Sequence record: MZ726793.1
Length of the DNA: 64,000 bases
Reading direction: 5' to 3' (one strand)
Source of the DNA: Escherichia phage vB_EcoM_ASO2A
The notes under the pieces were generated by a model that saw only the letters and a list, made by a program, of their open reading frames with translations, was not told the DNA's origin and did not search any database. Position numbers and translations under genes: made by a program. This document shows positions 1 through 64,000 of this stretch, piece by piece (position 1 is the stretch's first letter; each line of letters starts with the position of its first letter).

Positions 1-26
1 GGGCGCACCAAGCGCCCTTTCTTTTT
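1..26 (+). terminator. Rho-independent terminator, conserved GGGCGCAC-N-AAGCGCCC hairpin (copy 1 of 3)
   Basis: gggcgcaccaagcgccc followed by tttcttttt; same hairpin recurs at 3984 and 5122. Confidence 0.65.
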
Positions 27-47
27 ACATGTAGAGGATAAACAAAA

Positions 48-233
48 ATGACTTTAAACGAGCTTAAAACAGCCTATAACGCAACATTAAAAATAGCCGT
101 GCGTTACCGTGACGAATACGGTTTTATTGCGCAGGGTGTGATCCTGGGCTTTTCTGACGATGGTTTGATCTATGTTGATGCACATCACAACAAGGTTAAA
201 CCTGAAAACGTCATTAGCATAAAATATCTTTAA
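48..233 (+). CDS. hypothetical protein (61 aa)
   Basis: ATG ORF directly after terminator, purine-rich leader. Confidence 0.55.
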   Translation: MTLNELKTAYNATLKIAVRYRDEYGFIAQGVILGFSDDGLIYVDAHHNKVKPENVISIKYL

Positions 234-239
234 AAACGC

Positions 240-298
240 TTGACACCATAACCAGGTAGGATAAGATGTATCACATAGGGCGGGAATAGTTCCCGACC
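240..298 (+). promoter_or_regulatory. promoter + 5'-terminal GC hairpin cassette, copy 1
   Basis: -35 TTGACA 240-245, -10 TAAGAT 262-267, cacaTAGGGCGGGAAtagTTCCCGaCC from 276. Confidence 0.6.
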
Positions 299-318
299 AC
301 ATAAAAGAGAAAAACATT

Positions 319-531
319 ATGACCACTATCACAACAAAACAAGAAAAAATTATTACAGACATTGCCGCAGTAGCCGCTATTGCTATTATCGGTACCTACT
401 ATGACACCGCGCGTCCTTCCTCCTTGCATGAGATCGCCGCCGTTGCATCAGTTGGCGTGCTGTTTTACGTTGGTAAACGTTATTTATCACCAATGATTAA
501 CAAGCTGACACCGTGGAAAAATAAAGGTTGA
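319..531 (+). CDS. small membrane protein, two hydrophobic segments (70 aa)
   Basis: leader agagaaaaacattATG; AAVAAIAIIG and AAVASVGVLFYVG segments. Confidence 0.6.
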   Translation: MTTITTKQEKIITDIAAVAAIAIIGTYYDTARPSSLHEIAAVASVGVLFYVGKRYLSPMINKLTPWKNKG

Positions 532-587
532 TCCTGTTTTACATTGTGTTATAGTTATCGTGTAGGGCGGCAATGGTGCCGCGCCCC
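528..587 (+). promoter_or_regulatory. promoter + 5' hairpin cassette, copy 2
   Basis: -35 TTGATC 528-533, -10 TATAGT 550-555, gtgTAGGGCGGCAatggTGCCGCgCCC from 563. Confidence 0.5.
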
Positions 588-602
588 TTTGAGGATGCAA
601 TC

Positions 603-887
603 ATGAGTAAAGCTAACACCGTGCTAATGTTTTCCCTGATTAATGATCCCGCTTACTTGTCCAACATGACGCAGGAGGGTAACACATTAACGGCAACATT
701 CACCAATAAGCTTGACCGAGTGATCATCATCTCACTGAAAACAGTTAGTAAAGGCTTTTACTCGTTAGCTTATCATTGGATCACTGATACCGACGAGACA
801 AGCCAGGACTATAGCGCCCCTTTCCCTGAATCAATGGCACGGGAGATCATCGCCGCCGTTGTAAATGATGGTTTGTTTACTGCATAA
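603..887 (+). CDS. hypothetical protein (94 aa)
   Basis: start moved to ATG 603 (leader ...gcaatcATG, downstream of hairpin); track start 573 lies inside the hairpin. Confidence 0.55.
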   Translation: MSKANTVLMFSLINDPAYLSNMTQEGNTLTATFTNKLDRVIIISLKTVSKGFYSLAYHWITDTDETSQDYSAPFPESMAREIIAAVVNDGLFTA

Positions 888-904
888 ATAATTTAGAAAA
901 AGGC

Positions 905-961
905 TTGCAATCATTTTGAGATAGTGTATATTTAATTCATAGGGCGGCGGGAATAGTTCCC
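905..961 (+). promoter_or_regulatory. promoter + 5' hairpin cassette, copy 3
   Basis: -35 TTGCAA 905-910, -10 TATATT 927-932, tcaTAGGGCGGCGGGAAtagTTCCC from 940. Confidence 0.5.
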
Positions 962-984
962 AAAGCAAACGAGAGGATTACACG

Positions 985-1104
985 ATGAGCAAGTACACAG
1001 TAGAATACACGGTAGAGAATCCGGTAGTATCCGAAGGTAAAAAGATGACATTTGCCATCAGTATAATCGCTTTCGTTGTCACTATCTTATCAATCATCTT
1101 ATAA
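985..1104 (+). CDS. 39-aa peptide with C-terminal transmembrane segment
   Basis: not in track (<60 aa); gagaggattacacgATG; MSKYTVEYTVENPVVSEGKKMTFAISIIAFVVTILSIIL. Confidence 0.45.
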   Translation: MSKYTVEYTVENPVVSEGKKMTFAISIIAFVVTILSIIL

Positions 1105-1114
1105 GGTGCACACC

Positions 1115-1276
1115 ATGAAAATAACAGACATTATCAAAGAGATCGCCCTTGCCGCTGGCGTTGAAGTCGAGGAAGTGATCGCGCTCAATCTTACAGAAAA
1201 CGATCTGCGCAACTATGAAGCGGAAAGCGTGAAAGCAAGCGGCGCGGTCCTGGCATATAATCCGGCTAACAAATAG
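1115..1276 (+). CDS. hypothetical protein (53 aa)
   Basis: taaggtgcacaccATG; track ORF 1076 trimmed to this ATG. Confidence 0.5.
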   Translation: MKITDIIKEIALAAGVEVEEVIALNLTENDLRNYEAESVKASGAVLAYNPANK

Positions 1277-1277
1277 T

Positions 1278-1332
1278 TTGACAAGCTGAATCAACCTGAT
1301 AAGATGTATCACATAGGGGCGACAAGCGCCCC
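1278..1332 (+). promoter_or_regulatory. promoter + 5' hairpin cassette, copy 4
   Basis: -35 TTGACA 1278-1283, -10 TAAGAT 1300-1305, cacaTAGGGGCGacaaGCGCCCC from 1314. Confidence 0.6.
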
Positions 1333-1356
1333 GCCTAACAGAAGAGAGAAAAAATC

Positions 1357-1635
1357 ATGACCATCGTTAAATTAACAACCGAAGAAATGAAAACAATGTT
1401 AACCACTAATTTACAAAATTGGAAAATTGGTGTTGACGTTGAAACAGTGTGCAAGTTGAACGACAAACTAACACCGGACGACATTGAAACGATCATCCGT
1501 GCAGATTTCTATGATGCTTTATACGATGATTCCACAGTCCTTGAAACGATGTTGGATAACGCTTGGATCAATCCCGATTTGGCGGCTTATGGTCATCTTG
1601 CCTTTGAAGCCATCCATAATGTTTATAATCGTTAA
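1357..1635 (+). CDS. hypothetical protein (92 aa)
   Basis: leader agaagagagaaaaaatcATG. Confidence 0.6.
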   Translation: MTIVKLTTEEMKTMLTTNLQNWKIGVDVETVCKLNDKLTPDDIETIIRADFYDALYDDSTVLETMLDNAWINPDLAAYGHLAFEAIHNVYNR

Positions 1636-1645
1636 GGGGGATAAC

Positions 1646-1756
1646 ATGAATCCGAAAGATATGCAAGCATGGAAAGGGTACGACGATCTAAGCGCCTTGC
1701 GCAATAAGTCAAGCCGTAACTTTAGACGGTTGGAAGCAAAGAAAAAGAAAAAATAG
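1646..1756 (+). CDS. hypothetical basic peptide (36 aa)
   Basis: taagggggataacATG; ends in KKKKK. Confidence 0.4.
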   Translation: MNPKDMQAWKGYDDLSALRNKSSRNFRRLEAKKKKK

Positions 1757-1757
1757 T

Positions 1758-1813
1758 TTGACAAGTCCGCGTAGTCTGGTAATATGTATCTTGTAGGGCG
1801 GCAATGGTGCCGC
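1758..1813 (+). promoter_or_regulatory. promoter + 5' hairpin cassette, copy 5
   Basis: -35 TTGACA 1758-1763, -10 TAATAT 1780-1785, cttgTAGGGCGGCAatggTGCCGC from 1794. Confidence 0.6.
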
Positions 1814-1834
1814 TCACAAGAAGAGAGAAAAATC

Positions 1835-2119
1835 ATGAAAATTACAAAAAGCCTAACTAATTATGCAGCACGTCGCGGATTATGCTTAACCGTTGAAAAC
1901 TTAGGGAAAGAAGACTTTTTGTGTTTTTGGGAGCTTGAGAATGATTGCGAGTGGATGTTTTCTTATTCTATCTGCGAAGATCAAAACGGTTGTTTGTTAA
2001 CCTGGCGCGGTAATATCTATTTACCGGAAGAAATTAAAGAAGAGTTACCAGGTACGATCATGACAGAGAGACAGCTTAAAGAAGTGATCAATTTTGTAGG
2101 GCAAAACATTAAAAAATAA
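1835..2119 (+). CDS. hypothetical protein (94 aa)
   Basis: leader agaagagagaaaaatcATG; track start 1784 overlaps promoter/hairpin. Confidence 0.6.
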   Translation: MKITKSLTNYAARRGLCLTVENLGKEDFLCFWELENDCEWMFSYSICEDQNGCLLTWRGNIYLPEEIKEELPGTIMTERQLKEVINFVGQNIKK

Positions 2120-2120
2120 T

Positions 2121-2183
2121 TTGACAGTAGGCAAACAACGTAGTAAAGTTTATTACATAGAGCGGCGGAATGGTCCACCGCTC
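2121..2183 (+). promoter_or_regulatory. promoter + 5' hairpin cassette, copy 6
   Basis: -35 TTGACA 2121-2126, -10 TAAAGT 2144-2149, tacaTAGAGCGGcGGAatggTCCaCCGCTC from 2158. Confidence 0.55.
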
Positions 2184-2204
2184 ACAACAGAAGAGAAACA
2201 AATC

Positions 2205-2375
2205 ATGATCCCGACTATGTTTTATGTATCGCGCAAAGGTCACAATATTTTTTGGTCTGAAGATTTAAATGAAGCTATGACGTTTGCCCATGATCGTGTT
2301 GCTATCGGTGGCGTTAACATCACTGTAACCGATGAAAACGGCATTGAATACTATAACGGCGACGATGAAGAATAA
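2205..2375 (+). CDS. hypothetical protein (56 aa)
   Basis: leader agaagagaaacaaatcATG. Confidence 0.5.
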   Translation: MIPTMFYVSRKGHNIFWSEDLNEAMTFAHDRVAIGGVNITVTDENGIEYYNGDDEE

Positions 2376-2382
2376 TTAATGA

Positions 2383-2405
2383 GGCGGGGGGAGTATTCCC
2401 CGCCG
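2383..2405 (+). promoter_or_regulatory. GC hairpin of the same type but without an upstream promoter
   Basis: GGCGGGGggagtattCCCCGCC, no U tract, followed by aaagaggtaaatcATG. Confidence 0.4.
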
Positions 2406-2423
2406 TCAATAAAGAGGTAAATC

Positions 2424-2693
2424 ATGAAAATATCATTAGACGTTGCAATCAAGGCCATCGAATCCGGTTACATCCTGGTAAAAGATGATAAGGCTAAAAC
2501 CGTGCACCACGTTAACAAGGAAACAGGCGAAAGCATGATCACATATAAAGCCGCCTACTTTCTCCAATCAGTAGCAGATCCGCGCGTACAACGCCAGGTT
2601 ACAGCGGCTATTGCTAAAAAATTATGTGCTTTACAGGGCACAAGTTTTAACGAGATCGCCCCGTGTTTTGACTGGTCGAGCTTGAAAAAATAA
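2424..2693 (+). CDS. hypothetical protein (89 aa)
   Basis: ATG ORF with purine-rich leader. Confidence 0.6.
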   Translation: MKISLDVAIKAIESGYILVKDDKAKTVHHVNKETGESMITYKAAYFLQSVADPRVQRQVTAAIAKKLCALQGTSFNEIAPCFDWSSLKK

Positions 2694-2694
2694 T

Positions 2695-2756
2695 TTGACA
2701 ACAATTATAAATCGGGTAGAATGTATTTCGTAGGGCGGGGCAATAAGGCAACGCCC
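2695..2756 (+). promoter_or_regulatory. promoter + 5' hairpin cassette, copy 7
   Basis: -35 TTGACA 2695-2700, -10 TAGAAT 2717-2722, ttcgTAGGGCGgggcaataaggcaaCGCCC from 2731. Confidence 0.55.
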
Positions 2757-2774
2757 ATTAATGAGGGTAGAATC

Positions 2775-2879
2775 ATGTTAGAGAAAATTTTCACGGTCGT
2801 AGTAGTGGGCCTGGCGTTATCGGTTGGAGTGGTTGCAACTATGGCTAACATGATCCTATCTTCCCACGGTATTGGATAA
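2775..2879 (+). CDS. 34-aa hydrophobic (transmembrane) peptide
   Basis: not in track; gagggtagaatcATG; MLEKIFTVVVVGLALSVGVVATMANMILSSHGIG. Confidence 0.4.
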   Translation: MLEKIFTVVVVGLALSVGVVATMANMILSSHGIG

Positions 2880-2889
2880 GGTGAATCAA

Positions 2890-3105
2890 ATGATCACGAA
2901 TAAGACAGGTAAAACAGAATTTTTACGCGCCTTGCAGATCGGCAAGCCTGAGATCTGGCATTGCACTAAATCCGCGCATAATGAAATGAAAGATTTTACC
3001 GCTACTTTACAACGTGTTAAAATATCTATCACACAGAAAAAAGCCTTGTTAGTAGTAGAAAACGAGATCCCGCAAACTATTATTATTGTCGAGCGTACAG
3101 CATGA
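2890..3105 (+). CDS. hypothetical protein (71 aa)
   Basis: aaggtgaatcaaATG; track start 2872 is TTG. Confidence 0.5.
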   Translation: MITNKTGKTEFLRALQIGKPEIWHCTKSAHNEMKDFTATLQRVKISITQKKALLVVENEIPQTIIIVERTA

Positions 3106-3488
3106 AAACAGAAATCATTATTGAAATCATCAACGGTTATAAAGAAGCCTTTATTTTTGCTGAATCAGCAAGGGATCATGAAGGTAATTTTATTGATAAC
3201 TTAGACGATTATGATTTTTCTCCTAGCGCGGACGAACGGATCGCCCAGGATGTAACAGCCTTTATTAATGCTAATCTTGCCGCTATCTCTGAGGCAATGA
3301 GCGACGGCGCAACAGCCAACCAGATCGGGAATGATTTACATTTTACCCGTAACGGTCACGGCGCAGGCTTTTGGGATCGCCCTGAAATATACACCACTAA
3401 CACGGCGAACCGCCTAACCAATGCAGCTAAGTTTATGCCGAACGTGTCGGCTTACATTGGTGAAGATAATTTGATTTATATTGAATAA
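3102..3488 (+). CDS. hypothetical protein (128 aa) with TRNGHGAGFWD motif
   Basis: ATGA overlap with upstream stop; I recognise the motif but no function. Confidence 0.6.
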   Translation: MKTEIIIEIINGYKEAFIFAESARDHEGNFIDNLDDYDFSPSADERIAQDVTAFINANLAAISEAMSDGATANQIGNDLHFTRNGHGAGFWDRPEIYTTNTANRLTNAAKFMPNVSAYIGEDNLIYIE

Positions 3489-3494
3489 AAAGTA

Positions 3495-3552
3495 TTGACA
3501 CCGATCCCCAATATGGTACTATTTACCACGTAGGCGGGAAATGGTTTCCCGC
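3495..3552 (+). promoter_or_regulatory. promoter + 5' hairpin cassette, copy 8
   Basis: -35 TTGACA 3495-3500, -10 TACTAT 3517-3522, cacgTAGGCGGGAAAtggTTTCCCGCC from 3531. Confidence 0.6.
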
Positions 3553-3576
3553 CAGGTAATCAAAAAGGTAAATACT

Positions 3577-3966
3577 ATGCGCAACCTGGTTTCTGTTTCT
3601 AACGTTGAAAAATTTCAATCTTTACAGGGTATCGTTAACAACGTAGCGCCTTTTTTAGTCAACGGCTTGATTGCAAAGATGAAAAATAAACATCATGCGG
3701 CATGGTCTGCTTACTGCTTTGATAATGATGAAAAAGCGGCTGAAATGATGCTAAATATGCTGTTAGACAGTGTAGAATCATCTTTACCGGAAAACATCGC
3801 AGAAGAGATCACCTATCGTTATAATATGGCGATCACTTACCAGGAGGTTGCGCAATTTAATATGATGGACGATGACGAACAACAGGATCAGGAAATGTTT
3901 TGGGAGTATGCTGATCGTCAATCGGCTTTTGATGAAAAATTAGCGATGTATTATAACGAATATTAA
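3577..3966 (+). CDS. hypothetical protein (129 aa)
   Basis: aaaaggtaaatactATG; track start 3541 lies inside the hairpin. Confidence 0.6.
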   Translation: MRNLVSVSNVEKFQSLQGIVNNVAPFLVNGLIAKMKNKHHAAWSAYCFDNDEKAAEMMLNMLLDSVESSLPENIAEEITYRYNMAITYQEVAQFNMMDDDEQQDQEMFWEYADRQSAFDEKLAMYYNEY

Positions 3967-3983
3967 TACACGGTAAAAGAAAG

Positions 3984-4006
3984 GGGCGCACTAAGCGCCC
4001 TTTTTT
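3984..4006 (+). terminator. Rho-independent terminator, conserved hairpin copy 2
   Basis: GGGCGCACTAAGCGCCC + tttttt. Confidence 0.75.
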
Positions 4007-4071
4007 GTATTCTTTTTTCACGATGGAAACAACACGTAAAGAATAGGCGTAAAGGTGGCGTAAAACCATCT

Positions 4072-4164
4072 AAAACCGACTGTAACCGCTTAAACAAGGT
4101 AGGAATGATTAATCACCTTACCAGGATGAAAAAGCCGTTATAAAGCTATCTAGAGCGTTTAAAG
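4072..4164 (+). repeat. post-terminator non-coding module, copy 1 (related to 5180-5296)
   Basis: shares aaaaccgac ... taccagg..gccgtta.a.agc.at.tagagcg.ttaaa with copy 2, roughly 60-70 percent identical by eye. Confidence 0.45.
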
Positions 4165-4351
4165 CACATAGGAAATAATTTGCTTTTTATCTTGCCTTTT
4201 ACCCTGCTTTTGATTATTATTATGGAACGGGCGGCACCTGGAAGCAGGGGAAGATAATCACCGGAAGACCCCGCTATATATTGATAGCTAACATCTATCA
4301 AACAACAAAACATCAAAGAGATAAACTATCAAATCTTTACAATCCTACCTA

Positions 4352-4410
4352 TTGACACCGGATCACGCTTACATTATCATTTATCACGTAGGGCGGGAAT
4401 GTTTCCCGCC
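4352..4410 (+). promoter_or_regulatory. promoter + 5' hairpin cassette, copy 9
   Basis: -35 TTGACA 4352-4357, -10 TATCAT 4375-4380, cacgTAGGGCGGGAAtgTTTCCCGCC from 4389. Confidence 0.6.
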
Positions 4411-4428
4411 TGATTTAGGAGTCATATC

Positions 4429-4662
4429 ATGATCGAACAAATTAAAAGCACTAAACCAAATGTTAACGGTAATGTTTCTCACTTTATCGGGGATAATGAA
4501 AGAGGTACACCGTACGCCGCCGTAACCGTTCAACCGAACGGGGATTATTGGTTTACCGTGTACGGATCTTACTCTTTTGGACGTTCGGCACATGATAAGA
4601 TCTTGCAAGTGGTTAAGCCTACTGGGAAGAATATCACAGCAGAAAAATTTTATAAAAAATAA
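4429..4662 (+). CDS. hypothetical protein (77 aa)
   Basis: ttaggagtcatatcATG. Confidence 0.6.
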   Translation: MIEQIKSTKPNVNGNVSHFIGDNERGTPYAAVTVQPNGDYWFTVYGSYSFGRSAHDKILQVVKPTGKNITAEKFYKK

Positions 4663-4663
4663 C

Positions 4664-4723
4664 TTGCTTTATAGCTCCTGTTAACTTATAGTTATTGCGT
4701 AGGGCGAGCAATACAGCAAGCCC
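4664..4723 (+). promoter_or_regulatory. promoter + 5' hairpin cassette, copy 10
   Basis: -35 TTGCTT 4664-4669, -10 TATAGT 4687-4692, tgcgTAGGGCgagcaatacagcaaGCCC from 4700. Confidence 0.5.
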
Positions 4724-4741
4724 ACAAAGAGGAAAATAAAA

Positions 4742-5110
4742 ATGAGCAAATCAGCAATTAAAGCACTTGAAAAAGCACAAGAAGTGATCGCAACGTCAAC
4801 CACTGGCGCAAAGGTTAATCTTGTTGGTTATCTGACAGATGAAACTATCCGTAAAAATTGGCGTAATGCTGATTTACTGGCTTGCTTATTGATTAATAGT
4901 GTCGCTAATGCTTTCCAGTGCGAAACAGCCGAGAGCCTGGAGGAAAACTTGTTTGATAATATGGATCAAGCCATTGAAACCTATATACAATCAAACATGG
5001 ATAGCTGGAACAGTAAAACATGGCCCGACAATTTACGCGATACAACTGATCAACTGATCCGCCTTGCCCTGATGGTTGAACGCGATAACGTTCACAACCG
5101 CACAAAGTAA
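4742..5110 (+). CDS. hypothetical protein (122 aa)
   Basis: aaagaggaaaataaaaATG. Confidence 0.6.
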   Translation: MSKSAIKALEKAQEVIATSTTGAKVNLVGYLTDETIRKNWRNADLLACLLINSVANAFQCETAESLEENLFDNMDQAIETYIQSNMDSWNSKTWPDNLRDTTDQLIRLALMVERDNVHNRTK

Positions 5111-5121
5111 GATTATACAAG

Positions 5122-5147
5122 GGGCGCACTAAGCGCCCTTTCTTTTT
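5122..5147 (+). terminator. Rho-independent terminator, conserved hairpin copy 3
   Basis: GGGCGCACTAAGCGCCC + tttcttttt. Confidence 0.75.
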
Positions 5148-6659
5148 GCCTAAATAATGTTGATAGATTCCGCCTATGGAAAACCGACACAGAACAAAAC
5201 TGAATAAATAGCGGTATCGAGCTAATCAACCATTAAACGAATAACCATACCTCCCAGGGTAACAGGCTGTTAGAGAGCCATTTAGAGCGGTTAAAATCGA
5301 TCAACAACCAACAACAAACCATCAAAAACACCCTTTTACCTCCTTTCTAGTGCAATGATAACCATTATCATCTATCCATGTTTATCTATGCAATATAAGT
5401 GCATAACTATAATGTTGATAATAGTTCGCAACAACTAACTAACCAACAACCTAAAACAATAAGCAAACTAATCATAATCAAAGGAATAATAGCAAGATGA
5501 TTGATAACGACAAACAATCAAACTATGATGAATACTAAGCAAGATAACGATAATACGACAAAACAACCAACTAACGAACAATAACAAACGAAACCATTAA
5601 AATAATAACTATTAGCAAAATAGTGCCTGAATGAAATCATTACAAAACGAATCATTCACAGGATCATCATTAGCACGCTATGCCGGACACATAGCGAGCT
5701 AATAATAAGCCAACTACACCCCAACAATCATAACCATCGGTGATGGTTATTTCTTGTTACTGCGTAGCTTGCAATAATTGCAAGCGTAATACGCTTACAC
5801 TTATTGCGCTGGCTTATTATTAGCATTATATGTAATTACCAAGATCATAACATTAGCGCAATAACAATAATCATTGTGGTAATTACAAGATGAAATCATT
5901 AGCAAGATGAATAATTGCACGTAGCAACATGAGCGAATAGCGACAGGTTGCATAGTGTGCACATAGATGTACACGCAGTGTATAAACATACAAGAAAATA
6001 AAGGCTAATCTTTCGGGGGCGAATACTATCGCGTAGCGATATGTTGAGCATCTTCTCTTAAACGTAAATAAAATCAGAAAATTCTTGATTTATTTTAGTT
6101 TTTATGTTAATAAACGTTTAAATAATAATCATTCTCATATAAATAATAGTCTGCTTGTCATGAGCGGGATCAGTTGACAATGTTCCGTCATATGATGAAG
6201 TTGCCAAACCATTGATAAATAAGTGTTTGTGTGATTTATAATCAAGTGGCCCACCTTGTCGCTATGTTGGCATGAGCCTTGCATAAGTCCTTGAATACGA
6301 ATGATAATTATTCTCATTCTCATGATATTTGGGAATTGTCGCTGCGTGGACCTGACGGCCCGAAAATTCGCGTTAAGCACTTCTTACGTATGCGCCATGA
6401 TTTTTGCCATATGATATTGATTCTATTAGATATTCTTGCCATGATTGCCATGAAACAGGGTGTCCCGAAATAATCTCTCCCCGTAGATATTTTGGGTTAC
6501 TTTTTATACAAGAGTGGGGTGTCAAAAATAATCGGTATATATGGGATAATTGATAGGAATCCCCTATGATAATTCGATTGTAATTCCCTGAGATTGATCG
6601 TATGATGTTGGTGATTGATGATTGCCATGAAAGATGGCTAACGATGAGAGGAGATTATC
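5148..6659. other. 1.5 kb gene-free, repeat- and palindrome-rich region
   Basis: no credible ORF. Plus strand is A+C rich and G poor over about 5280-5720. AGCAAGAT(G/A)A occurs at 5491, 5538, 5901. ATCATTAGCA occurs at 5666, 5895. Palindromes at 5730-5750, 5767-5785, 5782-5796. GATTGCCATGAAA occurs at 6443 and 6620. Confidence 0.6.
5180..5296 (+). repeat. post-terminator non-coding module, copy 2
   Basis: see 4072-4164. Confidence 0.45.
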
Positions 6660-7034
6660 ATGCAAGAGAGTAAAAATGTTCCGTTGAGTAGTGCAACATT
6701 GCTTCGCTTCTATAAAGCATGGATTGCCAACTATCCTGCAATGAATCGCACAACGAGTGGCTTATGTGGTTGTCTGGTGGATTATGTAGATGATTTTGTT
6801 GGTGAGACAACTAGAGAAGAAGATAGAAAATGGCGGGATAGTTTGTTGGACCGTTTGAAATATGAAATGAGGAAACAATTTACATGTGCAGGGCTGGACT
6901 ACAATCTTCCGTTCAATGCAGATTGCATGGATTACCTTTCAGAGTGTATAAACTTGGCGTGTCATACCAACACGTTACGTCTTCAATGGGTGAAAGACAG
7001 AATTGAAGATGCAAATAATGCTTGCATTGAATAA
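6660..7034 (+). CDS. GLC/WVKD paralog family, member 1 (124 aa)
   Basis: SD gagaggag; FYKAW, GLCGC, EMRKQF, LPFN, RLQWVKDR. Confidence 0.7.
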   Translation: MQESKNVPLSSATLLRFYKAWIANYPAMNRTTSGLCGCLVDYVDDFVGETTREEDRKWRDSLLDRLKYEMRKQFTCAGLDYNLPFNADCMDYLSECINLACHTNTLRLQWVKDRIEDANNACIE

Positions 7035-7093
7035 AGATGTTTGTATAATGGTTTGCATACCGCGCATAACAGATAGCCAATGAGGAGATTGAA

Positions 7094-7303
7094 ATGTCAA
7101 ATATGAAAACTGTATCCTTGTATTTAGCTAACACTGATCGTGTGCACACCCTTGCTAACGCAAGTCGTGTACTCGTGCAGTTTCGAAACTTCGCACCGTC
7201 CGTTGTGACAGGTAGTGAAACGTGTGTTATCGATTTCATTAACGAATACTTCCGAGGGAATCCGGTTGGTCGTTATTTCATTAAGGGTCTGAAGGATGCA
7301 TAA
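7094..7303 (+). CDS. hypothetical protein (69 aa)
   Basis: SD tgaggag. Confidence 0.6.
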   Translation: MSNMKTVSLYLANTDRVHTLANASRVLVQFRNFAPSVVTGSETCVIDFINEYFRGNPVGRYFIKGLKDA

Positions 7304-7304
7304 T

Positions 7305-7526
7305 ATGAAACGCATGAAAATTCGTATTGAGAATGATGGTGGTTATAAAGGATTGGCACATGCAAAATTTCCACTTGTGCTGGAAGCTACGGTGGAATAC
7401 AGTGGGCTTGCTCATGTGCGATTCTCGAAGATGATGGAAGTGCAGGAATGGTTTTGGGACGAGATAGATGCACGAGAAGGAGAAGATTATGTTTTCTTTC
7501 CTCACGAATATGAAATTGTCTATTAA
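7305..7526 (+). CDS. MKIR/DYVFF small-protein family, copy 1
   Basis: paralog of 11243-11464 (MKIR., FP.V.EA, DYVFF); start ambiguous between 7296, 7305 and 7314. Confidence 0.55.
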   Translation: MKRMKIRIENDGGYKGLAHAKFPLVLEATVEYSGLAHVRFSKMMEVQEWFWDEIDAREGEDYVFFPHEYEIVY

Positions 7527-7538
7527 AGGTTGTGTGCA

Positions 7539-7778
7539 ATGATCACACCACAGCAAAACGAAGCAGCAATGGATCTTCTTGATAGTTTGTATTTCGATAA
7601 TTGGTATTCTGAATGTGAATGGATGAATATGCAAACTCTGAAAGAGAAGACAAAAGCGTTGATTACAGTAGATCAATTTCTTGCAGAGACGGAAAGAATG
7701 AATTATGATATGGCATCTCGCGCACGACGCGTTTCCATTTTCAATAAAATGTTAGCATTATGGGGAGGTAGAAAATGA
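7539..7778 (+). CDS. hypothetical protein (79 aa)
   Basis: ATG after taaagg; track start 7530 is TTG. Confidence 0.5.
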   Translation: MITPQQNEAAMDLLDSLYFDNWYSECEWMNMQTLKEKTKALITVDQFLAETERMNYDMASRARRVSIFNKMLALWGGRK

Positions 7779-8236
7779 GACAATTCACTATACTGGCAGC
7801 TTATGTGCAATGTGTTCACGATTATGTTAGTGCTCATACAGGTTTGCTGGAAGTTAATAGTAAAATTGAAGGCAATATGGGTACTGTCTATGTGCAACAT
7901 ACTTTATCCAATGTGCCGTTTAAAGTGTTCACTGTTGTAGCTGCCGATTACAATCGTGTAGATGTACGTTTCTTGGATCATAATTTTCGTAACGCACTAG
8001 ATAATATCGAAGATTATCTTCCCGTGAAACCTTTGTCATTTCCACCAAGTCGTGCAAATAATGTAGTGACAAACCTTAATGAAAGGAATGTGGCTATGCA
8101 CAAAAAAGTCCGTCAACTGAAAACGCTGATGGAAATGCAAGAAGAGATTGAAAAAGAACTAAAAGAAGATTTTGGTATGCTTCCAAAAGACGCTTTGAAA
8201 TGGTATGATGAACTAAGAGGAGAAAGTTATGAATAA
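7775..8236 (+). CDS. hypothetical protein (153 aa)
   Basis: SD ggggagg, ATGA overlap. Confidence 0.6.
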   Translation: MRQFTILAAYVQCVHDYVSAHTGLLEVNSKIEGNMGTVYVQHTLSNVPFKVFTVVAADYNRVDVRFLDHNFRNALDNIEDYLPVKPLSFPPSRANNVVTNLNERNVAMHKKVRQLKTLMEMQEEIEKELKEDFGMLPKDALKWYDELRGESYE

Positions 8237-8423
8237 AGGAACTACTGTATATTTAGTAACAAAGAATACCCCAGGCTGGAGCCAATGCAGCACTGTCCCT
8301 TACAAGATCTGTGCAACATTAGAACTAGCACAACGTGCAGAAGCAGAAGTGGATGCCATGCAATACAGCTATGGTGAGATCATTCCTTTTACTCTTGAAC
8401 AAGAAGGAGCATACAATGTTTAA
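8229..8423 (+). CDS. hypothetical protein (64 aa)
   Basis: SD agaggag. Confidence 0.55.
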   Translation: MNKGTTVYLVTKNTPGWSQCSTVPYKICATLELAQRAEAEVDAMQYSYGEIIPFTLEQEGAYNV

Positions 8424-8871
8424 AGTAGGGATTACTTATAAATTCAAAAGCGTTGCTGACCAAGGAGATATGGCAACACATGACAAAGCAAATATTGCTG
8501 TTTGCCAAGCGATTGGAAACGAAGTTTTCAAAGTTATGAATACAGATGATAAGTATGGTCATGTTCTTGAGTTTTATATCAATGGTACCCTCTATACAGC
8601 AGGTGTTACCCCAGGGTTTAATTCGTATACTTATTTGATTGATAACGAAGAATTTAAATATTTTGAAGAAGTAAAGGAGGAAACAATGGGTAAAGCAGAA
8701 CCACAATGGCATGTTGTGATCGTAGGATCAGAGTGTGTAGATGTTTGTTCTAGTTTTGAAAAAGCTTCTGAAGTAGCTACAAAAGCTAAGAAGGATTATC
8801 CGTCGAAGACGGTTGAGATTTACGCTCGTGTTGCAGTAGCAAACGCCACAATCACTATTGATAAGGAGTAA
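8416..8871 (+). CDS. MFK tandem paralog 1 (151 aa)
   Basis: SD aaggag then ATG 8416 (MFKVGITYKF); the C-terminal half (WHVVIVG..FEKA.E.A....P...VEIYARV) resembles the next gene. Confidence 0.6.
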   Translation: MFKVGITYKFKSVADQGDMATHDKANIAVCQAIGNEVFKVMNTDDKYGHVLEFYINGTLYTAGVTPGFNSYTYLIDNEEFKYFEEVKEETMGKAEPQWHVVIVGSECVDVCSSFEKASEVATKAKKDYPSKTVEIYARVAVANATITIDKE

Positions 8872-8876
8872 AGCCA

Positions 8877-9332
8877 ATGTTCAAAGAAGGTCATGTCTAC
8901 CGTTTCCAGGATGAAGATTATATGCGACTATATTCTACCTTTGATAACAGTATTGCGGCTATCATCGGAGAGAATTTTTTCGAGGTGTTGAGCACTGATG
9001 CAAATGGTAATATCTTGTCAATTGTTGTGATAGGGAGAGACGGTATTATCACTGCTAGTGATGGGGATCGTTACATAATCAATTCTGCTCATATAGATTA
9101 TTTTGTTGACGGTGGTATTCGTGGTGGTCGTGGAAAACCCCAAGAAGAACCTGTTGATACAACAAAAGAAGAGTGGTATGTTGTAATGACTGATGACACC
9201 TGTATTTCTGGGTTTGAAAGTTATGAAGAAGCTTTGAAAGAGGCAGCAGAGCATAAAATGTCTAATCCTACAGAAGAGGTTGAAGTTTATAAACGTTTGG
9301 TTGTTGCTACCATCGGCGTATCTTTTGTTTAA
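8877..9332 (+). CDS. MFK tandem paralog 2 (151 aa)
   Basis: SD taaggag; MFKEGHVYRF; WYVVMTD..YEEA.KEA...P..EVEVYKRL. Confidence 0.6.
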   Translation: MFKEGHVYRFQDEDYMRLYSTFDNSIAAIIGENFFEVLSTDANGNILSIVVIGRDGIITASDGDRYIINSAHIDYFVDGGIRGGRGKPQEEPVDTTKEEWYVVMTDDTCISGFESYEEALKEAAEHKMSNPTEEVEVYKRLVVATIGVSFV

Positions 9333-9344
9333 AAGGGGAATGTT

Positions 9345-9782
9345 ATGTTTAAAGTTAATGCTGTTTATTGTTTCAAAAGTAAAGCTGCCTGTGAAGCTTT
9401 CTCTATGATCTCTGATGAAAATTTCAAAATGGCAGCTTTGATTGAAGGGTCTTGTTTCCGCGTCGAGGATGTTAGTGAATCAGGGTCTGTTTGCTCATTG
9501 ATTTTATTGGACAGCGGGGATATTATTGAAGCTGGACAGTATCCGTTCAGAAGTTGGGAGATATTGTTAGCTCGCGGAGAGCGTAACTTTTTTATGTGCG
9601 TGTCTGCGGGGGAAGTTGTGAAAGAAACTAAGGATGTTTCTGTTTACAATTCTGAATTTATAAGTTATAGTGAGTATCAACATCTGGAAGGCATTGTTGG
9701 TCACTTGTTATCTCTGATTGACATTGAATGTGACCTGCCTGAATCATTGAAAGAAGAGTTGAAAGCATTAGATTTGTTATAA
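9345..9782 (+). CDS. MFK tandem paralog 3 (145 aa)
   Basis: MFKVNAVYCFKS N-terminus as in the two preceding genes. Confidence 0.6.
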   Translation: MFKVNAVYCFKSKAACEAFSMISDENFKMAALIEGSCFRVEDVSESGSVCSLILLDSGDIIEAGQYPFRSWEILLARGERNFFMCVSAGEVVKETKDVSVYNSEFISYSEYQHLEGIVGHLLSLIDIECDLPESLKEELKALDLL

Positions 9783-9809
9783 TGTTTCGCACAACGAAAG
9801 GAGAATAAG

Positions 9810-10109
9810 ATGAATCTGACCGAACAGTTACGCCGTATTGCAAAAGAAGCTTCCTTCAACTTCCCTGTTGAAGAAGTGATCGAGACATGTTTTGCTGAAG
9901 CACGAGCGGGGAATTCTTCAAGAAATTTCACACCATCTGATTTTGGTCTGGATAATTCCCCTACCCACCCAGGGGCGATCTACAATCAGGTGAAGTGGAT
10001 GGATGAAGCAGTAGCAATTCTTCGTGAGCGTGGGCTTATTGTTTATAAAGAAATGGATCTGAACGGGGCATACGAGTGGATCACTATTGATTGGTCCGAG
10101 GTGAAATGA
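9810..10109 (+). CDS. hypothetical protein (99 aa)
   Basis: SD aaaggag; C-terminal ..LRERG......I.W resembles 17732-18004. Confidence 0.6.
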   Translation: MNLTEQLRRIAKEASFNFPVEEVIETCFAEARAGNSSRNFTPSDFGLDNSPTHPGAIYNQVKWMDEAVAILRERGLIVYKEMDLNGAYEWITIDWSEVK

Positions 10110-10342
10110 TGAAAGGTAACAAGATGAAAGTTAATCAAGTGCCGAGCGCATACACTTTGTGGCTTGCGCGAGCGTTACACCAGACGATCAAAGACCCTAA
10201 GAAGCCAATGAAGAGTGGGAAGAAGTTTATGTCTAAGGGCAAAACAACCTTTGGCTTCACTCGTATGTCTGTTAAGATGAAAAGGCTGGGGTACAAGCCA
10301 AACTACGCTCGTTACCCTTCTGAATACAACTGGTTTGACTAA
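10106..10342 (+). CDS. hypothetical basic protein (78 aa)
   Basis: ATGA overlap with upstream stop. Confidence 0.5.
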   Translation: MMKGNKMKVNQVPSAYTLWLARALHQTIKDPKKPMKSGKKFMSKGKTTFGFTRMSVKMKRLGYKPNYARYPSEYNWFD

Positions 10343-10355
10343 AAGGAGAAAGACT

Positions 10356-10532
10356 ATGGCTACTTTTCAACAACTGAAAGATGTTTCACGTTTAGTAAGA
10401 AAAATCCGAGAAGCAGACGCTGCTGTGCGGAATGCATTAACGCCAGCAGAGCGTGAAGATCTTGAAGAGGAGGTGAAAACAGCCGAGAATGCTTTTGCTG
10501 TGTATCTTTCAACACTGTATACAGGAGGTTAA
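10356..10532 (+). CDS. hypothetical protein (58 aa)
   Basis: SD aaaggag then ATG 10356. Confidence 0.5.
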   Translation: MATFQQLKDVSRLVRKIREADAAVRNALTPAEREDLEEEVKTAENAFAVYLSTLYTGG

Positions 10533-10847
10533 ATGTCAGAAGAACTTAAAGAATTTTATCAAGCATATCATAACTGGCTGTTAGCTGGTGCTCCTGATAA
10601 TAATCCTTTCTGGCATGATAAAGGATTATGTAGTTGCCTCTACCTTTGGACTGGAGGTTATGATGATCTAAATTATGAAATGCAAATGCAATTCCGTGAG
10701 GCAGGATTGTCTGAAGAATACCCGTTTGATGACGGAGACTGGTTTAAATATGATTTTGCACAAAGAAACGGGCTGCTACATTTGAATGCTGCCCGTATAA
10801 AATGGGTAAAAGATCATGCTACACAGGAGGATGTGCAATGCCAATAG
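10533..10847 (+). CDS. GLC/WVKD paralog family, member 2 (104 aa)
   Basis: SD caggagg; FYQAYHNWL, GAP, GLCSC, EMQMQF, YPF, RIKWVKDH. Confidence 0.7.
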   Translation: MSEELKEFYQAYHNWLLAGAPDNNPFWHDKGLCSCLYLWTGGYDDLNYEMQMQFREAGLSEEYPFDDGDWFKYDFAQRNGLLHLNAARIKWVKDHATQEDVQCQ

Positions 10848-11038
10848 TGTTTAGTTTCTTGGTGATTGTTATGGTTGTTCTTTTCGCGGCATGGCTTTGG
10901 GATTTTGACCCAGGAGCAGCGCAGCAAAGAGCTACAGACTGGAAAGAACAATGTATTGTGCTCAAACATGAACGAAATGCGGAGAAATTTCTTGACCTGG
11001 AGTGTGATCGCCTTGTAAGATACAAGCAAGATAAATAA
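10838..11038 (+). CDS. small membrane protein (66 aa)
   Basis: SD caggagg; MPIVFSFLVIVMVVLFAAWLW. Confidence 0.55.
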   Translation: MPIVFSFLVIVMVVLFAAWLWDFDPGAAQQRATDWKEQCIVLKHERNAEKFLDLECDRLVRYKQDK

Positions 11039-11052
11039 CCTTGAGGTGCAAA

Positions 11053-11241
11053 ATGGTAATTGAGATTAAACTTGAATATGCTGGGGCTGTTGCCCTGATC
11101 GCACAAATGTTGGGAGCAAAGATTGAAGAAGTGTGTATCAATGCCTGGAGTGTAGAGATTAATGTTCCTATGGATAACATTGCTAATCGCTTGCTGGTAG
11201 CAGAGTGTGAACGCACCAACATAATCTACAAAGGAGCATAA
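11053..11241 (+). CDS. hypothetical protein (62 aa)
   Basis: SD gaggtg. Confidence 0.5.
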   Translation: MVIEIKLEYAGAVALIAQMLGAKIEEVCINAWSVEINVPMDNIANRLLVAECERTNIIYKGA

Positions 11242-11242
11242 T

Positions 11243-11464
11243 ATGAAAATTAGAGTTTGTGATGTATTGGGTTATGTTGGTTTTGAGAATGTTCAGATTC
11301 CTTTTGTTGTTGAAGCACATCTTGTTAGCGATGACATGACAACATTCTTTGTTACGATAGAAGAAATGTCCAAAGTTGAGGGATGGGAGTGGTTTGAAGA
11401 AGATGTTTGGGAAGGTTGTGATTACGTATTTTTCTCTGACGAAGTGAATATTCTTGCGGAGTAG
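11243..11464 (+). CDS. MKIR/DYVFF small-protein family, copy 2
   Basis: SD aaaggag; paralog of 7305-7526. Confidence 0.6.
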   Translation: MKIRVCDVLGYVGFENVQIPFVVEAHLVSDDMTTFFVTIEEMSKVEGWEWFEEDVWEGCDYVFFSDEVNILAE

Positions 11465-11466
11465 GT

Positions 11467-11673
11467 ATGTCTTGTTTTACAAAAGCAGTGTCCATATGTA
11501 AGAAACAATATGAAAGTGATTACGGAATATTTAATATTCCAGTAGATCATACAGAGTATTGTTCATGTGGTGGCAGAATGAAGAAAACAGTGATTTATGC
11601 GGATAATGGAGATGAACTTGTTCCGGTTGTGGTTTGCAAAGCTTGTCATTCTGTTAAAACATTAAAAGCGTAA
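11467..11673 (+). CDS. small cysteine-rich (zinc-ribbon-like) protein (68 aa)
   Basis: CSCGG ... CKACH. Confidence 0.5.
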   Translation: MSCFTKAVSICKKQYESDYGIFNIPVDHTEYCSCGGRMKKTVIYADNGDELVPVVVCKACHSVKTLKA

Positions 11674-11768
11674 GGAGTCGGGACACCCGACGATTGGAGC
11701 TAAAAATTTTGCGTACAACCCTTTCCGCCCAACAGGGGCGCGTCGGGTAAGTAAAGAGGAGAGTTTAT

Positions 11769-12167
11769 ATGAAAAAGATCATCGTAGGTTTCTTGTTACT
11801 CATTGCATCACTTGGAACAGCAAATGCGTCTCAAGTTTATGAGTGTGTGTCAGATGTGGTTGTTAAAAATCTGAAAGGTGAAGTGATTTCTGGTCCTAAG
11901 AAAATGGCTTCTGTTGTCATTAATAAAGATAACTCCTTTATCCTTAAAAATTCAGGTGGTGCTTTGATGAGTGGCATTCTGCAATACACAGGAGAAAAAA
12001 GTAAAGATGGTAGTGCTATGTATGGTTCACAACAGTTTATTGGCACTACTGAAGTTGTGATGATGCGCACAGAGTATCGAGACACTTTAGCTTGGTTTGC
12101 ATTTCTAAAAAATGATAAAACAATAACGAATGTTCTTACTCTAGAAGCTGATTGTACGCAACGATAA
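11769..12167 (+). CDS. secreted protein with N-terminal signal peptide (132 aa)
   Basis: SD agaggag; MKKIIVGFLLLIASLGTANA-SQ. Confidence 0.65.
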   Translation: MKKIIVGFLLLIASLGTANASQVYECVSDVVVKNLKGEVISGPKKMASVVINKDNSFILKNSGGALMSGILQYTGEKSKDGSAMYGSQQFIGTTEVVMMRTEYRDTLAWFAFLKNDKTITNVLTLEADCTQR

Positions 12168-12177
12168 GGGGGGATTT

Positions 12178-12633
12178 ATGACTAAAATGAGACATTACGC
12201 TGTAAACTGCAACGATGCTTGGCGTTTGTGTCCTGATGATCCGACAGAAGGCACATTTGTAAGATATGAGGATTATAAAGAGTTATCGGATGCTGTAATC
12301 GCATTGTTAACTGATATCCGTTCACGTTATCCAGGACAAGATTTCACTTGCCCTCACATCAAACTTCTTGCTTGCCTGGTAGAAGGTGAGAAAGAAGTGG
12401 AAGATGGCTTCAAGCGTGTAGAGTATCAAGGTGAAACTTTAGATGTTCCTGAATTTGTTAATTATATTGCAACAGATTCAAGTGGCGAGCGTTATGGTTA
12501 CACTCATAAACCGGAGATTCCAGATTTCGCTTATGCGTGGCGTATTCCTTATGAAGTTTTTAATGTTGCAGATTGCTGGTATTTAGGAGAAGGAAACAAC
12601 CTTAATTGGCGTGATTCCTTGTTTCAGGTTTAA
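12178..12633 (+). CDS. hypothetical protein (151 aa)
   Basis: SD aagggggg. Confidence 0.6.
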   Translation: MTKMRHYAVNCNDAWRLCPDDPTEGTFVRYEDYKELSDAVIALLTDIRSRYPGQDFTCPHIKLLACLVEGEKEVEDGFKRVEYQGETLDVPEFVNYIATDSSGERYGYTHKPEIPDFAYAWRIPYEVFNVADCWYLGEGNNLNWRDSLFQV

Positions 12634-12637
12634 CAAT

Positions 12638-12901
12638 ATGAAAGAGACATTGCCAGCAGCATACCGTTTGAATGATGAACGTATTTGGGAGTGGACCGAC
12701 GTTTCTTGTTTTTACCCTGAAATAGTTCAATATTGGCGAGCAAAAGGGTGTGTTGTAGTTATCAACCCATGTGGACCAGTCGATGAAGATTGCTTGTATC
12801 TCGATGGAAAGTGGCACAGTTATTGTCGCTGGCCTTTTGAGTGGATGTGTAAAGAAGATCTCCCAGAGGGTTGGGAGTATCCAAAAGCAAATAGGAGATA
12901 A
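12638..12901 (+). CDS. hypothetical protein (87 aa)
   Basis: ATG 12638; weak SD. Confidence 0.45.
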   Translation: MKETLPAAYRLNDERIWEWTDVSCFYPEIVQYWRAKGCVVVINPCGPVDEDCLYLDGKWHSYCRWPFEWMCKEDLPEGWEYPKANRR

Positions 12902-12902
12902 T

Positions 12903-13265
12903 ATGTCTAAAGATTTTGTTGAAATGTTTGTCAAAGATGAAGAAACTGGTTTAGGCACAGGTTTCATTTGTGAAGAAACCTTTAAACGTGAACAAGAAAA
13001 AGCTATTCTTATGCGAAACTATGATCACGCATTAGAACAATGGAAAAATGCAGAACAAAAATGCAAAAACCTTTATGCAGAAAATAGAAAACTACAAGAT
13101 CAAATGGAGTTGTTAGCTATCAGTTTACGATCTCTCATTTTGGCTGTAGAAGATGGTTTTAAAAATCCAGATGGTTTTCCTGTGAGCGATATTGAACATG
13201 ATTTGTATCTTGCTCGTGGTGCTTACTTCTATGTTAAACAGAAGTCTGTAGAAGGAGAGAAGTGA
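12903..13265 (+). CDS. hypothetical coiled-coil protein (120 aa)
   Basis: SD taggag; track ORF 12771 trimmed. Confidence 0.55.
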   Translation: MSKDFVEMFVKDEETGLGTGFICEETFKREQEKAILMRNYDHALEQWKNAEQKCKNLYAENRKLQDQMELLAISLRSLILAVEDGFKNPDGFPVSDIEHDLYLARGAYFYVKQKSVEGEK

Positions 13266-13462
13266 TGGAAGAAAAACTGGAACGTATTATCGAGTTAGCC
13301 ATGTCTATTGGCTACGACGATTGTTTTCTCCAAACTATTGGAGAAACAGAGAACGATTACGACTCTTGGGTGAAAGAGTTGGAAGAACTTAAAACTTCCT
13401 TGATTGCTGACTTTGCTAAAGCAGAGGATAAAGCAGATCGTTACAACTATCTGTGTCGATAA
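13265..13462 (+). CDS. hypothetical protein (65 aa)
   Basis: SD ggagag. Confidence 0.5.
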   Translation: MEEKLERIIELAMSIGYDDCFLQTIGETENDYDSWVKELEELKTSLIADFAKAEDKADRYNYLCR

Positions 13463-13465
13463 ACC

Positions 13466-13493
13466 TTGACATTTATTTTATGTATGGTATACA
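13466..13493 (+). promoter_or_regulatory. sigma70-type promoter
   Basis: TTGACA 13466-13471, TATACA 13488-13493, overlaps palindrome ATGTATggTATACATACAT. Confidence 0.45.
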
Positions 13494-13524
13494 TACATTA
13501 TCAACGTGAGCAAGGTGGTGTAAT

Positions 13525-13797
13525 ATGAATAAAGATCGGTTTCTTTCTTTAGTCGCGGAAGCTCCTTTTGATGTTCTTGGGGTGAGATTATGGAAAGACA
13601 GAAACTATGGGTTAGATGTTCAAACATACTCTCTTTGGTTGGTTGGGGAGCACAGCTTAGATGAAAGCTTGTGCATGGGTAGGGATTCTCGTTCCCTCTG
13701 TTTAAAGTTCAGAAGCTTAGAACGCGCAAACAAAGAGCAAGAAAAACTAACGAGGTGGCTAAATGAAAACAAGCGCAAGGTTGATGGAGTTTTATAA
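13525..13797 (+). CDS. hypothetical protein (90 aa)
   Basis: SD aaggtgg. Confidence 0.55.
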   Translation: MNKDRFLSLVAEAPFDVLGVRLWKDRNYGLDVQTYSLWLVGEHSLDESLCMGRDSRSLCLKFRSLERANKEQEKLTRWLNENKRKVDGVL

Positions 13798-14089
13798 AAT
13801 TTATCTAGCATGGATTGATGTTGGTGCTCCTGATGGTAAACCTTTTCGGCGGGATTGCGGTTTGTGTGCCAACTTATTCGACTATGTGCACGCGGATGGC
13901 TACAATCCCCTTATAACAACCTTGTCAGATGAAATGCACGCACAGTTTTACCACAAAGGGTTAAGTCAAGAATTACCCTTCAATGAGAACTACGATGCAT
14001 ATGTCTTAGAATCAGATGCAGAGGTATGTCACCTGAATGTGGACAGGATTAATTGGGTAAGAGATCGTATTGCAGAGGAGGATGAATAA
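13763..14089 (+). CDS. GLC/WVKD paralog family, member 3 (108 aa)
   Basis: SD gaggtgg; FYKIYLAWI, GAP, GLCAN, EMHAQF, LPFN, CHLNVDRINWVRDR. Confidence 0.7.
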   Translation: MKTSARLMEFYKIYLAWIDVGAPDGKPFRRDCGLCANLFDYVHADGYNPLITTLSDEMHAQFYHKGLSQELPFNENYDAYVLESDAEVCHLNVDRINWVRDRIAEEDE

Positions 14090-14316
14090 TGTCGGATTAT
14101 AACTGGTATGAACTTGAGGCTGTTTGTCAGTTTTATGACTCAATAGTTCTGCGTGATCCAATCTGTCAAGAATTGAGTCGCCGTGCAAGTGCATTGGCAA
14201 TCCGTGTTAAAATAAACGGTTGGAACGCAGATTTGGAAAAAGAGTTGGAATTTCTCTTAGAAAACACGCGGGTCTTCCGCAAAGTGTTCCCTGAATGGTT
14301 TGAGATGGAAGAATGA
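14089..14316 (+). CDS. hypothetical protein (75 aa)
   Basis: SD gaggagg. Confidence 0.55.
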   Translation: MSDYNWYELEAVCQFYDSIVLRDPICQELSRRASALAIRVKINGWNADLEKELEFLLENTRVFRKVFPEWFEMEE

Positions 14317-14531
14317 TCATGTGGATTGTGCGTCTTAAGTATGATGGCAAGTTTCCGTGGGAGAAAGATGTTTGTGCTTGTGATTCGGCAGCACATGCCA
14401 AAGCAGCGGGTCAGGCAGTAGTTGACATGTATAACAACACTTCCGTTGATCCAGAAATGGCAGGTGTTACAATGAGCATGTTCACTTACTATTCTTTTGA
14501 GGTTTACTATCATGAAGGAGAGTGGAAATGA
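14313..14531 (+). CDS. hypothetical protein (72 aa)
   Basis: ATGA overlap. Confidence 0.5.
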   Translation: MIMWIVRLKYDGKFPWEKDVCACDSAAHAKAAGQAVVDMYNNTSVDPEMAGVTMSMFTYYSFEVYYHEGEWK

Positions 14532-14848
14532 GCGAAGAACTATTAACATTTTACCGCACGTATTTGGCATGGTTGGAAGCTGGTGCTCCTGAAGGCGAAC
14601 CGTTCACCCGTTGCACAGGTTTGTGCTCGAACCTCTATGATTTTTACGATATGGGTGAAAGCGAACGATACGAACCCGTACTGGATGAAATGCATGAGCA
14701 GTTCTACCGCAAAGGTTTGGTTATGGTGTTGCCTTTCAACAGTAATTTTGGAAAGTACACCTTAGAAGCGGAAAAAAGCCGCTGTCACTTGAATGTGGAT
14801 CGTGTGAACTGGGTAAAAGAACGTGTAGCAGAAGAAATAATTGGTTGA
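14528..14848 (+). CDS. GLC/WVKD paralog family, member 4 (106 aa)
   Basis: SD aaggagag; MSEELLTFYRTYLAWL, GAP, GLCSN, EMHEQF, LPFN, CHLNVDRVNWVKER. Confidence 0.7.
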   Translation: MSEELLTFYRTYLAWLEAGAPEGEPFTRCTGLCSNLYDFYDMGESERYEPVLDEMHEQFYRKGLVMVLPFNSNFGKYTLEAEKSRCHLNVDRVNWVKERVAEEIIG

Positions 14849-14873
14849 CAGAGGGATCTATCTTTGTCATAAT
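14845..14873 (+). promoter_or_regulatory. sigma70-type promoter
   Basis: TTGACA 14845-14850, 17 nt, CATAAT 14868-14873. Confidence 0.5.
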
Positions 14874-14902
14874 CATCTCATCGAAACAGAGAGGAGAGAA
14901 TC

Positions 14903-15316
14903 ATGAAAAAGTTTATTTGCACCCGTTCCACTAACAGTGATATCCTTGTAGGTAAGGTTATCAAAGGAGAACTCTTCCATGCAAACGGTAAGAAATATAT
15001 TCTGCTGAAAGATTCTTTCAACGGGGAATATCCGCGCTGCACTTTCTTCAATTACAACACTCCATTTGCTTTAGAAGGAGATGCTTGGGATTGGGCTGAA
15101 CTCAATCCTTGTTGTGAGGAAGAAGAATCTATGTTCTTAGGTTTAAACGTTTACCGTGTAGATTACACCATGTGCGGAGCGGAACATTCTGTTCGCGTAG
15201 AAGCCGAATCCAAGCTACAAGCACCTTTCAAGGCGGGATTGACTTTGGGTCATTGTTTGGCAAACATTGAAGATGTTGTGATCCAAAGAGTTGTTTTAGA
15301 GAAAGAGGCTATTTGA
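14903..15316 (+). CDS. hypothetical protein (137 aa)
   Basis: SD agaggagag. Confidence 0.6.
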   Translation: MKKFICTRSTNSDILVGKVIKGELFHANGKKYILLKDSFNGEYPRCTFFNYNTPFALEGDAWDWAELNPCCEEEESMFLGLNVYRVDYTMCGAEHSVRVEAESKLQAPFKAGLTLGHCLANIEDVVIQRVVLEKEAI

Positions 15317-15341
15317 CAGAAAACGGTGCAATATTTAAAAT
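15313..15341 (+). promoter_or_regulatory. sigma70-type promoter
   Basis: TTGACA 15313-15318, 17 nt, TAAAAT 15336-15341. Confidence 0.5.
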
Positions 15342-15369
15342 ATAAAGATTAACCACAAAAGGAGAGAAA

Positions 15370-15669
15370 ATGCAAGTTGAAGACCTGATCCAGATTCTAA
15401 ATAAAGCCAAAGAGAAGGGTGCTATCAAAGACTGGAAACGTGAAACGAGTGAAGACCTATCTCACTGTTGCCGAGAATTTTACATCGAAGGTATTGCTGA
15501 CGATCATTATATTATCGAATGGTATATCAACTTAATGACTCTTAAGCACGGTTCGTTTGAGGTTTGGTTTGATGACATTGATGTAAATGGTTTTCATCCT
15601 GGCTATAAAATCGCTATGCAGTTATCTTATCGTAGAGAAGTTGTAGCACATTTGGGTTTACATAACTAA
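15370..15669 (+). CDS. hypothetical protein (99 aa)
   Basis: SD aaaggagag. Confidence 0.6.
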   Translation: MQVEDLIQILNKAKEKGAIKDWKRETSEDLSHCCREFYIEGIADDHYIIEWYINLMTLKHGSFEVWFDDIDVNGFHPGYKIAMQLSYRREVVAHLGLHN

Positions 15670-15679
15670 GGAGAAAAGA

Positions 15680-16003
15680 ATGCAAGCAGTTGTTAACGAA
15701 GCTATTATGAACTTATCCTTCTTGTTAGCTGGTTTAGGAGGTGTTCTCATAGGTTTGGCTCTTATCTGGTGTATTCGTCGATTAGTCGGGTACCGACAAA
15801 AAGGTGTTTCATGTTTTGTATCTTACAATTTTACAACTGCTTACAGCAATGAGGTTGGATCTGGCAATGCTCAAGCATTTTTACCAACATATCCTCCTAC
15901 GGTGGAAGATATTCGAAACTTGGAAGTAGAACTTATGGGACTAAGTGATAACTATACATCTCTAGTTATTCAAAATATTTTTCGACTAAAACAGGGGGCG
16001 TGA
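15680..16003 (+). CDS. membrane-anchored protein (107 aa)
   Basis: SD taaggag; LSFLLAGLGGVLIGLALIWCI segment. Confidence 0.6.
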   Translation: MQAVVNEAIMNLSFLLAGLGGVLIGLALIWCIRRLVGYRQKGVSCFVSYNFTTAYSNEVGSGNAQAFLPTYPPTVEDIRNLEVELMGLSDNYTSLVIQNIFRLKQGA

Positions 16004-16216
16004 ATGAAGGTACATTACCCTCATCCGTTTGATCCTAAAAACAAAGCCGTAATTCTTCGTCAGTGGCAACGGGTTTGTCGTACTAAATGTCCAATCAATA
16101 GCCCACACAATGTAGACAAGGACTATCTTGGGACATTTGTTGAATACACTTACATAGACAAAAACAAGCGTAAACAACATGTCGAGGAATACTGCTTAAG
16201 AGTAGAATGGCTGTAA
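16004..16216 (+). CDS. hypothetical protein (70 aa)
   Basis: SD aggggg. Confidence 0.5.
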   Translation: MKVHYPHPFDPKNKAVILRQWQRVCRTKCPINSPHNVDKDYLGTFVEYTYIDKNKRKQHVEEYCLRVEWL

Positions 16217-16228
16217 ATAATAAATACC

Positions 16229-16257
16229 TTGACAAATGTTTATTCGTTTTGTAAAGT
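16229..16257 (+). promoter_or_regulatory. sigma70-type promoter upstream of the recombinase
   Basis: TTGACA 16229-16234, 17 nt, TAAAGT 16252-16257. Confidence 0.5.
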
Positions 16258-16286
16258 GAGAATACAGCAATGGTTTAGGAGTGGTT

Positions 16287-16958
16287 ATGAAAAAGTTTGT
16301 TGTTTACAGTCGTCTTTCTAAACAGAAAAAAGGTGAGGCACAATATGGTATGGAGAGCCAAGAGAACGATATCCGTTACTTCTTAGACTCTGTACCTGAT
16401 GCGGAAGTTATTGGTCAATTTTCTGAATACTATTCGGGTAAGGGCGATTGGAAGCAACGTAAGGAACTGGTTAAAGCGGTTGAAATGTGTAAAGCTACCG
16501 GAGCAACTTTATTGGTAGCTAAAGTTGACCGCTTGGGTCGTAACAACGCCTCCGTAGCAACTCTTCTAGAAATGATCGATGTTAAGATAGCCATCATGCC
16601 AGACGCAGATAAAATGGTTATACAGCTTCTGTCTGTTCTGGCTGAACAAGAAGTTAGAGGTATTGCTGATCGTATTAAAAAGGGTCTTGCTGTAGCAAAA
16701 AGCAAAGGTGTTTTATTAGGCAGTGCTAATCCTAAAACTGCCGCTGCACGTAGAAAAGGAAAAATGGAATACAACTCTGTTAAAGCAGACGCTTTTGCAG
16801 AGACATTCCGTGAACGTTTGGAGATCCTTAGAGATTTAAATACACCTTACAAAACTATTGCTGAAAAATTCAATAGTAAGAAAATAGCAACAGCACGTGG
16901 TGGTAAATGGGATGCTAAAACTGTTTCTCGTTTGTGTGCCAGACTGAACATTAAATAG
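16287..16958 (+). CDS. small serine recombinase (resolvase/invertase family, 223 aa)
   Basis: SD aggag then ATG 16287. VYSRLSKQ (catalytic Ser region), LLVAKVDRLGRN, EQEVRGIADRIKKGL; C-terminal HTH-like TIAEKFN...GGKWDAKTVSRL. Confidence 0.85.
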   Translation: MKKFVVYSRLSKQKKGEAQYGMESQENDIRYFLDSVPDAEVIGQFSEYYSGKGDWKQRKELVKAVEMCKATGATLLVAKVDRLGRNNASVATLLEMIDVKIAIMPDADKMVIQLLSVLAEQEVRGIADRIKKGLAVAKSKGVLLGSANPKTAAARRKGKMEYNSVKADAFAETFRERLEILRDLNTPYKTIAEKFNSKKIATARGGKWDAKTVSRLCARLNIK

Positions 16959-16966
16959 GAGAGGAT

Positions 16967-17389
16967 ATGAAACAAGAAAATGAATCTGTAGATCACTTAA
17001 TCATGCTGTCAGCCCTTTTTGCCGGATGGGACGTATTTTTTGAAAATTTGTTCAATTCTGCTACAGATGGTTCCGATTTTATGCGCCAGTTTAAACGACG
17101 AACTGTTGAGGACTATGCTTTCTATTCAGGTCGGATTGAAAAAGGTTACGAAGATACAAATACAACACTCACCATTAAAGTTTTAGATGTGATGTTTAGT
17201 GTTATAGATGCTATCGACGAAAGTCTTCCGATCCTAGATAATTGTAATACGAAAGTCTATGTTTACAAAATAGCTCGTGCTTATGTGTCTGCAAACAGTT
17301 GTCTTCTTTCCACCCAGATTGCCGTGAACAATCTTGCCAACTTGTTTGATGAAGGAGAAACTTTTTATGACAATCGATTTGAAGTGTAA
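16967..17389 (+). CDS. hypothetical protein (140 aa)
   Basis: SD taggagagg. Confidence 0.6.
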   Translation: MKQENESVDHLIMLSALFAGWDVFFENLFNSATDGSDFMRQFKRRTVEDYAFYSGRIEKGYEDTNTTLTIKVLDVMFSVIDAIDESLPILDNCNTKVYVYKIARAYVSANSCLLSTQIAVNNLANLFDEGETFYDNRFEV

Positions 17390-17732
17390 GAGGATTCTTT
17401 TAGATTTCTATAATAATTGGTTAGAACACCTCCGGCTCTTTCCAAGAGAAAGTGGTTACGCTGATGTTGGCTTATGCCGAGGTCTACGTATGTATATAAG
17501 TGATGAATTTCGGGCCGAGCATTCTTTAGCATATTCTGTTTATGGTATGCAATTAGCCAGTTTTGAAAACGCTGGCTTAGATACAACTTTCCCATTTAAC
17601 ACAGCAAAATCTTTTGAGCAAGAGTGTAAGGAAAAACGTTGCATGTTTAATGAAAAACGTGTACAGTGGGTTAAGGATCGAGTTAAACAACTGGAACAAG
17701 AGTTGGATTTCTTCTATGATGAGGCAGAATAA
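17367..17732 (+). CDS. GLC/WVKD paralog family, member 5 (121 aa)
   Basis: SD aaggag then ATG 17367; FYNNWL, GLCRG, FPFN, RVQWVKDR. Confidence 0.65.
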   Translation: MTIDLKCKRILLDFYNNWLEHLRLFPRESGYADVGLCRGLRMYISDEFRAEHSLAYSVYGMQLASFENAGLDTTFPFNTAKSFEQECKEKRCMFNEKRVQWVKDRVKQLEQELDFFYDEAE

Positions 17733-18004
17733 TGGATAGACAAACCTTAAAAACAATGGCAGATGCCACTAATTCCCCGTACTTTGAAAAAGTAAGTAAA
17801 TTGGTAGCTCAAGCCGCAGAGGAAGGATATTATAACATAAACATCCACAACCCAAGTCTTATACTAGAAATGCCAAGTGATAAGAAGATACAAGAGAGTA
17901 TCTGTGAAGGTATTGTTAGTTACTGGCGCGAGCGTGGGTGTGGTGCAAACATGGCTTTAGACAGTGCAAACATTGTAAGATATATAAATATTTCTTGGGG
18001 GTGA
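17732..18004 (+). CDS. hypothetical protein (90 aa)
   Basis: TAATG overlap; C-terminal WRERG......I.W as in 9810-10109. Confidence 0.55.
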   Translation: MDRQTLKTMADATNSPYFEKVSKLVAQAAEEGYYNINIHNPSLILEMPSDKKIQESICEGIVSYWRERGCGANMALDSANIVRYINISWG

Positions 18005-18008
18005 TTTT

Positions 18009-18620
18009 ATGATTCAATGCACTCATATCCAAATTACTTGGAGAGATGAACTTTACCATTTGGGACAATTTACTGTAGGGGAAACATACCCTGTCATTAA
18101 ACATAATCCTAACATCGCAAACTTTGATAGGATGGTTCTTGTTGAGGACGATCTGGGTCAAACTTATTCTTTAGATCTAAAATATCCGTTTTCTTACGGC
18201 TACGATTGGATCGTTACTTTTGAAGACGTGGAGGAAAATAAAACAATGAACGAAAAAAATTCTTGGTATTATCGTTGTGAACTGCCGCCAGTAGGTGAAA
18301 AGGTTATCTTTGTTCCTGATTTGGAAAGATATTCTTGGGACAGTTCTTATTCTGTTCCTAAAGAAGGCACCGAAGTTGAAGTTATTGCACATCGCACGAC
18401 TTCGCATGGTAACGATGTAGCAGTTGTTTTCTGGGATGATGAAGGCGCTGCTTGTGCAGGTGGCTTTGTTGCAGGTAACTTTGAACCCCTGCCAGATCCT
18501 TTGAAGGAGGCAATTTTAGGCGTAGCTTCTTTTGGACTCTCTTACACGTCTGCACAGGAGATCGTAGAAGGTATTTTAAACGGTACTGTTCCAAACGAAA
18601 TTTTCAAACAGATTAAGTAA
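18009..18620 (+). CDS. hypothetical protein (203 aa)
   Basis: SD gggggtg. Confidence 0.6.
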   Translation: MIQCTHIQITWRDELYHLGQFTVGETYPVIKHNPNIANFDRMVLVEDDLGQTYSLDLKYPFSYGYDWIVTFEDVEENKTMNEKNSWYYRCELPPVGEKVIFVPDLERYSWDSSYSVPKEGTEVEVIAHRTTSHGNDVAVVFWDDEGAACAGGFVAGNFEPLPDPLKEAILGVASFGLSYTSAQEIVEGILNGTVPNEIFKQIK

Positions 18621-18626
18621 CAGTTG

Positions 18627-18650
18627 CACCCCGTTCTGCGGGGTGTTATT
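18627..18650 (+). terminator. hairpin / weak terminator
   Basis: CACCCCGttctgCGGGGTG + ttatt. Confidence 0.45.
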
Positions 18651-18671
18651 GTATATGTAAAGGAGGCGCTA

Positions 18672-19010
18672 ATGTATTACACTGAAGACTACATATTGTA
18701 TAACTTTTTTAAAGGTTGGTTGAAATGGGCGGAACAAGCTCCTGTCGGAGATTGTGTTTTTCCTTGGGATTCTCGTCAAGGCTTGTGTCGTTGTTTGGAA
18801 GATTGGCTTATAACCACAAACTACAATTCAGAAACTAAGAAATCTACATCAAACAGATTAAAAATGTTGTTTGAAGAAGATGGTTTAGATCCAATTTATC
18901 CTTTCGGTGAGGAAAGTTTCCACAATGGTCTTTTCCTTGGCACTCAACATTATGATAAAGATCGTGTAGATTGGGTAAAAGAAAAGGTAGCACAGTATGA
19001 ATGGGGTTAA
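18672..19010 (+). CDS. GLC/WVKD paralog family, member 6 (112 aa)
   Basis: SD aaaggagg then ATG 18672; FFKGWLKW, GLCRC, YPF, RVDWVKEK. Confidence 0.65.
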   Translation: MYYTEDYILYNFFKGWLKWAEQAPVGDCVFPWDSRQGLCRCLEDWLITTNYNSETKKSTSNRLKMLFEEDGLDPIYPFGEESFHNGLFLGTQHYDKDRVDWVKEKVAQYEWG

Positions 19011-19200
19011 GAATTATCACCGCTGGTTAGAAAGCTATCTTAAGAAATGTGAACTTGGTGTTCCAGGTTATACTTACGACACGGACGAGATTCTTGATGA
19101 AATGGAAGTTTGGTTTAAAGAGCCTCGTGAACTATTGGAAAACATTCTAATGGCTTGGGATGGTACGGCACAAAGCATTGAAGGAGGTAGAAATGAGTAA
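18997..19200 (+). CDS. hypothetical protein (67 aa)
   Basis: ATG ORF overlapping the upstream gene end. Confidence 0.5.
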   Translation: MNGVKNYHRWLESYLKKCELGVPGYTYDTDEILDEMEVWFKEPRELLENILMAWDGTAQSIEGGRNE

Positions 19201-19327
19201 GAAATTGTTTAATATTCGTGAGAACCGTGATGGATCGTTCTCTGTAGTCAATGAGTTTAACGTTTCGGTTGGGACTTTTATTACTAAACGTCAAGCAGAA
19301 CAAGTAAGAGATACTTTAAACAAGTAA
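19193..19327 (+). CDS. hypothetical protein (44 aa)
   Basis: not in track; SD aaggagg; MSKKLFNIRENRDGSFSVVNEF... Confidence 0.45.
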   Translation: MSKKLFNIRENRDGSFSVVNEFNVSVGTFITKRQAEQVRDTLNK

Positions 19328-19345
19328 ATTTTTAAGGGGGGACTT

Positions 19346-19765
19346 ATGTTAGGTAAGATCAAAGCTTTTTTCAAACGTATTGTTGAAGGAAGTCCAACAG
19401 AAGGTGCATTAGGAAGATCTCTAACAGGAGAACCACTTGCCATAATTTCTATCAGTCGGTATGGTGGATATTCAATTAAACAAACACCTTTAGGTATAAA
19501 AGGTAGTATGCTTTCTTGGACAATATCTCAAGTTGGTGATAACAGACTTGCAGCTATAGCATTGCTTCGTGGGGAGTATGACTATTGTTTATCAGCATCT
19601 TGTAAAAAGCACCTCATAGAGCACATTAGAGACAGAGTAGAAAGAGAAGGCGGATACTTCTTCGAAACTAAGAGAAACGAACAAGGAACTCTTGACTTCA
19701 CTAAGGTTTACTGGGACAATCATACTCGTCAAACTGTTGAACAACTTCTGGAGGAAAGATGTTAA
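19346..19765 (+). CDS. hypothetical protein (139 aa)
   Basis: SD aagggggg. Confidence 0.6.
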   Translation: MLGKIKAFFKRIVEGSPTEGALGRSLTGEPLAIISISRYGGYSIKQTPLGIKGSMLSWTISQVGDNRLAAIALLRGEYDYCLSASCKKHLIEHIRDRVEREGGYFFETKRNEQGTLDFTKVYWDNHTRQTVEQLLEERC

Positions 19766-19968
19766 AAGCTTTTGCTGTATACTCTACTGTAGGATTCTTT
19801 TATTGGATTATAGTTGTTGTTGGATGTTGGTTGGGTTCTTCTGTTGTGATGGGAGAATGGTTAACATACAATGTATTTGAATGGGATGTAGTTTGTAGAT
19901 CATTACTTGTTATATGGACTGCTATTGTTTGTTGGATAACTGTTAGTCTAACATTAGATCTATATTGA
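19759..19968 (+). CDS. polytopic small membrane protein (69 aa)
   Basis: SD ggagg; FFYWIIVVVGCWLG and LLVIWTAIVCWITVSL segments. Confidence 0.6.
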   Translation: MLKAFAVYSTVGFFYWIIVVVGCWLGSSVVMGEWLTYNVFEWDVVCRSLLVIWTAIVCWITVSLTLDLY

Positions 19969-20261
19969 TTAATAGATGGTAGATAGATGATCATAGTTTA
20001 TCTACCTTCACTTACGTTTCATACCTCACTATCGTGAGTAACATGAAACATTATTATATAGAAATCTACTACTCGCTATCGCTCGTAAACATATGTTTAG
20101 GGTACCATATTTTTTTGAAAAAGTCAATGTTGATTCACCTATCAATTATCTGTTTAAGATAAATCTTACCTATCAATCTAACTCTTAACTAGTATTGCAC
20201 CTATAGTAAGACTATTCCTATAGTTATTAACCCTCTTCTTCTGTAGAATGTAATTAGATCC

Positions 20262-20291
20262 TTGACAAACTCACAAAGCTTGTGTTACATT
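20262..20291 (+). promoter_or_regulatory. sigma70-type promoter
   Basis: TTGACA 20262-20267, TACATT 20286-20291. Confidence 0.5.
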
Positions 20292-20328
20292 GTGTCTCAC
20301 AAGTGAATAATACCGAACAGGAGGAAGA

Positions 20329-20544
20329 ATGAGTTCCAATTTTCTATACAAAGCAAAAGATTCACGAGATGGAGAGAACCATTGGTGGTTGATCACAGAA
20401 GATGGTGTTATCATCCTACCGTGGGACGGAGAGACGAAAGTTCAAATACTAGAGAAAGTAAAAGGTGTTAGTTTTAATGTTAGTCATGATATAACAACTT
20501 TCAAAGCTTTTGCTATGAATCCTAGTCTTGTTGCTGAATGGTAA
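20329..20544 (+). CDS. hypothetical protein (71 aa), ..VAEW family copy 1
   Basis: SD caggagg; same C-terminus (AEW) as the next gene. Confidence 0.6.
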   Translation: MSSNFLYKAKDSRDGENHWWLITEDGVIILPWDGETKVQILEKVKGVSFNVSHDITTFKAFAMNPSLVAEW

Positions 20545-20557
20545 TCCAGGAGAAGAT

Positions 20558-20776
20558 ATGACTAAAATGTATGCAGCCGTTGATAAGCTGGATGGGTCTG
20601 ATTCTGTTTTTATTTTGAATAAAATGGGTGTCTTAGTTTATGCCCGAACTTCTCAAAACATAGAGCACCAAGTGGAAGCAGCACAAATTTTAGAGCAAAT
20701 AACCCCTCCATACCTATACTCAAATGTTGAGCGTTTTAACGATGCACTTGGTTTGACGTTAATAGCGGAATGGTAA
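20558..20776 (+). CDS. hypothetical protein (72 aa), ..IAEW family copy 2
   Basis: SD aggag then ATG 20558. Confidence 0.55.
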   Translation: MTKMYAAVDKLDGSDSVFILNKMGVLVYARTSQNIEHQVEAAQILEQITPPYLYSNVERFNDALGLTLIAEW

Positions 20777-20778
20777 TA

Positions 20779-20976
20779 ATGGCGAAAATGTTGAAAATTG
20801 ATAATGTCGTAACAATCACTACGTCCATACCTTGTCCTCCTATGCCTTGCCCCTATTGTGGTGGTGCAGGATATGTTATGGCGGATGTAGGTCAAATTTA
20901 CGAGTGTAACCCGTGCAAAACCACAGGTTATATCCAAATAGAATCAGAGGAGAAACACTATGAGCCAAAACGCTAA
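20779..20976 (+). CDS. stand-alone DnaJ-type zinc-finger mini-protein (65 aa)
   Basis: CPYCGGAG ... CNPCKTTG (CxxCxGxG twice). Confidence 0.55.
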   Translation: MAKMLKIDNVVTITTSIPCPPMPCPYCGGAGYVMADVGQIYECNPCKTTGYIQIESEEKHYEPKR

Positions 20977-21409
20977 AGAAAAAGAAGTAATCACGGTAAT
21001 CCGTCAGATGGAAGGTGCCGAAAACAATGCTTTTGTTACTAAGATTCTTCTTAATATTTTTGAAGATGTTATTTTAAACAATCCTGGTCATAAAGATTAT
21101 CAGTATGATGTTATGATGGGTGCTTTGCTTGAGATTAACAAAAACACTTTTGCTGAATATGAGCAACACATGCTTTTACCAGAGGAAGATCAGGATTATT
21201 TGTTATCTGGTGCTTTAAGTGCACAAGAAAATTTCTACCACGTTCTTAATATGGCTTATGCAGATGAACTTGCTGTCTCCCTTGAAGAGCGGATTCAAAT
21301 GGTTCGTGACGTAATGAATGAACAAATCCAAGAAGTTGAAGATCTGGTAGCAGAGCCTTTAGCAGAAATTCGTGCAGCTATTGAAAAACAAAAAGGAACT
21401 CAATCATGA
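20960..21409 (+). CDS. hypothetical protein (149 aa)
   Basis: SD agaggag. Confidence 0.6.
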   Translation: MSQNAKEKEVITVIRQMEGAENNAFVTKILLNIFEDVILNNPGHKDYQYDVMMGALLEINKNTFAEYEQHMLLPEEDQDYLLSGALSAQENFYHVLNMAYADELAVSLEERIQMVRDVMNEQIQEVEDLVAEPLAEIRAAIEKQKGTQS

Positions 21410-21573
21410 TGCAAGTAGGTGATGTGGTTTGTCTTAAAGGTGCAAACAAACAAATGACAGTAATAGAAAGTTATGGTGAATCTTGTAAAGTAACTTGGTT
21501 TGATGAAAACGGGGATTTGCAACACGCTATATTCGATCAAAAAGCTTTGAGGAAGGTTGAAGAAAAAGAATGA
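21406..21573 (+). CDS. small protein resembling the YodC/DUF2158 pattern (55 aa)
   Basis: not in track; MMQVGDVVCLKGANKQMTVIE...CKVTWFDENG. Confidence 0.45.
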   Translation: MMQVGDVVCLKGANKQMTVIESYGESCKVTWFDENGDLQHAIFDQKALRKVEEKE

Positions 21574-21833
21574 GCCATCCGTCAATATTTTTCTGTTTTG
21601 TAGATCTTGAAAACGAGTCTTTAATCGTTGATAGTGAGGGTTACTTCACTTATTGGGAATCCGAGCACGAAACTATAAGTGTAGTGAAAGAAATTATGCA
21701 AACCAATCCAAACCTACCAGCGCATAAGTACGGTATTGCAAAAGTGTTTGTTACTAAAACAGAGTACACAAAAGAGCGAAGCACTTTGTACCATAATATT
21801 GAAGTGATTCACTATTTCAAAGATGTTATTTAG
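21570..21833 (+). CDS. hypothetical protein (87 aa)
   Basis: ATGA overlap. Confidence 0.55.
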   Translation: MSHPSIFFCFVDLENESLIVDSEGYFTYWESEHETISVVKEIMQTNPNLPAHKYGIAKVFVTKTEYTKERSTLYHNIEVIHYFKDVI

Positions 21834-21841
21834 GAGGTTAT

Positions 21842-22450
21842 ATGGAAGAGAAGATTTGGGATGGTAAAGATCCTTTAGAAGTTGGACACGTAGCACGTGT
21901 CAAAAAATCTACTACAGGTCCTGGTTTTTCTGGTTTGTATCATATACCAGAAGAAGGTCAGCACGTTACAATTTTGGCTCGTGACAAACAAAACGGAGCA
22001 ACGCCTGTGTGGATTGTTCGTTGGTATGACAAAGATCTTAACATTTGCTTGTCACCTATTATGGCTCATTTGCTGGAAGCCCCTTGCTCTGAAGAAGCTC
22101 TAATTTTTGTTTCGGCTTTTCAGAAAGCCACAGGTTTAACATTAGATGCAAAAGATGTGCAAAAAGCATTTGACATTATTCAGGAAGACAACGATACTAC
22201 ATCTAACGACGAACTGGTTGAAGTTACAATCTTATCTTCAGCAGATATCCGAGAGATTGATAATTGTGATTTTCCAATCACATTTAAAATGTCGCAGAAA
22301 GACATGCAGTCATCTGGAAGTTGTTTTGGTATACCTCGTTGGTTTTTTGATTCTATCAAAAATTCTACTACAGAGGGATCAGACTATGATCAAGATGACA
22401 TGCTTTGGTTCTTAAAAAACCGAGAGATTGTTCTCTCACCACTTAAATAA
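21842..22450 (+). CDS. hypothetical protein (202 aa)
   Basis: SD taggagg. Confidence 0.65.
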   Translation: MEEKIWDGKDPLEVGHVARVKKSTTGPGFSGLYHIPEEGQHVTILARDKQNGATPVWIVRWYDKDLNICLSPIMAHLLEAPCSEEALIFVSAFQKATGLTLDAKDVQKAFDIIQEDNDTTSNDELVEVTILSSADIREIDNCDFPITFKMSQKDMQSSGSCFGIPRWFFDSIKNSTTEGSDYDQDDMLWFLKNREIVLSPLK

Positions 22451-22459
22451 GGAGAAATA

Positions 22460-22561
22460 ATGGTTTCATTTATCGTAGGTGTAGTTGTAGGCTATCTTAT
22501 TAACAAATATCAAGACGTTATCACGGCAAAAGTAAAAGACATTTTAGACTCATCTAAATAA
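22460..22561 (+). CDS. 33-aa membrane peptide
   Basis: not in track; SD taaggag; MVSFIVGVVVGYLINKY... Confidence 0.4.
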   Translation: MVSFIVGVVVGYLINKYQDVITAKVKDILDSSK

Positions 22562-22613
22562 TCTATCAAAGCTGCATCTTCAATAGGTGCAGCCTTTTAA
22601 AAGGAGATATGGC

Positions 22614-22784
22614 ATGACTAAACGCACTGATTTTAAATGTATGCATTGTGGGAAATCTTTTGGGGATCATCAAGCTCGCACATTCAACTGTCCACGTAAA
22701 GGTCGCGGAAATTTTAAAGGTTTTAATCCCGCACATGTTTATTCTCCAGATTACGATAAGCCAGAAGAAAAATTTGTTATTTAA
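22614..22784 (+). CDS. small cysteine/histidine-containing protein (56 aa)
   Basis: SD aaaggag; CMHCG ... H ... C. Confidence 0.5.
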   Translation: MTKRTDFKCMHCGKSFGDHQARTFNCPRKGRGNFKGFNPAHVYSPDYDKPEEKFVI

Positions 22785-22796
22785 TAAGGAGGTCAT

Positions 22797-23078
22797 ATGG
22801 AACTCGTTCAAGAATTGTATAATGCTTTAGGAGCAAAAGGAAAAGATTGGCCCGAACATGCGCTTATTGCTATAAGAGACTCCGATGGTGAGATTAAGTT
22901 TTCAAGCGTAAGTAAAGAGCACATCGTAGAAACAAAACTGGGTATTTACATGCGTGGAACTTATTGCTTATTCAACACTAGAATGGTAGAAGCCCCTGTT
23001 ATCGAGGATGGAACAAAAGGTTGCCCCACAATCGTAACAAAATCTGAATATGAGAAGTTTTTCTACGCTAAGGCTTGA
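22797..23078 (+). CDS. hypothetical protein (93 aa)
   Basis: SD taaggagg. Confidence 0.6.
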   Translation: MELVQELYNALGAKGKDWPEHALIAIRDSDGEIKFSSVSKEHIVETKLGIYMRGTYCLFNTRMVEAPVIEDGTKGCPTIVTKSEYEKFFYAKA

Positions 23079-23123
23079 CACAGAAACAATACTATAGGAT
23101 AGTGATCCTATCGTAGCAATAGA

Positions 23124-23145
23124 ACCCGCTTCGGCGGGTTTTTTC
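23124..23145 (+). terminator. Rho-independent terminator
   Basis: ACCCGCttcgGCGGGT + tttttt. Confidence 0.75.
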
Positions 23146-23169
23146 ATATCTGTAGCAATAGGAGGTCGT

Positions 23170-23400
23170 GTGTTAAATAAAATCGAAGAAGGTTGTATGG
23201 CATTTTTGGTAGATAACCCGTTTCCCTTTATGGTTAAGGTCCATGTAGGAGAGTATTTAGGTTATGACGAATGGGATTGTAGTATCAATAGTGAAATGCA
23301 CCACTACCAACCAACAATACTTAAGACGGATCAAATGGCGCGTATTACAGTAGAGGATGAATTGATCATCGAGTTATACGAGAGAGCACTGCACAAGTAA
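23170..23400 (+). CDS. hypothetical protein (76 aa)
   Basis: SD aggagg then GTG. Confidence 0.5.
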   Translation: MLNKIEEGCMAFLVDNPFPFMVKVHVGEYLGYDEWDCSINSEMHHYQPTILKTDQMARITVEDELIIELYERALHK

Positions 23401-23442
23401 GCTAGAACCCACCTAAATCGAACAGAGACGCTCTAAAATAGA

Positions 23443-23470
23443 AAAGGCACCCACTTGGGTGCCTTTGTTT
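23443..23470. terminator. bidirectional terminator at the convergence of the plus and minus blocks
   Basis: aaaAGGCACCCacttGGGTGCCTttgtttt. Confidence 0.7.
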
Positions 23471-23742
23471 TATTCTTCGTTAGATTGCGTCTCAGACGCG
23501 TTAAATTCGGTTTCAGTACAACTTGCTAGGTAACTTATATTTTGCATCACTACAACTACAGGTGTTTGAAGTTTATCTTCTAGCCCCGCAGCCACTTGAG
23601 CCAAGGCATTATCAATATTTGATTTCCTAACGCCTGTTCCATGTCCTGTTGCCAAGTAAAGATTACCTTCCCCTTTTTGTGTAGCATTAGCAAAGTAGTA
23701 AACGTAATGTGCAAGGTAGTAATCACGGATTTCTTCAGTCAT
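23470..23742 (-). CDS. hypothetical protein (90 aa)
   Basis: SD aggag. Confidence 0.6.
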   Translation of the reverse strand: MTEEIRDYYLAHYVYYFANATQKGEGNLYLATGHGTGVRKSNIDNALAQVAAGLEDKLQTPVVVVMQNISYLASCTETEFNASETQSNEE

Positions 23743-23751
23743 TTTATTCTC

Positions 23752-23778
23752 CTAATAAGAAAGGGGCCGAAGCCCCTT
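23752..23778 (-). terminator. hairpin terminator (GGGGCttcgGCCCC type)
   Basis: minus strand aaGGGGCttcgGCCCCtttcttatt. Confidence 0.6.
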
Positions 23779-23785
23779 GAGTGGT

Positions 23786-24586
23786 TTATTTGTTTAAGTG
23801 GTCTTCGACCATTTTAATGAAACCTTCATTGCTGAAGGCTGTTGCAGCTTTTTCTCGGTAAACAAAAACTCCACGATCTTCATAGAGAAGTGTTTCTTCG
23901 TAATTAACTCCAGGGTTAACTACAACCATTTTTGTCCCGATATTAAGAGCAGGAAAAAGCTCCCAGTTAAAATTGATAACTTGATTAGAGCAACCCACTA
24001 CAATCACCATATCTTGAGCCGTCAAGCCGTCTAAGATGTGGTACATATCGTTATACAATGGGGCAGTCTCCCCAAAGAACACTACATTGGGCTTCACATA
24101 CTTGTAATCATCCACATCGATAGCAGCATAGCCAACATCTTTGATGATTCTATTGTCTACGATCACTTCAGGCAGGAAGCCGTGAACATGTAGAACATCT
24201 TCATGAACAACACCCGCTTGTTCCAGAAGATCATCTACGTTTGTCGTGATGTTGATAACACGATCACAGCCGTACTCTTGAAACCATTCCGCGATCTGGT
24301 AATGCGCAGCGTTAGGAGACACACTATCCATCTCTACGCGACGTTTATTGTAGAAGTCATGAGTTTTACGGTAGAGGTTGTATCCCTCTGCATCTAATCC
24401 ACCAACAGCGCCAGGAACACACTGTTCTTGCTGGTAGCCAGCACGGAAATTGAAAATGTCACACACTTCAGAAAGGTCGTATTCATCCCACAAAGCTTTA
24501 CCACTTTCTGTGTCAGTGCGGAAAGTACGAATACCGCTATCGGCGCTTAAGCCAGCGCCGCTAATCACTATTAATCGTCTTGGCAT
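23786..24586 (-). CDS. SIR2-family NAD-dependent protein (deacetylase/NADase-like), no zinc ribbon (266 aa)
   Basis: SD gaggagg. ISGAGLSADSGIRTFR, TTNVDDL, LHVHG, KPNVVFFGE. No CxxC pairs between the HG and FGE motifs. Confidence 0.8.
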   Translation of the reverse strand: MPRRLIVISGAGLSADSGIRTFRTDTESGKALWDEYDLSEVCDIFNFRAGYQQEQCVPGAVGGLDAEGYNLYRKTHDFYNKRRVEMDSVSPNAAHYQIAEWFQEYGCDRVINITTNVDDLLEQAGVVHEDVLHVHGFLPEVIVDNRIIKDVGYAAIDVDDYKYVKPNVVFFGETAPLYNDMYHILDGLTAQDMVIVVGCSNQVINFNWELFPALNIGTKMVVVNPGVNYEETLLYEDRGVFVYREKAATAFSNEGFIKMVEDHLNK

Positions 24587-25056
24587 TCTTCCTCCTCAAA
24601 TGGATCATAAGAATCGTACTCGTAAGTATCATCTTCTGAAAATTCTACTTCGAAATAAATATCAAACTCTGCAAACAGACGTAGGATGTTAGACATGCTG
24701 TAATAATTATCGTAGGCAGATTCAGCTTCATAGTAAACATAAAGCAAATGGTTAGCCTTATCATCTTCCAAATATTTCCCGTCTGCATACGCATAGTCTG
24801 CATATGCTTTACCTGCATCTTCCACAAGAGAACGATCAAGCAGAGTAGGAAATGGTTTCTCTTTTTCTTTTAGTTTGCTCACCAACCAATGTGCAATATC
24901 ATTCCATTCTGCATCCATACCACTAAAGCAACTTGCTTCTTCTCCAAAAGAAGCTTCTCCTAAATCGCCACTAATACGAACAACATTAGATGAACTATAG
25001 CCACACGTTTCACAATCAGAGTAACTATTATGCACATTGACATTTACTTGAAACAT
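24571..25056 (-). CDS. hypothetical acidic protein (161 aa)
   Basis: SD taggaggg. Confidence 0.6.
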   Translation of the reverse strand: MFQVNVNVHNSYSDCETCGYSSSNVVRISGDLGEASFGEEASCFSGMDAEWNDIAHWLVSKLKEKEKPFPTLLDRSLVEDAGKAYADYAYADGKYLEDDKANHLLYVYYEAESAYDNYYSMSNILRLFAEFDIYFEVEFSEDDTYEYDSYDPFEEEECQDD

Positions 25057-25072
25057 ATTCCCTCCTATAAAA

Positions 25073-25097
25073 GAAAAGCCCCCTGAAACAGGAGGCT
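25073..25097 (-). terminator. Rho-independent terminator
   Basis: minus strand AGCCTCCTgtttcAGGGGGCT + tttctttt. Confidence 0.55.
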
Positions 25098-25114
25098 TTG
25101 TTCAGATATCGGCA

Positions 25115-25768
25115 CTATACCAGACTTTGAAGGTATTTGTCAAGTGCTTCTTGATCACCTTGACAAACATAGCAACGGAAGTCTTGAGCAGAAGGTTCTT
25201 TGTCCTCGTCCCAATCCCAATAGACAGTACCTTTATAGCGTGAGCCTGGGAACTCGAAGTATGCCACATGAGTAATATGGTGTGGGCCACCCCAAAACTC
25301 TGTAAAAGTAAATTGAGGATACGCTGCTTTAACTGTATTTTCAAACCAAGTTTTACGATCTAATGCTTCGTTTATAAAATAAGCATGGCGTTCCATTTCA
25401 TCCCACGTTTTCCAGACACTTCTCTCATCAGGAGAAAAGACAAGCCATTCTGGAAGGTAGAGAGTGTCATAGTAATCATCATATTCGATCTCGGAGACGC
25501 ACGAAGCTGACTCCTCCAGTTTTGAGTAATCAAAAGCAGAATATACCCACCAACCATCTTCCAGTAACGCTTTGATAGGGACGAAGCCTTTATCAGCATA
25601 TTGATCGAATTGTTTGACACGGTGGCTTGTGCAGTCTTCAAACTCACATTCTAAACGATATGCACCTTTTCGACGAGCCTCAAGACCGTGTGCACTGAAA
25701 ATAACAACACTTCCTTCACCATCATTACGATCTACTTGATAAGCAACTACTTGTTTTGAATTTGACAT
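25115..25768 (-). CDS. hypothetical protein (217 aa)
   Basis: SD taaggag, TAATG overlap. Confidence 0.65.
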   Translation of the reverse strand: MSNSKQVVAYQVDRNDGEGSVVIFSAHGLEARRKGAYRLECEFEDCTSHRVKQFDQYADKGFVPIKALLEDGWWVYSAFDYSKLEESASCVSEIEYDDYYDTLYLPEWLVFSPDERSVWKTWDEMERHAYFINEALDRKTWFENTVKAAYPQFTFTEFWGGPHHITHVAYFEFPGSRYKGTVYWDWDEDKEPSAQDFRCYVCQGDQEALDKYLQSLV

Positions 25769-26451
25769 TATTTCTCCTTATCTAGAAGATTGTTAGACAA
25801 AAACACTGCACGAGCAAAACCACGTGCGGTTAAGGATCTAAGTTGTTTTGTTTTTGCACTAGCTCCACCTAAGCTTTTCCAACCCCAGAAGCAGCCTATA
25901 TGATCTACTGGTTTCTTCACTGGTTGAACAAAACCATTGCCGTGCCAAATACAAGTTTTCTTTGTATACCCATCACGGGTAGGCATTTTAGGATGAAAGC
26001 TTCCTTCCTCTTCAAACAAATACCCACCATACTCATAAGGATCAAAGTAAAAATCGGGTTTACGCCATAAGGTTGAAAGTTTACCTACTGGGTTCTCAAT
26101 CATCCAAGGAACATTATATTTGTTACCCAAAGCTTCCACTACACGAATATTAGCTAAAGCTTCATCTAGTTCCTCTGTGCTACGTTCGTGTTTGCTACCA
26201 CTACCTGCTAACATAGTGCAAGGTGGAAATCCAAAAATAATATCGGGTTTAGGTATCCCATGATCTTCAGGGTTGAATGTAGAATCTATCCAGGCATTCA
26301 CATAGGTTATGTTTGGGTGCTCCATCCTAACCTCGTATTTACCGTGATCCCCTTCATCAGCGTTTACACAAAAACACTTGTGACCTGCTTCGGCATAACG
26401 TAACACCATAATCCCAGATCCGTCAAACATAGACAAAACTGTTTTACTCAT
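25768..26451 (-). CDS. cytosine-C5 methyltransferase-like protein (227 aa)
   Basis: SD ggagggg then ATG 26451. SMFDGSG (motif I-like), GFPPCT (PC motif), IENPVG (ENV-like). Shorter than canonical Dcm enzymes. Confidence 0.5.
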   Translation of the reverse strand: MSKTVLSMFDGSGIMVLRYAEAGHKCFCVNADEGDHGKYEVRMEHPNITYVNAWIDSTFNPEDHGIPKPDIIFGFPPCTMLAGSGSKHERSTEELDEALANIRVVEALGNKYNVPWMIENPVGKLSTLWRKPDFYFDPYEYGGYLFEEEGSFHPKMPTRDGYTKKTCIWHGNGFVQPVKKPVDHIGCFWGWKSLGGASAKTKQLRSLTARGFARAVFLSNNLLDKEK

Positions 26452-26839
26452 TACCCCTCCATTCAAGACAAGCCATAACTTTACGCCAATCACTTTCTGT
26501 AAGAAAAATCTCGTTTGCTTTCTTCCACAAATCTAAATCGTGAAGGGTTGGAATACGATATGTTAGTTCACAGAATCTATGCTCTTCTTCTGTAATATAA
26601 CCAAAATGCAGAGCCACATCGTGAAACCAACACCAACCATGCATCTCTCGAACAACATGGTCATGCTGAGACATTGTTTTATGCCGTAAACCTAACCAAC
26701 AAGGAACAGATACTTTAGTAGTCTTTAATCTGTGATCAACAGTATTAGAGTATTCAATAATAGCTGTCAGTTTCAATCGTGCTTTTTCTAAATCCTCATG
26801 GGTCACTTTGAAATAACTTTCTGAAAGATATCCACACAT
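26444..26839 (-). CDS. hypothetical protein (131 aa)
   Basis: SD aaggagg then ATG 26839 (track start is TTG 26857). Confidence 0.6.
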   Translation of the reverse strand: MCGYLSESYFKVTHEDLEKARLKLTAIIEYSNTVDHRLKTTKVSVPCWLGLRHKTMSQHDHVVREMHGWCWFHDVALHFGYITEEEHRFCELTYRIPTLHDLDLWKKANEIFLTESDWRKVMACLEWRGNE

Positions 26840-26840
26840 A

Positions 26841-27782
26841 TTAATAACCTCCTTCAAAAGGCTTAACTACATGTTGATTAGCTTTAAAACGTTCAACATA
26901 GTCGTTTTCGCCCATGTTTTCATATAGCTTAGTAACAACATAAAAGTTTTCCCAAGCATATTCCCTAAACCAACCACTAGTGATGGATGTGCAGACTTTA
27001 GATAAAGCCATTATAAAACTTTGCTTAGGGGTTGGACCTCCGATCTCTTCACCGAAAGGAATTTGTGAACGTTCCAAAGCCAAAACACACGCTTCTTCAT
27101 AAACACCTAACAGGCGCACATGTTTTGGTTGAGCAAAAAACTTTTCTTTGCTGGTCATAACTTCACTTCCATCTTTCATATAAGATTTATATGCTGGAGC
27201 ATCCATTAACGCGATTGCTTCATGGATAGAATCATGATCATAAACATAGGGAACCTCGTCACCTTTAAAGAAGTCTTTACTTTTTACGTTTAAGTTCGGA
27301 TGAGAGTAAGTGTATGTTTCTTTCTCACGTAACTCATAAATACTCTTAAGATTTTCTGGGATCTTTGCGCCCAGTGACCGCATGAAATGAATATCTTTCA
27401 TAGTTTTAAAGAAGTGAGGACTATCCTTTTTAAAACGATGACTCATTTTAAGAAGGTAGAGCACATCTAAAGGAGCAACAACATGTCCAGCGTAAGTTCG
27501 ACGAACATCATCAGAATCTTCACAATAACTAATCAAAGCTTCTGTGCTATCTCCTTGAGAAGCAATATCATATTCCAAATGTGCACCAGCTATCATTTTG
27601 ACGTGGCCTTTGTTCCTTTTACGTTCTACAAGTTCAACAAACTCGTCTTGAGAGAACATTTTTGATAATTCTTCCCACTCTTGTTCTGTACACAGGTAAT
27701 CTAAATCTACACAAGGGCGATACAAGTCTTTTCCCATGTCCATAGCATGAATTTGTAATGCACGGCTACCAATTAACACCAT
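26841..27782 (-). CDS. hypothetical protein (313 aa)
   Basis: SD agaggag; the N-terminal IGSRAL...DLDY faintly resembles a Pol-beta nucleotidyltransferase signature (weak). Confidence 0.65.
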   Translation of the reverse strand: MVLIGSRALQIHAMDMGKDLYRPCVDLDYLCTEQEWEELSKMFSQDEFVELVERKRNKGHVKMIAGAHLEYDIASQGDSTEALISYCEDSDDVRRTYAGHVVAPLDVLYLLKMSHRFKKDSPHFFKTMKDIHFMRSLGAKIPENLKSIYELREKETYTYSHPNLNVKSKDFFKGDEVPYVYDHDSIHEAIALMDAPAYKSYMKDGSEVMTSKEKFFAQPKHVRLLGVYEEACVLALERSQIPFGEEIGGPTPKQSFIMALSKVCTSITSGWFREYAWENFYVVTKLYENMGENDYVERFKANQHVVKPFEGGY

Positions 27783-27812
27783 AATATTTCTCCTCTATTG
27801 GTTGATAGGTTA

Positions 27813-27841
27813 AGTTTATCAAGCTTCCAGATTCCTGTCAA
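27813..27841 (-). promoter_or_regulatory. sigma70-type promoter
   Basis: minus strand TTGACA (27841-27836), 17 nt, TAAACT (27818-27813). Confidence 0.5.
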
Positions 27842-27864
27842 TAAAAAACCCGCCGAAGCGGGTT
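27842..27864 (-). terminator. Rho-independent terminator
   Basis: minus strand ACCCGCttcgGCGGGT + tttttt. Confidence 0.7.
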
Positions 27865-27872
27865 ATTATTTA

Positions 27873-28145
27873 CTAACACATTGAGGAAGAAGAGATCCAA
27901 ACACCTCTTGTGGTTAAACCATTTTCATCCAACTCTACACCATAATCTTCACAAATGAAATCAATATAGTGATCTGCGGCTGGCGTTCCTGTAGGGTAAT
28001 AAGTTTCTCCGTTACCGTAGTCACCTATCCAAGCTTGTTCCTGAAACTGTTCACAGAGTTCTTCAATTTCCTTACGAAACTTTCTTTGTGCTTGTTCCAT
28101 CTCTTTAACTTTCTTTTTTATCAGCAGTTCGCCTTCAGACTCCAC
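27873..28145 (-). CDS. small acidic protein ending ..GVWISSSSMC (W-x-S-S-x-C family, copy 1)
   Basis: SD aaggagag then GTG. Confidence 0.55.
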   Translation of the reverse strand: MESEGELLIKKKVKEMEQAQRKFRKEIEELCEQFQEQAWIGDYGNGETYYPTGTPAADHYIDFICEDYGVELDENGLTTRGVWISSSSMC

Positions 28146-28154
28146 AATCTCTCC

Positions 28155-28373
28155 TTAACAGCTACTACTGTGCCAAACGCCTTGAGAATTAACGACGAAA
28201 CCATCATCACCTTCACCATAACAAGAAGAGGATTGCCAATCTTCAAAACAGATTGCGTCATCTTCTAAGCTAAGACCAAAACCAGCATCTTCGGCTTCTT
28301 TTGTAAGTTCGTCCACTAAAGCCATAATAGCTTGGGCTTTTTCAGTTAATTCTTCAATGTTACGATAACTCAT
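28155..28373 (-). CDS. small acidic protein ending ..GVWHSSSC with internal DWQSSSC (family copy 2)
   Basis: SD agaggag then ATG 28373. Confidence 0.55.
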   Translation of the reverse strand: MSYRNIEELTEKAQAIMALVDELTKEAEDAGFGLSLEDDAICFEDWQSSSCYGEGDDGFVVNSQGVWHSSSC

Positions 28374-28642
28374 TAGTATTTCTCCTCTGGTTGGAAAACG
28401 GAACGACAGGCCCACATAGAAGCTTCTTTCAACTTAGTCTTTGCTATTGAAATTTGGTCAAGGCGGGTGGATATATTGGTAGACTCTTCCAAATCTTCAC
28501 AATCATCCAGTTCAGCCCACAATTCAGACATTAGAGCATCAAAGATTAATCCTAATCGAACTTCAGCATCTTTAATAGCATTCACTTTACCAATTTTGTC
28601 ATCGGTATGCGGTTTATAACCTTTGATATCTTCGATTCCCAC
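28373..28642 (-). CDS. hypothetical protein (89 aa)
   Basis: SD taggagg then GTG 28642. Confidence 0.5.
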   Translation of the reverse strand: MGIEDIKGYKPHTDDKIGKVNAIKDAEVRLGLIFDALMSELWAELDDCEDLEESTNISTRLDQISIAKTKLKEASMWACRSVFQPEEKY

Positions 28643-28653
28643 TTTACCTCCTA

Positions 28654-28851
28654 TTAACAACTTAAAGAAGATGGATGCCAATTTGTTCCAGTATTCTCAT
28701 TTTCATCTTCTGGATCATAATAACCACCCATCCCATATTCAGGAGAGAAACTGAAACCTTCACCAGTCTCGTCTGCTAACTGTTCTGCTTCCGCTAAAGC
28801 CTCATAAGCTGCTTTTACGGCTTCTTCTACTGTTTTAAACTTGGTCGTCAT
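28654..28851 (-). CDS. small acidic protein ending ..NWHPSSLSC (family copy 3)
   Basis: SD agaggag. Confidence 0.55.
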   Translation of the reverse strand: MTTKFKTVEEAVKAAYEALAEAEQLADETGEGFSFSPEYGMGGYYDPEDENENTGTNWHPSSLSC

Positions 28852-29125
28852 AAAATTTCTCCTCTCCTAAAGACATGTTGACATGAAATGCGCGGTATGT
28901 AAATTCGTTGTCCGTTGTGTTAGAATAAAACTCAAATTGAACAACACCGTCTTGAGAAGACAAATACATGCCAATTTGAACTGTTCCTTCTGGTACCAGG
29001 TAAGCATACTCTGGACGTAGTGTTACATTGTAAAAATAAAGTTCCCCAACACCCATTTCATCCCAAGCTTCCCAAGCGGTAACGAAGTTACTTTCAAAAC
29101 TTGTTACTGATCCGAACTCTGCCAT
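28835..29125 (-). CDS. hypothetical protein (96 aa)
   Basis: SD tgaggagg. Confidence 0.6.
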   Translation of the reverse strand: MAEFGSVTSFESNFVTAWEAWDEMGVGELYFYNVTLRPEYAYLVPEGTVQIGMYLSSQDGVVQFEFYSNTTDNEFTYRAFHVNMSLGEEKFYDDQV

Positions 29126-29616
29126 AAAACCTCCTCAATCTTGTAGTTTGACTCCATCTCCAACACATTTCCACGAACATCTCTCCGAAGAAAGGCATAA
29201 GCTTTATTAGGTATTGTAGACTCATATTTAACCATATCTGGCACAGCAAAAGATACTACTACTCCTGCTGGGCTTCTGTCAAGAGCCTTATTAATATTTC
29301 TAAGGATATCGTTAGCCAAGATTTCTGCCAATTCTCCAAGAACAGTTTCGGTTATATCTTTATATCCCATTAAATATTTGTTGATATCTTTCATCTCTGT
29401 ATTGTTCAGAGTATAGTCTAAAGGATAAAAATTCAAAGAGGAGTCACTTTTATGTGTCCACATGAAATGCACCCGATCCGAGCAGAATCGTAACCCTCTA
29501 CGAAGAATATCTTCTACAACAGGGAGAATTTCTTTTGTCACATCATTAACCATGTTGTAATCTAAGATTTCTGCCAAGTTTGTTCTTTGTTCACCACGTT
29601 TACGTCTAGGAATCAC
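29104..29616 (-). CDS. hypothetical protein (170 aa)
   Basis: GTG start after gaggg; start uncertain. Confidence 0.5.
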   Translation of the reverse strand: MIPRRKRGEQRTNLAEILDYNMVNDVTKEILPVVEDILRRGLRFCSDRVHFMWTHKSDSSLNFYPLDYTLNNTEMKDINKYLMGYKDITETVLGELAEILANDILRNINKALDRSPAGVVVSFAVPDMVKYESTIPNKAYAFLRRDVRGNVLEMESNYKIEEVLWQSSDQ

Positions 29617-30187
29617 TTGTTATTGCCCTCATTACCAAAGGTCGTAGAAAATCGTAAATCTCTTGTTTTGTTTTCCCACGAATGTTTAAACAAGGAACAT
29701 TATTGGCTTTAGCTATCTTCCAAGCCGTAGCTGTTCCACCTTTTGCATCTCCATGTTTATCAGTATTAGTACAAGCCAACAAGAAACATGATGGAGCAGG
29801 ATTCTCCAAATCTCTGCCTAACACTTGATGCACATTACGTTGGTGCAATTTTCTAGCACCCTGCTTAAGCTTTTCATAAGCTGGGTGAACATCTTTGATC
29901 CATTGCACAGAGATAGCATAGTTCATTGTATCTGGTTTTGCAAGAACAATAACATCACCTGGAATCTGATTACCTTTGAAATTTTCCCAAGGAACATAAA
30001 TTTCCTTGTTAGTAGGATTTTCAGACTCTTGGACACCTGTTTCAAAAGCAGAATCACTACCCTCTGCCTTACCAGACCGTAATTTAAACCCAAGGTTTGA
30101 AAGCCATTTCCCTATGCCTACCATCAAAGCCCACTCTTCTTCAGATATGTCCCTACTTCCAACTCCCGTATAGAACAGTTCTGCCAT
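29606..30187 (-). CDS. Rossmann-fold SLOG/DprA-like nucleotide-binding protein (193 aa)
   Basis: SD gaggtg then ATG 30187; FYTGVGSR ... SGKAEGSDSAF pattern. Confidence 0.4.
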   Translation of the reverse strand: MAELFYTGVGSRDISEEEWALMVGIGKWLSNLGFKLRSGKAEGSDSAFETGVQESENPTNKEIYVPWENFKGNQIPGDVIVLAKPDTMNYAISVQWIKDVHPAYEKLKQGARKLHQRNVHQVLGRDLENPAPSCFLLACTNTDKHGDAKGGTATAWKIAKANNVPCLNIRGKTKQEIYDFLRPLVMRAITSDS

Positions 30188-30194
30188 AATCACC

Positions 30195-30503
30195 TCAACA
30201 AGTAATTTCAAAAGGTGTATAGGGTTCCGTATTTCTCATAATCCAAGGACTGCTAGGATTGCTCGGATCATAAGGACCAAAAGGTTTTATGGTAGGTTGT
30301 GTTTCTTTCTTCTGAATCTCTTCAAAAATACGACGAAGTTCAGAATATTCTTGATCCACCATAAGATTCGGTGCATCTGATTCTACAGTTTGCAGGTTAT
30401 CTTCCTTAAGAACAATCTCACGAACAAGATTAACATCTTCTGTTTCTAAGATAACTTCTTTACGGATATTACCTACACTTTGAATAATTGTAATTTTATA
30501 CAT
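30195..30503 (-). CDS. hypothetical protein (102 aa)
   Basis: SD tgaggagg, TAATG overlap. Confidence 0.6.
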   Translation of the reverse strand: MYKITIIQSVGNIRKEVILETEDVNLVREIVLKEDNLQTVESDAPNLMVDQEYSELRRIFEEIQKKETQPTIKPFGPYDPSNPSSPWIMRNTEPYTPFEITC

Positions 30504-31246
30504 TAATCCTCCTCAAGAGTTGAATAAAATTGAAGACCACCATCCATATCGAAATAAGCAAATGTTAAGTTATTATTGAACACAGATCCAGTATCCATAT
30601 AAACACGATTCGCATTGATAATAGGTGTTTTTACATAAGAGTGTCCATGAAACACATAATCCACACCCATCACAACAGGAAGTTTCATTCCCTCTTTAGC
30701 ACAGTCTACCATATCTCTGTCCCACATAAGTGCTTCAGCAAAACGGTTTTCCTGTGTTTTTGTCATCTTCGAAATGTATTCTGGAAGATCTGTTACAGGG
30801 AGATATTCCAAAGAAGATGGATACCCACCATGAATAAACGCAAGTTTCATGCCTCTGTAGTTAACAATGAGAACAACAGGTAAATCTTCTGTCATCATTG
30901 CTAAGGCTGTAGCTCCTTCTTCACCACATTCTTCAAATACCGTATATCCTCCATTTTGATACCAACACTCGTAGTAGCTACGATCTCCTTCCAGCATACC
31001 TTTAATCATCATGTCTTCATGATTGCCACGAATAGCGTAGCGATTGTGTTTACGAGTAAATTCTAAAACACAACGAAAGTTTTGCTTTCCACGATCAGTA
31101 AGATCTCCTAAAGATACAACTACATCTGTATCTCGGATACCTAACTTTGCCTTTCCTTTTTCATACAGATTATAACAACCATGTAGATCTCCAATTATAA
31201 AAAGGTCTTGATCGCTTTTAACAGTAATTTCTCTATGTATGATCAC
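30503..31246 (-). CDS. Ser/Thr protein phosphatase (lambda PPase-type metallophosphoesterase)
   Basis: GDLHGC, GDLTDRG, RGNHE, HGG, GH motifs; SD gaggagg then GTG. Confidence 0.9.
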   Translation of the reverse strand: MIIHREITVKSDQDLFIIGDLHGCYNLYEKGKAKLGIRDTDVVVSLGDLTDRGKQNFRCVLEFTRKHNRYAIRGNHEDMMIKGMLEGDRSYYECWYQNGGYTVFEECGEEGATALAMMTEDLPVVLIVNYRGMKLAFIHGGYPSSLEYLPVTDLPEYISKMTKTQENRFAEALMWDRDMVDCAKEGMKLPVVMGVDYVFHGHSYVKTPIINANRVYMDTGSVFNNNLTFAYFDMDGGLQFYSTLEED

Positions 31247-31572
31247 TTATCCTCCTCAAAATCTAAGAAAATAAAAATATTCACCTTTCCTTCAATCTCT
31301 TGTTCTAAAACAAGATCGGCAAATTCTGCATAAGCTTTCTCTTCAACTTTTTCAATATGCTCTGCGGCATCTTTAAAAGGCGTATCCCCATCCACCTTTA
31401 CTAATAAGAAAAGAGATCGCATTTCTACGCTTTTACTGTTACGAGGAAGGAAATCTACAGCTTCAACAATTCTCCAACCCAAATAGCCAGGGGTTTTATG
31501 AATCTCTCCTAAATACTTTTCTAAGATTTTACGACCCTCGTCGATAAGGGCTTGTTCTGTAGTAATTTCCAT
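31243..31572 (-). CDS. hypothetical protein (109 aa)
   Basis: SD tgaggagg. Confidence 0.6.
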   Translation of the reverse strand: MEITTEQALIDEGRKILEKYLGEIHKTPGYLGWRIVEAVDFLPRNSKSVEMRSLFLLVKVDGDTPFKDAAEHIEKVEEKAYAEFADLVLEQEIEGKVNIFIFLDFEEDK

Positions 31573-31582
31573 TCCTTCCTCC

Positions 31583-32155
31583 TCAAATTATTAACGAAAC
31601 CGCATGACTAAATCTTGGTTCAGATATAACCTCTGCTACAGTAACATATGTATCGTGCAGCCAAAAAGATTCTACTCTACAAACACAAATACCGTTGATA
31701 ATGAAATCTACACAGGCTTTATTATTTTCGCACACTTGTTGACTATAAACAACCCCTAAAGAGTCATAAAGTGATCTCACTGTTGCTACCATTTCATCTG
31801 TTTCGTCTTCCTGTGAAACAAAGAAAACGAATACAGACAAGTTATTAGCGAAAGTATTGCTATTCTCTACTTCAACCGACTTACAAGGTAAAAAGGAGTA
31901 ATATTTACCATTAGGTATCAATTTCGCCTCAACCTGGTTAAGTATGCTTTGAGATGGTTTTGTTACATAAAAAAGATTTTCTGTTGGGTTTTCAACATTA
32001 CTCCTTACTATGCAACGAGTGGGGTTCGAAGGATCAAAAACATGATCGAAATCGACACACACAGGTAAGTTAACAACTTTAAACTTTTTGCTAAGAATGC
32101 TTACTGCTGTAAAAATCAAACCAGCATTTATTTTGCCAGTGAAAGTTGAACGCAT
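31583..32155 (-). CDS. hypothetical protein (190 aa)
   Basis: SD gaggag then ATG 32155; alternative ATGA-coupled start at 32173. Confidence 0.55.
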   Translation of the reverse strand: MRSTFTGKINAGLIFTAVSILSKKFKVVNLPVCVDFDHVFDPSNPTRCIVRSNVENPTENLFYVTKPSQSILNQVEAKLIPNGKYYSFLPCKSVEVENSNTFANNLSVFVFFVSQEDETDEMVATVRSLYDSLGVVYSQQVCENNKACVDFIINGICVCRVESFWLHDTYVTVAEVISEPRFSHAVSLII

Positions 32156-32169
32156 AACTACTCCTCGGA

Positions 32170-32364
32170 TCATTCTACCAAAGAGAATTCCGCCTCTTCC
32201 AGGTAGATTACAGACCTTGTTGCATGATATTTAACGCTCCAGAAATTACCTTCGCGCCGTAAAAGTATCTCATTCACATCAAGATTGCTTAGAAAAACCA
32301 TATAACTTAAAGCTTGTTGACGCGTTGAGAATTGTTTCTCTAAAAGTTCTTCTCCGCTCTGCAT
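32170..32364 (-). CDS. hypothetical protein (64 aa)
   Basis: SD taaggaggg. Confidence 0.55.
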   Translation of the reverse strand: MQSGEELLEKQFSTRQQALSYMVFLSNLDVNEILLRREGNFWSVKYHATRSVIYLEEAEFSLVE

Positions 32365-32375
32365 AATCCCTCCTT

Positions 32376-32402
32376 AAAATACTCCCTCCGAAAAGGGAGT
32401 AT
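32376..32402 (-). terminator. hairpin terminator
   Basis: minus strand TACTCCCTtttcggAGGGAGTA + tttt. Confidence 0.5.
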
Positions 32403-32409
32403 AAGTATA

Positions 32410-32613
32410 TCACGTAGTTGTTATGTTGTCTTCTTGGATTCTAGAATCCACTTCTGCAAACATATCTTCTGCACTGTAATTATTTCCAGTCCAGCGTGAT
32501 AAAAGGATAGCACCAATCTCTTTTGCATGAGATTCGGACTCCGCATAAACGTTAGTCCCAGTGTCACCTTTTTTCTTTTCATGTGCATAAATGCAGTAAT
32601 AATTGTAAGCCAT
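32410..32613 (-). CDS. hypothetical protein (67 aa)
   Basis: TAATG overlap. Confidence 0.5.
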   Translation of the reverse strand: MAYNYYCIYAHEKKKGDTGTNVYAESESHAKEIGAILLSRWTGNNYSAEDMFAEVDSRIQEDNITTT

Positions 32614-32849
32614 TAGTCTTCCCAGTCATTGCCCTCGGTAGAGTGAACCAAAGCTCGCACGATACCGCCGTAATCTACTGCCTGATTTGCAGCATGTTCG
32701 GCATAAACTTCAATGGCTTTTTTGAAGAAAAGAGCAGTAGCTGCTTCAATATTATCCATTTCGCCATCTACGTCAGTAGAAAGTGAAAGGTTGAGGCTTT
32801 CATCTACTTCATCAAAATCAATAGCCACTGTCATAATTAGTTTACCCAT
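32613..32849 (-). CDS. hypothetical acidic protein (78 aa)
   Basis: SD taaggag. Confidence 0.55.
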   Translation of the reverse strand: MGKLIMTVAIDFDEVDESLNLSLSTDVDGEMDNIEAATALFFKKAIEVYAEHAANQAVDYGGIVRALVHSTEGNDWED

Positions 32850-32861
32850 AGTTCACACTCC

Positions 32862-33371
32862 TTAAACAAAATAAAATGGTTGAGAGAGGCCCAAACGATT
32901 CTTTGGGTCGTATACATACCAAGCGTATGCTGTCTTATCTGTTCCACCTGCAACAAACGAAGGCCGTTCTGAAAGGACTATAAGGTTTGTTGGTGGATTC
33001 TTTTGATGGAACTCTCGTCGTTTCTTTGACTCCAAGAAGCCCAACCGAAGAAGATAAATACAAACATCCGCCTCTTTTAAGCTCTTTTCCAAGAACTCCA
33101 TTGCTAACTTAAATGGAGGATTTGTGATTATAATATCGGGACGATTTTCCCATTTATGACTAAAATAATCTTTACCTTCTTCAAGTTCGCAATATTCTGA
33201 ACCTTCAGGAAAATGGCGATAAATCGCTTCAGCTTCACCTCTACAAGGTTCTGCAAAAACCCAACCTTCTTCCTTTAGATTTTTGAAATCTATAACACTA
33301 AACAAACTATTGATTGCTTTTTGCGGTGTCGGATAATAATCGCTCGTTGGGCGATCATAATCTAATGCCAT
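32862..33371 (-). CDS. small DNA N6-adenine (or N4-cytosine) methyltransferase (169 aa)
   Basis: DYYPTP, EPCRG (SAM pocket-like), IITNPPF catalytic motif. Confidence 0.65.
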   Translation of the reverse strand: MALDYDRPTSDYYPTPQKAINSLFSVIDFKNLKEEGWVFAEPCRGEAEAIYRHFPEGSEYCELEEGKDYFSHKWENRPDIIITNPPFKLAMEFLEKSLKEADVCIYLLRLGFLESKKRREFHQKNPPTNLIVLSERPSFVAGGTDKTAYAWYVYDPKNRLGLSQPFYFV

Positions 33372-33789
33372 CTAAAATCTCCTCTTTTGTAATATTATCC
33401 AACTCTTTAAAGGATGAAATCTCGTTTAATAATCCTATTTGATCAGCCTCTAGAGGATAAGTGTTTTTATCTGTTTTTCTAGACAGAATATCTTCAACAA
33501 ACTTATCAATAGCCAAAGAAGAATCATAAAATTTTAAAAGTTGGTAATCCATAGGAGATATTTTGTCATCTCTTAGAAATATTTCTAACATGTTTTCAGT
33601 AGTATCGTGGTTTAGTGTATGTTCACCAAAAATATTAACTTCGTAAACATCTTTGCCAAACCAACGTTTCTTCTTTTCAACAGTATAGGTTTTTGCCACC
33701 AGACCATCTAAACAGTTTCTTGCCCTCTTACATGTTTGACGGTAAGAGTGGATAGCGCCTTCAACAAACTTAGCAGGAACTTGTAACAT
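33355..33789 (-). CDS. hypothetical protein (144 aa)
   Basis: SD taggag. Confidence 0.6.
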   Translation of the reverse strand: MLQVPAKFVEGAIHSYRQTCKRARNCLDGLVAKTYTVEKKKRWFGKDVYEVNIFGEHTLNHDTTENMLEIFLRDDKISPMDYQLLKFYDSSLAIDKFVEDILSRKTDKNTYPLEADQIGLLNEISSFKELDNITKEEILDGIRL

Positions 33790-33815
33790 TATTAATCTCC
33801 TATGTTTAAGAAATG

Positions 33816-33833
33816 CCCCCGAAGGGGCAGTTT
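33816..33833 (-). terminator. hairpin terminator
   Basis: minus strand TGCCCCttcgGGGGCA + tttctt. Confidence 0.55.
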
Positions 33834-33834
33834 G

Positions 33835-34527
33835 TTAAATAGCGGTTCCTTCGAAATCCGCCACATTTACGAGATTAATATTTTCAGATTTAGAAGTCAA
33901 GTTGTTTTCTGCAACAGATTTTTCTTCAGTATCCGCCTCGTTACCTGCCACGTTACGAGGTTCTTCTTCACCGTAGGGATTACCGAATTTCAAAAGATTG
34001 ATCAATTCTTCTTTGGAGAAGTTTTCTAAATCATCGTCTGTTAATTCAATAATCTCGTCTTGTTCTTCAATAAATGTTTCACCACCAGAAAAAGCATCTC
34101 GCTTTTTAGCTACTTCCATAGCTTGTTCTGGTGTTGCCCCTGCGTCAAGAGCAGCTAAAGCAAAGTCTGACCCACTTCCTACTGCATAATATTCTTCATC
34201 AATCGGATATGCACGTGTTGGGTTGTTACCTTCGTGCAAGAAAATACGTCCGTCTGGATGAACAACAAGTGCAATAAACTCTTCATCTTCTTTATCTGGA
34301 TCAGAGTGAATCATCAAACCAGGGACAGCATCACGTGCTGCTTCGCACTGTAGATTTTGTTCAAACCATTGAAAGAAAGAAAGCACGGAGGTCAGACGAC
34401 CAGCACCACCTACAAGGTAATCTCCAATTTTTCGGACCTTTTTGAAATTAATAGAATCTACACGTCCACCAAAAGTTACCTTACCGTCACTCAAAATCTT
34501 ATTTTTGGTTGCAATAATTGTCGTCAC
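33835..34527 (-). CDS. HslV-like / proteasome beta-type Ntn-hydrolase peptidase with acidic C-terminal extension (230 aa)
   Basis: N-terminus M-TTIIATKN (Thr nucleophile after Met removal, cf. HslV MTTIVSV), KVRKIGDYLVGGAG, YAVGSGSDFALAALDAG; SD gaggagg then GTG. Confidence 0.65.
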   Translation of the reverse strand: MTTIIATKNKILSDGKVTFGGRVDSINFKKVRKIGDYLVGGAGRLTSVLSFFQWFEQNLQCEAARDAVPGLMIHSDPDKEDEEFIALVVHPDGRIFLHEGNNPTRAYPIDEEYYAVGSGSDFALAALDAGATPEQAMEVAKKRDAFSGGETFIEEQDEIIELTDDDLENFSKEELINLLKFGNPYGEEEPRNVAGNEADTEEKSVAENNLTSKSENINLVNVADFEGTAI

Positions 34528-35027
34528 TATTCTTCCTCCTCTGTTAATGTTTTAAGAACCGCTTTCCCGCCATTCACATATTTGCAGATGTATTCTATCG
34601 CACGTAGTGTCTCTTTGTCAACAAAAATTTGATCAGACGTTGCGAGCGGGTTATTAAGAAGATCACTGCAATCACGAACAAGCAGTGCTTTCTTATTAAA
34701 CAAATTACTTAAGAACAGTAACTTCGCCTCTTCTTCTGTTATGTGCAGAAGGCTAGGATCGGAGCCAGCTATTCCTATTATACAATCAAACAAGCTTTCT
34801 TTACTATCAGAAAGTTCTTGAAAATGGTTTAAAAGCCAATCTTCTCCTAGACACCAACATTTAAACATTTCCAGTTTATCTCGGAGGGTCATATTCTCTA
34901 AAGTAAGAGCAATCTCTTTTTCAATATGGTTTACACAAATTTGACGAAATTCGTTAGGTTTTACGAGTCCCGTTTGATAGCACTCATCTATACCGCTTCT
35001 TCCGATAGCTATTGTTGCTACACCCAT
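34527..35027 (-). CDS. hypothetical protein (166 aa)
   Basis: SD aaggagg. Confidence 0.6.
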   Translation of the reverse strand: MGVATIAIGRSGIDECYQTGLVKPNEFRQICVNHIEKEIALTLENMTLRDKLEMFKCWCLGEDWLLNHFQELSDSKESLFDCIIGIAGSDPSLLHITEEEAKLLFLSNLFNKKALLVRDCSDLLNNPLATSDQIFVDKETLRAIEYICKYVNGGKAVLKTLTEEEE

Positions 35028-35062
35028 CAATCCTCCTTATAAATGGCTTCCCTGCCATGTCA

Positions 35063-35821
35063 TTAAATAAACACTTCAGTAATCAGTTTAGACAAACGTC
35101 CACGTTTATTATCGTCCGTTGTCAGTTCAACGTATCCAATAAAATCTACAATTGGCTCACGAACACCTTCTTCATTTTCTGGATATAAAAGTTCCAAAAT
35201 TTGATGCAGACCATTGCTACGTTTTTTAATTGCATATGTCTGGCGAACATCGCCTAATACAATAACATGCGTATTAATACCTGCACGTTCAATAAGAAGT
35301 TTAAGTGTTTCTGTTGACATAAGTTGTGCTTCGTCAATAATGACGATTGTATTATCCAGGGTGGCCCCCAACAAATAGTTAGGAATATTCAATTCGATCT
35401 TACCTGATCCAATATCGTTTTCCAATTTGTTGGCTGTCATGAATTGCTGGAAAATACGTTTTGTAGATTCATAGTGTGCTGCTAGTTTATCTGTTTTATC
35501 TCCAGACAAGAAACCAATCTGGTCATCTCCGACTTCAGTAGGGTTCTTGATAAAAAGTAGTTTACGGAAGTCTCCTGAACGAAGCATCTGCAAAGCTTTC
35601 CATAAAGCAACAGAGGTTTTACCAGTCCCTGCCGGAGCATTTACAACAGTCAGATCATTCCAAATCATGCTTTGAACAATCTTATTTTGGTCCCCTTCAG
35701 GCATAAATTCATCTAAACGGTAATCGTCATTACCTACCGCTTTTGCTGCATAACGGCTTTCAATCTTTGCTGAATTAGCCAGTTTCTGCCGTTGTGTTTT
35801 AGCTGCGGTTTTATTTCCCAT
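35063..35821 (-). CDS. phoH: PhoH-like ATPase
   Basis: SD aaggag then ATG 35821. NAPAGTGKTSVAL (Walker A), VIIDEAQ (Walker B). The track start 35872 would run through a hairpin. Confidence 0.9.
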   Translation of the reverse strand: MGNKTAAKTQRQKLANSAKIESRYAAKAVGNDDYRLDEFMPEGDQNKIVQSMIWNDLTVVNAPAGTGKTSVALWKALQMLRSGDFRKLLFIKNPTEVGDDQIGFLSGDKTDKLAAHYESTKRIFQQFMTANKLENDIGSGKIELNIPNYLLGATLDNTIVIIDEAQLMSTETLKLLIERAGINTHVIVLGDVRQTYAIKKRSNGLHQILELLYPENEEGVREPIVDFIGYVELTTDDNKRGRLSKLITEVFI

Positions 35822-35858
35822 AGTAGCACTCCTTTTAGAAGGGGCCGAAGCCCCTTTA

Positions 35859-36359
35859 TTAGTTGTAAGCATCTAAAGTTCCAGAAGTCAGAACTTTAAT
35901 TACTCGTTCAGCACGGTTTGGCGTCTGGCTATACCATCGGCTTTTACGCATGTTTTTACCTGCTTGAGTATAATATGCATTGCTGATTAAAGTCAAGCTA
36001 TTTTGAAACCCTTCAGCACCTTTTAACCCCAACTGGAAAACCATGTTGATTATTCCCAATTTACGAGTATCACTAACCTTATCATAGATTGGTGATAAGA
36101 TAGCACTGTTTTTTATGTCTCTCTTCACTTTTGCAACATCGTCAGCAAAGATTTGACGGGCTTCTTTTTCTGTGATAACTCCATTAGTCTTACGACCAAG
36201 AAGATTATCTAAGATTTGAATAGCCTTTGCTTTATCTTTTATTTTAGTCAGAAGGTGTCCTATGCCGACTGTCCAATAACCAAGATGGTCTTGATAAACA
36301 GTAAGCTTCAGTCCTTCATCGACTCGTAGCATATCAAACTCATCTACTACTTTAGCCAT
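35859..36359 (-). CDS. T4-type lysozyme (GH24 endolysin)
   Basis: FDMLRVDEGLKLTVYQDHLGYWTVGIGHLLTK ... SRWYSQTPNRAERV aligns by eye with T4 gp e. Confidence 0.95.
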   Translation of the reverse strand: MAKVVDEFDMLRVDEGLKLTVYQDHLGYWTVGIGHLLTKIKDKAKAIQILDNLLGRKTNGVITEKEARQIFADDVAKVKRDIKNSAILSPIYDKVSDTRKLGIINMVFQLGLKGAEGFQNSLTLISNAYYTQAGKNMRKSRWYSQTPNRAERVIKVLTSGTLDAYN

Positions 36360-36366
36360 TTACTTC

Positions 36367-36516
36367 CTATTCGTCGTCTCCTACTCCGTGATCCAACTCG
36401 TTAAACAACAGATGTTCTGGAGAAGTTTCACGTTTTGGTTTCGTTTTCTTTATGTTGGACTTCAGCTCATTTGCCAAAGCACGAGAAAAGATCTTACGTT
36501 TCTGTTTACTTTTCAT
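36367..36516 (-). CDS. 49-aa basic peptide
   Basis: not in track; SD ggag 8 nt upstream; MKSKQKRKIFSRALANELKSNIKKTKPKRE... Confidence 0.4.
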   Translation of the reverse strand: MKSKQKRKIFSRALANELKSNIKKTKPKRETSPEHLLFNELDHGVGDDE

Positions 36517-36521
36517 AATTG

Positions 36522-36782
36522 TTACTCCGCAATTTGAGCCATGAGATCACGCAGTTCGGTAAAACCGCCTACGTATGTTACCTCCCCGTTCACTTCGGAC
36601 AGAATTTGTGGAAATGTGCGTGGAGGAACTCCGGTAAGATCAACAACTGTTTTAGTCATTGATTCTAAATCATAGTCTTGATCAAGACTTAAATATTCAA
36701 ACTGTTTATTGCGCATGGTTAATAGTTGTTTTGACATTTCACAAAATTGACAGTTAGGTTTACCAAAAATTACAAATTCCAT
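36522..36782 (-). CDS. glutaredoxin / NrdC-like thiol-disulfide oxidoreductase (86 aa)
   Basis: FGKPNCQFCEMSKQLL (CxxC), ..TFPQI..., GGF..L; TAATG coupling to rmlD. Confidence 0.8.
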   Translation of the reverse strand: MEFVIFGKPNCQFCEMSKQLLTMRNKQFEYLSLDQDYDLESMTKTVVDLTGVPPRTFPQILSEVNGEVTYVGGFTELRDLMAQIAE

Positions 36783-37624
36783 TACCTCTCCTTATTAAGT
36801 AATACTGCTAAAGACTGTTCAATACCTTTATTTAAATCTGATTTTGTAAGATAGTGACTGGTTACTAGTTGTGACTTCACCGGACGTGCTGCTGGAGCAT
36901 TATAGGTTGAAGCTGATACCGCCGATATCTTAACAGGTTCTGGCATCTGTGTCAAGATCTTTTCCGCAAACTCCGCCCAAGAAATAAGATGGCTTCCTGC
37001 AAAATGGTAAGTCTTAACAGACCTTGACCAACCTGTTTTTAATACTTCAAAAATAGCTTCTGCTAAATCTGGAGCATATGTTGGACAAGAGAACTGATCA
37101 GCAACAATAATAAAATCACGTTGTCCATCATTATAGCGAGACAACATGGTTTTTAGAAAGTTATTTCCAAATTCGCTATATACCGAGGCTGTTCGAATAA
37201 TATATGCATTTGGGTTAACTCCTCGCACCATTTTTTCACCAAGTTCTTTCGTATACCCATAATTGTTTATTGGGTTAGGTGTAGTATCTTCAAAAATAGG
37301 ATGAGAATAATTAAAAATATAGTCTGTAGAAATATGCACAAAATCAATTTTAAGTTTGCTGCACACTGCCGCAATATTTGCAGGTCCATACGCATTAACA
37401 GCCAAAGCAGTAGCAAAATCATGTTCTGCTTTATCTACAGCCGTATAAGCGGCGCAATTAATAACACCATCTACATAATCTTCAATAATAGCGTTTCGCA
37501 CAGCTTCAAAATTTGTAATATCTACACGTTCTTTAGGATAAATTAAAGATACATTTGAAGGAGCCACTTTACGTAAAGCTTGTCCCAGTTGTCCATTACC
37601 GCCCAATACCAGATATGTTAGCAT
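36782..37624 (-). CDS. rmlD: dTDP-4-dehydrorhamnose reductase
   Basis: LVLGGNGQLGQAL Rossmann N-terminus, 280 aa, position after rmlC, overlapping start. Confidence 0.9.
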   Translation of the reverse strand: MLTYLVLGGNGQLGQALRKVAPSNVSLIYPKERVDITNFEAVRNAIIEDYVDGVINCAAYTAVDKAEHDFATALAVNAYGPANIAAVCSKLKIDFVHISTDYIFNYSHPIFEDTTPNPINNYGYTKELGEKMVRGVNPNAYIIRTASVYSEFGNNFLKTMLSRYNDGQRDFIIVADQFSCPTYAPDLAEAIFEVLKTGWSRSVKTYHFAGSHLISWAEFAEKILTQMPEPVKISAVSASTYNAPAARPVKSQLVTSHYLTKSDLNKGIEQSLAVLLNKER

Positions 37625-38184
37625 ACACCCTCGCTACGTAACTGTTGAAAAGATTTAGCCATTGCATCTTTTGTTGATAGAATAGGTTTAAAACCTTCGT
37701 CAAAAATCATATCGAAGCCCCAATCGATCCCTATATCAGGATCATCCCAACGTAAACTTTGTTCACTAGAAGGGTCGTATGGAGTTGTGCATTTGTATTC
37801 AAAGATAGCATCCATACTCAAAACTATAAAACCATGAGCCAAACCAGGCGGAAGCCAAAACTGCGTATGGTGTCGTGCACGAAGAACAACACCGTCCCAA
37901 GCACCGTAAGTTGGACTATCTTTACGTAAATCTACAGCGAAATCCAATACTTCCCCACTTACACAACGAACTAGCTTACCTTGCGGGTTATTTGTTTGAA
38001 AGTGCATTCCTCGCAAAACACCGAAGTTTGATTTAGACATGTTATCTTGAACGAAAGTTTGTCTACCAATAATATCTTCGTATTTTTGTTCATTATATGT
38101 TTCTAGAAAGAAACCACGATCATCTTTATAAACGTCTGGTTTGATAATTACCGCACCTTCAATTTTTGTTTTTTCTACTTTCAT
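37618..38184 (-). CDS. rmlC: dTDP-4-dehydrorhamnose 3,5-epimerase
   Basis: start ATG 38184 (ATGA overlap with the rmlA stop); [50 protein letters not shown]. Confidence 0.9.
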
Positions 38185-39059
38185 TTTCTCTCCGCTAATT
38201 TGAGTAGGTATTGCCCGTACTCTGTTTTCTTCAGTGAGTTTCCATGATACACCAAAGTCTCTAAAGAAATCCACCCTTTTTTGAAAGCAATTTCTTCCAG
38301 GCACGCAATCTTCAATCCTTGACAGTTCTCAATAGTCTGCACGAATTGACCAGCTTCCATCAGACTGGCGTGTGTTCCTGTGTCAAGCCAAGTAAATCCT
38401 CGTCCGAGAACTTCCACTTGTAACTTCCTGTCTTCTAGGTAGCTGCGATTGATATCAGTGATCTCCAGTTCTCCACGCGCGGAAGGGGTTACTTCTAATG
38501 CACGTTGAATAACAGAGTTATCATAGAAATACAAACCTGTGACAGCATAATCTGATTTAGGATTTTCAGGTTTCTCTTCAATAGAAATAGCTTGACGATT
38601 ACTCCCAAATTCAACCACACCGAATCGTTCAGGATCTTTCACCAAATACCCGAAAATACAAGCTCCGCCCCAAACATCTACCATCTCACTGGCGTTAATC
38701 AGTAGTTTACCAAAGCTTTGTCCGAAGAATAGGTTGTCACCTAAAATAAGAGCAACAGAGTCTTCTCCGATAAAATCTTTACCTATGATGAAAGCTTCCG
38801 CAAGACCTCGTGGCTCGGATTGGATTGCGTAAGTGAGTTTTATCCCAAACATAGACCCATCTCCGAGAAGATACTCAAAGTCTTCCTGATCACCTGGTGT
38901 GGTGATGATTAAAATATCCTTAATGTCAGCCAACATCAATACCGATAAAGGGTAGTAGATCATGGGTTTGTCATACACAGGGAGCAATTGCTTGCTCACA
39001 CTGCGTGTTACCGGATGAAGGCGGGTTCCGCTTCCTCCCGCCAAAATAATACCTTTCAT
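38181..39059 (-). CDS. rmlA: glucose-1-phosphate thymidylyltransferase
   Basis: [37 protein letters not shown]. Confidence 0.95.
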
Positions 39060-39067
39060 AACCCTCC

Positions 39068-40060
39068 TTAAATTTTCTCACTCCACCATTGAGGGTTGTT
39101 TAAGTACCATTCAATCGTTGAGTAGAGATCTTGTTCAAATGTAGAGTTTGCACTCCAGCCCAGTTCAGACTCTATCTTAGAAGGATTGATTTCATAACGC
39201 AAGTCATGTCCTTTACGATCTTCAACAAAAGTTATCAAGTTGGAAGAAGGGTAGGTTACTGCTTCTGGATGTACAGTATCCATATAGTCACAAACCATAT
39301 AGATGATCTCCATATTGGTTTTGGGATTACGTGTTCCAACATTATACGTTTGACCTGGTTCTCCACCTGTTGCCACTTGAAGAATAGCTCGCGCATGATC
39401 CTCAACAAAAAGCCAGTCTCGCACCTGGTCGCCTTTACCATACACCGGAATCTCTTTATTCGTCAAGATACTTGTGATGATTTTTGGGATCAGCTTTTCT
39501 GGATGTTGATAAGGCCCAAAGTTATTGGAGCAGTTGGTTATCACAACAGGCAAATCGTAGGTGCGGTGCCAAGCTTTCACAAGATGGTCAGATGCCGCCT
39601 TAGACGCACTGTATGGGCTTGAAGGGGCATAAGCTGTCTCTTCGGTAAAAGGAACGCCAGAGTCTGCCATATCGCCGTACACTTCGTCTGTGGAGACGTG
39701 TACGAACATCTTCAGTTTATTTTTTGGGAGGAGCCTTGCAGCTTCCAATAAATTGTATGTACCAATAATATTGGAGTCAATGAAAACTCGTGGATTCTTG
39801 ATAGAATTATCCACATGACTCTCTGCCGCTAAGTGAATGATGAAATCGGGATTGCACTCTACTACTAAACTTTTGACCTGGGTTTCGTTTGCCAAATCTG
39901 TCATGCTTAGTTTAATGTGAGTGATATCGCCTACATTCTCAATATCTGCTGCATAGCCCATCTTATCAACGACAAAAACTTCGTTATTAGGATCTTGACA
40001 AAGAGAGCGCACCACGGCACTCCCAATAAAACCAAGACCACCTGTTACCAGATAGCGCAT
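39068..40060 (-). CDS. rmlB: dTDP-glucose 4,6-dehydratase
   Basis: [30 protein letters not shown]. Confidence 0.95.
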
Positions 40061-40069
40061 CAGTTCTCC

Positions 40070-40396
40070 TTACCAGACATGTTGAGAAATAATAGTTTCC
40101 GTTTTAATGTTATATTTTTCAAGTAGTTTTGCATAGGCTTCTTTTGCATTCTCATTCAATTGCTCAAGATCTACAGCTATGCTTCCCTCTCCGCCTTCTA
40201 AATCAAGGCCATATATGCAATAAGACTCATCCGCATCGTAGAAAGGAGAGATGCGGCTTAAGTCCAGACCTTCTTGTAAGAACCAGTTAAAATCTCCATC
40301 AAATTCTTCTTCAATTCTAGGATCTTCTCCTACAGCCTCTTCCCATTTATTAAAAGGTGCACCCTGTAACATACGCCATGCAATATCAACTCCCAC
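40070..40396 (-). CDS. hypothetical acidic protein (108 aa)
   Basis: GTG start; overlaps the end of the upstream mini-ORF. Confidence 0.5.
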   Translation of the reverse strand: MGVDIAWRMLQGAPFNKWEEAVGEDPRIEEEFDGDFNWFLQEGLDLSRISPFYDADESYCIYGLDLEGGEGSIAVDLEQLNENAKEAYAKLLEKYNIKTETIISQHVW

Positions 40397-40532
40397 TATC
40401 TTCCTCCTCTTCTTTTTCTTCTGTATGAACGAAACCTAAGCCGTTACAATTCCAACAAGGAATAAATTGTTCCATACTAACAATAAAATTCCCAGTGCCG
40501 CCGCAGATAGGACAAATACTTACATCATCCAT
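40386..40532 (-). CDS. stand-alone DnaJ-type zinc-finger mini-protein (48 aa)
   Basis: not in track; SD gaggag; MDDVSICPICGGTGNFIV...CWNCNGLGFV. Confidence 0.5.
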   Translation of the reverse strand: MDDVSICPICGGTGNFIVSMEQFIPCWNCNGLGFVHTEEKEEEEDSGS

Positions 40533-40534
40533 TA

Positions 40535-40717
40535 TTAAAGCTCCTCAATCTTTTCTAACATCTGTTTTAACTCATTCTCTGTTAACAGAATTTCTGTGAT
40601 ACCATCATAAGTTTCTACCATCAGAGTAAAACATTTTTCCCCATCTGAACACACAAAAGCGCCACCTTCATCTTCTGTTAAGTCAGAATTAATATCTACA
40701 TCACCAAAATCAATCAT
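40535..40717 (-). CDS. hypothetical acidic protein (60 aa)
   Basis: SD aaggag then ATG 40717. Confidence 0.5.
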   Translation of the reverse strand: MIDFGDVDINSDLTEDEGGAFVCSDGEKCFTLMVETYDGITEILLTENELKQMLEKIEEL

Positions 40718-40928
40718 CTTTTTCTCCTTTGATAATTTCAAACTTGGCTACACCATTAACTATAATGTGACCACAAGACATAACTCCTAGCCAAGGATCG
40801 CCGTTTTTCTTCAGGCGTTTACCGAATACATCACAAAAACCATTCTTCATTTCGGAGGCTTCATAAGAAGCCCCTTTATCAAAAACGTCTTTGAATGTGT
40901 CGATTATACCAACACATCTCAAAATCAT
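40710..40928 (-). CDS. hypothetical protein (72 aa)
   Basis: TAATG overlap with the nrdB stop. Confidence 0.5.
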   Translation of the reverse strand: MILRCVGIIDTFKDVFDKGASYEASEMKNGFCDVFGKRLKKNGDPWLGVMSCGHIIVNGVAKFEIIKGEKDD

Positions 40929-42013
40929 TAGAAGTCAAGCTCCTCATCATCAGAGAGATCTTTGTTAGCTGAATTCAATTTGTAATTAGTTAACTGAATC
41001 TCTTGGGCTGCTGACTGAATCAAATCAGGATTCAACCATTTTTCCATCCAAGCTAAAGGACTATGTTTAGGTGCTTTAAACTTGGCTTTCATTTTCAATC
41101 GACGATAAATAGGAGCAGCATTGAAATAAACCCACTGTTTAGACAATTCGGCGTTAAGACCTACAATAAAACGACCTTCACTAAACAGGTAGTCACACCA
41201 CTGTTCCTCTTGTTCAACAACAGTGTCGAGGATCAAAGTCAACTCTTCAATATTGTCTTCGTAAATTTTACGCCAAATTGGGTCATGCATCAATGCATCA
41301 ATTACAGCATAATCCATCTTAACATGCAAGATTTCATCTAGCATAATTTTCTGGATCAGTTTACAAGCCCCAACAAACAGTTGTTGTTCTGCCATAGCAA
41401 AAGTAGCAGAGAAGGAAGATATAAACTGAATACCTTCTAATCCAATCAGGGCTACCATCCCTTTAAGAATCAGCAGTCGAAGTTCATCGTTAGCTTCAAT
41501 CAATCCTAGAGCATACTTATGACCAGCTTCTTCCAACTGACCCATGATATCAGCAATGATACCCATACGATTGAAAATTTTATCATTAATCATAATCTGA
41601 TTGATGACTTCAATTGGATCTGGAGTACATTGACGGATTATTTCAGAATACGTTAACGCATGGAGAACTTCCATTTCACTCTGCTTCATCATCATAGCAC
41701 AGGCTTCATTGTTACTCAAGAATGGAGAGAACAAAGTGATGATTGATTTTGCAAGAGAATCATTTTCCCATTGGAACGATAAGTTTTTAATCATAACATC
41801 ATAGTTGTTTTTAGAACAAGCTACGAAATCTTTACGTGTCTGATCCAGATTAACTTCGTTTTCATCCCAATCTTGTGCTTTTTGAAGTTTGTAGAGTTTG
41901 TGCATTTCAGGGTAAGTCACGTTGATAGAATCAAAAATCCCCAACTGTTCCCCCATGAAAACTGGATATTTACCTGTTTTGTAAGTCTCGTTATGTAAAT
42001 TAATTGCTGCCAT
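40928..42013 (-). CDS. nrdB: ribonucleotide reductase class Ia beta subunit
   Basis: 361 aa; EVLHALTYSEII, EGIQFISSFSATFA, DEILHV iron-site helices; acidic C-terminal tail. Confidence 0.95.
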   Translation of the reverse strand: MAAINLHNETYKTGKYPVFMGEQLGIFDSINVTYPEMHKLYKLQKAQDWDENEVNLDQTRKDFVACSKNNYDVMIKNLSFQWENDSLAKSIITLFSPFLSNNEACAMMMKQSEMEVLHALTYSEIIRQCTPDPIEVINQIMINDKIFNRMGIIADIMGQLEEAGHKYALGLIEANDELRLLILKGMVALIGLEGIQFISSFSATFAMAEQQLFVGACKLIQKIMLDEILHVKMDYAVIDALMHDPIWRKIYEDNIEELTLILDTVVEQEEQWCDYLFSEGRFIVGLNAELSKQWVYFNAAPIYRRLKMKAKFKAPKHSPLAWMEKWLNPDLIQSAAQEIQLTNYKLNSANKDLSDDEELDF

Positions 42014-42338
42014 TTAAATCCTCCACTATTTCACAAAAACCTCTTAAGCTTAAAATATCTTCTTCCTCAAAATCATTGCTCCGGTAGAAAGCTTCCAGTG
42101 CTTCCCATACGCTTCTACCAAGTATAACAGTCACTGTTTCTTCACTTCTTGCCCTTGTTATTGCGTAAGCCGTGGCTTCTGGATAAAAAGATTCCCAAAT
42201 CTGCATGTTAGCTATTTCAAGACCGCCAAGATAATGGTGACACCAAGTAGGGGTAAAATCTTCAGGGCGAATCAACAGAGGCTTAAACCCAGGTCGGTAG
42301 ATTGGGGTTACTCCAGGTAAAACTATAATTGTGCTCAT
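42000..42338 (-). CDS. hypothetical protein between nrdA and nrdB (112 aa)
   Basis: SD gaggagg then ATG 42338. Confidence 0.55.
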   Translation of the reverse strand: MSTIIVLPGVTPIYRPGFKPLLIRPEDFTPTWCHHYLGGLEIANMQIWESFYPEATAYAITRARSEETVTVILGRSVWEALEAFYRSNDFEEEDILSLRGFCEIVEDLNGSN

Positions 42339-42349
42339 AATCCTCCTCA

Positions 42350-42371
42350 ATAAAAAGGGGCTGAAGCCCCT
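42350..42371 (-). terminator. hairpin / attenuator after nrdA
   Basis: minus strand AGGGGCttcaGCCCCT + tttta. Confidence 0.5.
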
Positions 42372-42378
42372 AGTTTCA

Positions 42379-44619
42379 TCACATTTTGCAAGCTTCACAA
42401 CCACCATCAGAATCTTCTTGTGCTAAAGAGTCTGCTGATTTTGTTCTACTGTTAAGGTAATACAATGACTTGCCACCCAGTCTAGCAAAATTCAGAATAA
42501 ACTGCATCTCAGCTTTCACTGATAAACGTCCACCTACCAATTTAGAATAATCTAGCCAAGAATCACAAGAAATTCCTTGGTCCGTAAACTTGGTAAAGAT
42601 ACCATACATTTCTGCAAGATCTTTAGCCGGAGTGTCCCAGGCAGACTGGTAGAACATTTTCAGTTTTTCATAGTCTGGAACAATAAATAATACACTACCT
42701 TTCTGACTTTGTTTATACATAATAGTATCACGAACAGGATACAGAGAGTTAGTAGTATTGCTTACCAAACTGCTGGACTCATTAGGTGCAATAGCAGCCA
42801 AGACACTGTTACGGATACCACCTTGTTCAATGATTTCAGCACGTAAGCCTTCCCAGTCCATTTTAAGATCAAAATTACCGATACTATCTACTGTTTTAGC
42901 ATAAGTGTCAATTGGTAGCCAACCTTGAGGCCATTTGGTCTTATCGATCCATTCTGCATTACCTTTTTCCTTAGCCAGACGCAGAGAGGCTTTTGCCAAC
43001 CAAAAGTAATGACGTTCTGCAAGTTCATGCATTAATTTTTTAGCATAAGCGTCTGAATAATTTACAAAATTACTTGCCAAATAATGCGCTAAGTTTGTAA
43101 TGCCTACACCAATAGATCTACGTGCTTTAGCAGTTATTTCGTTATGTTTAAATGGATAATCCATTGTTTCAATAACGTTGTCAATTGTCAATACAGTGTA
43201 GTATGCAACATCCTCATATTCTTCAGGTAAGACACGACCAGCAACAATAGAAGATAAGAAGCATAAAGCCAATTCTTGATTTTCTGTATTCTCACCAGTA
43301 AAGAGATCCGGCATACTGTGGAAAGCTTTAGTTGGTAAGAAGATCTCTTGACACAGGTTTGATTGATACACCGTATCCAGGAAAGGTGTATGGTTGTTAA
43401 CGTTGTCAGCAAAGAACATGTAAATACGTCCTGTTTCTGCACGTTGAACAATAATCTCTGTCAGAAGATCACGAGCCTTAACAAATTTTTTCTTAATGCG
43501 ACGACGGCTTACTTTGTCATAAACTGCATCAAACTCTTCTTCACTTTTATACAAAGCTTCATAAAGTTCAGGAGCATCATCACAACTAACTAACATCCAA
43601 TCTTCGTTTTTTGCTGCTCGACGCAAGAACGAACGGTTAACAACAATAGAATAATCCAGTTTGTCTACTCGTTTATCTATAGGTGTTGTTGGATTCTTCA
43701 GTCGAATCAGATCGTCGAAGTCTGGTTCAAGTATGGTAAAGGTAACTGTAGCACTACCTCCACGGCTTGCTTGCTTCGAAGCTCCAACACTATCTTCCAT
43801 CCATTTCAGATACGGAAGAAGACCACCATGAATAATACGATTATTCTTAACACCTTGACCTGTGGCACGAGTTTGAAGATTAACACCAATACCTGCGTTA
43901 TTCAACGTATACTCATGAGCTAAGTAATTAGCAATGGCTAAAGACTCTGCCGTATCGTCTGCACGGAACAAACAACAAGACGCACTTCCTTTGATTGGAG
44001 TTCGTAGAGTTGTCAGATACGGCGATGGCAGATTAATCTTAAGATCGCTAACATAAGTATAAAGTTTTTTAATATCTTCTATACGGCGTTCTTTTGGTTG
44101 GATCTCCATAACCTTCATTGCGATACCAATGAAAAGAAACTGTGGAGACTCATGCACCACATCGTTTACTGCATCTCGAATAAGATATTTATCTACCATC
44201 TGACGTAAAACAGAATAACCATAAGTTAGATTTTTATTATGCTTTACAATCTTACCGATTTCTTTGATCTCTTCATCAGTATAATCCATTTTAGCCCAAT
44301 GTCCACGTTCTACCATATCATGATAAAAGGTATTCAGTGAAGGGATACTGTGGTATCCCCCATGAGCCTGTTTGTAAATCATACCCAGAAGAAGTCTTCC
44401 TGCCATATCACTGTAAGCTTGTGTTTTCTTGTCAATACACGCTGCAATCATTGCTTTATGCAGATCACGTGTAGACACACCGTCATAACACCGCTTCACA
44501 GCTTCTAATTCAATTTCAGACCAGTTTAGTTTACCTGCTGCAAATTCAGACCACTTGCGAAGTTTTTCTGGATTAAACTCCTCTGTCTTACCGTTAGATT
44601 TAGTTACAAAACGAATCAA
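42379..44619 (-). CDS. nrdA: ribonucleotide reductase class Ia alpha subunit
   Basis: 746 aa; N-terminal ATP-cone-like VTKSNGKTEEFNPEKL, ..SCCL.., NLCQEI, C-terminal CEAC pair; TTG start after gggaggag. Confidence 0.95.
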   Translation of the reverse strand: MIRFVTKSNGKTEEFNPEKLRKWSEFAAGKLNWSEIELEAVKRCYDGVSTRDLHKAMIAACIDKKTQAYSDMAGRLLLGMIYKQAHGGYHSIPSLNTFYHDMVERGHWAKMDYTDEEIKEIGKIVKHNKNLTYGYSVLRQMVDKYLIRDAVNDVVHESPQFLFIGIAMKVMEIQPKERRIEDIKKLYTYVSDLKINLPSPYLTTLRTPIKGSASCCLFRADDTAESLAIANYLAHEYTLNNAGIGVNLQTRATGQGVKNNRIIHGGLLPYLKWMEDSVGASKQASRGGSATVTFTILEPDFDDLIRLKNPTTPIDKRVDKLDYSIVVNRSFLRRAAKNEDWMLVSCDDAPELYEALYKSEEEFDAVYDKVSRRRIKKKFVKARDLLTEIIVQRAETGRIYMFFADNVNNHTPFLDTVYQSNLCQEIFLPTKAFHSMPDLFTGENTENQELALCFLSSIVAGRVLPEEYEDVAYYTVLTIDNVIETMDYPFKHNEITAKARRSIGVGITNLAHYLASNFVNYSDAYAKKLMHELAERHYFWLAKASLRLAKEKGNAEWIDKTKWPQGWLPIDTYAKTVDSIGNFDLKMDWEGLRAEIIEQGGIRNSVLAAIAPNESSSLVSNTTNSLYPVRDTIMYKQSQKGSVLFIVPDYEKLKMFYQSAWDTPAKDLAEMYGIFTKFTDQGISCDSWLDYSKLVGGRLSVKAEMQFILNFARLGGKSLYYLNSRTKSADSLAQEDSDGGCEACKM

Positions 44620-44635
44620 CTTCTCCTCCCTATTA

Positions 44636-44878
44636 TTAATGCATATTCAAAACATCTACATCATAACCGAACTTCATTTCATTAAAAAGTCCATTAGCAT
44701 ATAGAAAACCTTCAAAATGAGTTATGTCATCAAACCCTTTTGCTTTTGCTCGACGGTCTGCTTCTTGTCTTTTAGGAGATAAACGTTTTGAAGTGTCTAG
44801 AATTACAGTTACATTACAACCAACAGTTTCATCAAAATAGACTTCGATTTCACAGCCTTCATATTTATTATCAGTCAT
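44636..44878 (-). CDS. hypothetical protein (80 aa)
   Basis: ATG 44878 after gagaggg; alternative start at 44890. Confidence 0.5.
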   Translation of the reverse strand: MTDNKYEGCEIEVYFDETVGCNVTVILDTSKRLSPKRQEADRRAKAKGFDDITHFEGFLYANGLFNEMKFGYDVDVLNMH

Positions 44879-44886
44879 TGTCCCTC

Positions 44887-45297
44887 TCATTGATTAGTAT
44901 CATCTGCTTTCGCAGGATCATAAGAGTTACCGAAATCATCCATCTTAATATGTGACGCACCCCAACCTGTAAATTCTTCATCACCAAAATGAAAAATATC
45001 ATTTTCTTGATAGATTCGTTTAAAACCACAATTAGGTGAAACAGGGAAAGTGAAAAGCGTTGTATTTGAAAACACTACTCGCTTATCGTTATTGCTTCGG
45101 ATATTCACATTACGCTCAACAGAATAGTGTGAATCTTCAGCCATACCCAGCATTACAAGCGACGCTCTAATAACAGCATTTTGTTTCTCGTGTGGGATAT
45201 TGCCATTGTGTTTATTTGATTCTAGTTTCCAGATAGGGGTAGACATTACAGTAGACATGCTTACGGTAGCCCAAGTTGTAGTATTTACTAATGACAT
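44887..45297 (-). CDS. hypothetical protein (136 aa)
   Basis: SD aaggag then ATG 45297. Confidence 0.55.
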   Translation of the reverse strand: MSLVNTTTWATVSMSTVMSTPIWKLESNKHNGNIPHEKQNAVIRASLVMLGMAEDSHYSVERNVNIRSNNDKRVVFSNTTLFTFPVSPNCGFKRIYQENDIFHFGDEEFTGWGASHIKMDDFGNSYDPAKADDTNQ

Positions 45298-45351
45298 ATT
45301 TTCTCCTTCATTTTGAATGGGAGGACTCACCTCCTCCCAGTATTGTGCTAT

Positions 45352-45379
45352 ATTATACTAAAACTAATACTAAAGTCAA
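45352..45379 (-). promoter_or_regulatory. sigma70-type promoter followed by a GGAGG-containing leader hairpin
   Basis: minus strand TTGACT (45379-45374), TATAAT (45357-45352); leader hairpin GGGAGGAggtgagTCCTCCC at 45338-45319. Confidence 0.6.
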
Positions 45380-45395
45380 TAACTATTTAAACAGA

Positions 45396-46394
45396 TCACC
45401 ATTTAGTATGATTTGTTAAAAGTTGACGATGTTGAATCCAGCCTTTGAAATTGCCAGACCAAAACTTACCATTACGATCTACATGGGTAATACCTGGTTC
45501 CCAAGAGTTAAAATCCCAAGGAGCATTGATAAACAAATCTTCAAAACAGTTCTCTCCATATTGTTCGCATGTTTCTTGAATTGGAGTGGCTTGATGTTCA
45601 AACGGAGAAGCATGAACCTTGCGCCCAGTCAGCAAACGACCATAGATATCTAAAGCTTTATCTTTAGTTGCATTTAAACGACGATAGCTAACCTGTGCAC
45701 AACATGAAGCTGAAATAGCTTTGGCTTCTTCCAAGGTAAGCACAACAACTTCTCCAGATTCATCTTGAACGTAGTATCCACCAAAAACAAAATGATCGTC
45801 ACCTTCTGTGCCAATATTATCGTAGAAATGGTCTACATAAGGTGTGTGCCATTGCCCTGGTTTCAGCACTTCTGGTGTAGATCCTTCATACTCTTTGTGC
45901 ATCTCTTTAGCCAAAGCTTCGATAGTAGGATCGGCTTCTTTGTCATCACGTAGCCACCAGAAATTTTCATATTCTGTTGCTGTCAGAACTGTTTTAATTC
46001 GTTGGAAAGGTTCCAGAAGACGGTTTGCAACTTGTTTGTGGTACCCTGCCAAAGAGAATTCTTCTGCAAAACGTGCTGCACTAAGCGCGGCAAGATCCCA
46101 CCACTCTTGAGCAGTATAACCTGCATCAATAAGAGCGTCATGATCAACACCTTTATCCTGCATACCAGGTTGGTTAGCCCCAAAACGATAAGGACGAGCA
46201 GGTTGATTTCGCACCATTTCAATCAGTGTTTTAACAGGTATAGCACGGCTAGAAGCAGCATTACGACTGAACAGGCGGTGAGTCATCAATTCTGAATGAA
46301 TAATACGTGGATATTCTAGTTCAAAAGTTACAATCTCTTTTCCGTCTTCAGTGATGGAATGCGCAATAATACTAGCCGAAATCTGTTTTGTCAT
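45396..46394 (-). CDS. thyX: flavin-dependent thymidylate synthase
   Basis: THRLFSRNAASSRA matches the ThyX RHRxxSxxxxSxR motif; SD taaggag; 332 aa, longer than typical. Confidence 0.85.
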   Translation of the reverse strand: MTKQISASIIAHSITEDGKEIVTFELEYPRIIHSELMTHRLFSRNAASSRAIPVKTLIEMVRNQPARPYRFGANQPGMQDKGVDHDALIDAGYTAQEWWDLAALSAARFAEEFSLAGYHKQVANRLLEPFQRIKTVLTATEYENFWWLRDDKEADPTIEALAKEMHKEYEGSTPEVLKPGQWHTPYVDHFYDNIGTEGDDHFVFGGYYVQDESGEVVVLTLEEAKAISASCCAQVSYRRLNATKDKALDIYGRLLTGRKVHASPFEHQATPIQETCEQYGENCFEDLFINAPWDFNSWEPGITHVDRNGKFWSGNFKGWIQHRQLLTNHTKW

Positions 46395-46403
46395 TTTTTC
46401 TCC

Positions 46404-47012
46404 TTAGTTTTTAAAATTGTTCAAAGTGTTAAAAACATCCAAACATGTTAGCCACTGATCTTCTAAACCTGTGATCACAACATTTGGTTTTTTCTTTAGT
46501 TCTTCTAGATGGTTATCTTTATAAGGCGTATTAAAATATATTTTAACCACTTCATCTGGAAAATATAGTAGGTTATCAGCCCTGTCATCTATTGCTATAT
46601 CACAAGGCAATAAGTATTTTTCTTTCGTAGCAAAAAAGCCGTTACCAGATCCTTTGCTAAAATCAATCGTATCTAACGTTCTTAAAACATGCTTATGTTT
46701 AGAACTTAAGTGACCACCTTTTGTCACACTTGCGATCAAAAGATTGCTACCTTTCCTTGAAACATACTTTAAGAAATCTGGCATACCTGGAACAAAACCC
46801 ATTGTATCATAGAGATGAGGATTATCCAGAAATCCGTAAGGATCTATATTGAACTCCTCCCTGAAACCAGGAAAGTAGTTGGTAAGATCATAGTCTGCAT
46901 TTTTTGTGAATGTGTCTATCTTAACACCAAGTCCACTAATCTTATTCAACCATTCTAACCAAGCAACATCTAATGGAGCCACAACTAAATCCCAATCACA
47001 TACTATCTGCAT
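46404..47012 (-). CDS. HAD-superfamily phosphatase, 5'(3')-deoxyribonucleotidase-like
   Basis: VCDWDLVV (DxDxV motif I), LLIASV, SKHKH, IAIDDRADN. Confidence 0.55.
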   Translation of the reverse strand: MQIVCDWDLVVAPLDVAWLEWLNKISGLGVKIDTFTKNADYDLTNYFPGFREEFNIDPYGFLDNPHLYDTMGFVPGMPDFLKYVSRKGSNLLIASVTKGGHLSSKHKHVLRTLDTIDFSKGSGNGFFATKEKYLLPCDIAIDDRADNLLYFPDEVVKIYFNTPYKDNHLEELKKKPNVVITGLEDQWLTCLDVFNTLNNFKN

Positions 47013-47030
47013 AAAACCTCCTCTCTCTTT

Positions 47031-47059
47031 TAGTATAGTTATCTTATACTAACTTTCAA
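47031..47059 (-). promoter_or_regulatory. possible promoter
   Basis: minus strand TTGCAG (47059-47054), 17 nt, TAAGAT (47036-47031). Confidence 0.35.
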
Positions 47060-47624
47060 TTTCCTGCAATAGGATTTTGACTATTTGTTTGCGGCGTTTC
47101 GCTACTGTGCTTTCAGGTTCTATTTTACGCTTCTTCAACCAAGCTTTATCTTTCTTAGCTCTACACAAAGCTATTGCTTCTTTTTCAGCTTTCGCTTCTT
47201 CAAAAGATATACCTTGTTTATCTGCATAAGCAAGAATAGAGTTGCACAATTTACAAACCATTCGCAAATCTTCTTCTTTCACATAGATCAAACGGAAAAC
47301 AAAAAGGGGAATATCCTCAAAACATTGAAGTTGTTTTGCTGCGTGAATATGATCCACTTGGAAGTCTTTCATTCCTCCTCTGTGTCCACATATTTCGCAC
47401 TCACAATTCCAAACTTGTTTTGGTTTTCCAGTTTTCTTGTCTATCATCACATTGCCGTCTTTATCTACACGATCAACTTTAAAACGCCTTGCATTGATAA
47501 CCTTAATTTTATTAGGGTGTCTCATCCATGCTTTTCTAAAACATCCCCTAAGATAAGTATAAAATTCAGCTTGTGTTTTCCAGGGTGTTCCTTCACCCCA
47601 CATTATTTTTGGTTCACCTGCCAA
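47049..47624 (-). CDS. HNH-type homing endonuclease-like protein (191 aa)
   Basis: CECEICGH...FQVDHIH...CKLCNS (CxxC..DH..H..CxxCN); TTG start after aaggtgag. Confidence 0.6.
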   Translation of the reverse strand: MAGEPKIMWGEGTPWKTQAEFYTYLRGCFRKAWMRHPNKIKVINARRFKVDRVDKDGNVMIDKKTGKPKQVWNCECEICGHRGGMKDFQVDHIHAAKQLQCFEDIPLFVFRLIYVKEEDLRMVCKLCNSILAYADKQGISFEEAKAEKEAIALCRAKKDKAWLKKRKIEPESTVAKRRKQIVKILLQEIES

Positions 47625-47808
47625 TATTGCTCACCTTTTTAGCTGTATATTCCCCTGGTGGGATATTGTGTTTAAAAAACAAAAGGCGGTCTAACCCCGC
47701 CTTGCACATTGTTTCTGGAATAGTCAAAGTTAGTAAAAGTTTATCACCTTTTCGGTTGAATATTTTATAAACTTCTCCTGCTCCATATTGTTTAGTATTG
47801 CTCGCCAC
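47614..47808 (-). CDS. small protein, possibly AbrB/SpoVT-like fold (64 aa)
   Basis: GTG 47808 after aaggaa; KGDKLLLTLTIPETMCKAGL; start uncertain. Confidence 0.35.
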   Translation of the reverse strand: MASNTKQYGAGEVYKIFNRKGDKLLLTLTIPETMCKAGLDRLLFFKHNIPPGEYTAKKVSNIGR

Positions 47809-48193
47809 TAATACGTTCCTTAAGTTGTTTAATAGCTTCGATTGCATCTAAATAAGAAGAGTTATACATGTGTTTCAGTGCTACTCGTACTAAAGGATCT
47901 TTTGTGAAGAAATCAATAAGAAGCATAGCTTGATCATGTTTAGCTGCATTTGTCATAGATGGATAATTTTCACGAACCATATACGTGCTATTTTGCATAA
48001 GGGTTCTTTCTAGTTCAATACAATGAATAGCTTTATCTAGGTTAATCTGACGTTCACCTTTAATACGTGTTGCGTATTTTGCCAATTTGCAAAAACAAGG
48101 TGTGCCACCAACCAAATAAGCTAGTTCAATAGGTTGCATTGCCATTTTTGTGTAGTGATCACCGTCAACCTGATTATCAAAAGCATTAGACAT
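47792..48193 (-). CDS. DUF3310-type protein (T7 gp1.7 nucleotide-kinase-like family)
   Basis: QVDGDHYTKMAMQPIELAY...FCKLAKYATR.KGE...DLDKAIHC pattern. Confidence 0.55.
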   Translation of the reverse strand: MSNAFDNQVDGDHYTKMAMQPIELAYLVGGTPCFCKLAKYATRIKGERQINLDKAIHCIELERTLMQNSTYMVRENYPSMTNAAKHDQAMLLIDFFTKDPLVRVALKHMYNSSYLDAIEAIKQLKERISGEQY

Positions 48194-48413
48194 AATTTTC
48201 CTCCTGAATTCCTACTGCACCTTCTTCTGGGTAGTCTGCATAATAAGCTACCCTACCTTGATAGATAACATCACCATCATTATTGTAGATTGCTGTATCT
48301 TCTTGAATTGTTATTTCAACATCAAGTAAATCTGGGTCTTTCTCGATGGTATAGTTCAAACCTAACATTTCAAACAGTTCGAAAATTTCGTTACCTGTTA
48401 ATGTAATGCTCAT
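48186..48413 (-). CDS. hypothetical protein (75 aa)
   Basis: SD aaaggagg then ATG 48413. Confidence 0.55.
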   Translation of the reverse strand: MSITLTGNEIFELFEMLGLNYTIEKDPDLLDVEITIQEDTAIYNNDGDVIYQGRVAYYADYPEEGAVGIQEENYV

Positions 48414-48440
48414 ATTTCCTCCTTTTATTGTGGTTAGCAG

Positions 48441-48469
48441 AGTATACACTAATATAAAATTTTTGTCAA
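48441..48469 (-). promoter_or_regulatory. sigma70-type promoter
   Basis: minus strand TTGACA (48469-48464), 17 nt, TATACT (48446-48441). Confidence 0.6.
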
Positions 48470-48472
48470 TAA

Positions 48473-48495
48473 AAAAGGGAGCAATAAGCTCCCTG
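48473..48495 (-). terminator. Rho-independent terminator
   Basis: minus strand GGGAGCttattGCTCCC + tttttt. Confidence 0.65.
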
Positions 48496-48499
48496 ATTA

Positions 48500-49459
48500 T
48501 TAGATTCCAATAATAGTTGCTGCTCGTTTATCCTTGGATCTGGTGTTTGCTCTACTACGTGACAAACCGCCGCAAGATTCACAACGAATGATATCGAAAG
48601 AACTTACCGCAGTGTGGTATTGTTTACCAGTAACAACGTGAACGTGATCACTGCCACAACGAGAACAACGGACCTTCTCATCTGGGTAATAAGCGGATAA
48701 GTTAGGATGCTGTGGAATCCACGGAAGGATTTTCATATACAAATCACGGAGTGAAACAACATCACCATCATTGTAAATCTGCATACGTTCAAAAGCATCA
48801 CGATCACCTTCACAACATGCTTTCCATAAAGGGAATCCCTCGTTATCCAGTTTTTCACTTTCTGTTTCGAAATATGCTCCCATTTCTTTAAGGGAGTTGG
48901 AAGGAAGTGCAAATTGTTTCTTAGCTGCCTTCAATGTATCAACAACTACATAATTAGAAGGAGGAGCCATATCGTGATATGCAAATCGTTGGTTAATGTA
49001 TGCACGGTCAAACTTATACCCGTTGTGTGCCACAACTACATCTGCCTCATTCAGAAGGTTCCAAAGATCTTGGCAAAGCTCCCAATCATCTGTATGATCA
49101 ATATCAAAAAGAGGATAAGAAGACAAGTTCTTACCTTCCACTTCACCAGTATACAGGTCAGCAGAAGAGTAAGATAACAAATAACCCCTACGAATTACTT
49201 GATCTGGAGAAATGAAGGCTTTGAATCGACGGAAAGTATATGCAATCTCTGGTGCAGTTTCAACATCAATAATTTTAATAACGGGTTGTTTCTTTTTAAC
49301 TGGCTCTTGTTTACTTGCTCCAAATCGTGCAAGGAAATCGTTCACTGTGCTTTTTCTTGTTGGACTACCTAAAACAATTGCTGCAATATTACGAGAAGAC
49401 ATACCCTCTGCACTCATACTAAGGATATCTGCTTTCTGCTCTTCTGTTAATCTGCTCAC
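48500..49459 (-). CDS. DEDDy-type 3'-5' exonuclease (RNase H-like fold) with N-terminal HTH and C-terminal zinc ribbon
   Basis: IIDVETAP (Exo I), VVAHNGYKFD (Exo II), YNDGDV (Exo III), CSRCGS...CESCGG. Confidence 0.65.
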   Translation of the reverse strand: MSRLTEEQKADILSMSAEGMSSRNIAAIVLGSPTRKSTVNDFLARFGASKQEPVKKKQPVIKIIDVETAPEIAYTFRRFKAFISPDQVIRRGYLLSYSSADLYTGEVEGKNLSSYPLFDIDHTDDWELCQDLWNLLNEADVVVAHNGYKFDRAYINQRFAYHDMAPPSNYVVVDTLKAAKKQFALPSNSLKEMGAYFETESEKLDNEGFPLWKACCEGDRDAFERMQIYNDGDVVSLRDLYMKILPWIPQHPNLSAYYPDEKVRCSRCGSDHVHVVTGKQYHTAVSSFDIIRCESCGGLSRSRANTRSKDKRAATIIGI

Positions 49460-50574
49460 TCTGCCTCCTGTTGTGAGATGTATGACTGAAGCATACTCTC
49501 AAATGTTGTATCGTCATTATCCCAGCGTTTCATGTATACCAACTGGAAAATTGTTTCTATCCATTCATCTGTTGTCATATGGACTTCTTCTCCATCCCAA
49601 GAAGTAAAATTAACACCATCTGGGAACCATGAGTAGTAAGTATCTTTAACTGTTTGGAAAAGTTCTGCTTGAGTTTTACAAGCTGAAAGAAGATTAAAAC
49701 AAGTAATATCTCCGAACTTAATATCAAAATCTTGATAAGGTCGGATACTATCTGTTTTATCTCCCATTAGCATCTGATATGCTAACCAGTAACTGCCCCA
49801 ACCTTTAACTTCTTTCTTTTTACCTTTATCTACGATCCATATATCGCCAATAGACTCGTCAATAAGAATTATATCTGGATTTTTAAATACTCCATCCTCT
49901 TTGTAGAAATTAAAAAGGATACTAGGAGTATGTAAACTATCTTTATCTATAGATACTACGATATAAGAAAATTTACCCGTCCTTTTATAATCTTTATAAC
50001 CTTGGAAACCATACTTCTCTAACTCATCATCAGCTTCTATTACAGTAACAACATCACCATTGTGGAACTCCACAAGATAATCTTTGGTTTCTGAAAGCTG
50101 AAGTGGTTTGATATCTAATCGTTCAGATTTATATTCTACAGGCATTTTGAAGGCGTGTCTGAAAGTTTTTCCTACGCCAATAACTCCGCAATATTTTTCT
50201 AAACGTAGATGTTTTAGAATACCTAAGACTTTTGTTTTAGCTGCTTGGAAGGTGTGTCCGATATCTTCTGGCGGGTATTGCTTATCAATGATTTCGAACT
50301 CTTCCTTTGTGAAGGGACGTTTGTTTTTGGAGGATCTTTCTGCATTTGTATCTCCTAGCCAACCTCCAATTTTAGTCTTGCTTTTACCCCAAAACTCTGT
50401 CTTATTTTTAAATTCCTTTTGAGCACCTGAAGGGATGTGCTTCGCAATGATTGTTCTTTTCTCTAATGCAGACGCTGCTTGGAAAGCGATCTGATCATAA
50501 TCAATTGCAGCTATTGTTTCTTCATTGACATATAAATGAAGATCTTCAGGTTTAATTAAAATATAACCGCTAAT
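49456..50574 (-). CDS. T7 gp6-like 5'-3' exonuclease (FEN family); no canonical start codon, AUU 50574 proposed
   Basis: The frame is open from 50586 to 49456. The N-terminal AIDYDQIAFQAASA resembles T7 gp6 VMDGDWLVFQAMSA. SIDKD and LMGDKTDSI motifs are present. The first ATG/GTG/TTG is codon 148 (50145). Confidence 0.6.
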   Translation of the reverse strand: MSGYILIKPEDLHLYVNEETIAAIDYDQIAFQAASALEKRTIIAKHIPSGAQKEFKNKTEFWGKSKTKIGGWLGDTNAERSSKNKRPFTKEEFEIIDKQYPPEDIGHTFQAAKTKVLGILKHLRLEKYCGVIGVGKTFRHAFKMPVEYKSERLDIKPLQLSETKDYLVEFHNGDVVTVIEADDELEKYGFQGYKDYKRTGKFSYIVVSIDKDSLHTPSILFNFYKEDGVFKNPDIILIDESIGDIWIVDKGKKKEVKGWGSYWLAYQMLMGDKTDSIRPYQDFDIKFGDITCFNLLSACKTQAELFQTVKDTYYSWFPDGVNFTSWDGEEVHMTTDEWIETIFQLVYMKRWDNDDTTFESMLQSYISQQEAE

Positions 50575-50586
50575 ATTTCCCCCTAG

Positions 50587-50796
50587 TTATTCATCGTCAT
50601 CCTCTGTTGAGAATGTTTTAGTATACGGACATTGACGACTTTTCGGGATTGCTATAACTTCATCTTGGTTAGCGTTAGAATAGTAGCAATATTTTGTATT
50701 GCCATTAACTTCAGAATCAGACAAGATTAAAGTAATTTGACCTGCTGCTACTGTGAAACTAAAAGCTAAAAGAACGACTGTCAGAATCTTTTTCAT
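50587..50796 (-). CDS. small secreted protein with signal peptide (69 aa)
   Basis: SD taggagg; MKKILTVVLLAFSFTVAAG-Q; two Cys. Confidence 0.6.
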   Translation of the reverse strand: MKKILTVVLLAFSFTVAAGQITLILSDSEVNGNTKYCYYSNANQDEVIAIPKSRQCPYTKTFSTEDDDE

Positions 50797-50805
50797 AACG
50801 CCTCC

Positions 50806-50831
50806 TAAAAAGCCTACCTCATTAAGTAGGT
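50806..50831 (-). terminator. Rho-independent terminator
   Basis: minus strand GCCTACCTacttaatgAGGTAGGC + ttttt. Confidence 0.65.
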
Positions 50832-50868
50832 AGGCATAATATCATAACTAATCCCGCAAGTCAAGAAC

Positions 50869-51747
50869 TTATTTAAGGATTGTTGCTTTGGTTAAATCTT
50901 CCATCAGACCTCGAATCTCATTGAAGCACAGAAGGACTGAAGCTTCAATACTGCCTTCTTCGTCTGCAAAATATTTCGGAAAACGTAGTTTAGAAAGTTT
51001 AAACTCTTTATCCACTACGAAATCTACAACACCGTCATATTCAAGACCGATTGCAACAACATCTTTACCATCTTCTTTTAGTTCGACAGCTTTAGACTCG
51101 TATAGGGATTCTTTACTCCAAACAACAACGCCCTCGCTATCCTCCATTTTGATATAATTTCCGAGAGTAATACGATCTGCTTCGTGATTCTCCAGCAATT
51201 CACCAAAACCTTTTACAATAGCTTCTTCATGCACACTAAAACCTACCGAAGGGAAAGTCCCCAGAACGGAACGGAGGAAAGAAGTAATCTCTTCTGCAAC
51301 CTTTTTACTTCCATTAAGAACATAAAGAAGATTCGTAGTTTTATCCAAGACAACATAGTTAAAGAAATCTTCAGGTTCTGTTTCAGGCAATAGTGCAAAT
51401 TCAATATCTTCCTTCATTGCTTTTACTACTTCTTTATCGACATAAAACTCTTTACCTTCGCTCTCCATGTCCTGACGCATTTCTTCTAGACGTTCATTCA
51501 GAATACGTTTAACTTTCTTTTTATCTACCTTCTTCACAGATTGACCTACATTAAGCAGTTCAAGATCTGAAAACTCTTTTACAAATTTAGAGTCATCTTC
51601 GAAACGAACAAGACCGATAGTGTGTGACTGGGAGCCTTCTGCTGTTACAAATTCCAGAGGAATATCTGTAATGTTGTTAAGGGATGCTACAGAAGCATTG
51701 TCACCAACAACCATAGGCAGAGCGGATTTAAAAGATTTTACAAACAT
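50869..51747 (-). CDS. RdgC-like recombination-associated protein (292 aa)
   Basis: size and MF.K N-terminus; VLDKTTNLLYVLNGSKKVAEEITSFLRSVLGTFPSV resembles RdgC [36 protein letters not shown]. Confidence 0.45.
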   Translation of the reverse strand: MFVKSFKSALPMVVGDNASVASLNNITDIPLEFVTAEGSQSHTIGLVRFEDDSKFVKEFSDLELLNVGQSVKKVDKKKVKRILNERLEEMRQDMESEGKEFYVDKEVVKAMKEDIEFALLPETEPEDFFNYVVLDKTTNLLYVLNGSKKVAEEITSFLRSVLGTFPSVGFSVHEEAIVKGFGELLENHEADRITLGNYIKMEDSEGVVVWSKESLYESKAVELKEDGKDVVAIGLEYDGVVDFVVDKEFKLSKLRFPKYFADEEGSIEASVLLCFNEIRGLMEDLTKATILK

Positions 51748-51803
51748 GTTTCCTCCTATTTAATACATCTCACATTACCGCCCGTAAAGGGCGGCTTACA
51801 ACA

Positions 51804-52529
51804 TTACTTGTTAATAATACCTGCAATATTAGGTTTGACAAAGGTCGATGGTTTCATGATCTTACCTTTATCATCAAAGAACACATACACTTTCTGTTTT
51901 TCATTATAAACAGCATGAACACCAGTGTATGCCCCTTCTGGACGATTGGCATTTCGTTCTTCAATTGCAGCGCATTCTTGTGCAATGGCTGAATCGATAT
52001 CCGAAGTTTTCCAAGTTTTCAGCAACTGTTGTTTAGTTGGATACTTGGAATCATTACTTTTCAATACCTCTTTAATAACTTTCTTTTCTGGATATTTTGA
52101 ACGGATTAGAGTGTCACGAGACATACGCATAATACCAGCAGCCATTAGTGCCATTTGAACTGGCTCTGTAAATGTTTGTTCCAAAGCATCAAAATCAGTA
52201 TACACAGTTGGAGTAAAAACATCGCCTACAGCATAGTCCAAGAAATTCATCGTATGTTCTTCACCAAAGAACATGTAAGTCAGATAACTGGATACTACAA
52301 AAATATCCGCTGCTGCATCCAAGAGTTCTACATGATCGTTTACTTTCGCGGCTGTTTCATACTCTTTAAGCTCTTCACGAACGAACCCGATTTGGGACAT
52401 AAATAACTCTTGAGTGAATTCAGGTTGTTCACCACCTCGTGCTTTGGCATTCCAATCAATTACGTGCTTTGCTGCATTTTTGAAAAATTCAGTATCGAAT
52501 TTAATATCTTTAAAAAAATTCTCGATCAT
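51804..52529 (-). CDS. MazG-like all-alpha NTP pyrophosphohydrolase (241 aa)
   Basis: REELKEYETAAKVNDHVELLDAAADI fits an ExxE...ExxD signature. Confidence 0.45.
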   Translation of the reverse strand: MIENFFKDIKFDTEFFKNAAKHVIDWNAKARGGEQPEFTQELFMSQIGFVREELKEYETAAKVNDHVELLDAAADIFVVSSYLTYMFFGEEHTMNFLDYAVGDVFTPTVYTDFDALEQTFTEPVQMALMAAGIMRMSRDTLIRSKYPEKKVIKEVLKSNDSKYPTKQQLLKTWKTSDIDSAIAQECAAIEERNANRPEGAYTGVHAVYNEKQKVYVFFDDKGKIMKPSTFVKPNIAGIINK

Positions 52530-52538
52530 TATAACTCC

Positions 52539-52721
52539 TTATTTAAAATAGCTTTCTAGAAAGTTGCTAATATTTACTACAGACTCACCCATGTAAATCC
52601 CTGCGAAACCGAAAACAAGCATACGTGGAATATTGAAATACCATTTATCTGCCGGAAAAGATGCCAGAATTACAATAGCAATTGCTATCAACATCATAAG
52701 AATTGTTGCTAAAATTATCAT
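52539..52721 (-). CDS. small membrane protein (60 aa)
   Basis: SD tggagg; two hydrophobic helices. Confidence 0.55.
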   Translation of the reverse strand: MIILATILMMLIAIAIVILASFPADKWYFNIPRMLVFGFAGIYMGESVVNISNFLESYFK

Positions 52722-52774
52722 AAAAATGCCTCCAGGTATTTTTCACAATGATAAGCTAAGAACATTTTTCCTCC

Positions 52775-53890
52775 TTATTCTGCTGGTTCCCAAGTGCCTG
52801 GGATCATTTCTCGAATACGAACACCAACAGGTTTTGTTGGAATACCTTCATCTGAAAATTCTTCATACTCTATTTCAACGAACTGATTAATCAAGGTAGA
52901 AGCATTCTCTGCTTTACGATAATTGATAGTCTCATGAGCATCTTTACGCATTAAGAATTCGACTACTTTACCATTTTCCATCTCGCCTGTCAACACTCCA
53001 TCACCATTTTTATCACTTTTTGAATTTATTACTTTAACTTCAAGCGTATGACGAGGCTTACGTTTAATAACATCATAAGAACGTTTATCAAATTCGTAAA
53101 CTCCGTGAGCATTACGATATACTACACCTTCAGCTTTCTCAAGTAAAGCTTTTTCATAGAAAGCATCAAACTGTTCTTGGTTTTCAATATACTCTGTATG
53201 AACTACACAAATAAGCTCATCAAGACCATAATCCTCCACTACTGCCTTAAGAGCAGTAAGAACATCAACACGTTTTTCAAACGGTAGATCTGGAACTGGA
53301 ATATCGTATACGTAATAGTTCAGCAAAGGTGTATTTGCATTATGCTTCTTCCAGGCACTGTTAATTTGTTGTAGACTAAGGACACCTAACCCAGCAAACA
53401 CTTCACCATCAAGAGGATGACCAACAACTTCACTAATAAAGTTTGGAATACCTTTCCAATGAGGTGGCAGGTTATACACTTCCCCAGCTTTTGATAAACA
53501 CTCCCCTTTCATGTTAATCATAGAACGTAACCCGTTCAGTTTGTATTGTGCATAACCAGGGAACACAACCCTTTCAGGATAATCTTTATAATCCTGGCAT
53601 TTCATTGGTGTGGAAGGAACATGGTTTTCAGCTTCTTCTTTTGTTTTATAATAGCCATTCTTTAACTGTTTTGTCCATTTGGCAAAAGCTTCAAGTTCAG
53701 CTTGTTCTTCCGGTGTTGTTTCATTGGAACGACCAATGTTTTTTGCTTCTGCTGTATAAGATTTTTCTGTGATTTTTCCACCTACCCTTCCATGAGCTAC
53801 AGTAACAACTGCACCATCTGTATACACTGTCCACTGTTTAAGTTTTCCTTTTGAATCTTTACCATACAGCGTTTGATTTGTTTGTTGCAT
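52775..53890 (-). CDS. ATP-dependent DNA ligase (371 aa)
   Basis: start ATG 53890 (TAATG overlap, GGAGGA upstream). QYKLNGLR (motif I with N for D), LDGEVF (III), YYVYD, AEGVVYR (IV), VIKRKP (V). Confidence 0.8.
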   Translation of the reverse strand: MQQTNQTLYGKDSKGKLKQWTVYTDGAVVTVAHGRVGGKITEKSYTAEAKNIGRSNETTPEEQAELEAFAKWTKQLKNGYYKTKEEAENHVPSTPMKCQDYKDYPERVVFPGYAQYKLNGLRSMINMKGECLSKAGEVYNLPPHWKGIPNFISEVVGHPLDGEVFAGLGVLSLQQINSAWKKHNANTPLLNYYVYDIPVPDLPFEKRVDVLTALKAVVEDYGLDELICVVHTEYIENQEQFDAFYEKALLEKAEGVVYRNAHGVYEFDKRSYDVIKRKPRHTLEVKVINSKSDKNGDGVLTGEMENGKVVEFLMRKDAHETINYRKAENASTLINQFVEIEYEEFSDEGIPTKPVGVRIREMIPGTWEPAE

Positions 53891-54111
53891 TAGTCCTCCC
53901 ATTTAAAAACTGAAATTTTCAATCTGTTACACACTTCATCCAAATCTGCGTCGAGTAACGTTGTAGATGTTGCCAACATATAATCAATGCTTGTGAAACC
54001 TTGCCCTTTGGCATAGTCAAACATATCTTCATACATATCTTCAAGATCACCGTCATCAAAAGTAGCTAGAAAATCCTCGTCCCCACTACGAACATAAAAT
54101 GCAGTACTCAT
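53890..54111 (-). CDS. hypothetical acidic protein (73 aa)
   Basis: ATGA overlap. Confidence 0.5.
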   Translation of the reverse strand: MSTAFYVRSGDEDFLATFDDGDLEDMYEDMFDYAKGQGFTSIDYMLATSTTLLDADLDEVCNRLKISVFKWED

Positions 54112-54296
54112 TCATCTTCATCCCAAGATTCAAAAACGCAGCAATCATCGGTTTCTATAATACCAACACGTCCGCAGGTATTGCAAGTGATTTTATCACC
54201 GTAGAATAAATAATTTTTATCACCCTCTGTGTTTACAGAGATTTCATGACTGCCACAAGGACAAGTCAGCCAATCAACAACGATATCTTTTTTCAT
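54108..54296 (-). CDS. zinc-ribbon protein (62 aa)
   Basis: SD taaggaggg; CPCG ... CNTCG. Confidence 0.55.
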   Translation of the reverse strand: MKKDIVVDWLTCPCGSHEISVNTEGDKNYLFYGDKITCNTCGRVGIIETDDCCVFESWDEDE

Positions 54297-54305
54297 AATC
54301 CCTCC

Positions 54306-54632
54306 TTAAGCGTTCAGTTCGTTGTTGAGTTCGTAAATCTCTTCTTGAAGAGCATCAATCTCTTCCTCCAAACGGGAGATCTCTTCTTTTAGATATACCA
54401 TTTCTGATTCTTTCTCTTCTAACTCATTTTCAAATTTTACTTTATTCGCCTCATTTTCATAATGGAGTTCAGCGTAATCATCGCGCATTTGTTCAATAAG
54501 ATGAATCAGAGACAAGATGTAATTATCTCCCGTTTCATCACGCCATTCTTCACCGTGGCGGAGAACGGTAATTCGTCCAGTATCTTCATCTAAAATTGTC
54601 TCATATTTACGATCATCTGTATAAATCTGCAT
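54306..54632 (-). CDS. hypothetical coiled-coil protein (108 aa)
   Basis: SD taaggag. Confidence 0.55.
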   Translation of the reverse strand: MQIYTDDRKYETILDEDTGRITVLRHGEEWRDETGDNYILSLIHLIEQMRDDYAELHYENEANKVKFENELEEKESEMVYLKEEISRLEEEIDALQEEIYELNNELNA

Positions 54633-54641
54633 TATTACTCC

Positions 54642-55046
54642 TTATTGAAGTTTAAGTGAACCACGAAGACGTTTCTCTTGCTGATCACGAATATATTGTG
54701 GAACCTCGTGAATTGAATCATTACCGTGCCTATTTTCAACAACTAAAGAGATAACTTGATAACCAAACTCTTCAGCAAGAGTTAGATAAGGTTTAAGTTC
54801 TTTCTCTGTGGTTGAAGTGTTAGAAACAATAATCTTGTTAAGATTAGATGCCATAGCATCACGAACAATACTCTGACACCATGCGTGTGCTTTACCTACG
54901 TTTTCTGGCTTCCAATCGTAAACACCACTTTCTGTGTAATGATATTGATCTGCCTCACAGATAGGCCAATAACCTTCAGAAATAATTTCTGCTACTGTAG
55001 ATTTACCAGCACCTGAAACGCCACGTAAAATGATAAGTTGTTTCAT
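54642..55046 (-). CDS. P-loop polynucleotide 5'-kinase-like protein (T4 Pnk kinase-domain-like, 134 aa)
   Basis: LILRGVSGAGKST, EADQYH, IIVSNTSTTEKELKPYLTLAEEFGYQV parallels T4 Pnk [45 protein letters not shown]. Confidence 0.6.
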   Translation of the reverse strand: MKQLIILRGVSGAGKSTVAEIISEGYWPICEADQYHYTESGVYDWKPENVGKAHAWCQSIVRDAMASNLNKIIVSNTSTTEKELKPYLTLAEEFGYQVISLVVENRHGNDSIHEVPQYIRDQQEKRLRGSLKLQ

Positions 55047-55979
55047 TTATCCTCCAAAGAAGTTTTCGATTTTTTCACGTCGCTCCTGCTGATTTAAAGC
55101 AGCCCATTGAGTCTTCGTAAAATTATTTCGAATCCATTCTAACAAAGCGTAATATTCTTCGTCAACAATTTGTTTGGCATTTTTTGGATTATCCCAAATC
55201 AGATCCCACTTTTTATCTCCACCACGCATAAGAAACTTCTTAGTAAGATAGTGTGGTGATTTAATTTTTAAAAGTAAGTTGAACGGATAGTTTGTTTCAC
55301 GAACTACAAATCCTTCGTGTTTACAATGTTTAGACATTTCAACAACATCTGAAAACTTAACCATTGGATGAACTTCAGGACGCTTAAATTTGGTGACAGA
55401 AGCAATTCCATCAAGAGCACCTTCAGGTAACATAAAACTTGTCCCATCAGGATTTTGAATTCTGGCACCAATTAAGTATGCACCTGGTTCTTCTTCGACA
55501 ATATGCGGATCAGAAGGATCACAGATTTCAAAAAGGAAAGTTGCTTTTGCACTCTCTATCCATTTGATGAAATGTTCTATGTCATCACACTCTGAAATAA
55601 TATGATTCTTTGCAATACTTGCAAAATCTGATTCAAGGCTTCCTGTTGTCGATACAATAAGTTGACCTTTATATACACCTACAGAGGCCATAAAACCATT
55701 TACTTTACGAACCACATCTACAAATTCATCCGCTGGTAGATCTGTGCCATTCTCAAAACGATTAAAAATCTTAGTGAAAGGCCAAATAACAACATTGTCA
55801 TCATCGTCAACAACGATTCCGCGACATTCTAGAAGACGAGAATCAATGTTCCACAGGTTATCCCAGAAAACTTTGTTCTTATACTTAAGAACAGATAGAC
55901 CAGAATACTCTCCTTCTTTATATGTTTTCTTATGAACTAAACCTTTTTCAACCAAATCGTCGCAATTAAATTTAGCCAC
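55047..55979 (-). CDS. Rnl1-type RNA ligase (310 aa)
   Basis: LECRGIVV and PFTKIFNRFE parallel T4 Rnl1 LECRGIMF/PMEKFFNLNE; RKVNGFM as the nucleotidyl-lysine motif; GTG start after aaggagag. Confidence 0.7.
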   Translation of the reverse strand: MAKFNCDDLVEKGLVHKKTYKEGEYSGLSVLKYKNKVFWDNLWNIDSRLLECRGIVVDDDDNVVIWPFTKIFNRFENGTDLPADEFVDVVRKVNGFMASVGVYKGQLIVSTTGSLESDFASIAKNHIISECDDIEHFIKWIESAKATFLFEICDPSDPHIVEEEPGAYLIGARIQNPDGTSFMLPEGALDGIASVTKFKRPEVHPMVKFSDVVEMSKHCKHEGFVVRETNYPFNLLLKIKSPHYLTKKFLMRGGDKKWDLIWDNPKNAKQIVDEEYYALLEWIRNNFTKTQWAALNQQERREKIENFFGG

Positions 55980-55980
55980 A

Positions 55981-56532
55981 TTACTCTCCTTTGATTATTT
56001 TGTGATGGTCTACAGTTACGATATCTCGTTTACTCATCATAGAAATTATCTCATCAAAATGTAAGATTTTTCCGTGTGCATCCCAACCCACATCTAACAT
56101 TTTACCATAAGCTTCATCAGGGAAAGATCCGTGGGAATGCCCGTGTAGCATGATTGATCCACGACCTTGCTTATTCCAGGAGGCCATAGGGTAATGGCTT
56201 AAGACGAAGAACAGCTTCTGATATTTCACTTCGTCATAATACACCACTTCTCCATACTCTGCAAGCACTTCTCGGTGTTTGCTGTAATCATGGTTCCCAA
56301 CACAATAAGTGATATCCCCTTGGAGGCGGGAAGCAATCTTACGGGTATCTTCTTCAGTCCCGAAACAGAAGTCACCCAAATGCCACATCTTGACACCTGG
56401 ACTCGTAGCGCATTTATTCCATGCTTCGATCAGTGCTTCTGTCATGTGGTCCATATCTTCCCACGGTCGATATTCAGGAGCAAACTCTCGTATACGTTTG
56501 TGCATAAAATGCAAATCACTTGTAATAAACAT
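55981..56532 (-). CDS. calcineurin-type metallophosphoesterase (183 aa)
   Basis: SDLHFMH, LGDF, VGNHD, LHGHSHG. Confidence 0.8.
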   Translation of the reverse strand: MFITSDLHFMHKRIREFAPEYRPWEDMDHMTEALIEAWNKCATSPGVKMWHLGDFCFGTEEDTRKIASRLQGDITYCVGNHDYSKHREVLAEYGEVVYYDEVKYQKLFFVLSHYPMASWNKQGRGSIMLHGHSHGSFPDEAYGKMLDVGWDAHGKILHFDEIISMMSKRDIVTVDHHKIIKGE

Positions 56533-56888
56533 TAGTATAATCCCTCGCTAAATAGGTCACGATCATGACCATTACGTTCGTAGTCAATCTGGTCTGCGTG
56601 TTTTGCAATAATGTATGCATCTTCACGACTCCACCAATTGTAGTATTGATCAATAAAACCTTGATTGTTTGGAAGACAATGCACTTTATCAAGCACACCT
56701 GCTTCTTTCAATACATTCAATTGTGCTGATAATATAGGATTTGCATGTCGAACACAAGGAATAATTAACTCTTCACCATTTTTCAGAATATATTTATTCG
56801 CAGCACAGACGATAACACGTTGCGCATAATGACCCTCACCAATCCAGGTAAGAGGTTGGTAACAAATATTGTTTTCAATACCACTCAT
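56532..56888 (-). CDS. hypothetical protein (118 aa)
   Basis: coupled to the downstream gene (TAATG). Confidence 0.55.
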   Translation of the reverse strand: MSGIENNICYQPLTWIGEGHYAQRVIVCAANKYILKNGEELIIPCVRHANPILSAQLNVLKEAGVLDKVHCLPNNQGFIDQYYNWWSREDAYIIAKHADQIDYERNGHDRDLFSEGLY

Positions 56889-56894
56889 TGTTTC

Positions 56895-57038
56895 CTAATC
56901 CTCCTCTCTTAAGTTATCCTCGATAAAACTAGTATCTGGAAGTAAAAGATCATTACTTGTGTCGGGCCAATCCTCTTCTTCTCGGTAGATAAAATAACCT
57001 TCGTCCTCTTCTTGTTCCGACCAAACCGAATGATGCAT
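56895..57038 (-). CDS. 47-aa acidic peptide
   Basis: not in track; SD aaggagag; MHHSVWSEQEEDEGYFIYREEEDW... Confidence 0.4.
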   Translation of the reverse strand: MHHSVWSEQEEDEGYFIYREEEDWPDTSNDLLLPDTSFIEDNLREED

Positions 57039-57047
57039 GTTCTCTCC

Positions 57048-57404
57048 TTAATAGTGCACACGAATCATTTTAATACCATAACGCAGCATGGATTCTTTTG
57101 CAAGCATGAATTTATCCCCAGCGGCTGGATTAGAAGTATGCACGAAAATGGTAGGTGAACCAAAGCAAGGTTTACCAAACGCCAGAAGTTCTTCCAGGCA
57201 CAGGAAAACATCATACCCATCTTGGTCAGAATCTTCACCCAAATCGTTGTCAAAATGCCACTCGTCTACAAAACGATAACCCTTCTGCACCTCATTCATG
57301 TAGCGAGAGGCAAGAAGTTCCTGTGATGTTTTAAACCAGATTGCATCTGGACAACCATAATCTTTTGGATCACGTAAATCATCAAGCCAAATAATAGTAC
57401 CCAT
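57048..57404 (-). CDS. receiver-like domain protein, possibly the cyclic-phosphate-processing REC family seen in RNA-repair loci (118 aa)
   Basis: IIWLDDLRDP, WHFDNDLGE, VHTSNPAAG; assignment from memory of the motif pattern only. Confidence 0.3.
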   Translation of the reverse strand: MGTIIWLDDLRDPKDYGCPDAIWFKTSQELLASRYMNEVQKGYRFVDEWHFDNDLGEDSDQDGYDVFLCLEELLAFGKPCFGSPTIFVHTSNPAAGDKFMLAKESMLRYGIKMIRVHY

Positions 57405-57414
57405 ATAACCTCCT

Positions 57415-57885
57415 CTAAGCTGGCATGATTAAAAAAGAACTCTCCACTTCAAAATGCCAATCATCTACAAGCCCTGATTCCCAATCCTTCTCTTCATGGA
57501 AAGAGCAAATCCAACGGTACATACCTGGCGGTGTATTCTCAACATCTTCTGGCAACCCGTAATCCAAAGCTGTCAAACCGTTCTCTGTAAAACTAGAATG
57601 GAGATTAGGAGCTTTCAATACAGAAACCCTGCCTCCAACATCTACAGCCACAATCCACTCTGTCATGTATGGGCTGTCATATTGAGGCTCATCAGAACCT
57701 ACCTCAACAGCCTCTGTGCGTAAGATGATAAGAGGCTGCTCTGTGATTGGGGCTTTGACAATATACCCGTGATCCTCAAAAAGATCGATAACCTCGAACT
57801 CATCGCCGTTTTCGACACCATAACTCTTATTCAAAGAGATAAACTTCGGGTTATCATCGTAAGCTTTAGTTACTTTAATTCTCAT
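57415..57885 (-). CDS. hypothetical protein (156 aa)
   Basis: SD gaaggagg. Confidence 0.6.
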   Translation of the reverse strand: MRIKVTKAYDDNPKFISLNKSYGVENGDEFEVIDLFEDHGYIVKAPITEQPLIILRTEAVEVGSDEPQYDSPYMTEWIVAVDVGGRVSVLKAPNLHSSFTENGLTALDYGLPEDVENTPPGMYRWICSFHEEKDWESGLVDDWHFEVESSFLIMPA

Positions 57886-58088
57886 TTTTCCTCCTTCACT
57901 TTAACCTCAAATTCTACAGGCTTACCCTCAATGTAAAAACACTGATACTCTGCCTTATCATCCTCATCACGAGGCCAAGTTACCAAGGAGTTATAGCAAT
58001 CTTCTGGTGTTTTGAAGATGTTTTTAGTCTCCACAGTAACATTCCCATTAAGTGTTGCCAATACCACCCACCCAGCTACAGGGATCAT
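57882..58088 (-). CDS. hypothetical protein (68 aa)
   Basis: ATGA overlap, ggagg upstream. Confidence 0.5.
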   Translation of the reverse strand: MIPVAGWVVLATLNGNVTVETKNIFKTPEDCYNSLVTWPRDEDDKAEYQCFYIEGKPVEFEVKVKEEK

Positions 58089-58267
58089 AGTGCCTCCACT
58101 TTCCACGTTTTACCCTTATCAACCAAGGTCTTTGCTACAGCATACTCCTTCCCATTAACAAGGAAATAATAAACGATAAAAGATTTCCCGATTGTTACTG
58201 TCTTAGTAACCTCTACACGTTTAACACCTTGCATGTATTTTGCCTTACCGGAATAGAGTAAAATCAT
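58085..58267 (-). CDS. hypothetical protein (60 aa)
   Basis: ATGA overlap. Confidence 0.5.
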   Translation of the reverse strand: MILLYSGKAKYMQGVKRVEVTKTVTIGKSFIVYYFLVNGKEYAVAKTLVDKGKTWKVEAL

Positions 58268-58545
58268 TTTGCATTCCTCTTGTTGTTGATAACATCCATA
58301 GCAGTATATGGTTTATTAGTGCCATGATACTCCAGAATCATTGGAGAGCCTTCTTGCACTACTTCAAAGATACCATAAACAGAACTTTCAGCAAATACCA
58401 TTTGCTTCGTGCCTTCATCGTTTACAACGAGAGAAAACTTCTTGCCTGTCCCGTTGAGGATCTCGTATTTCTTGCCAGCAGTGAATAATCCAGAGTACCA
58501 CTCATTATCTGTTGCTTTTACACACTTCAGGAAAGTCTTGATCAT
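58264..58545 (-). CDS. hypothetical protein (93 aa)
   Basis: ATGA overlap. Confidence 0.55.
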   Translation of the reverse strand: MIKTFLKCVKATDNEWYSGLFTAGKKYEILNGTGKKFSLVVNDEGTKQMVFAESSVYGIFEVVQEGSPMILEYHGTNKPYTAMDVINNKRNAK

Positions 58546-58895
58546 TTCTTTTTGCTCCTCTTTTTAGATTTCTCATACAAACCTAACACAGCCGCTTCTT
58601 TTGCACAAGTAGGAACTGAAGTCATCCCTCTTCTTTTTGCTTCTGGTAGTTGCAAAGTCCATATTCCCCACCAATAAATTTGGTCTGCCGTGAGTGGTTC
58701 AGCCATTGGATCTGCCTCCTGCTCCTCAAGACGTTGCAACGCTTCTTCAATCTTCTCGATTGGTGTGTCAAAGACGAATGCCTCCGTATCAAATTTATCT
58801 TTCTTAGGAACTGATTTGGCTACTTTGAGAACCTCGTTTTTCGGTTTCTTAGTAACGTTCTTTGGCTTTGATAACTTCTTCGGTGTTTTCGCCAC
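58542..58895 (-). CDS. lysine-rich basic protein (117 aa)
   Basis: SD ggagg then GTG; MAKTPKKLSKPKNVTKKPKN... Confidence 0.55.
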   Translation of the reverse strand: MAKTPKKLSKPKNVTKKPKNEVLKVAKSVPKKDKFDTEAFVFDTPIEKIEEALQRLEEQEADPMAEPLTADQIYWWGIWTLQLPEAKRRGMTSVPTCAKEAAVLGLYEKSKKRSKKK

Positions 58896-59088
58896 TTACT
58901 ACCTCCATACGATCTAAAAAGTCATTCACAAATCTCCAGTAACGTTGACCTGTTCTAAGATCTTCATAGATAACCACAGGATCAAACACTTTAGATATTC
59001 CGGCAGGTTTTGGAAATTCCACTACTGTATATAAACCACCTTTTGCTACACAAGAATAGGTTACGCCTGTAATTGGATAGTTGCTCAT
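58849..59088 (-). CDS. hypothetical protein (79 aa)
   Basis: ATGA overlap; 47-nt overlap with the next gene. Confidence 0.5.
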   Translation of the reverse strand: MSNYPITGVTYSCVAKGGLYTVVEFPKPAGISKVFDPVVIYEDLRTGQRYWRFVNDFLDRMEVVSGENTEEVIKAKERY

Positions 59089-59279
59089 TTCTTTACGTAC
59101 TCCATGATTGGGGTATGGTCGCCAGTAAGCGTAACACGGCTGTAGGACACATCTTGTGTCTTCAACGTATCAATCCACTCTAAGAAGTGTTCTTTAGCTT
59201 CTGTGTAGTTCTGTGTGCCTTTAACAACGTGTATACCATCTAGCGTTACACGGAATACCATTTGAATAACGTCTTTCAT
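59085..59279 (-). CDS. hypothetical protein (64 aa)
   Basis: SD aaaggagg. Confidence 0.55.
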   Translation of the reverse strand: MKDVIQMVFRVTLDGIHVVKGTQNYTEAKEHFLEWIDTLKTQDVSYSRVTLTGDHTPIMEYVKK

Positions 59280-59391
59280 TTCTTACCTCCTTTGTTGTCA
59301 AAGTAGCTTACCAGAACATCGTGAACCACACACATGGCAAAAATCAGAACAATTGTTGCCAGGATTGGGTTCTCACTAATTAGTGCTATCA
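59275..59391 (-). CDS. 38-aa membrane peptide
   Basis: not in track; SD ggaggtgg; MIALISENPILATIVLIFAMCVVHDVLV... Confidence 0.45.
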
Positions 59392-59699
59392 TCTTTAACC
59401 ACCTCCAATTGCCTTTCTAGTTTGACTCTGTTTGAGAACTGATAATGACACAACTTACATTGCATGTCAACAATCTGATCGTGATTTAACCCTACAATTT
59501 TAACTTCCTTTGCACCATCCCACTCCAAATACTCAAAGCCATCCAAATGATTACTCTTGTACAACAGGAATGCTATCTGCTTCCATTCAATCTGAATATC
59601 ATTTAAATGATATGCTGCACAGAAGATATCCTCATAGTAAAAGACGATCATTGTCATTGCTTCGTCAAGTACAACTACCTCTTGTCTTGTAAATCTCAT
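59376..59699 (-). CDS. hypothetical protein (107 aa), first gene of the minus-strand block
   Basis: SD taggagg; leader hairpin GCGTCagaGACGC. Confidence 0.6.
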   Translation of the reverse strand: MRFTRQEVVVLDEAMTMIVFYYEDIFCAAYHLNDIQIEWKQIAFLLYKSNHLDGFEYLEWDGAKEVKIVGLNHDQIVDMQCKLCHYQFSNRVKLERQLEVVKDDSTN

Positions 59700-60178
59700 T
59701 CTAGCCTCCTAAACGCGTCTCTGACGCACTTTTATATATAAGATGATAAATCACCTTACCTAGTAAGTAAACTTGCTCTACAGCCTCTTATGAAGCTTAT
59801 GTTATAGGCTATACTATTGCTACCTGTTTAAGCAAGGTTTTTGCACACAGAAAATAATTTTTAATAAAACTCTTGACTTTTGTGTTCGAAGTATGCTACC
59901 CTAGAAATCTATTAACGAGCGCAGCGAGTTAAGGTTTTAGGTTGGTGATGTAGTACTCTGTACTCAAGTACTGTACTCCGTACTAGATTAATAATTATTA
60001 AATATTAATAATAAATAATTATTAGATCTAACAAACAGGTACAGTGTATCAGAACTGGTACGTACAGATCAACTTCTATCAATTAAAAATAAAATAATAA
60101 ATTATTATAAATAATACTTGATCTATAGATTAGTATGAAGTACAGTACGAAACATCTTAACAAGAATGGAGGTGTGCA
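59700..60178. other. divergent intergenic region with a GTAC(T) array and two pure A/T tracts
   Basis: GTACT at 59953, 59960, 59968, 59973, 59980. GTAC at 60039, 60058, 60062, 60140, 60145. A/T-only runs at 59987-60024 and 60081-60116. Three GATC sites. Confidence 0.6.
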
Positions 60179-60364
60179 ATGATTAGTGAGAATCCGTGCA
60201 AATGGCATCATGTGCCTATTAAAGATTGTATGTCTTGTAATCCACGTTCTATTTATAACATTGCATCTTATGATGATGACAATGTGTTAGACGATGATGA
60301 AGGCTGGGAGGATTTAGATTGGACTGGTTATGAAACCAAAAAGGATAAAATTATTCCTAGTTGA
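60179..60364 (+). CDS. hypothetical acidic protein (61 aa)
   Basis: SD ggaggtg. Confidence 0.55.
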   Translation: MISENPCKWHHVPIKDCMSCNPRSIYNIASYDDDNVLDDDEGWEDLDWTGYETKKDKIIPS

Positions 60365-60389
60365 CTTAAGATATCCTTCGTGCTAAACT
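60361..60389 (+). promoter_or_regulatory. extended -10 promoter
   Basis: TTGACT 60361-60366, 17 nt, TGcTAAACT ending at 60389. Confidence 0.5.
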
Positions 60390-60401
60390 AGAAGTGAGGA
60401 G

Positions 60402-60653
60402 ATGCCGATCACTCCCCATTTGGGGTTCGAAGGATATATGCAAAATAGCTTTTATTTTAGGTGCCGTGCTTGTAATAGGCATTTGACAAACCACTCCAGA
60501 CGTGATAAAAATGGAGTCATCAAGGAATCAGACCTCTGTTCTATTTGCACAGGTTTGGCTTTTGATGATAGTCCCGAAAGGGTTTATCAGCATCAATGTA
60601 TAACAGACGTTCTCGTGTCAAACTTGGTAGAGGACGAACAACTAACAGATTAG
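60402..60653 (+). CDS. zinc-ribbon protein (83 aa)
   Basis: CRACNRH ... CSIC; start may instead be ATG 60438. Confidence 0.5.
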   Translation: MPITPHLGFEGYMQNSFYFRCRACNRHLTNHSRRDKNGVIKESDLCSICTGLAFDDSPERVYQHQCITDVLVSNLVEDEQLTD

Positions 60654-60661
60654 GAGGAACA

Positions 60662-60910
60662 ATGTCTCTATTAGAAAAACACGTGTTTGAAGATGGTAAC
60701 GGCAATGCAGTTTTTCTTTTCCATCCAGAAAAATACACATCTGAAAACAATGGTACAACTTCTATTGTAATCACTAAAGATGTTAAAGTTATTGATTTCT
60801 TGGCTCTGATGCGAGAGATGGATCTTGAAATTAATACTTTTAACGCAGAAGCTTTGGTTGTTGCTCTTCTGGAAAAGAAAGATAGTGAAGAAGTAGCAGA
60901 ATATGCTTAA
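60662..60910 (+). CDS. hypothetical protein (82 aa)
   Basis: SD taggagg then ATG 60662. Confidence 0.6.
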   Translation: MSLLEKHVFEDGNGNAVFLFHPEKYTSENNGTTSIVITKDVKVIDFLALMREMDLEINTFNAEALVVALLEKKDSEEVAEYA

Positions 60911-60917
60911 ATAACTA

Positions 60918-60947
60918 TTGACAAACGTATCCTTCATATGTTAGGAT
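60918..60947 (+). promoter_or_regulatory. tRNA-operon promoter P1 (CTATTGACAA type, extended -10)
   Basis: TTGACA 60918-60923, 18 nt, TGtTAGGAT ending at 60947; 9-bp inverted repeat ACGTATCCT/AGGATACGT at 60925-60951. Confidence 0.6.
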
Positions 60948-60960
60948 ACGTTCATCAAGT

Positions 60961-61150
60961 GTGGTAACAGGGTCGTTGACTTTTGTTAAGAGGGGCTTGC
61001 ACTGCGGTAGTGTTAGAGACTACTTCTTCAGAGGTTAGCTACCAAAGAGGAAAAGGAATAGTCTCGGCTCAAGAACTTTTACGCTGAAAGTTGGGCTTGG
61101 TCTTAGAGAATGTAGCGGTTCTCTACAATCGTCAGCGTCTCTGTTACCAC
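60961..61150 (+). ncRNA. about 190-nt structured non-tRNA RNA, first transcript element of the tRNA operon
   Basis: 10-bp closing stem GTGGTAACAG (60961-60970) / CTGTTACCAC (61141-61150), extendable by cgttgac/gtcagcg; no ORF; ends 6 nt before tRNA-Met. Confidence 0.4.
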
Positions 61151-61156
61151 ATTTAT

Positions 61157-61231
61157 GGCCCTGTAGCTCAATGGGAGAGCTGTCGGCTCATAACCGATAG
61201 GTAGCTGGATCGAAACCAGCCAGGGCCACCA
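61157..61231 (+). tRNA. tRNA-Met (CAT), CCA encoded
   Basis: acceptor GGCCCTG/CAGGGCC, anticodon loop CTCATAA, T arm GCTGG-ATCGAAA-CCAGC. Confidence 0.85.
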
Positions 61232-61233
61232 AC

Positions 61234-61308
61234 GTCTTTATGGTGTAATGGATAGCACAGGAGTCTTCTAAACTCTTAGTCAAGGTTCGATTCCTTGTAA
61301 AGACACCA
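61234..61308 (+). tRNA. tRNA-Arg (TCT), CCA encoded
   Basis: acceptor GTCTTTA/TAAAGAC, loop CTTCTAA, T arm CAAGG-TTCGATT-CCTTG. Confidence 0.85.
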
Positions 61309-61309
61309 G

Positions 61310-61492
61310 AACATTTTAACATGAATTAGCTCAAGTGATTTGAACCCACTACTGATCATGGTGGCAGAGAATGAGGCAAGTATGTCAGACATTATAAACA
61401 AAGGCCACGGTTATATTAGAAGACATAAATGCTCGAAGAGCACCGTTCGTGGAGAACGGGGTTGGTGGAGTCACCATTCATGGTAAAATGTT
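61310..61492 (+). ncRNA. about 180-nt structured non-tRNA RNA
   Basis: 17-nt closing stem AACATTTTAACATGAAT (61310-61326) / ATTCATGGTAAAATGTT (61476-61492), 16 of 17 paired; internal hairpin CCGTTCgtggaGAACGG. Confidence 0.45.
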
Positions 61493-61503
61493 TTAAAAAA
61501 CTA

Positions 61504-61533
61504 TTGACAACTAACATTATTTTATGTTAGATT
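61504..61533 (+). promoter_or_regulatory. tRNA-operon promoter P2
   Basis: aaaaCTATTGACAA, 18 nt, TGtTAGATT; inverted repeat CTAACAT/ATGTTAG at 61511-61530. Confidence 0.6.
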
Positions 61534-61541
61534 ATAAGTAT

Positions 61542-61632
61542 GGAAGGGCAAATCGACGTGGCGACGAAAACGGTCTTGAAAACCGCCGAGCTTGAAAGAG
61601 CCTTGGGAGTTCGACTCTCCCTCCTTCCGCCA
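61542..61632 (+). tRNA. tRNA-Ser (TGA), type II
   Basis: acceptor GGAAGGG/TCCTTCC, G73, loop CTTGAAA, long variable arm GCTTgaaaGAGC, T arm GGGAG-TTCGACT-CTCCC; D arm atypical in my hand fold. Confidence 0.75.
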
Positions 61633-61637
61633 GATTA

Positions 61638-61723
61638 GGTAGATTGGTGAAATGGTAGCCACGACAGTTTGCTAAACTGTAGTCGGAAACGGCGTGTAGG
61701 TTCGAGTCCTACATCTACCGCCA
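61638..61723 (+). tRNA. tRNA-Ser (GCT), type II
   Basis: acceptor GGTAGAT/ATCTACC, G73, loop TTGCTAA, variable arm GTCGgaaaCGGC. Confidence 0.85.
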
Positions 61724-61853
61724 AGTTCTTTTTAATATAGCTTACTTTAGCAGAGTAAATCTTCGGCAAGTGGCGGTAACCACTTTACCGATAACTCATA
61801 GTTAGTGGTGTGAACACTGGCTATTTTAAAAAGAATTTAAATATTAGTATTTA

Positions 61854-61941
61854 GGTGAGTTAATTCCGTAGGGGTAGCGGGGCAGACTGTAAATCTGTTA
61901 TCATTGCGATTCGGGTGGTTCGACTCCATCACTCACCACCA
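61854..61941 (+). tRNA. tRNA-Tyr (GTA), type II
   Basis: acceptor GGTGAGT/ACTCACC, A73, GCAGA-CTGTAAA-TCTGT as in E. coli tRNA-Tyr; D-arm junction atypical. Confidence 0.8.
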
Positions 61942-61947
61942 AATTAA

Positions 61948-62033
61948 GATGAGTTGGCTGAATGGTTTAAGCGGCGGACTGTTAATCCGTGTTCGAAAGA
62001 ACGATATAGGTTCAAATCCTATACTCATCGCCA
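61948..62033 (+). tRNA. type II (long variable arm) tRNA with GTT (Asn) anticodon and G73
   Basis: acceptor GATGAGT/ACTCATC, D stem GCT/AGC, GCGGA-CTGTTAA-TCCGT, variable arm GTTCgaaaGAAC+gat, T arm ATAGG-TTCAAAT-CCTAT. Confidence 0.6.
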
Positions 62034-62040
62034 GAATTAT

Positions 62041-62117
62041 GGACTTGTAGAGTTAAGGTAAACCCCCAGTCGCCAAGAGGCTTCTGGAATTGCAGGTATC
62101 GAATCCTGCCGAGTCCC
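62041..62117 (+). ncRNA. tRNA-like element without an anticodon loop
   Basis: acceptor GGACTTG/CGAGTCC, D arm with GG, T arm GCAGG..CCTGC (8-nt loop). The anticodon arm is replaced by CCAGtcGCCaagaGGCttCTGG. No CCA. Confidence 0.35.
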
Positions 62118-62123
62118 AGCTTT

Positions 62124-62198
62124 GCTCCTATAGTATAATGGCTATTACAACGGTTTTGTAATCCGTGGATCTCTGTTCGATTCAGAGTGGGAGCACCA
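62124..62198 (+). tRNA. tRNA-Thr (TGT)
   Basis: acceptor GCTCCTA/TGGGAGC, loop TTTGTAA, T arm CTCTG-TTCGATT-CAGAG. Confidence 0.8.
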
Positions 62199-62473
62199 AC
62201 ACAACATTAAGGGCACTGTGATTGATCGTCGTATCCTGTGCACAAGGTCTGTTCGAAAGACAGTGTTCTTAGTATTGTGTTGATCACACAAAAAGAGTTA
62301 CCTGAAACTTGACCGGAGTAGGGTTGGATGGGGCAAAAGAAGAAGCGGCTCTCCCATCGACAGCAACGAAGAATAATATTTGACTTTGGTTTTGTATTAT
62401 TTTAAGTTAGCTTACCGAACGTAGGGCTAGTCACCCAACGGGATACTCGTCACTGTCCCACTCAATAAAACTA

Positions 62474-62503
62474 TTGACAACCAATAGTAAAATGTAGTAT
62501 AGT
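62474..62503 (+). promoter_or_regulatory. tRNA-operon promoter P3
   Basis: aaaaCTATTGACAA, 18 nt, TATAGT 62498-62503. Confidence 0.6.
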
Positions 62504-62524
62504 AAAGATGTAGGGCGTTCTTGG

Positions 62525-62598
62525 TGTAGCGGTAGCATTCCGTCCTTCCAAGTCGGCGGCACGAGTTCGATCCTCGTAGAACGCTCCAAATTATTTAA
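62525..62598 (+). tRNA. tRNA-Gly (TCC)
   Basis: acceptor GCGTTCT/AGAACGC, loop CTTCCAA, T arm ACGAG-TTCGATC-CTCGT. Confidence 0.8.
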
Positions 62599-62678
62599 TA
62601 AAGGGTTGCCAGAAAACTTTCTCTTTTACTCATGGTTTTCTCCTTCTCTCACACCTCTTCTGGTTGCCCTTCATTAAA
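62594..62678 (+). ncRNA. long hairpin RNA with a 43-nt pyrimidine-rich loop
   Basis: arms TTTAATAAAGGGTTGCCAGAA / TTCTGGTTGCCCTTCATTAAA (about 18 of 21 paired); the loop contains TCTCCTTCTCTCACACCTC. Confidence 0.45.
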
Positions 62679-62686
62679 TGATTTAT

Positions 62687-62762
62687 TGGTTTGTAGTGTA
62701 GTCCGGTAGCACACGACACTTTGACTGTCGTAGGTTTGGTTCAAATCCAGACAGACCAGCCA
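62687..62762 (+). tRNA. tRNA-Gln (TTG)
   Basis: U1-A72 acceptor TGGTTTG/CAGACCA, G73, loop CTTTGAC. Confidence 0.8.
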
Positions 62763-62855
62763 TATAACAAAGGTGAGTCACTACCTCAAGTGTGAAGTTA
62801 AAAACGAGGAGCCGCCGAACACTTTCTTTTGCGGTGTACCTTTAGAATGTTATGA

Positions 62856-62932
62856 CGGAATTTAGCTCAGTTTGGTAGAGTGTACGCTTTGGGAGCGTAT
62901 TGTCGCAGGTTCGAATCCTGCAATTCCGACCA
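62856..62932 (+). tRNA. tRNA-Pro (TGG)
   Basis: acceptor CGGAATT/AATTCCG, loop TTTGGGA, T arm GCAGG-TTCGAAT-CCTGC. Confidence 0.85.
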
Positions 62933-62938
62933 ATTAAA

Positions 62939-63012
62939 TGTTTCGTAGTTCAATGGTAGAACCCACGACTGATAATCGTGAGATACAAGTTCGATTCTTG
63001 TCGAAACAACCA
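62939..63012 (+). tRNA. tRNA-Ile (GAT)
   Basis: acceptor TGTTTCG/CGAAACA, loop CTGATAA, T arm ACAAG-TTCGATT-CTTGT. Confidence 0.8.
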
Positions 63013-63014
63013 GT

Positions 63015-63084
63015 TTCCCGTTAGACTTACAGGATAAGAGTTCCACAATTTATTGTGACGCTGGTTCGAATCCAGCACGGGATA
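63015..63084 (+). ncRNA. tRNA-like element without an anticodon loop
   Basis: acceptor tTCCCGT/ACGGGAt and T arm GCTGG-TTCGAAT-CCAGC are intact. The anticodon arm is CACAA-ttta-TTGTG (4-nt loop). No CCA. Confidence 0.35.
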
Positions 63085-63090
63085 CATAAT

Positions 63091-63169
63091 AGCGGGATAG
63101 AGGAGTCTGGTCGTCCTCGCCAGTTTCATATGCTGGAGATCATTGGTTCAAATCCAATTCCCGCCTCCA
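63091..63169 (+). tRNA. tRNA with CAT anticodon (Met, or Ile2 if lysidine-modified), 1:72 mismatch
   Basis: acceptor aGCGGGA/TCCCGCc, loop TTCATAT, T arm ATTGG-TTCAAAT-CCAAT, CCA encoded. Confidence 0.75.
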
Positions 63170-63284
63170 AATATCGCTTGCCAGCGGTATCTTTGAAGAC
63201 CTTGCCTGGTTCCTTCTAAGATGGAGGGGTGCGACTCCTTAACGCACAATTATAATAAAGCATTTCAAATTAACAGTATTTATT

Positions 63285-63307
63285 AGCCTCCTTATTGGAG
63301 GCTTTTT
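63285..63307 (+). terminator. Rho-independent terminator closing the tRNA operon
   Basis: AGCCTCCttatTGGAGGCT + ttttt. Confidence 0.75.
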
Positions 63308-63326
63308 GCTATCTATTGAATAAAAC

Positions 63327-63355
63327 TTGACTTATTATTTTTTATATGTTAAGAT
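63327..63355 (+). promoter_or_regulatory. extended -10 promoter
   Basis: TTGACT 63327-63332, 17 nt, TGtTAAGAT ending at 63355. Confidence 0.55.
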
Positions 63356-63376
63356 AAAGTTTAGGAGGATTTTATT

Positions 63377-63673
63377 ATGCCTAAACTAAAACGTGGTCGT
63401 GGAAGACCAACAGCCGAAATGCAACAGATTTACGCAATGGATGCGGCGCAAGCAAGTGTAAAAGAATTATTTGCAGAGCATTATTTAGAAGCTATGCGGT
63501 ATATTGTTGAACTTGTTAATGATAAGGATGCAGCAAAACCTCTCCGCTTCCAAGCAGCTAAAGCTATTAAAGAGCAAGTAGAAGAATGGTTAGAAGAACA
63601 TTATGAAGCTATGGAAGAAGAAACCCCTGCCGTGCAGAATACAGATGACGTTCCTAAAAAGATCGTAATCTAA
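63377..63673 (+). CDS. small protein with N-terminal AT-hook-like motif (98 aa)
   Basis: SD taggagg; KRGRGRPT; acidic C-terminus. Confidence 0.6.
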   Translation: MPKLKRGRGRPTAEMQQIYAMDAAQASVKELFAEHYLEAMRYIVELVNDKDAAKPLRFQAAKAIKEQVEEWLEEHYEAMEEETPAVQNTDDVPKKIVI

Positions 63674-63722
63674 TCCCTCTCCTCTCTTGGGGCTTTGCCC
63701 CTCCTCCTTGTTATTTTTAACA

Positions 63723-63752
63723 CCCCTCTCCGAAAGGTTAGGGGCTTTTTTA
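63723..63752 (+). terminator. Rho-independent terminator
   Basis: CCCCTctCCgaaaGGttAGGGG + ctttttta. Confidence 0.55.
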
Positions 63753-63762
63753 TTTTTAATGC

Positions 63763-63792
63763 TTGCAATTATATATCATTTTGTGATAAGAT
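63763..63792 (+). promoter_or_regulatory. extended -10 promoter
   Basis: TTGCAA 63763-63768, 18 nt, TGaTAAGAT ending at 63792. Confidence 0.5.
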
Positions 63793-63813
63793 CAGATATG
63801 AGGAGGATAAAAT

Positions 63814-63984
63814 ATGCGCAATTTTGTAGTTAAAAATGATTTTAACCGTTCTTCTTATCATAAAGATAAAAAGAATGATTACACACGGGCTTGGAACTTG
63901 GAGGAAGAACTTTATGATGACAGAGAAGACTTGGGAAGAGATCCTAGCGGAGGCTCAACCAATGGAAGTGAAGAAGATAGTTAA
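63814..63984 (+). CDS. hypothetical protein (56 aa)
   Basis: not in track; SD gaggagg; MRNFVVKNDFNRSSYHKDKKNDYTRAW... Confidence 0.5.
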   Translation: MRNFVVKNDFNRSSYHKDKKNDYTRAWNLEEELYDDREDLGRDPSGGSTNGSEEDS

Positions 63985-64000
63985 CAACGCCCCTTCTCTT

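Follow-up and report, generated by a model that had tools for sequence, protein, structure and literature searches.

What do six diverged copies of one small gene do for a phage that keeps them within a single block of short genes? The question is raised by Escherichia phage vB_EcoM_ASO2A (MZ726793.1), of which a stretch of 64,000 nucleotides, here called the window, was analyzed. This DNA belongs to Phapecoctavirus and is 97-98% identical to phAPEC8 relatives. A first-pass annotation, made from the sequence alone, had described the six as paralogues that fitted no known domain and had taken them for an arms-race family. They are listed below with their Shine-Dalgarno (SD) sequences, the E values of their matches to the profile phrog_2510 and, for four of them, the E values at which a leave-one-out HMM recovers them.

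6660..7034, + strand: member 1, ORF of 124 aa, pI 5.0; SD GAGGAG; phrog_2510 E 2.7e-25; leave-one-out E 5e-20
10533..10847, + strand: member 2, ORF of 104 aa, pI 4.5; SD AGGAGG; phrog_2510 E 8e-29; leave-one-out E 5.5e-24
13763..14089, + strand: member 3, ORF of 108 aa, pI 4.7; SD GAGGTGG; phrog_2510 E 3.5e-32
14528..14848, + strand: member 4, ORF of 106 aa, pI 4.7; SD AAGGAGAG before the ATG at 14528; phrog_2510 E 5.3e-31
17367..17732, + strand: member 5, ORF of 121 aa, pI 5.3; SD AAGGAGAA; phrog_2510 E 2.2e-26; leave-one-out E 4e-19
18672..19010, + strand: member 6, ORF of 112 aa, pI 4.7; SD AAGGAGG; phrog_2510 E 6e-27; leave-one-out E 1.8e-17

That these six genes form a family is borne out at each of these positions. 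Each of the six ATG starts is preceded, at a distance of 5-9 nt, by a good Shine-Dalgarno sequence, and longer GTG or TTG starts for members 4-6 are therefore unlikely. A MAFFT alignment of the six contains 15 invariant columns and, in pairwise BLASTP among the 662 ORFs of the window, 14 of the 15 member pairs match at E 1e-5 to 1e-41. The sole marginal pair is member 1 with member 6 (E 0.04-0.06), and, this weak direct match apart, nothing favors the idea that the shared motifs are a product of chance or composition. Against this idea, a leave-one-out HMM recovers each omitted member from the window ORFs at E 1.8e-17 to 3.7e-34, the top unrelated ORF having an E of at least 0.012, and a profile of all six, run against a six-frame translation of the window, matches exactly these six ORFs (E 1e-37 to 1e-44; next match, E 0.57). 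In addition, an external PHROG profile matches every member, and two independent, confident structural models have the same architecture. The leave-one-out values (1e-17 to 1e-34), the PHROG profile and the two concordant models thus refute the chance reading, and the shared motifs are statistically supported by alignment, BLASTP and HMM alike.

The family is also already catalogued, as PHROG 2510 and pVOG VOG7392, a point that was missed in the first pass. All six proteins match phrog_2510 ("unknown function") at E 2.7e-25 to 3.5e-32 (90-113 bits), with weaker matches to PHROGs 6418, 27059 and 2176, and their orthologues in phage nieznany carry the label VOG7392, for which no function is given; no mention of either identifier was found in the literature searched. 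The window proteins cover approximately positions 4-113 of the 219 in the phrog_2510 profile, a profile length that would be consistent with the inclusion of tandem two-domain members. An exhaustive profile search, in which sequences were clustered at ~50% identity, found 1,823 cluster representatives at E <= 1e-3, of which 786 reach E <= 1e-10, and the named relatives come from virulent phages that infect alpha-, beta- and gamma-proteobacteria. Likewise, tblastn with member 3, which is 100% identical to phAPEC8 gp222, found 258 phage records, with Escherichia, Klebsiella, Rhizobium, Achromobacter, Erwinia, Ralstonia, Delftia and others as hosts, and the single match in a plasmid collection was a P1-like phage-plasmid. 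By these searches, and with no match in PADLOC or NCBIfam, the family is phage-restricted, and it is absent from many phage groups, for instance SUSP1. Elsewhere among virulent phages of Proteobacteria, members lie in small-gene blocks near genome ends or at the starts of transcription units, and in N4-like and T7-like phages they lie within the first 1-3 kb. No recurrent partner gene adjoins them.

One such relative is gp3 of phage N4 (YP_950481.1), which aligns with the family profile over 96 columns (hhalign 98.8%, E 1.1e-16) and whose ORF is matched by the A4 HMM at E 6e-20. N4 gp3 has about 104 aa, lies in the early left-end region, and keeps G-L-C, L-P-F-N and C-H-L-N..R-I-N-W, and with these C35, the P-F pair, and the conserved H, N, R and W. 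Unlike this phage with its six, N4 has one copy, and identity is 20-30%; gp3 also lacks the E-M..Q-F motif, with neither E57 nor Q61 retained. The gene is located between those for the early products gp2 and gp15/16 (PMC4496689). No published function for gp3 was found in the literature.

The motifs themselves are real: the members show no or almost no variation in F-Y, G-L-C, Q-F..G-L, P-F and R..W-V, although GAP..PF, which had been included among the shared motifs, is confined to members 2-4. Members 3 and 4 are indeed close (CHLNVDR(I/V)NWV in both, 52% identity, BLASTP E 1e-40), member 3 being the closest paralogue of member 4. Member 6 is the most diverged copy, member 5 has CMFN instead of the common His, and member 2 has closer matches among outside sequences than among its paralogues; with a paralogue identity of 22-52%, the six copies are ancient. 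Among 115 diverse members, C35, P72, F73 and R95 are 100% conserved, followed by Q61 (94%), N92 (90%), E57 (89%), H90 (74%) and C89 (48%); some of these residues form a core that stays the same in phages of three proteobacterial classes. C89 is missing from members 2 and 6, both of which retain H90, and H90 is missing from member 5. The suggestion that conserved Cys/His residues bind metal is thus unlikely to hold, and a zinc- or metal-binding small protein with three or four conserved Cys/His ligands was rejected as a candidate, C35 being the sole invariant residue of that kind.

The earlier failure to assign a known domain was confirmed by searches that came back empty. The six members had no Pfam or NCBIfam match above cut-off, Pfam gave zero families for the 115 diverse members, and 10 longer or fused members matched no family above the curated cut-off; a sub-threshold match links P0056 to Ubiq_cyt_C_chap (18 bits; cut-off, 21.5). 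PADLOC-DB defense models gave 0 families at E <= 0.1 for the six, and sequence and fold searches of the PDB found no solved relative, with Ocr, ArdA, Acb2, Tad1/2 and AsiA included in the comparison. The AF2 models of member 3 (pLDDT 95.1, pTM 0.87) and member 6 (pLDDT 94.5, pTM 0.88) consist of the same five helices, and the domain is predicted to be an acidic, five-helix unit of ~105 residues, in which helix 2 has Cys35 at its N-terminal end and helix 5 has His90/Asn92/Arg95 there. Two known classes were also considered and rejected: HEPN-type helical RNases, for which R-x(4-6)-H at a helix N-terminus together with profile similarity was sought, and helix-turn-helix or winged-helix DNA-binding regulators, for which a fold match and a basic DNA-binding surface were sought; neither combination was found.

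Phosphate-binding and thiol enzymes, the C-X5-R phosphatases for example, make use of the geometry of helix N-termini. The members might be small enzymes or small-molecule binders, in which Cys35 with Arg95, Asn92 and His90 would form a catalytic or anion-binding site. This site would have as its target a metabolite, nucleotide signal or protein side chain that is conserved in Proteobacteria, and the substrate or partner would vary from one paralogue to another. The conservation of C35, R95, Q61, N92, E57 and H90 in the 115 sequences agrees with this, as do the residues kept by N4 gp3, the predicted position of both key segments at helix N-termini, and the purifying selection on orthologues described below. 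Nevertheless, member 5 and 26% of relatives lack His90, N4 gp3 lacks E57 and Q61, an all-helical domain of 105 residues without a fold relative among solved enzymes would be an unusual catalyst, and 6-10 copies per genome are atypical for an enzyme. We regard such an activity as unlikely.

The block that holds the family is early-looking, as had been claimed, on the basis of its position and of near-consensus sigma-70-like promoters. A gene-free stretch of ~1.5 kb precedes member 1, the start of member 3 overlaps an upstream gene (13525-13797), and two further features lie beside members 4 and 6:

14845..14873, + strand: near-consensus sigma-70-type promoter-like site (TTGACA-17-CATAAT with an upstream TG, 11/12), a consensus match only
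18626..18646, + strand: GC-rich terminator-like hairpin (9 pairs, 6 GC) with a weak T-tract (TATTGTATAT), between gene 18009-18620 and member 6

Several members had been thought to sit at the 3′ ends of sub-operons. This stands for member 4, which is directly followed by the promoter-like site, but the hairpin lies upstream of member 6, which therefore opens a unit instead of closing one. Similar promoter-like sites (10-11/12) are present at 15313-15341 and 16229-16257. In Phapecoctavirus, the members are probably produced early.

Copy number varies between close relatives: seven related genomes have 3, 2 plus 1 pseudogene, 6, 6, 7, 9 and 10. At the member-1 site there are two tandem copies in phAPEC8 and three in phiWec179; nieznany lacks three copies, and DIJ07P2 lacks three and has a frameshifted member 6, with members 2 and 4 absent from both. 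Member 5 is the sole copy intact in the window and in five near-identical relatives (SF1-1, phAPEC8, nieznany and DIJ07P2 among them), while an orthologue is absent from phiWec179 and PsgM04F, in which the best matches are 30-33% identical. Tandem fusion is also frequent: among ~200 relatives there are 21 two-domain proteins and 1 three-domain protein (~10%), and an unrelated metagenomic contig carries 6 family genes with 7 domains in 9.5 kb. Family orthologues have a pooled dN/dS (NG86; orthologues with at least 90% identity, 6 relatives) of 0.129, as against 0.114 for 35 neighboring genes; orthologues are under ordinary purifying selection. The arms-race interpretation therefore stands in part. 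Gain and loss among near-identical phages (3-10 copies, deletions, a frameshift, local tandem duplication) agree with it, but orthologues evolve no faster than their neighbors, the paralogues are old and the core residues are fixed across three proteobacterial classes. Such copy-number variation is the behavior of accessory conflict genes; the arms-race reading is, in effect, half supported.

Purifying selection and deep conservation would also be expected if the proteins served the phage internally, as chaperones or adaptors for early proteins or as regulators of an early-to-middle switch, with no host conflict involved. Every relative examined keeps at least one copy, an intact member 5 is present in the window and in its five near-identical relatives, and the single N4 copy adjoins the transcription cofactors gp1 and gp2. 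However, copies are freely lost, as in nieznany and DIJ07P2, the family is missing from whole groups such as SUSP1, the acidic charge argues against DNA binding, and there is no conserved neighbor. Such a housekeeping role seems improbable.

Acidity and early position might instead recall general anti-restriction or DNA-mimic proteins of the Ocr/ArdA type. All members are acidic (pI 4.5-5.3, net charge -4 to -10), and the genes past the gene-free region begin with member 1. Yet products of neighboring genes are just as acidic (median pI 5.0), and no similarity in fold or sequence to solved proteins, Ocr and ArdA included, was found. Moreover, phi92-like phages with four copies, of which EmilieFrey (Bas61) is one, reportedly have an exceptional sensitivity to restriction-modification (RM) systems; at least the RM class is therefore not countered, a further point against the arms-race view. 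This explanation is disfavored and very unlikely.

The reading that we prefer, at a probability of about 0.4, is that the members are early, acidic, cytoplasmic binders of host or defense factors, other than general anti-restriction proteins. Presumably made early and staying in the cytoplasm (they have no signal peptide and no membrane segment), they would act as stoichiometric binders by which host proteins are neutralized or redirected, the likeliest targets being effectors of host defense or stress systems. A helical scaffold would carry a fixed polar site, in which Cys35 and His90/Asn92/Arg95 putatively cluster with Pro72-Phe73 nearby, while each paralogue would be directed to a separate target by its variable loops and helix surfaces; a bigger array would then extend the range of hosts or defenses that can be handled. 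The tandem-fused forms suggest that the protein may work as a dimer or pseudo-dimer. As a large phage-only family with no known function, Pfam domain or solved relative, it is a good candidate for host takeover or counter-defense. Nevertheless, no homology ties any member to a target or defense system, the rapid sequence turnover typical of many anti-defense proteins is not seen (0.129 versus 0.114; old paralogues), and a polar core fixed over three proteobacterial classes would be explained by a shared ligand or chemistry no less well than by diverse protein targets.

Comparable arrangements exist. Polyimmunity loci (SUKH/Imm-type) and anti-CRISPR or counter-defense clusters encode small, single-domain, often acidic proteins, with diverged paralogues side by side or tandem-fused and a copy number that varies between close relatives. 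The N4 gp3-like family resembles these arrays in its multiple diverged copies, tandem fusions and variable copy number. It differs from them in having no sequence or profile relationship (Pfam, 0 matches for 115 members) and a fold that matches nothing solved and, as far as is generally known, from most such families in its invariant Cys and Arg. Acb2/Vs.4 proteins, which are "sponges" for immune nucleotides, are ~100 aa, all-helical, phage-encoded and early, and the present family is like them in these respects, its early production being probable. A bolder and rather doubtful proposal is that a new fold with a Cys/Arg/His/Asn active or ligand site underlies the N4 gp3-like domain, which would represent a very widespread, hitherto unrecognized class of early effectors, enzymes or sponges, directed against a conserved proteobacterial immune or stress component, with arrays and fusions tuning specificity.

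The functions of most early genes of virulent phages are not known. This family combines the lack of a Pfam entry and of a solved structural relative with accessory-type gain and loss, and its size (~1,800 clusters at 50% identity), its spread over three proteobacterial classes and its gene in the model phage N4 make it a well-defined, tractable target, for which N4 gp3 is a single-copy test case and the phAPEC8-like phages are natural 3- to 10-copy variants. If its fixed Cys/Arg site is not functional, it would be one more ordinary set of phage ORFans; if it is, the family would represent a new effector fold.

Six small genes in the densely packed plus-strand block at 6-20 kb of the window constitute a genuine paralogue family, with exactly six members in the window. 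The family had been proposed from shared motifs in the first-pass annotation, and all of the ORFs claimed there were found:

6660-7034, plus strand, member 1
10533-10847, plus strand, member 2
13763-14089, plus strand, member 3
14528-14848, plus strand, member 4
17367-17732, plus strand, member 5
18672-19010, plus strand, member 6

A Shine-Dalgarno sequence lies 5-9 nt 5′ of each of the six ATG codons chosen in that annotation, and its coordinates are therefore taken as the preferred gene models. Aligned with MAFFT, the six members share 15 invariant columns. In pairwise BLASTP among the window's 662 six-frame ORFs, 14 of the 15 member pairs are linked at E values of 1e-5 to 1e-41, member 1 versus member 6 being the sole marginal pair. 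Profiles built from five members retrieve the sixth at E values of 1.8e-17 to 3.7e-34, with no unrelated window ORF better than 0.012, and the six-member profile matches exactly six ORFs in the entire 64 kb window. Together, these searches bear out the relationship proposed from the motifs.

Some of these genes overlap their neighbours. Member 3 overlaps the upstream gene by 35 nt (13763-13797) and member 5 by 23 nt (17367-17389), while the start of the downstream gene overlaps the ends of members 2 (10838-10847) and 6 (18997-19010). These overlaps suggest that members 2, 3, 5 and 6 may be translationally coupled to the overlapping genes within sub-operons. Near-consensus sigma-70-type sites occur in the window at:

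14845, sigma-70-type site, consensus match
15313, sigma-70-type site, consensus match
16229, sigma-70-type site, consensus match

A promoter-like site was indeed found following member 4 (14845-14873), as had been annotated. The hairpin that had been placed after a member (18626-18646) actually lies 5′ of member 6.

Many Phapecoctavirus genomes, vB_EcoM_DE16, Mt1B1_P17 and phAPEC8 among them, are 96-98% identical to the region across 90-100% of its length, and member 3 is identical (100%) to phAPEC8 gp222. About 97% DNA identity is also seen in MG065650.1, MG065656.1, OP562383.1 and OR584014.1, which are labelled as Campylobacter, Acinetobacter and Pseudomonas phages; these host labels look doubtful, or else the host range is unusually wide. 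In all records, the six genes are labelled "hypothetical protein". All six match PHROG 2510 ("unknown function") at E values of 1e-25 to 1e-32, PHROGs 6418, 27059 and 2176 give weaker matches, and the orthologues in the relative nieznany are tagged pVOG VOG7392. Pfam, NCBIfam and PADLOC gave nothing above threshold for the six members, and neither did the domain libraries for 115 diverse relatives and 10 longer or fused ones. The earlier failure to assign the family to a known domain thus holds, since these libraries and PDB profiles gave no match and only function-less PHROG and pVOG clusters did. In the literature searched (PHROG/VOG identifiers, accessions, N4 gp3, Phapecoctavirus paralogues, early genes, anti-defence), no statement of function was found; the family is already catalogued, and a name, Pfam entry, structure and function are absent from that literature, as is any description of the six-copy array or of the 3-10 copy variation.

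Profile and sequence searches indicate a large, uncharacterised and phage-restricted family, N4 gp3 included. When 1.84 billion cluster representatives were searched exhaustively with the profile, 1,823 proteins scored E ≤ 1e-3, of which 786 reached E ≤ 1e-10. With member 3 as the sole query, tblastn matched 258 phage records, including Phapecoctavirus and the phi92-like Justusliebigvirus; further large Escherichia phages, presumably myoviruses, with genomes of 134-145 kb (A5-4, vB_EcoM_TH18, vB_EcoM-LTH01); N4 itself and its relatives infecting Achromobacter, Erwinia and Rhizobium; ~43 kb Ralstonia phages, for instance RSB1; and coliphages and Salmonella phages of ~45-48 kb, besides others. 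A Foldseek search of viral models added PhiW-14, BcepSaruman, JG068 and others, each "uncharacterized". Phage SUSP1, for which CRISPRi-ART fitness data are published, was searched and has no family member. The plasmid collection gave only one match, in a P1-like phage-plasmid (NZ_CP148392.1 locus, 5971-6450); this protein carries a ~50-residue C-terminal extension, and ~4 kb away (10432-11109) lies a gene of DUF2829, the Tad2 anti-Thoeris family.

Phage N4 shares the family with the window through gp3, at the level of profile homology (hhalign 98.8%, E 1e-16). In N4, gp3 sits between gp2, an early cofactor gene, and gp15/16, the RNAPII genes, which are also early (PMC4496689). In N4-like and RSB1-type phages, family members are found within 1-3 kb of the start of the record. 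We infer that members are expressed early and that their proteins are cytoplasmic.

Copy number varies between relatives.

Family copies in the homologous block, from a family HMM scan
nieznany: 3 copies
DIJ07P2: 2 intact copies and 1 frameshifted copy
window: 6 copies
SF1-1: 6 copies
phAPEC8: 7 copies, with a tandem pair at the member-1 site
phiWec179: 9 copies, with a tandem triple at the member-1 site
PsgM04F: 10 copies

PsgM04F is related to the window phage at the protein level (60-97% per gene). DIJ07P2 is without members 2, 3 and 4, and its member 6 orthologue is broken into two ORFs (9770-10175 of the DIJ07P2 locus), an apparent frameshift or pseudogene. An unrelated metagenomic contig contains six family genes, or seven domains, in 9.5 kb; a Resolvase-domain gene (8279-8950) adjoins that array. 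Of the roughly 200 relatives retrieved, 21 consist of two domains fused back to back and one has three domains, the halves of fused proteins being mutually only 17-43% identical.

The six paralogues are 22-52% identical, and outside sequences resemble member 2 more closely (46-49%) than its paralogues do. DNA similarity between copies is confined to motif-coding stretches of 40-56 nt (65-77% identity), and a recent duplication burst was rejected. Orthologues are under ordinary purifying selection, with a pooled dN/dS of 0.129 vs 0.114 for 35 neighbouring genes. Selection, paralogue identities, DNA-level similarity and copy numbers together indicate that the array is old and maintained, and that it changes by whole-gene gain and loss, not by rapid sequence evolution. 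Consequently, the arms-race signature proposed in the first-pass annotation stands as regards copy number, but not as regards dN/dS or paralogue age.

No recurrent neighbour or partner gene was found downstream of the six members or at distant loci: the genes 3′ of the members are mutually unrelated, and distant members are surrounded just by unannotated small genes, which rules out a two-gene cassette or toxin-immunity pairing. A serine recombinase / DNA invertase gene (16287-16958) lies mid-block, between members 4 and 5, but no long inverted repeats able to act as inversion sites were found in the block, and invertase-driven shuffling was rejected. A second paralogue pair (7296-7526 and 11243-11464; 38% identity, E 2e-11) is also present, each copy ~640-710 nt 3′ of a family member (1 and 2, respectively). 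This similar spacing points to an ancient segmental duplication that took in several genes. A third paralogue family comprises the adjacent genes 8416-8871, 8877-9332 and 9345-9782, all starting MFK(V/E); the E value is 3e-13 between the first two and ~2e-3 between these and the third. Immediately 5′ of member 1 is a ~1.5 kb A-rich gene-free stretch (5150-6650), which contains:

5354-5371, 6121-6138 and 6300-6317, three Fur-box-like 18-mers, for example AATGATAATTATTCTCAT
5730-5750, hairpin

Since the termini of many independent GenBank records of relatives fall near window 6047 or 6281-6300, this region may mark the physical end of the genome or the boundary of a terminal repeat.

AlphaFold2 models of member 3 (pLDDT 95.1, pTM 0.87) and member 6, the most diverged copy (94.5, 0.88), have the same five helices in identical order. 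Foldseek against the PDB gave a best E of only 2.5 and PDB sequence profiles gave no match; thus, the confidently predicted five-helix domain has no solved relative in these searches. The alignment shows a fixed Cys/Pro-Phe/Arg core.

Residue conservation among 115 diverse members (member 3 numbering)
100%: Cys35, Pro72, Phe73, Arg95
At least 94%: L7, F10, Y11, G33, L34, Q61, F62, L67, W98, V99
71-90%: Asn92 90%, Glu57 89%, Tyr80 88%, His90 74%, Glu83 73%, Asn74 71%
Below 50%: Cys89 48%

The six members are acidic (pI 4.5-5.3, net charge -4 to -10), as are the products of most neighbouring genes. Tentatively, with a probability of roughly 40%, the copies are read as binding host or defence proteins stoichiometrically. 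Specificity would differ from copy to copy through the variable surfaces, and the conserved core would be structural or a contact site common to the copies. In the predicted models, helix 2 starts at Cys35 and helix 5 is preceded by His90, Asn92 and Arg95; the main rival, which is unlikely, is an enzyme or small-ligand binder acting through a site made of the invariant Cys35 and Arg95 and the less constant His90 and Asn92. Metal binding by conserved Cys/His residues, raised earlier, is not upheld, as no three- or four-ligand set is kept across the 115 members. The HEPN reading (an R-x(4-6)-H motif at a helix N-terminus plus profile similarity) and the HTH reading (a fold match with a basic DNA-binding surface) were also tried and rejected. 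Still less expected is a phage-internal housekeeping role, and the remainder of the probability is assigned to no particular reading. A general anti-restriction function is argued against by the four family copies in EmilieFrey (Bas61), one of the phi92-like phages, which are reported as exceptionally susceptible to restriction-modification.

Overall, the array is a well-defined new instance of a familiar kind, the multi-copy early accessory gene family of a virulent phage; not surprising per se, the family is interesting as a target.

What the first reader, a model, noticed from the sequence alone, without database searches (positions are those of the whole stretch)
23786..24586. Phage-encoded SIR2-family protein lacking the zinc-ribbon module
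The NAD-binding and catalytic motifs are intact (GAGLSADSGIRTFR, TTNVDDL, HVHG, VVFFGE). However, the segment between the HG and FGE motifs has no cysteine pairs, so the canonical Sir2 zinc module appears to be absent. Bacterial defence systems use SIR2 domains as NADases. A virus-borne SIR2 at the 3' end of the long metabolic operon could instead manipulate host NAD+/acyl-lysine or ADP-ribosylation, or could counteract NAD-depleting defences. The flanking genes (23470-23742, 24571-25056, 25115-25768) are uncharacterised.
Basis: partly seen in the sequence, partly recalled or inferred. Interest (0 to 1): 0.5.

Follow-up and report, generated by a model that had tools for sequence, protein, structure and literature searches.

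The report
Known phage sirtuin, zinc ligands lost
This is the already-annotated Sir2-like gene of phAPEC8-type E. coli phages, part of a phage-only branch of CobB/SIRT5-like sirtuins that lost its zinc-binding cysteines; both the gene and the zinc loss are in the literature, but its real substrate has never been tested.

Summary
ORF 23786-24586 (-) encodes a 266-aa SIR2-family protein (Pfam PF02146, E=3e-20) with all four quoted motifs. It has no Cys or His between HG and FGE.

The zinc module is not deleted. A 28-residue relic (residues 137-164) aligns with the CxxC...CxxC ribbons of relatives and is modelled as a beta-hairpin.

The window is a Phapecoctavirus genome, 99.9% identical to phage PNJ1809-36. 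The gene is phAPEC8 gp197, "Sir2-like", PHROG 2162. More than 1000 GenBank phage records hold relatives, and cellular genomes hold almost none.

Both main points are published. Skliros 2016 reported zinc-ligand loss in phage Sir2/CobB. Iyer 2022 defined this phage clade and predicted a KptA-like RNA-repair role.

I confirmed that linkage in T5-like, rV5/Mydo-like and one jumbo-phage locus. In this window the cREC, kinase and RNA-ligase cassette is present but lies 30 kb away.

Nothing supports an anti-NAD-depletion role. The gene is already known; only its biochemistry is open.

The parts
23786..24586 (-). Sir2-like sirtuin gene, 266 aa (orthologue of phAPEC8 gp197)
24518..24559 (-). GAGLSADSGIRTFR, the NAD-binding / cofactor-binding loop (residues 10-23)
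   Evidence: Translation; G10, A11, G12, S14, S17, F22 and R23 are invariant in 60 clade members
24341..24352 (-). Y79-N-K-R82, equivalent to CobB Y92/R95 (the class III anion-recognition pair)
   Evidence: HMMER alignment to CobB 6rxj/1s5p; invariant in the clade; Y..R kept in 113 of 156 wider relatives
24227..24247 (-). TTNVDDL (residues 114-120); canonical TQN[IV]D with Gln replaced by Thr
   Evidence: T115 co-varies with loss of the four Cys: 49 relatives have 0 Cys with T, and 67 have 4 Cys with Q
24179..24190 (-). HVHG with catalytic His135
   Evidence: His is present in 156 of 156 relatives
24095..24178 (-). Relic of the zinc ribbon (residues 137-164): no Cys or His, first knuckle substituted, second knuckle deleted
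   Evidence: alignment with CxxC...CxxC relatives; beta-hairpin at high pLDDT
24068..24085 (-). VVFFGE (residues 168-173)
   Evidence: F170, F171 and E173 invariant
24591..24597 (-). Shine-Dalgarno GAGGAGG, 4 nt upstream of the sir2 ATG and inside the upstream gene
   Evidence: sequence TTTGAGGAGGAAGAATG
24571..25056 (-). 161-aa acidic protein (pI 4.05, phrog_9509); overlaps the sir2 start by 16 nt; conserved CxxC plus a third Cys; found only in close relatives
25075..25143 (-). Terminator-like hairpin (25099-25075) and promoter-like site (25143-25114, 11 of 12 matches) that open the two-gene unit
   Evidence: consensus matches only
23761..23778 (-). Terminator-like hairpin directly after the sir2 stop codon
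   Evidence: sequence
23470..23742 (-). 90-aa ORF of unknown function (phrog_15991), last gene of the leftward block; a bidirectional terminator follows at 23443-23466
25768..26493 (-). C5-methyltransferase-like protein (phrog_757); kept next to or near sir2 in more distant loci L041, L049 and L052
57048..57404 (-). cREC (cyclic-phosphate processing receiver) protein, part of the RNA-repair cassette
   Evidence: Pfam PF20274 E=1.6e-13; 59% identical to the sir2-linked cREC of rV5/Mydo-like locus L016
55981..56532 (-). Calcineurin-like metallophosphoesterase in the cassette
55047..55979 (-). T4 Rnl1-type RNA ligase in the cassette
   Evidence: Pfam PF09511 E=2.7e-15; 58% identical to the L016 ligase
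54642..55046 (-). P-loop nucleotide / polynucleotide kinase-like protein in the cassette
   Evidence: Pfam AAA_33 E=4e-10; 74% identical to the L016 kinase, which lies about 230 nt from sir2 there
52775..53902 (-). ATP-dependent DNA ligase; in rV5/Mydo-like phages this is the gene immediately after sir2
51804..52529 (-). MazG-like pyrophosphohydrolase

Best explanation
The gene encodes an active NAD+-consuming sirtuin from a phage-restricted clade that derives from CobB/SIRT5-like (class III) sirtuins. It cleaves nicotinamide from NAD+ and transfers ADP-ribose onto an anionic oxygen nucleophile. Tyr79 and Arg82 would hold that nucleophile, and His135 would act as the base that activates the ribose 2''-OH. 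The most likely acceptor is a 2'-phosphate left on phage or host RNA (tRNA) during repair. In that pathway cREC or a phosphoesterase opens the 2',3'-cyclic phosphate, the P-loop kinase phosphorylates the 5'-OH, and the Rnl1-type ligase seals the break. The sirtuin then removes the junction 2'-phosphate as ADP-ribose 1''-2'' cyclic phosphate, as Tpt1/KptA does. Shown here: the fold, the motifs, the loss of zinc ligands, the phage-only distribution, the gene linkage in related phages, and the presence of the cassette in this window. Inferred: the substrate and every chemical step. This is the prediction of Iyer et al. 2022, not a new idea.
For: All NAD-binding and catalytic residues are invariant across 60 clade members. 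The model is confident and sirtuin-like. Y79/R82 align with the CobB Y92/R95 anion-binding pair and are invariant. In 40 of 58 loci an RNA-repair-type gene lies within about 2 kb of sir2. T5-like phages carry HAD_SAK_2 (PF18143, E=3.7e-19), median 160 nt downstream. rV5/Mydo-like phages have the order metallophosphoesterase, RNA ligase, cREC, kinase, one small gene, SIR2, DNA ligase. A jumbo-phage locus has an Rnl1 ligase two genes upstream. The same cassette is intact in this window at 51.8-57.4 kb on the same strand. The cysteine loss, Q-to-T in TQN, GTS-to-GCS and a changed loop after it (VINFNWELFP) are clade-specific departures at or near the substrate cleft of deacylase sirtuins. KptA homologues occur in 98 phage records; the ten commonest genera listed (95 of the 98 records) include no Escherichia or Salmonella phage, and three further genera were not shown. 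The cassette-bearing coliphages therefore appear to lack a Tpt1 of their own. The published prediction is PMC9503650.
Against: No biochemistry exists for any member. In this phage lineage sirtuin and cassette are 30 kb apart, and the sirtuin sits in its own small transcription unit. The linkage argument is therefore borrowed from relatives. The 40 of 58 loci come from only two or three phage lineages, so the number of independent observations is small. The clade is acidic (pI about 5, this protein 4.63), which is unusual for an RNA-binding enzyme. T4-type healing by Pnkp leaves no 2'-phosphate, and E. coli has its own KptA. The closest structures are all protein deacylases.
Confidence: 0.4

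Rival explanations
1. It is an ordinary class III protein lysine deacylase (deacetylase or desuccinylase, like CobB). It acts on host or phage proteins to retune metabolism during infection, for example by activating acetyl-CoA synthetase as proposed for Vibrio phage sirtuins. The zinc ribbon is simply stabilised by packing instead of metal.
For: The best sequence and structure matches are CobB, SIRT5 and Sir2Af. The cofactor loop GAGxSxxSGIRTFR and the Y-x-x-R pair needed for CobB/SIRT5 desuccinylation are kept. The FGE strand and catalytic His are intact. This is the standing annotation in more than 100 genomes and the proposal of PMC5107563.
Against: The zinc module is reported to be required for deacetylation by canonical sirtuins (PMC12700824), and all four ligands are gone here. 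The conserved Gln of TQN is Thr, and the GTS and following substrate-side loop are altered. All NCBIfam CobB-type models score far below their cut-offs (98 against 243, 81 against 320). The host already has CobB. Recurrent linkage to RNA-end-processing genes is unexplained by this model.
Confidence: 0.35
2. It is an ADP-ribosyltransferase or NAD+ glycohydrolase acting on another target (protein, DNA or a small molecule). In Phapecoctavirus it may have been re-wired to the neighbouring C5-methyltransferase-like gene and the Cys-containing acidic 161-aa partner.
Against: There is no macrodomain or other partner typical of SirTM systems. The 161-aa partner is confined to close relatives. Synteny among related phages may be inheritance rather than function. 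The neighbours have no informative homologues.
Confidence: 0.15
3. It is an anti-defence factor that counters NAD+-depleting immunity (Thoeris, DSR, SIR2-HerA), or a phage-borne defence NADase.
For: The only support is the general theme of SIR2 domains in phage-host conflict.
Confidence: 0.05

Closest known systems
Phage sirtuin clade (PHROG 2162; the 'distinct clade of sirtuin proteins' of Iyer, Burroughs, Anantharaman & Aravind 2022, PMC9503650; phAPEC8 gp197 and the rV5, PVP-SE1 and T5 Sir2-like proteins)
   Same: Full-length match to PHROG 2162 (E=6.6e-102). It is 54-99% identical to members in Phapecoctavirus, T5-like, rV5/Mydo-like and other phages. It has the same motif set and the same lack of zinc ligands.
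   Different: In this lineage the gene is not adjacent to the RNA ligase / cREC / kinase cassette. It lies 30 kb downstream, next to an MTase-like gene and lineage-specific ORFs.
E. coli CobB / human SIRT5 (class III sirtuins)
   Same: Best PDB sequence hits (E=1e-15). Foldseek TM 0.84 normalised to CobB. The cofactor loop, catalytic His, N116/D118, the FGE strand and the Y-x-x-R pair are shared.
   Different: No zinc ligands, and a ribbon about 8 residues shorter. Also TTN instead of TQN, GCS instead of GTS, an altered loop after it, a variable 22-residue insertion in the helical subdomain, and an acidic pI. It falls below all NCBIfam CobB cut-offs.
Sir2/CobB of Vibrio schizoT4-like phages (phiSt2, phiGrn1, KVP40; Skliros et al. 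2016, PMC5107563)
   Same: Phage-encoded CobB-like sirtuins reported in silico to lack the zinc ligand in the finger domain. That paper lists T5 and other phages as carrying homologues.
   Different: They belong to a different phage family. The paper proposed deacetylation and ACS activation, and did not analyse Phapecoctavirus.
Tpt1/KptA RNA 2'-phosphotransferase
   Same: Proposed functional analogue only. It is NAD+-dependent, attacks C1'' with an anionic oxygen, and then uses the ribose 2''-OH. It works with RNA ligase / kinase / CPDase healing-sealing enzymes.
   Different: The fold is unrelated and there is no sequence similarity, so this is not a family member. KptA homologues occur in other phages, mainly jumbo Erwinia, Dickeya and Klebsiella phages.
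Defence SIR2 domains (ThsA, DSR1/2, SIR2-HerA, Avs5; Pfam SIR2_2)
   Same: A Rossmann-type NAD-binding core and absence of a zinc site.

Membership tests
SIR2/sirtuin superfamily (Pfam PF02146) | Profile match above the curated threshold | tested here: met
   73.3 bits against a cut-off of 24, E=3e-20
SIR2/sirtuin superfamily (Pfam PF02146) | Rossmann fold with GAGxS, catalytic His in the HG motif, and the Asn and Asp of the xxN[IV]D motif | tested here: met
Canonical (deacylase-type) sirtuins | Zinc ribbon with two CxxC pairs between HG and FGE | tested here: not met
   No Cys or His in residues 137-164. No conserved Cys there in 60 clade members. A ligand-less beta-hairpin relic remains.
Canonical (deacylase-type) sirtuins | Gln of the TQN[IV]D motif | tested here: not met
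   Thr115. Among relatives, 49 of 156 combine 0 Cys with T, and 67 of 156 combine 4 Cys with Q.
Class III sirtuins (CobB/SIRT5) | Y-x-x-R pair that binds acidic acyl groups | tested here: met
   Y79/R82 align with CobB Y92/R95 and are invariant in the clade.
Class III sirtuins (CobB/SIRT5) | NCBIfam CobB equivalog or subfamily score above the curated cut-off | tested here: not met
   98.3 against 243, 81.2 against 320, 73.2 against 318
Class III sirtuins (CobB/SIRT5) | NAD+-dependent lysine deacetylase / desuccinylase activity | not testable with these tools
   Needs an enzyme assay
Phage sirtuin clade (PHROG 2162 / Iyer 2022) | Full-length profile match and phage-restricted distribution | tested here: met
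   E=6.6e-102. All named sources among the top 120 homologues are phages, apart from two hypothetical-protein entries filed under E. coli and Salmonella enterica (P0005, P0051), and the long contigs are phage-sized. There are 57 IMG/VR loci and 1022 GenBank phage records for a relative. Only 6 weak loci (43% identity or less) turned up in 185,579 species genomes.
Phage sirtuin clade (PHROG 2162 / Iyer 2022) | Gene-neighbourhood linkage to RNA-end-processing genes (RNA ligase, cREC, kinase, HAD_SAK, MazG) | tested here: inconclusive
   Met in 40 of 58 related loci. In this window the cassette exists but is 30 kb from sir2.
Defence SIR2 (ThsA/DSR/SIR2-HerA; SIR2_2) | Match to defence-system models, fused or partner sensor, and the SIR2_2-type fold | tested here: not met
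Tpt1/KptA | KptA fold or sequence; RNA 2'-phosphotransferase activity | not tested
   No homology is expected, and only a functional analogy is proposed.

The most novel reading that the evidence does not exclude
The zinc-less phage sirtuins are the first sirtuins that act on nucleic acid. They would be Tpt1-analogous RNA 2'-phosphotransferases that complete a Trl1-like tRNA repair pathway (cREC, kinase and Rnl1 ligase) used by large coliphages against host anticodon nucleases. Loss of the zinc ribbon and the TQN-to-TTN change would be the sequence signature of the substrate switch. This was predicted computationally in 2022 and has never been tested.
Probability: 0.35. Interest if true: 0.7.

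Novelty: already known. Interest (0 to 1): 0.25.

Why it matters
As a discovery it matters little. The gene, its family, its phage-specific clade, the missing zinc ligands and a mechanistic hypothesis are all already published or annotated. It has value as an experimental target. More than 1000 sequenced phages, including T5 and therapeutic rV5- and phAPEC8-type coliphages, carry an uncharacterised NAD+-consuming enzyme. A simple assay comparing acyl-lysine peptides with 2'-phosphate RNA would settle whether a sirtuin can replace Tpt1 in RNA repair. That result would extend sirtuin chemistry to nucleic acids and clarify how phages survive tRNA-cleaving defences.

Tried and rejected
- **NAD-salvage or anti-depletion context.** phAPEC8 annotation for 11.7-65 kb and 100-147.7 kb shows no NAMPT, NMNAT or NARP genes. 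Two oddly annotated candidates (gp043, gp042) and several window ORFs have no Pfam hit. I did not inspect 1-11.7 kb or 65-100 kb.
- **161-aa upstream protein as a conserved partner.** It is present only in close relatives, 6 of 58 loci, so it is not a clade-wide partner.
- **Neighbours against PDB sequences.** Nothing informative. The MTase-like protein has only a weak match to M.HaeIII, E=0.089.
- **Footprint of sir2 excision between kinase and DNA ligase.** The small genes that flank sir2 in rV5/Mydo-like loci have no homologue in the window.
- **Cellular members of the clade.** Only 6 weak loci, mostly MAG contigs.
- **Literature on phAPEC8, rV5 or T5 Sir2 biochemistry.** None found.
- **Monophyly of the zinc-less state.** A neighbour-joining tree that excluded the ribbon columns places the query in an all-zinc-less clade of 30. 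It needs 8 state changes overall, and the rooting is uncertain. I claim only that the trait is clustered and derived relative to canonical sirtuins.

Full report
**1. The observation**

The minus-strand ORF 23786..24586 starts at an ATG and encodes 266 aa. A consensus Shine-Dalgarno sequence, GAGGAGG, lies 4 nt upstream.

All four quoted motifs are present at the stated places:
- GAGLSADSGIRTFR, residues 10-23
- TTNVDDL, residues 114-120
- HVHG, residues 133-136
- VVFFGE, residues 168-173

The match to the family is far beyond chance. Pfam SIR2 gives E=3e-20, 73.3 bits against a gathering score of 24. PHROG 2162, "Sir2 (NAD-dependent deacetylase)", gives E=6.6e-102 over the full length.

The 28 residues between HG and the strand leading into FGE are FLPEVIVDNRIIKDVGYAAIDVDDYKYV. 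They contain no Cys and no His. The protein's four Cys are at positions 42, 56, 107 and 199.

**2. Where the window comes from**

The region is 99.9% identical to Escherichia phage PNJ1809-36 and 94% identical to phAPEC8. Both belong to Stephanstirmvirinae, genus Phapecoctavirus. In all, 126 phage records match at the DNA level.

In phAPEC8 the gene is gp197. It is annotated "putative Sir2-like protein" or "Sir2 (NAD-dependent deacetylase)", with a note that rV5 and PVP-SE1 have the same gene. The protein is therefore already annotated.

**3. Is the zinc module absent?**

The loss of ligands is clade-wide. Across 60 homologues down to 54% identity, no Cys is conserved in this segment.

A search of 1.84 billion representative proteins found 1692 relatives. 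In an alignment of 156 of them, 67 combine four Cys (CxxC...CxxC) with a canonical TQN[IV]D motif. Another 49 combine zero Cys with TTN.

The two kinds align through a shared frame: HG-x-L-x-E...(D)[IV]GY...KPNV-FFGE. In the query the first knuckle is substituted and the second (CPxCG) is deleted. The segment is about 8 residues shorter than in the CxxC relatives.

AlphaFold2, run on a 60-sequence alignment, gave mean pLDDT 90.9 and pTM 0.88. It models residues 136-143 and 147-150 as a beta-hairpin at pLDDT 93-95. The module is therefore a ligand-less relic, not a deletion.

I built a neighbour-joining tree without the ribbon columns. It places the query inside a 30-member clade that is entirely zinc-less. 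The trait needs 8 changes over the 156 sequences. Since all canonical sirtuins have the zinc site, the loss is derived and may have happened more than once.

**4. What kind of SIR2 it is**

- Sequence hits in the PDB are led by E. coli CobB (E=1e-15), then Sir2Af2 and SIRT5.
- The Foldseek top 50 are all canonical sirtuins. CobB scores TM 0.84 normalised to the target.
- PADLOC has no credible match.

Using the CobB alignment and the mutant names of the 6rx* PDB entries, query Y79 and R82 correspond to CobB Y92 and R95. This is the class III pair that binds acidic acyl groups. Both residues are invariant in the clade.

The protein nevertheless fails every NCBIfam CobB-type cut-off, for example 98 bits against 243. 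It also carries clade-specific changes: Thr for the Gln of TQN, GCS for GTS, and an altered VINFNWELFP loop. The clade is acidic, with a median pI of about 5.

**5. Distribution**

All named sources among the best 120 homologues are phages, apart from two hypothetical-protein entries filed under E. coli and Salmonella enterica. Long contigs among the hits are phage-sized, about 105-153 kb.

IMG/VR holds 57 loci. They are T5-like, rV5/Mydo-like, Stephanstirmvirinae-like and jumbo phages. A CxxC-bearing relative finds 1022 GenBank phage records.

A scan of one genome for each of 185,579 prokaryotic species found only 6 weak loci, at most 43% identical and mostly MAG contigs. The clade is essentially phage-only.

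**6. What the literature already says**

- Skliros et al. 2016 (PMC5107563) modelled the Sir2/CobB of Vibrio phages phiSt2 and phiGrn1. [quoted passage not shown] KVP40". They listed T5 and other phages as carriers and proposed deacetylation of host enzymes.
- Iyer et al. 2022 (PMC9503650) found that most viral sirtuins form a distinct clade. In V5/Mydo-type phages it is linked to T4-like RNA ligase, cREC, a nucleotide kinase, MazG and calcineurin-like phosphoesterase. In SP15 (T5-like) phages it is linked to a "Swiss-army-knife" HAD phosphatase. In jumbo phages it is linked to 2H, Nudix, cREC and PIN domains. They proposed a KptA-like removal of RNA 2'-phosphates.
- The FAM118 paper (PMC12700824) states that the zinc module is required for deacetylation by canonical sirtuins.

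I found no biochemical study of any phage sirtuin.

**7. Testing the linkage here**

I called and clustered ORFs in the 57 loci plus the window.

- In 28 T5-like loci, a HAD_SAK_2 protein (PF18143, E=3.7e-19) lies a median 160 nt downstream of sir2.
- In 11-12 rV5/Mydo-like loci the order is metallophosphoesterase, RNA ligase, cREC, P-loop kinase, one small gene, SIR2, then ATP-dependent DNA ligase and later MazG.
- One jumbo-phage locus has an Rnl1-type ligase two genes upstream.

Overall, 40 of 58 loci have such a neighbour within about 2 kb. These come from only two or three lineages.

In the window the whole cassette is present on the same strand, but 30 kb upstream in transcription terms:

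| Gene | Coordinates (minus strand) |
|---|---|
| cREC | 57404..57048 |
| metallophosphoesterase | 56532..55981 |
| Rnl1-type RNA ligase | 55979..55047 |
| P-loop kinase | 55046..54642 |
| ATP-dependent DNA ligase | 53902..52775 |
| MazG-like | 52529..51804 |

In this lineage sir2 instead follows a different set of genes:
- a DUF7277/DUF7275 protein (27782..26841);
- a 137-aa ORF;
- a C5-methyltransferase-like protein (26493..25768);
- a 217-aa ORF;
- a 161-aa acidic protein whose last 16 nt overlap the sir2 start.

Terminator-like hairpins at 25099-25075 and 23778-23761 and a promoter-like site at 25143-25114 bracket the pair formed by the 161-aa gene and sir2. These are consensus matches only.

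The 161-aa partner occurs only in close relatives. The block of MTase-like gene, 217-aa gene and sir2 persists in loci with only 49-55% Sir2 identity.

**8. Mechanism**

Three things are shown: an intact NAD-binding and nicotinamide-cleaving active site, an anion-binding Tyr/Arg pair, and a remodelled substrate side without zinc. The substrate itself is inferred.

I rank the readings as follows.

1. **Tpt1-like RNA 2'-phosphate removal within the phage RNA-repair pathway (0.40).** Only this reading has clade-specific evidence, namely recurrent linkage and the cassette's presence here. KptA homologues appear in 98 phage records; no Escherichia or Salmonella phage is among the ten commonest genera listed, which cover 95 of the 98 records.
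2. **Ordinary class III protein deacylase (0.35).** Fold closeness and the Y-x-x-R pair support it. The lost zinc site, the altered motifs and the sub-threshold CobB model scores count against it.
3. **Another ADP-ribosyl transfer or NADase role, possibly with the local neighbours (0.15).**
4. **Anti-defence, or counter to NAD depletion (0.05).** A sirtuin consumes NAD+. No salvage genes were seen in the inspected parts of the genome, and there is no resemblance to defence SIR2 proteins.

**9. Novelty and verdict**

The gene, its family assignment, the phage-specific clade, the loss of zinc ligands in phage sirtuins and a specific functional hypothesis are all already public.
- The ribbon is a trimmed relic rather than a deletion.
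- Cysteine loss co-varies with the TQN-to-TTN change.
- Phapecoctavirus has uncoupled sir2 from the RNA-repair cassette, which it still carries.

I score it as already known, with interest 0.25. The only open and interesting question is biochemical: whether this is a sirtuin that acts on RNA.

Noticed in passing
window 51804-57404 (-): A complete RNA-healing and sealing cassette: cREC, calcineurin-like phosphoesterase, T4 Rnl1-type RNA ligase, P-loop kinase, ATP-dependent DNA ligase and MazG-like protein. The cREC, phosphoesterase, RNA ligase and kinase are labelled only 'hypothetical protein' in the phAPEC8 RefSeq record.
   Followed up: yes
window 24571-25056 (-): A 161-aa very acidic protein (pI 4.05) with three conserved Cys (DCETCG...ASC). 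Its end overlaps the sir2 start, and the sir2 Shine-Dalgarno sequence lies inside it. It occurs only in Stephanstirmvirinae-like phages. A possible metal-binding partner or regulator; function unknown.
   Followed up: partly
window 25768-26493 (-): A 241-aa protein of phrog_757 ('DNA methyltransferase') with FDGSG and GFPPC motifs resembling C5-cytosine methyltransferases. It has no Pfam hit and only a weak M.HaeIII match (E=0.089). It stays next to or near sir2 in distant loci L041, L049 and L052.
   Followed up: partly
window 26841-27782 (-): A 313-aa DUF7277 + DUF7275 protein (Pfam E=1e-75). Its N-terminus (LIGSRA...VDLDYL) looks like a minimal nucleotidyltransferase G-S...D-x-D signature. 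This is my reading of the sequence and was not tested.
   Followed up: no
window 23443-23466: A perfect 10-bp GC-rich hairpin with T-runs on both strands, marking the convergence point of the rightward and leftward gene blocks (a bidirectional terminator).
   Followed up: no
window 61157-63169 (+): A cluster of 10 tRNA genes (Met, Arg, Ser, Asn, Thr, Gly, Gln, Pro, Ile, Met). They are potential clients of the RNA-repair cassette just upstream.
   Followed up: partly
window about 36800-40100 (-), from phAPEC8 gp166-gp169: A phage-encoded dTDP-rhamnose-type pathway (glucose-1-phosphate thymidylyltransferase, dTDP-4-dehydrorhamnose 3,5-epimerase and two nucleotide-sugar epimerases). This is unusual cargo that might serve DNA or surface glycan modification.
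   Followed up: no
window 30503-31246 (-): A second calcineurin-like phosphoesterase (NinI-like, Pfam E=2.4e-13), about 6 kb upstream of sir2 in the same leftward block.
   Followed up: partly
Sir2 residues about 48-70 (window about 24377-24445): A variable insertion of about 22 residues in the helical small subdomain. It is present in phAPEC8- and T5-like members and absent from Mydo-like and some other members. Cys42 just before it is conserved in 133 of 156 wider relatives.
   Followed up: partly
L057 6713-7198 (jumbo phage contig, 279 kb): In this jumbo phage the sirtuin (with 4 Cys and TQN) is followed directly by a nucleoside 2-deoxyribosyltransferase-like protein (PF15891, E=1e-33). This is a different NAD/nucleotide-related neighbour from those in the other lineages.
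   Followed up: no

Follow-up and report, generated by a model that had tools for sequence, protein, structure and literature searches.

The genes of interest lie in a 64,000-nucleotide stretch of DNA (the window) from Escherichia phage vB_EcoM_ASO2A, a phAPEC8-like E. coli phage. An array of small genes and a single, larger gene beside it form a conserved, two-part module that is common to unrelated phage groups, with changing neighbours. The small genes encode acidic proteins ending in a Trp-Ser-Ser-Cys tail; hardly any other feature is as well conserved across their family, which numbers about 1000 clusters. Read jointly, the two parts may represent (i) a nucleotidyltransferase and (ii) a set of candidate client proteins that are nucleotidylylated on the serines of their tails; we put the probability of this reading at roughly 0.4.

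An earlier, sequence-only reading of the window had picked out three open reading frames with a shared layout and a Trp-Ser-Cys end, and this description is borne out. All three are encoded on the minus strand and preceded by a good Shine-Dalgarno sequence, and we regard them as paralogues because all three match the protein family phrog_899 (PHROG search; the matches cover the C-terminal part of the profile). Protein A (27873–28145; 90 aa from a GTG start; phAPEC8 gp191; E = 5.1e-14) has the C-terminus GVWISSSSMC, and represents a subtype combining YGNGETYYP with the tail W-I-S-S-S-S-M-C (tail codons 27876–27899). Protein B (28155–28373; 72 aa; phAPEC8 gp190; E = 5.6e-6), with the C-terminus GVWHSSSC, is a divergent subtype that carries an internal W-Q-S-S-S-C (28221–28238; DWQSSSC), fused to YGEGD, in addition to its terminal W-H-S-S-S-C (28158–28175). 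Protein C (28654–28851; 65 aa; phAPEC8 gp188; E = 1.4e-13) has the C-terminus NWHPSSLSC and is of the canonical subtype, with YGMGG at 28723–28737 and the tail W-H-P-S-S-L-S-C at 28657–28680. The pI values of A, B and C are 4.40, 4.05 and 4.05, and their net charges −10, −13 and −11, respectively. The window contains 1077 stop-to-stop segments of 30 aa or more; Cys is the last residue of 50 of these, and only A, B and C end in the pattern W.{0,3}SS.{0,3}C. The three subtypes are common to Phapecoctavirus and T4-like phages: A-type orthologues sharing the tail are found in T4-like phages, and B-type orthologues in JS98, PEi20 and Aeromonas phage AS-zj.

Comparison with the wider family revises the earlier description in two respects. 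Firstly, the tail itself stands, but its spacing, originally given as W-x-S-S-x-C, is W-x-x-S-S-x-x-C and is fixed across the family; A and C fit this motif exactly, while B, a shorter-tailed subtype with an internal copy, is two residues short of it. Secondly, the acidic, Gly/Tyr-rich linker is indeed present, but holds another near-invariant motif, YGMGG, which reads YGNGE in A and YGEGD in B; a few members have Trp in place of its Tyr.

Family phrog_899 is listed in PHROG as of unknown function, and comprises ~976 clusters at 50% identity. Absence of the tail motif from homologues had been set beforehand as grounds for refutation; instead, W-x-x-S-S-x-x-C forms the exact protein end in 253 of 257 diverse members (116/117 in a first set and 137/140 in a second), and the profile match extends to the C-terminal residue in nearly all of 150 listed representatives (of 976). 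Both serines and the cysteine are invariant in the first set, and the second contains a single Ser-to-Thr replacement, in which the hydroxyl is kept. In most members the terminal Cys is also the sole Cys (79/117 and 91/140). All six Ser codons are found at the two tail Ser positions, indicating selection on the protein rather than on the DNA. Overall, the last eight residues are nearly invariant, the helix and acidic loop vary in both sequence and length, and an acidic character is maintained (pI about 4, net charge −4 to −13). These data strongly support the view that the small proteins function through their C-terminal tail.

Structure prediction gives the small protein an alpha+beta fold, consisting of one helix, a three-stranded sheet with a YGMGG turn, and a flexible tail. 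In the AlphaFold2 model of protein C (pLDDT 90.3), the helix spans residues 8–29 and the strands residues 33–35, 43–45 and 58–60; the body is modelled at a pLDDT above 90 and the tail at ~65, which points to flexibility of the latter. The model matched no known fold, and a Foldseek search against BFVD returned uncharacterised family members only. Sequence and profile searches of the small proteins against the PDB gave nothing beyond coiled-coil noise, and Pfam scans of N-terminally extended family members revealed no informative fusion domains.

The predicted fold bears on an idea raised by the sequence-only reading: that the small proteins are lanthipeptide-type RiPP precursors. In a classical lanthipeptide or AviCys-type system, the helix would act as a leader, and tail serines would be dehydrated and cyclised onto the Cys by a known class of RiPP enzyme or by a host enzyme such as the HFCD decarboxylase Dfp. 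The phage proteins share some features with EpiA (with EpiB/C/D): they are likewise short, with a helical N-terminal part and a Ser/Cys C-terminus ending in Cys. The S-x-x-C-COOH spacing is that of the AviCys and lanthionine rings in epidermin-type peptides. As in lanthipeptide loci, several precursor-like genes adjoin one enzyme gene, here with a hairpin in between. However, a screen of neighbouring open reading frames for RiPP-type enzymes, as the earlier reading had proposed, found none; the LanB/C/M/KC/L, YcaO, radical-SAM and HFCD families are all missing from the ten neighbouring proteins in Pfam and NCBIfam scans. Further, an invariant tail behind a variable "leader" is the reverse of the RiPP pattern, in which the tail is hypervariable. 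The body is confidently predicted to be a folded domain, A, B and C carry no export signal, the setting is a phage, and the S-S-C of the B-type tail is too short for the usual ring. Taking both sides together, we consider a classical RiPP precursor extremely unlikely. A double-glycine leader cleaved after YGMGG was also considered and rejected: A has YGNGE, and the motif sits inside the confidently folded sheet.

The statement that no modifying enzyme is recognizable nearby has been overturned. The partner gene (26841–27782, minus strand; 313 aa; phAPEC8 gp192), which is among the open reading frames that the earlier reading singled out for screening, begins 91 bp downstream of A in the same orientation, and encodes a DUF7277 domain (residues 1–87; Pfam E = 6e-14) and a DUF7275 domain (residues 107–297; E = 1e-75) with a nucleotidyltransferase-type motif. 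No complete locus examined was without such a gene next to its small genes. In loci from very different phages, the small genes occur in tandem arrays of 1–6 copies, and a ~300-aa DUF7277+DUF7275 gene is found beside the array in 49 of 51 cases; in the other two, the contig stops short of the enzyme position. The 51 loci consist of 45 surveyed loci (43 with the enzyme), five further genera sampled starting from the enzyme (small genes adjacent in 5/5), and the sole match in a set of species genomes (enzyme again downstream). Each of the 43 surveyed loci has one enzyme homologue, on the same strand as the small genes and usually starting within about 1.3 kb after the last of these, while the next commonest neighbour family is present in just 12 loci.

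Two consensus matches lie between A and the enzyme gene, both on the minus strand. Directly after the A stop codon is a terminator-like hairpin (27847–27864), which is GC-rich and followed by a T run; in the phAPEC8 record, too, a terminator is annotated here. Upstream of the enzyme gene is a promoter-like site (27813–27841; TTGACA-17-TAAACT with a TG, 10/12 matches), although such sites are not more numerous in the region than expected from shuffled sequence. This terminator-then-promoter layout is a hint that the small proteins may be made in excess over the enzyme.

To judge from its motifs, the partner is a putative Pol-beta-fold nucleotidyltransferase. Membership of this group is marked by hG[GS]-spacer-[DE]h[DE]h and a later, third carboxylate, and the partner carries this arrangement: across 28 diverse homologues, G5 S6, D26 and D28 never vary, and E70 is kept in about 90%. 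The spacer between G-S and D-x-D is 19 residues, longer than the classic 9–13. The hGSxA...DhD pattern is also kept in distant homologues from actinophages, Vibrio phages and roseophages, and three independent GenBank records label the enzyme "(putative) nucleotidyltransferase". The C-terminal domain contains many invariant K, R, H and E residues, and the invariant His, Asp and Glu residues of the protein include H115, H183, D184, H187, E229 and E230. The partner is 43% identical to JS98 orf122. Searches against the PDB (phmmer and profile) and NCBIfam gave no match, those against PHROGs only families of unknown function, and BLASTP no homology to T4 NrdC.10 or NrdC.11. Alignment of the partner to E. 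coli Cca, GlnE and T4 NrdC.11 by hhalign gave probabilities below 1%, a weak test given that the targets are single sequences. Just one of the 28 homologues showed a weak match to NTP_transf_5 (E = 0.11), and a single-sequence AlphaFold model of the partner was unusable (pLDDT 34). The enzyme family also occurs without small proteins, in actinophages, Vibrio phages and roseophages, which implies that its core activity is independent of them. The full DUF7277 domain is found only in enzymes linked to small proteins; the partner-less, distant homologues match its first 29–45 positions only.

The reading that we favour is that the small proteins are protein substrates, or clients, of the putative nucleotidyltransferase. 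The exposed tail would enter the enzyme pocket, where a hydroxyl of the invariant Ser-Ser pair would receive an NMP or a nucleotide-linked group; we infer that these hydroxyls are the most likely site of nucleotidylylation. The thiol and carboxylate of the terminal Cys, together with the Trp, would serve as elements of recognition or follow-up chemistry. That the tail is so conserved and is accompanied by a dedicated enzyme suggests chemistry, not just binding. Each of the variable, highly acidic paralogue bodies could then be directed at a host target of its own, with immunity proteins and nucleic-acid-binding proteins as plausible examples; the host targets themselves are pure conjecture. 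The array lies in an accessory-gene region and, in this phage, encloses an Acb2-like gene.

Known systems provide precedents for this client reading. In the GlnD-PII, GlnE-glutamine synthetase, MNT-HEPN and Legionella DrrA-Rab1 pairs, as here, an enzyme with a G-S...D-x-D motif is encoded beside, or acts on, a specific small protein, and the acceptor is carried by a flexible loop or tail of the client, much like the phage tail. The phage system differs in that its client family, DUF7275 domain and multi-paralogue arrays have no counterpart among these Pol-beta pairs, and no profile-level homology was detected. The acceptor of protein-modifying Pol-beta enzymes is usually Tyr, as in these pairs, whereas the invariant candidates in the phage family are the Ser-Ser pair and the terminal Cys. 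Besides the negative profile and structure searches with the enzyme, several observations count against clients: the family's own Tyr, in YGMGG, is sometimes Trp despite Tyr being the usual acceptor; the enzyme family exists elsewhere without small proteins; and the identities of enzyme and small protein show no co-variation across 41 loci (rho −0.06, a value confounded by the choice of paralogue).

Some of the same evidence would suit small proteins that regulate the enzyme rather than being modified by it. They could be inhibitors (antitoxin-like, or a "cysteine switch") or exchangeable specificity subunits, with the tail plugging the active site, the Cys thiolate or carboxylate binding a metal, and the real substrate being another molecule, for instance a nucleic acid or a protein of the host. 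Strict adjacency is explained equally well by this proposal, and the existence of enzymes without small proteins makes the latter look like an add-on. The invariant His, Asp and Glu residues named above could form a metal site, and the acidic small proteins would face conserved pocket residues that are largely basic. On the other hand, an inhibitor would not usually come as 1–6 divergent paralogues per single enzyme, antitoxins are seldom of use to virulent phages, and the suggested excess of small proteins does not sit well with this role. In addition, toxin-antitoxin families yielded no match, and a search of 28 enzyme homologues against PADLOC (MNT-HEPN, AbiE, CBASS, toxin-antitoxin) returned no relevant match. 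Regulation of the enzyme is, on balance, unlikely.

A further proposal is that the small proteins are stand-alone effectors of host takeover or anti-defence: acidic mimics or decoys whose Cys tail would engage a metal or thiol of a host target, with the enzyme acting in the same pathway but without contact. Like Ocr, Arn and ArdA mimics and the Acb2/Tad sponges, the phage proteins are small, have a very low pI and are encoded among accessory genes; the family-wide acidity noted above fits such a role, as do paralogue bodies that vary as expected in an arms race, and a module that is found in phage sequences only and is essentially missing from cellular genomes. The array of the window phage even contains an Acb2-like gene (28373–28642; Acb2/Tad1 hairpin domain, E = 1.3e-19). 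Nevertheless, A, B and C themselves have no match to the Acb2/Tad1 hairpin domain, and none of the above mimics and sponges shares homology or a fold match with the phage proteins, or is known to end in a defined Cys tail or to depend on an obligate partner enzyme. The Acb2-like gene is near the array in 7/45 loci and missing from a closely related array; it was rejected as a module part, and is better described as a lineage-specific insertion. Moreover, strict, order-preserving adjacency to one enzyme gene across unrelated phages, with all other neighbours changing, would be difficult to account for unless there were a direct functional link. We view effectors that act without contact with the enzyme as quite unlikely.

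The invariant terminal Cys, usually the only one, on a flexible arm also recalls DsrC and TusE, small proteins with a flexible C-terminal arm on which a Cys, in the last position or beside it, is strictly conserved. Small proteins of this kind would be sulfur (persulfide) carriers, delivering sulfur to a tRNA or nucleotide adenylated by the partner; such an adenylation would be plausible for a partner that is indeed a nucleotidyltransferase. In T4-like phages the module has tRNA genes close by, and in some distant phages genes for tRNA and RNA repair are found close to the enzyme. Yet tRNA genes are found within 10 kb in only 10/41 loci, and tRNA linkage was accordingly rejected as a general feature of the module. 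The phage proteins match neither the fold nor the sequence of DsrC/TusE, and no sulfur-relay partners are present; the invariant Trp and Ser-Ser, which DsrC/TusE do not have, and the multiple paralogues would be left unexplained. Known thiolation enzymes are PP-loop ATPases rather than Pol-beta enzymes. Sulfur carriage appears highly unlikely.

Returning to the client reading, a more elaborate version can be envisaged, in which the module is an unreported phage protein-modification system. Here, the enzyme would activate the tail Ser-Ser, giving either a nucleotide attached to the protein or, where elimination is followed by attack of the terminal Cys, a thioether ring. Once modified, the tail would be a warhead or cofactor against host targets, with the paralogue bodies providing target specificity: an analogue of RiPP chemistry on folded proteins. 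As a complete scheme this is quite unlikely. A partial parallel exists in the CitX-CitD and MdcG-MdcC pairs (EC 2.7.7.61/66; the citrate lyase and malonate decarboxylase holo-ACP synthases), in which a nucleotidyltransferase-class enzyme places a nucleotide-derived, thiol-bearing group on a Ser of a small acidic carrier. There is no sequence match to the phage proteins and no CitG/MdcB-type precursor synthase among the phage neighbours examined, and the phage acceptor would lie in a C-terminal tail already bearing a thiol of its own.

The enzyme is present in 734 of 50,697 sequenced phage genomes, including those of RB69/JS98-type T-even relatives, phAPEC8-like therapy candidates, and Acinetobacter, Aeromonas and Pseudomonas phages. 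The small-protein family is almost entirely phage-restricted: the module was found in none of 5,426 E. coli genomes and occurs once in 185,579 species genomes. A scan of 76 kb of T4 detected no enzyme, and the only small-protein-like match, Tk.1, is without the tail. Literature searches with family identifiers, ORF names and descriptive phrases retrieved no function, structure or paper for either part. No characterised relative of this probable two-part phage system came to light.

If simple Ser-nucleotidylylation is true, the module would be a variation on known pairs of nucleotidyltransferase and client. If the tail is modified, both the kind of post-translational modification and the class of phage effector would be new; if it plugs the enzyme, a new mode of nucleotidyltransferase regulation. 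Either outcome would annotate thousands of "hypothetical" genes, and can be tested in genetically tractable E. coli phages.

The window derives from a Phapecoctavirus, a phAPEC8-like E. coli myovirus of ~150 kb; two records, OQ031492 and MT944117, show 99.9% identity to the window region. Clustered on its minus strand are three small ORFs: A (27873–28145; 90 aa, C-terminus GVWISSSSMC, phAPEC8 gp191), B (28155–28373; 72 aa, internal DWQSSSC and C-terminus GVWHSSSC, gp190) and C (28654–28851; 65 aa, C-terminus NWHPSSLSC, gp188). Each is preceded by a Shine-Dalgarno sequence, and the encoded proteins are strongly acidic (computed pI 4.40, 4.05 and 4.05, and net charge -10, -13 and -11, for A, B and C). 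The window contains 1077 stop-to-stop segments of 30 aa or more; a C-terminal W.{0,3}SS.{0,3}C is unique to these three. Hence, the trio of small acidic proteins with Trp/Ser/Cys endings picked out by the sequence-only reading is borne out by ORFs, charge and tail rarity alike. A 102-aa protein encoded nearby (30195–30503, minus strand; phrog_15301, unknown function) is also Cys-terminal (...PFEITC); it has neither the Trp/Ser-Ser motif nor a match to the small-protein family.

Since all three match phrog_899 (function unknown), A, B and C are, as judged from sequence, paralogues of one large, tail-defined family. The tail is kept in close homologues of C and of A, the relatives of A including T4-like phage proteins (e.g., from PEi20 and Entb_45). 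Profile searching brought up 115 proteins. Of 117 members fetched, 116 end exactly in W-x-x-S-S-x-x-C; both Ser residues and the final Cys are invariant, and in 79 members the terminal Cys is the only one. A second motif, YGMGG, occurs in 100 of the 117 (YGNGE in subtype A), and net charges lie between -4 and -13. An exhaustive profile search over 1.84 billion cluster representatives yielded 976 family representatives at E≤1e-3 (541 at E≤1e-10); of the 150 listed, nearly all are matched through to their final residue. The same tail ends 137 of 140 further representatives; the remaining three carry one additional residue past the Cys, two of them with S-T in place of S-S. The ending first noticed in three window proteins is thus conserved across diverse relatives. 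Moreover, all six Ser codons are in use at both invariant Ser positions, and so conservation of the tail acts at the protein level.

B represents a distinct subtype, also found in JS98, PEi20 and Aeromonas phage AS-zj, that combines a shortened terminal tail (W-x-x-S-S-C) with an internal copy (28221–28238, minus strand, in the window) fused to YGE(G/E). In all B-type proteins, W-x-x-S-S-C is joined directly to the YGE(G/E) turn. Given that some paralogues hold internal copies, the motif behaves as a unit and need not stand at the C-terminus. One metagenomic member (L015:10236–10466, plus strand) has two W-D-S-S-D-C copies and the C-terminus ...CEY.

An AlphaFold2 model of C, built on an alignment of 64 sequences, is confident (pLDDT 90.3, pTM 0.73). 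It consists of a helix (residues 8–29) and three strands (33–35, 43–45 and 58–60), with the YGMGG turn between strands one and two, and the Trp in strand three. The last five residues average a pLDDT of only ~65, which indicates a flexible tail. A BFVD search with the model matched uncharacterised family members only, and a PDB sequence search gave no relative of the small proteins. That these Cys-terminal proteins are DsrC-like sulfur carriers is very unlikely.

The gene immediately downstream of A (26841–27782, minus strand) encodes a 313-aa protein with Pfam domains DUF7277 and DUF7275 and a nucleotidyltransferase-type motif; the sequence-only reading had recognised no modifying enzyme nearby. 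In the T4-like phage JS98, its homologue orf122 (43% identity, E 5e-86) sits just downstream of an array of five genes from the small-protein family; the fifth member (L002:4694–4903, plus strand; 69 aa, ending FWFSSSMSC), between orf127 and orf126, is unannotated in GenBank. From 42 diverse viral contigs, selected via the YGMGG motif, we predicted ORFs and grouped all neighbouring genes into families. One ~300-aa family accompanied the small genes, as one copy per locus, in 43 of 45 loci; in the other two, the contig stops just past the small gene. Small-protein family aside, the next commonest neighbour occurred in 12 of 45. The enzyme gene adjoins the array on the same strand, usually starting no more than ~1.3 kb past the last small gene, and both DUF domains were found in 28 of 28 homologues tested. 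Reverse sampling from the enzyme gave phages of Acinetobacter, Pseudomonas, Stenotrophomonas, Aeromonas and Acidovorax, all with 1–4 adjacent tail-bearing genes (downstream of the enzyme in the Stenotrophomonas phage). All complete loci examined, from unrelated phages, have the array next to a single DUF7277+DUF7275 gene, and the small genes are tandemly amplified (1–6 paralogues per locus). The suggested resemblance to RiPP precursors fails on three counts—a known RiPP enzyme class was not found among the neighbouring proteins, the conservation pattern is reversed, and the body is predicted (AlphaFold2) to be folded—making classical lanthipeptide-type RiPPs extremely improbable. Stand-alone acidic effectors that share a pathway with the enzyme are an unlikely alternative reading.

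All 28 homologues compared (37–51% identity to the window enzyme) have G5, S6, D26 and D28, and conservation of E70 is ~90%; these residues fit the hG[GS]...[DE]h[DE]h...carboxylate signature of nucleotidyltransferases of the Pol-beta type. DUF7275 contributes further invariant polar residues (K112, S114, H115, K126, T127, R152, H183, D184, H187, E229, E230, E237, R238, K262 and R273). Three independent GenBank records label the enzyme '(putative) nucleotidyltransferase'. The profile and structure methods applied gave no confirmation of the fold, and so we infer a putative nucleotidyltransferase from motifs. The G-S...D-x-D core persists in distant homologues (27–37% identity) from phages of Gordonia, Streptomyces, Vibrio and roseobacters; no tail-bearing gene was found near these homologues. 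These partner-less proteins match only the first 29–45 positions of DUF7277, while partner-linked enzymes cover all 87, making residues ~30–87 of the window enzyme a candidate docking region. It is rather unlikely that the tail instead plugs the active site of the enzyme or serves it as a specificity subunit. Neighbours of the distant enzymes include a tRNA cluster, polynucleotide kinase, and RNA ligase 2 with a metallophosphoesterase, which hints at an ancestral RNA-related role for DUF7275 enzymes.

By tblastn, the enzyme is present in 734 phage records; 72,556 plasmids gave three distant matches only. A single small-protein match was obtained among 185,579 bacterial and archaeal species (one genome each), in a Flavobacterium MAG contig with the enzyme also downstream, and none of 5,426 complete E. 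coli genomes matched the module DNA. The small-protein family is almost entirely phage-restricted and defined by a near-invariant, apparently flexible C-terminal tail. In T4 (positions 1–76,000 scanned) there is no DUF7275 enzyme, and the only small-protein match is a weak one to Tk.1 (L004:4347–4535, minus strand; 62 aa; 16 bits, E 5.6e-4 in a search restricted to T4 ORFs). Tk.1 carries '...SFEISSEYGDAETYY...', lacks the W..SS..C tail, and may be a tail-less remnant of the family.

Between A and the enzyme gene lie a terminator-like hairpin (27847–27864, also marked as a terminator in the phAPEC8 record) and a promoter-like site (27813–27841), an arrangement that would yield more small protein than enzyme. 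Between B and C is a gene for an 89-aa protein (28373–28642, minus strand, GTG start) whose stop codon overlaps the start of B (TAATG); its Pfam Acb2/Tad1 hairpin match (E 1.3e-19) identifies the predicted product as homologous to the nucleotide sponges with which phages counter CBASS and Thoeris. We rejected this gene as part of the module: it is an insertion, missing both from the equivalent C-B-A array of a related contig (L025) and from the majority of the other loci. Of 41 loci, only 10 have tRNA genes close by. Window genes 25768–26493, 29606–30211 and 30503–31246 (all minus strand) are counterparts of phAPEC8 genes annotated as DNA methyltransferase, DprA-like protein (phrog_768) and NinI-like Ser/Thr phosphatase; a Sir2-like gene lies further downstream in phAPEC8. 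With these genes, the region resembles a block of accessory or host-interaction genes.

The sequences themselves are already public in phage genomes. Both the small proteins and the enzyme have only unknown-function entries in family catalogues. Searching the literature by identifier, ORF name and description returned nothing on either, and we could not find a description of the motif-defined family, the enzyme linkage, or any function. Our preferred reading, to which we tentatively assign a probability of about 40%, is that the enzyme would be a nucleotidyltransferase acting on the small-protein tail. The Ser hydroxyls would be the most likely acceptors, because both Ser residues are invariant and only Thr was ever seen in their place. 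Each paralogue would owe its own target to its variable acidic body.
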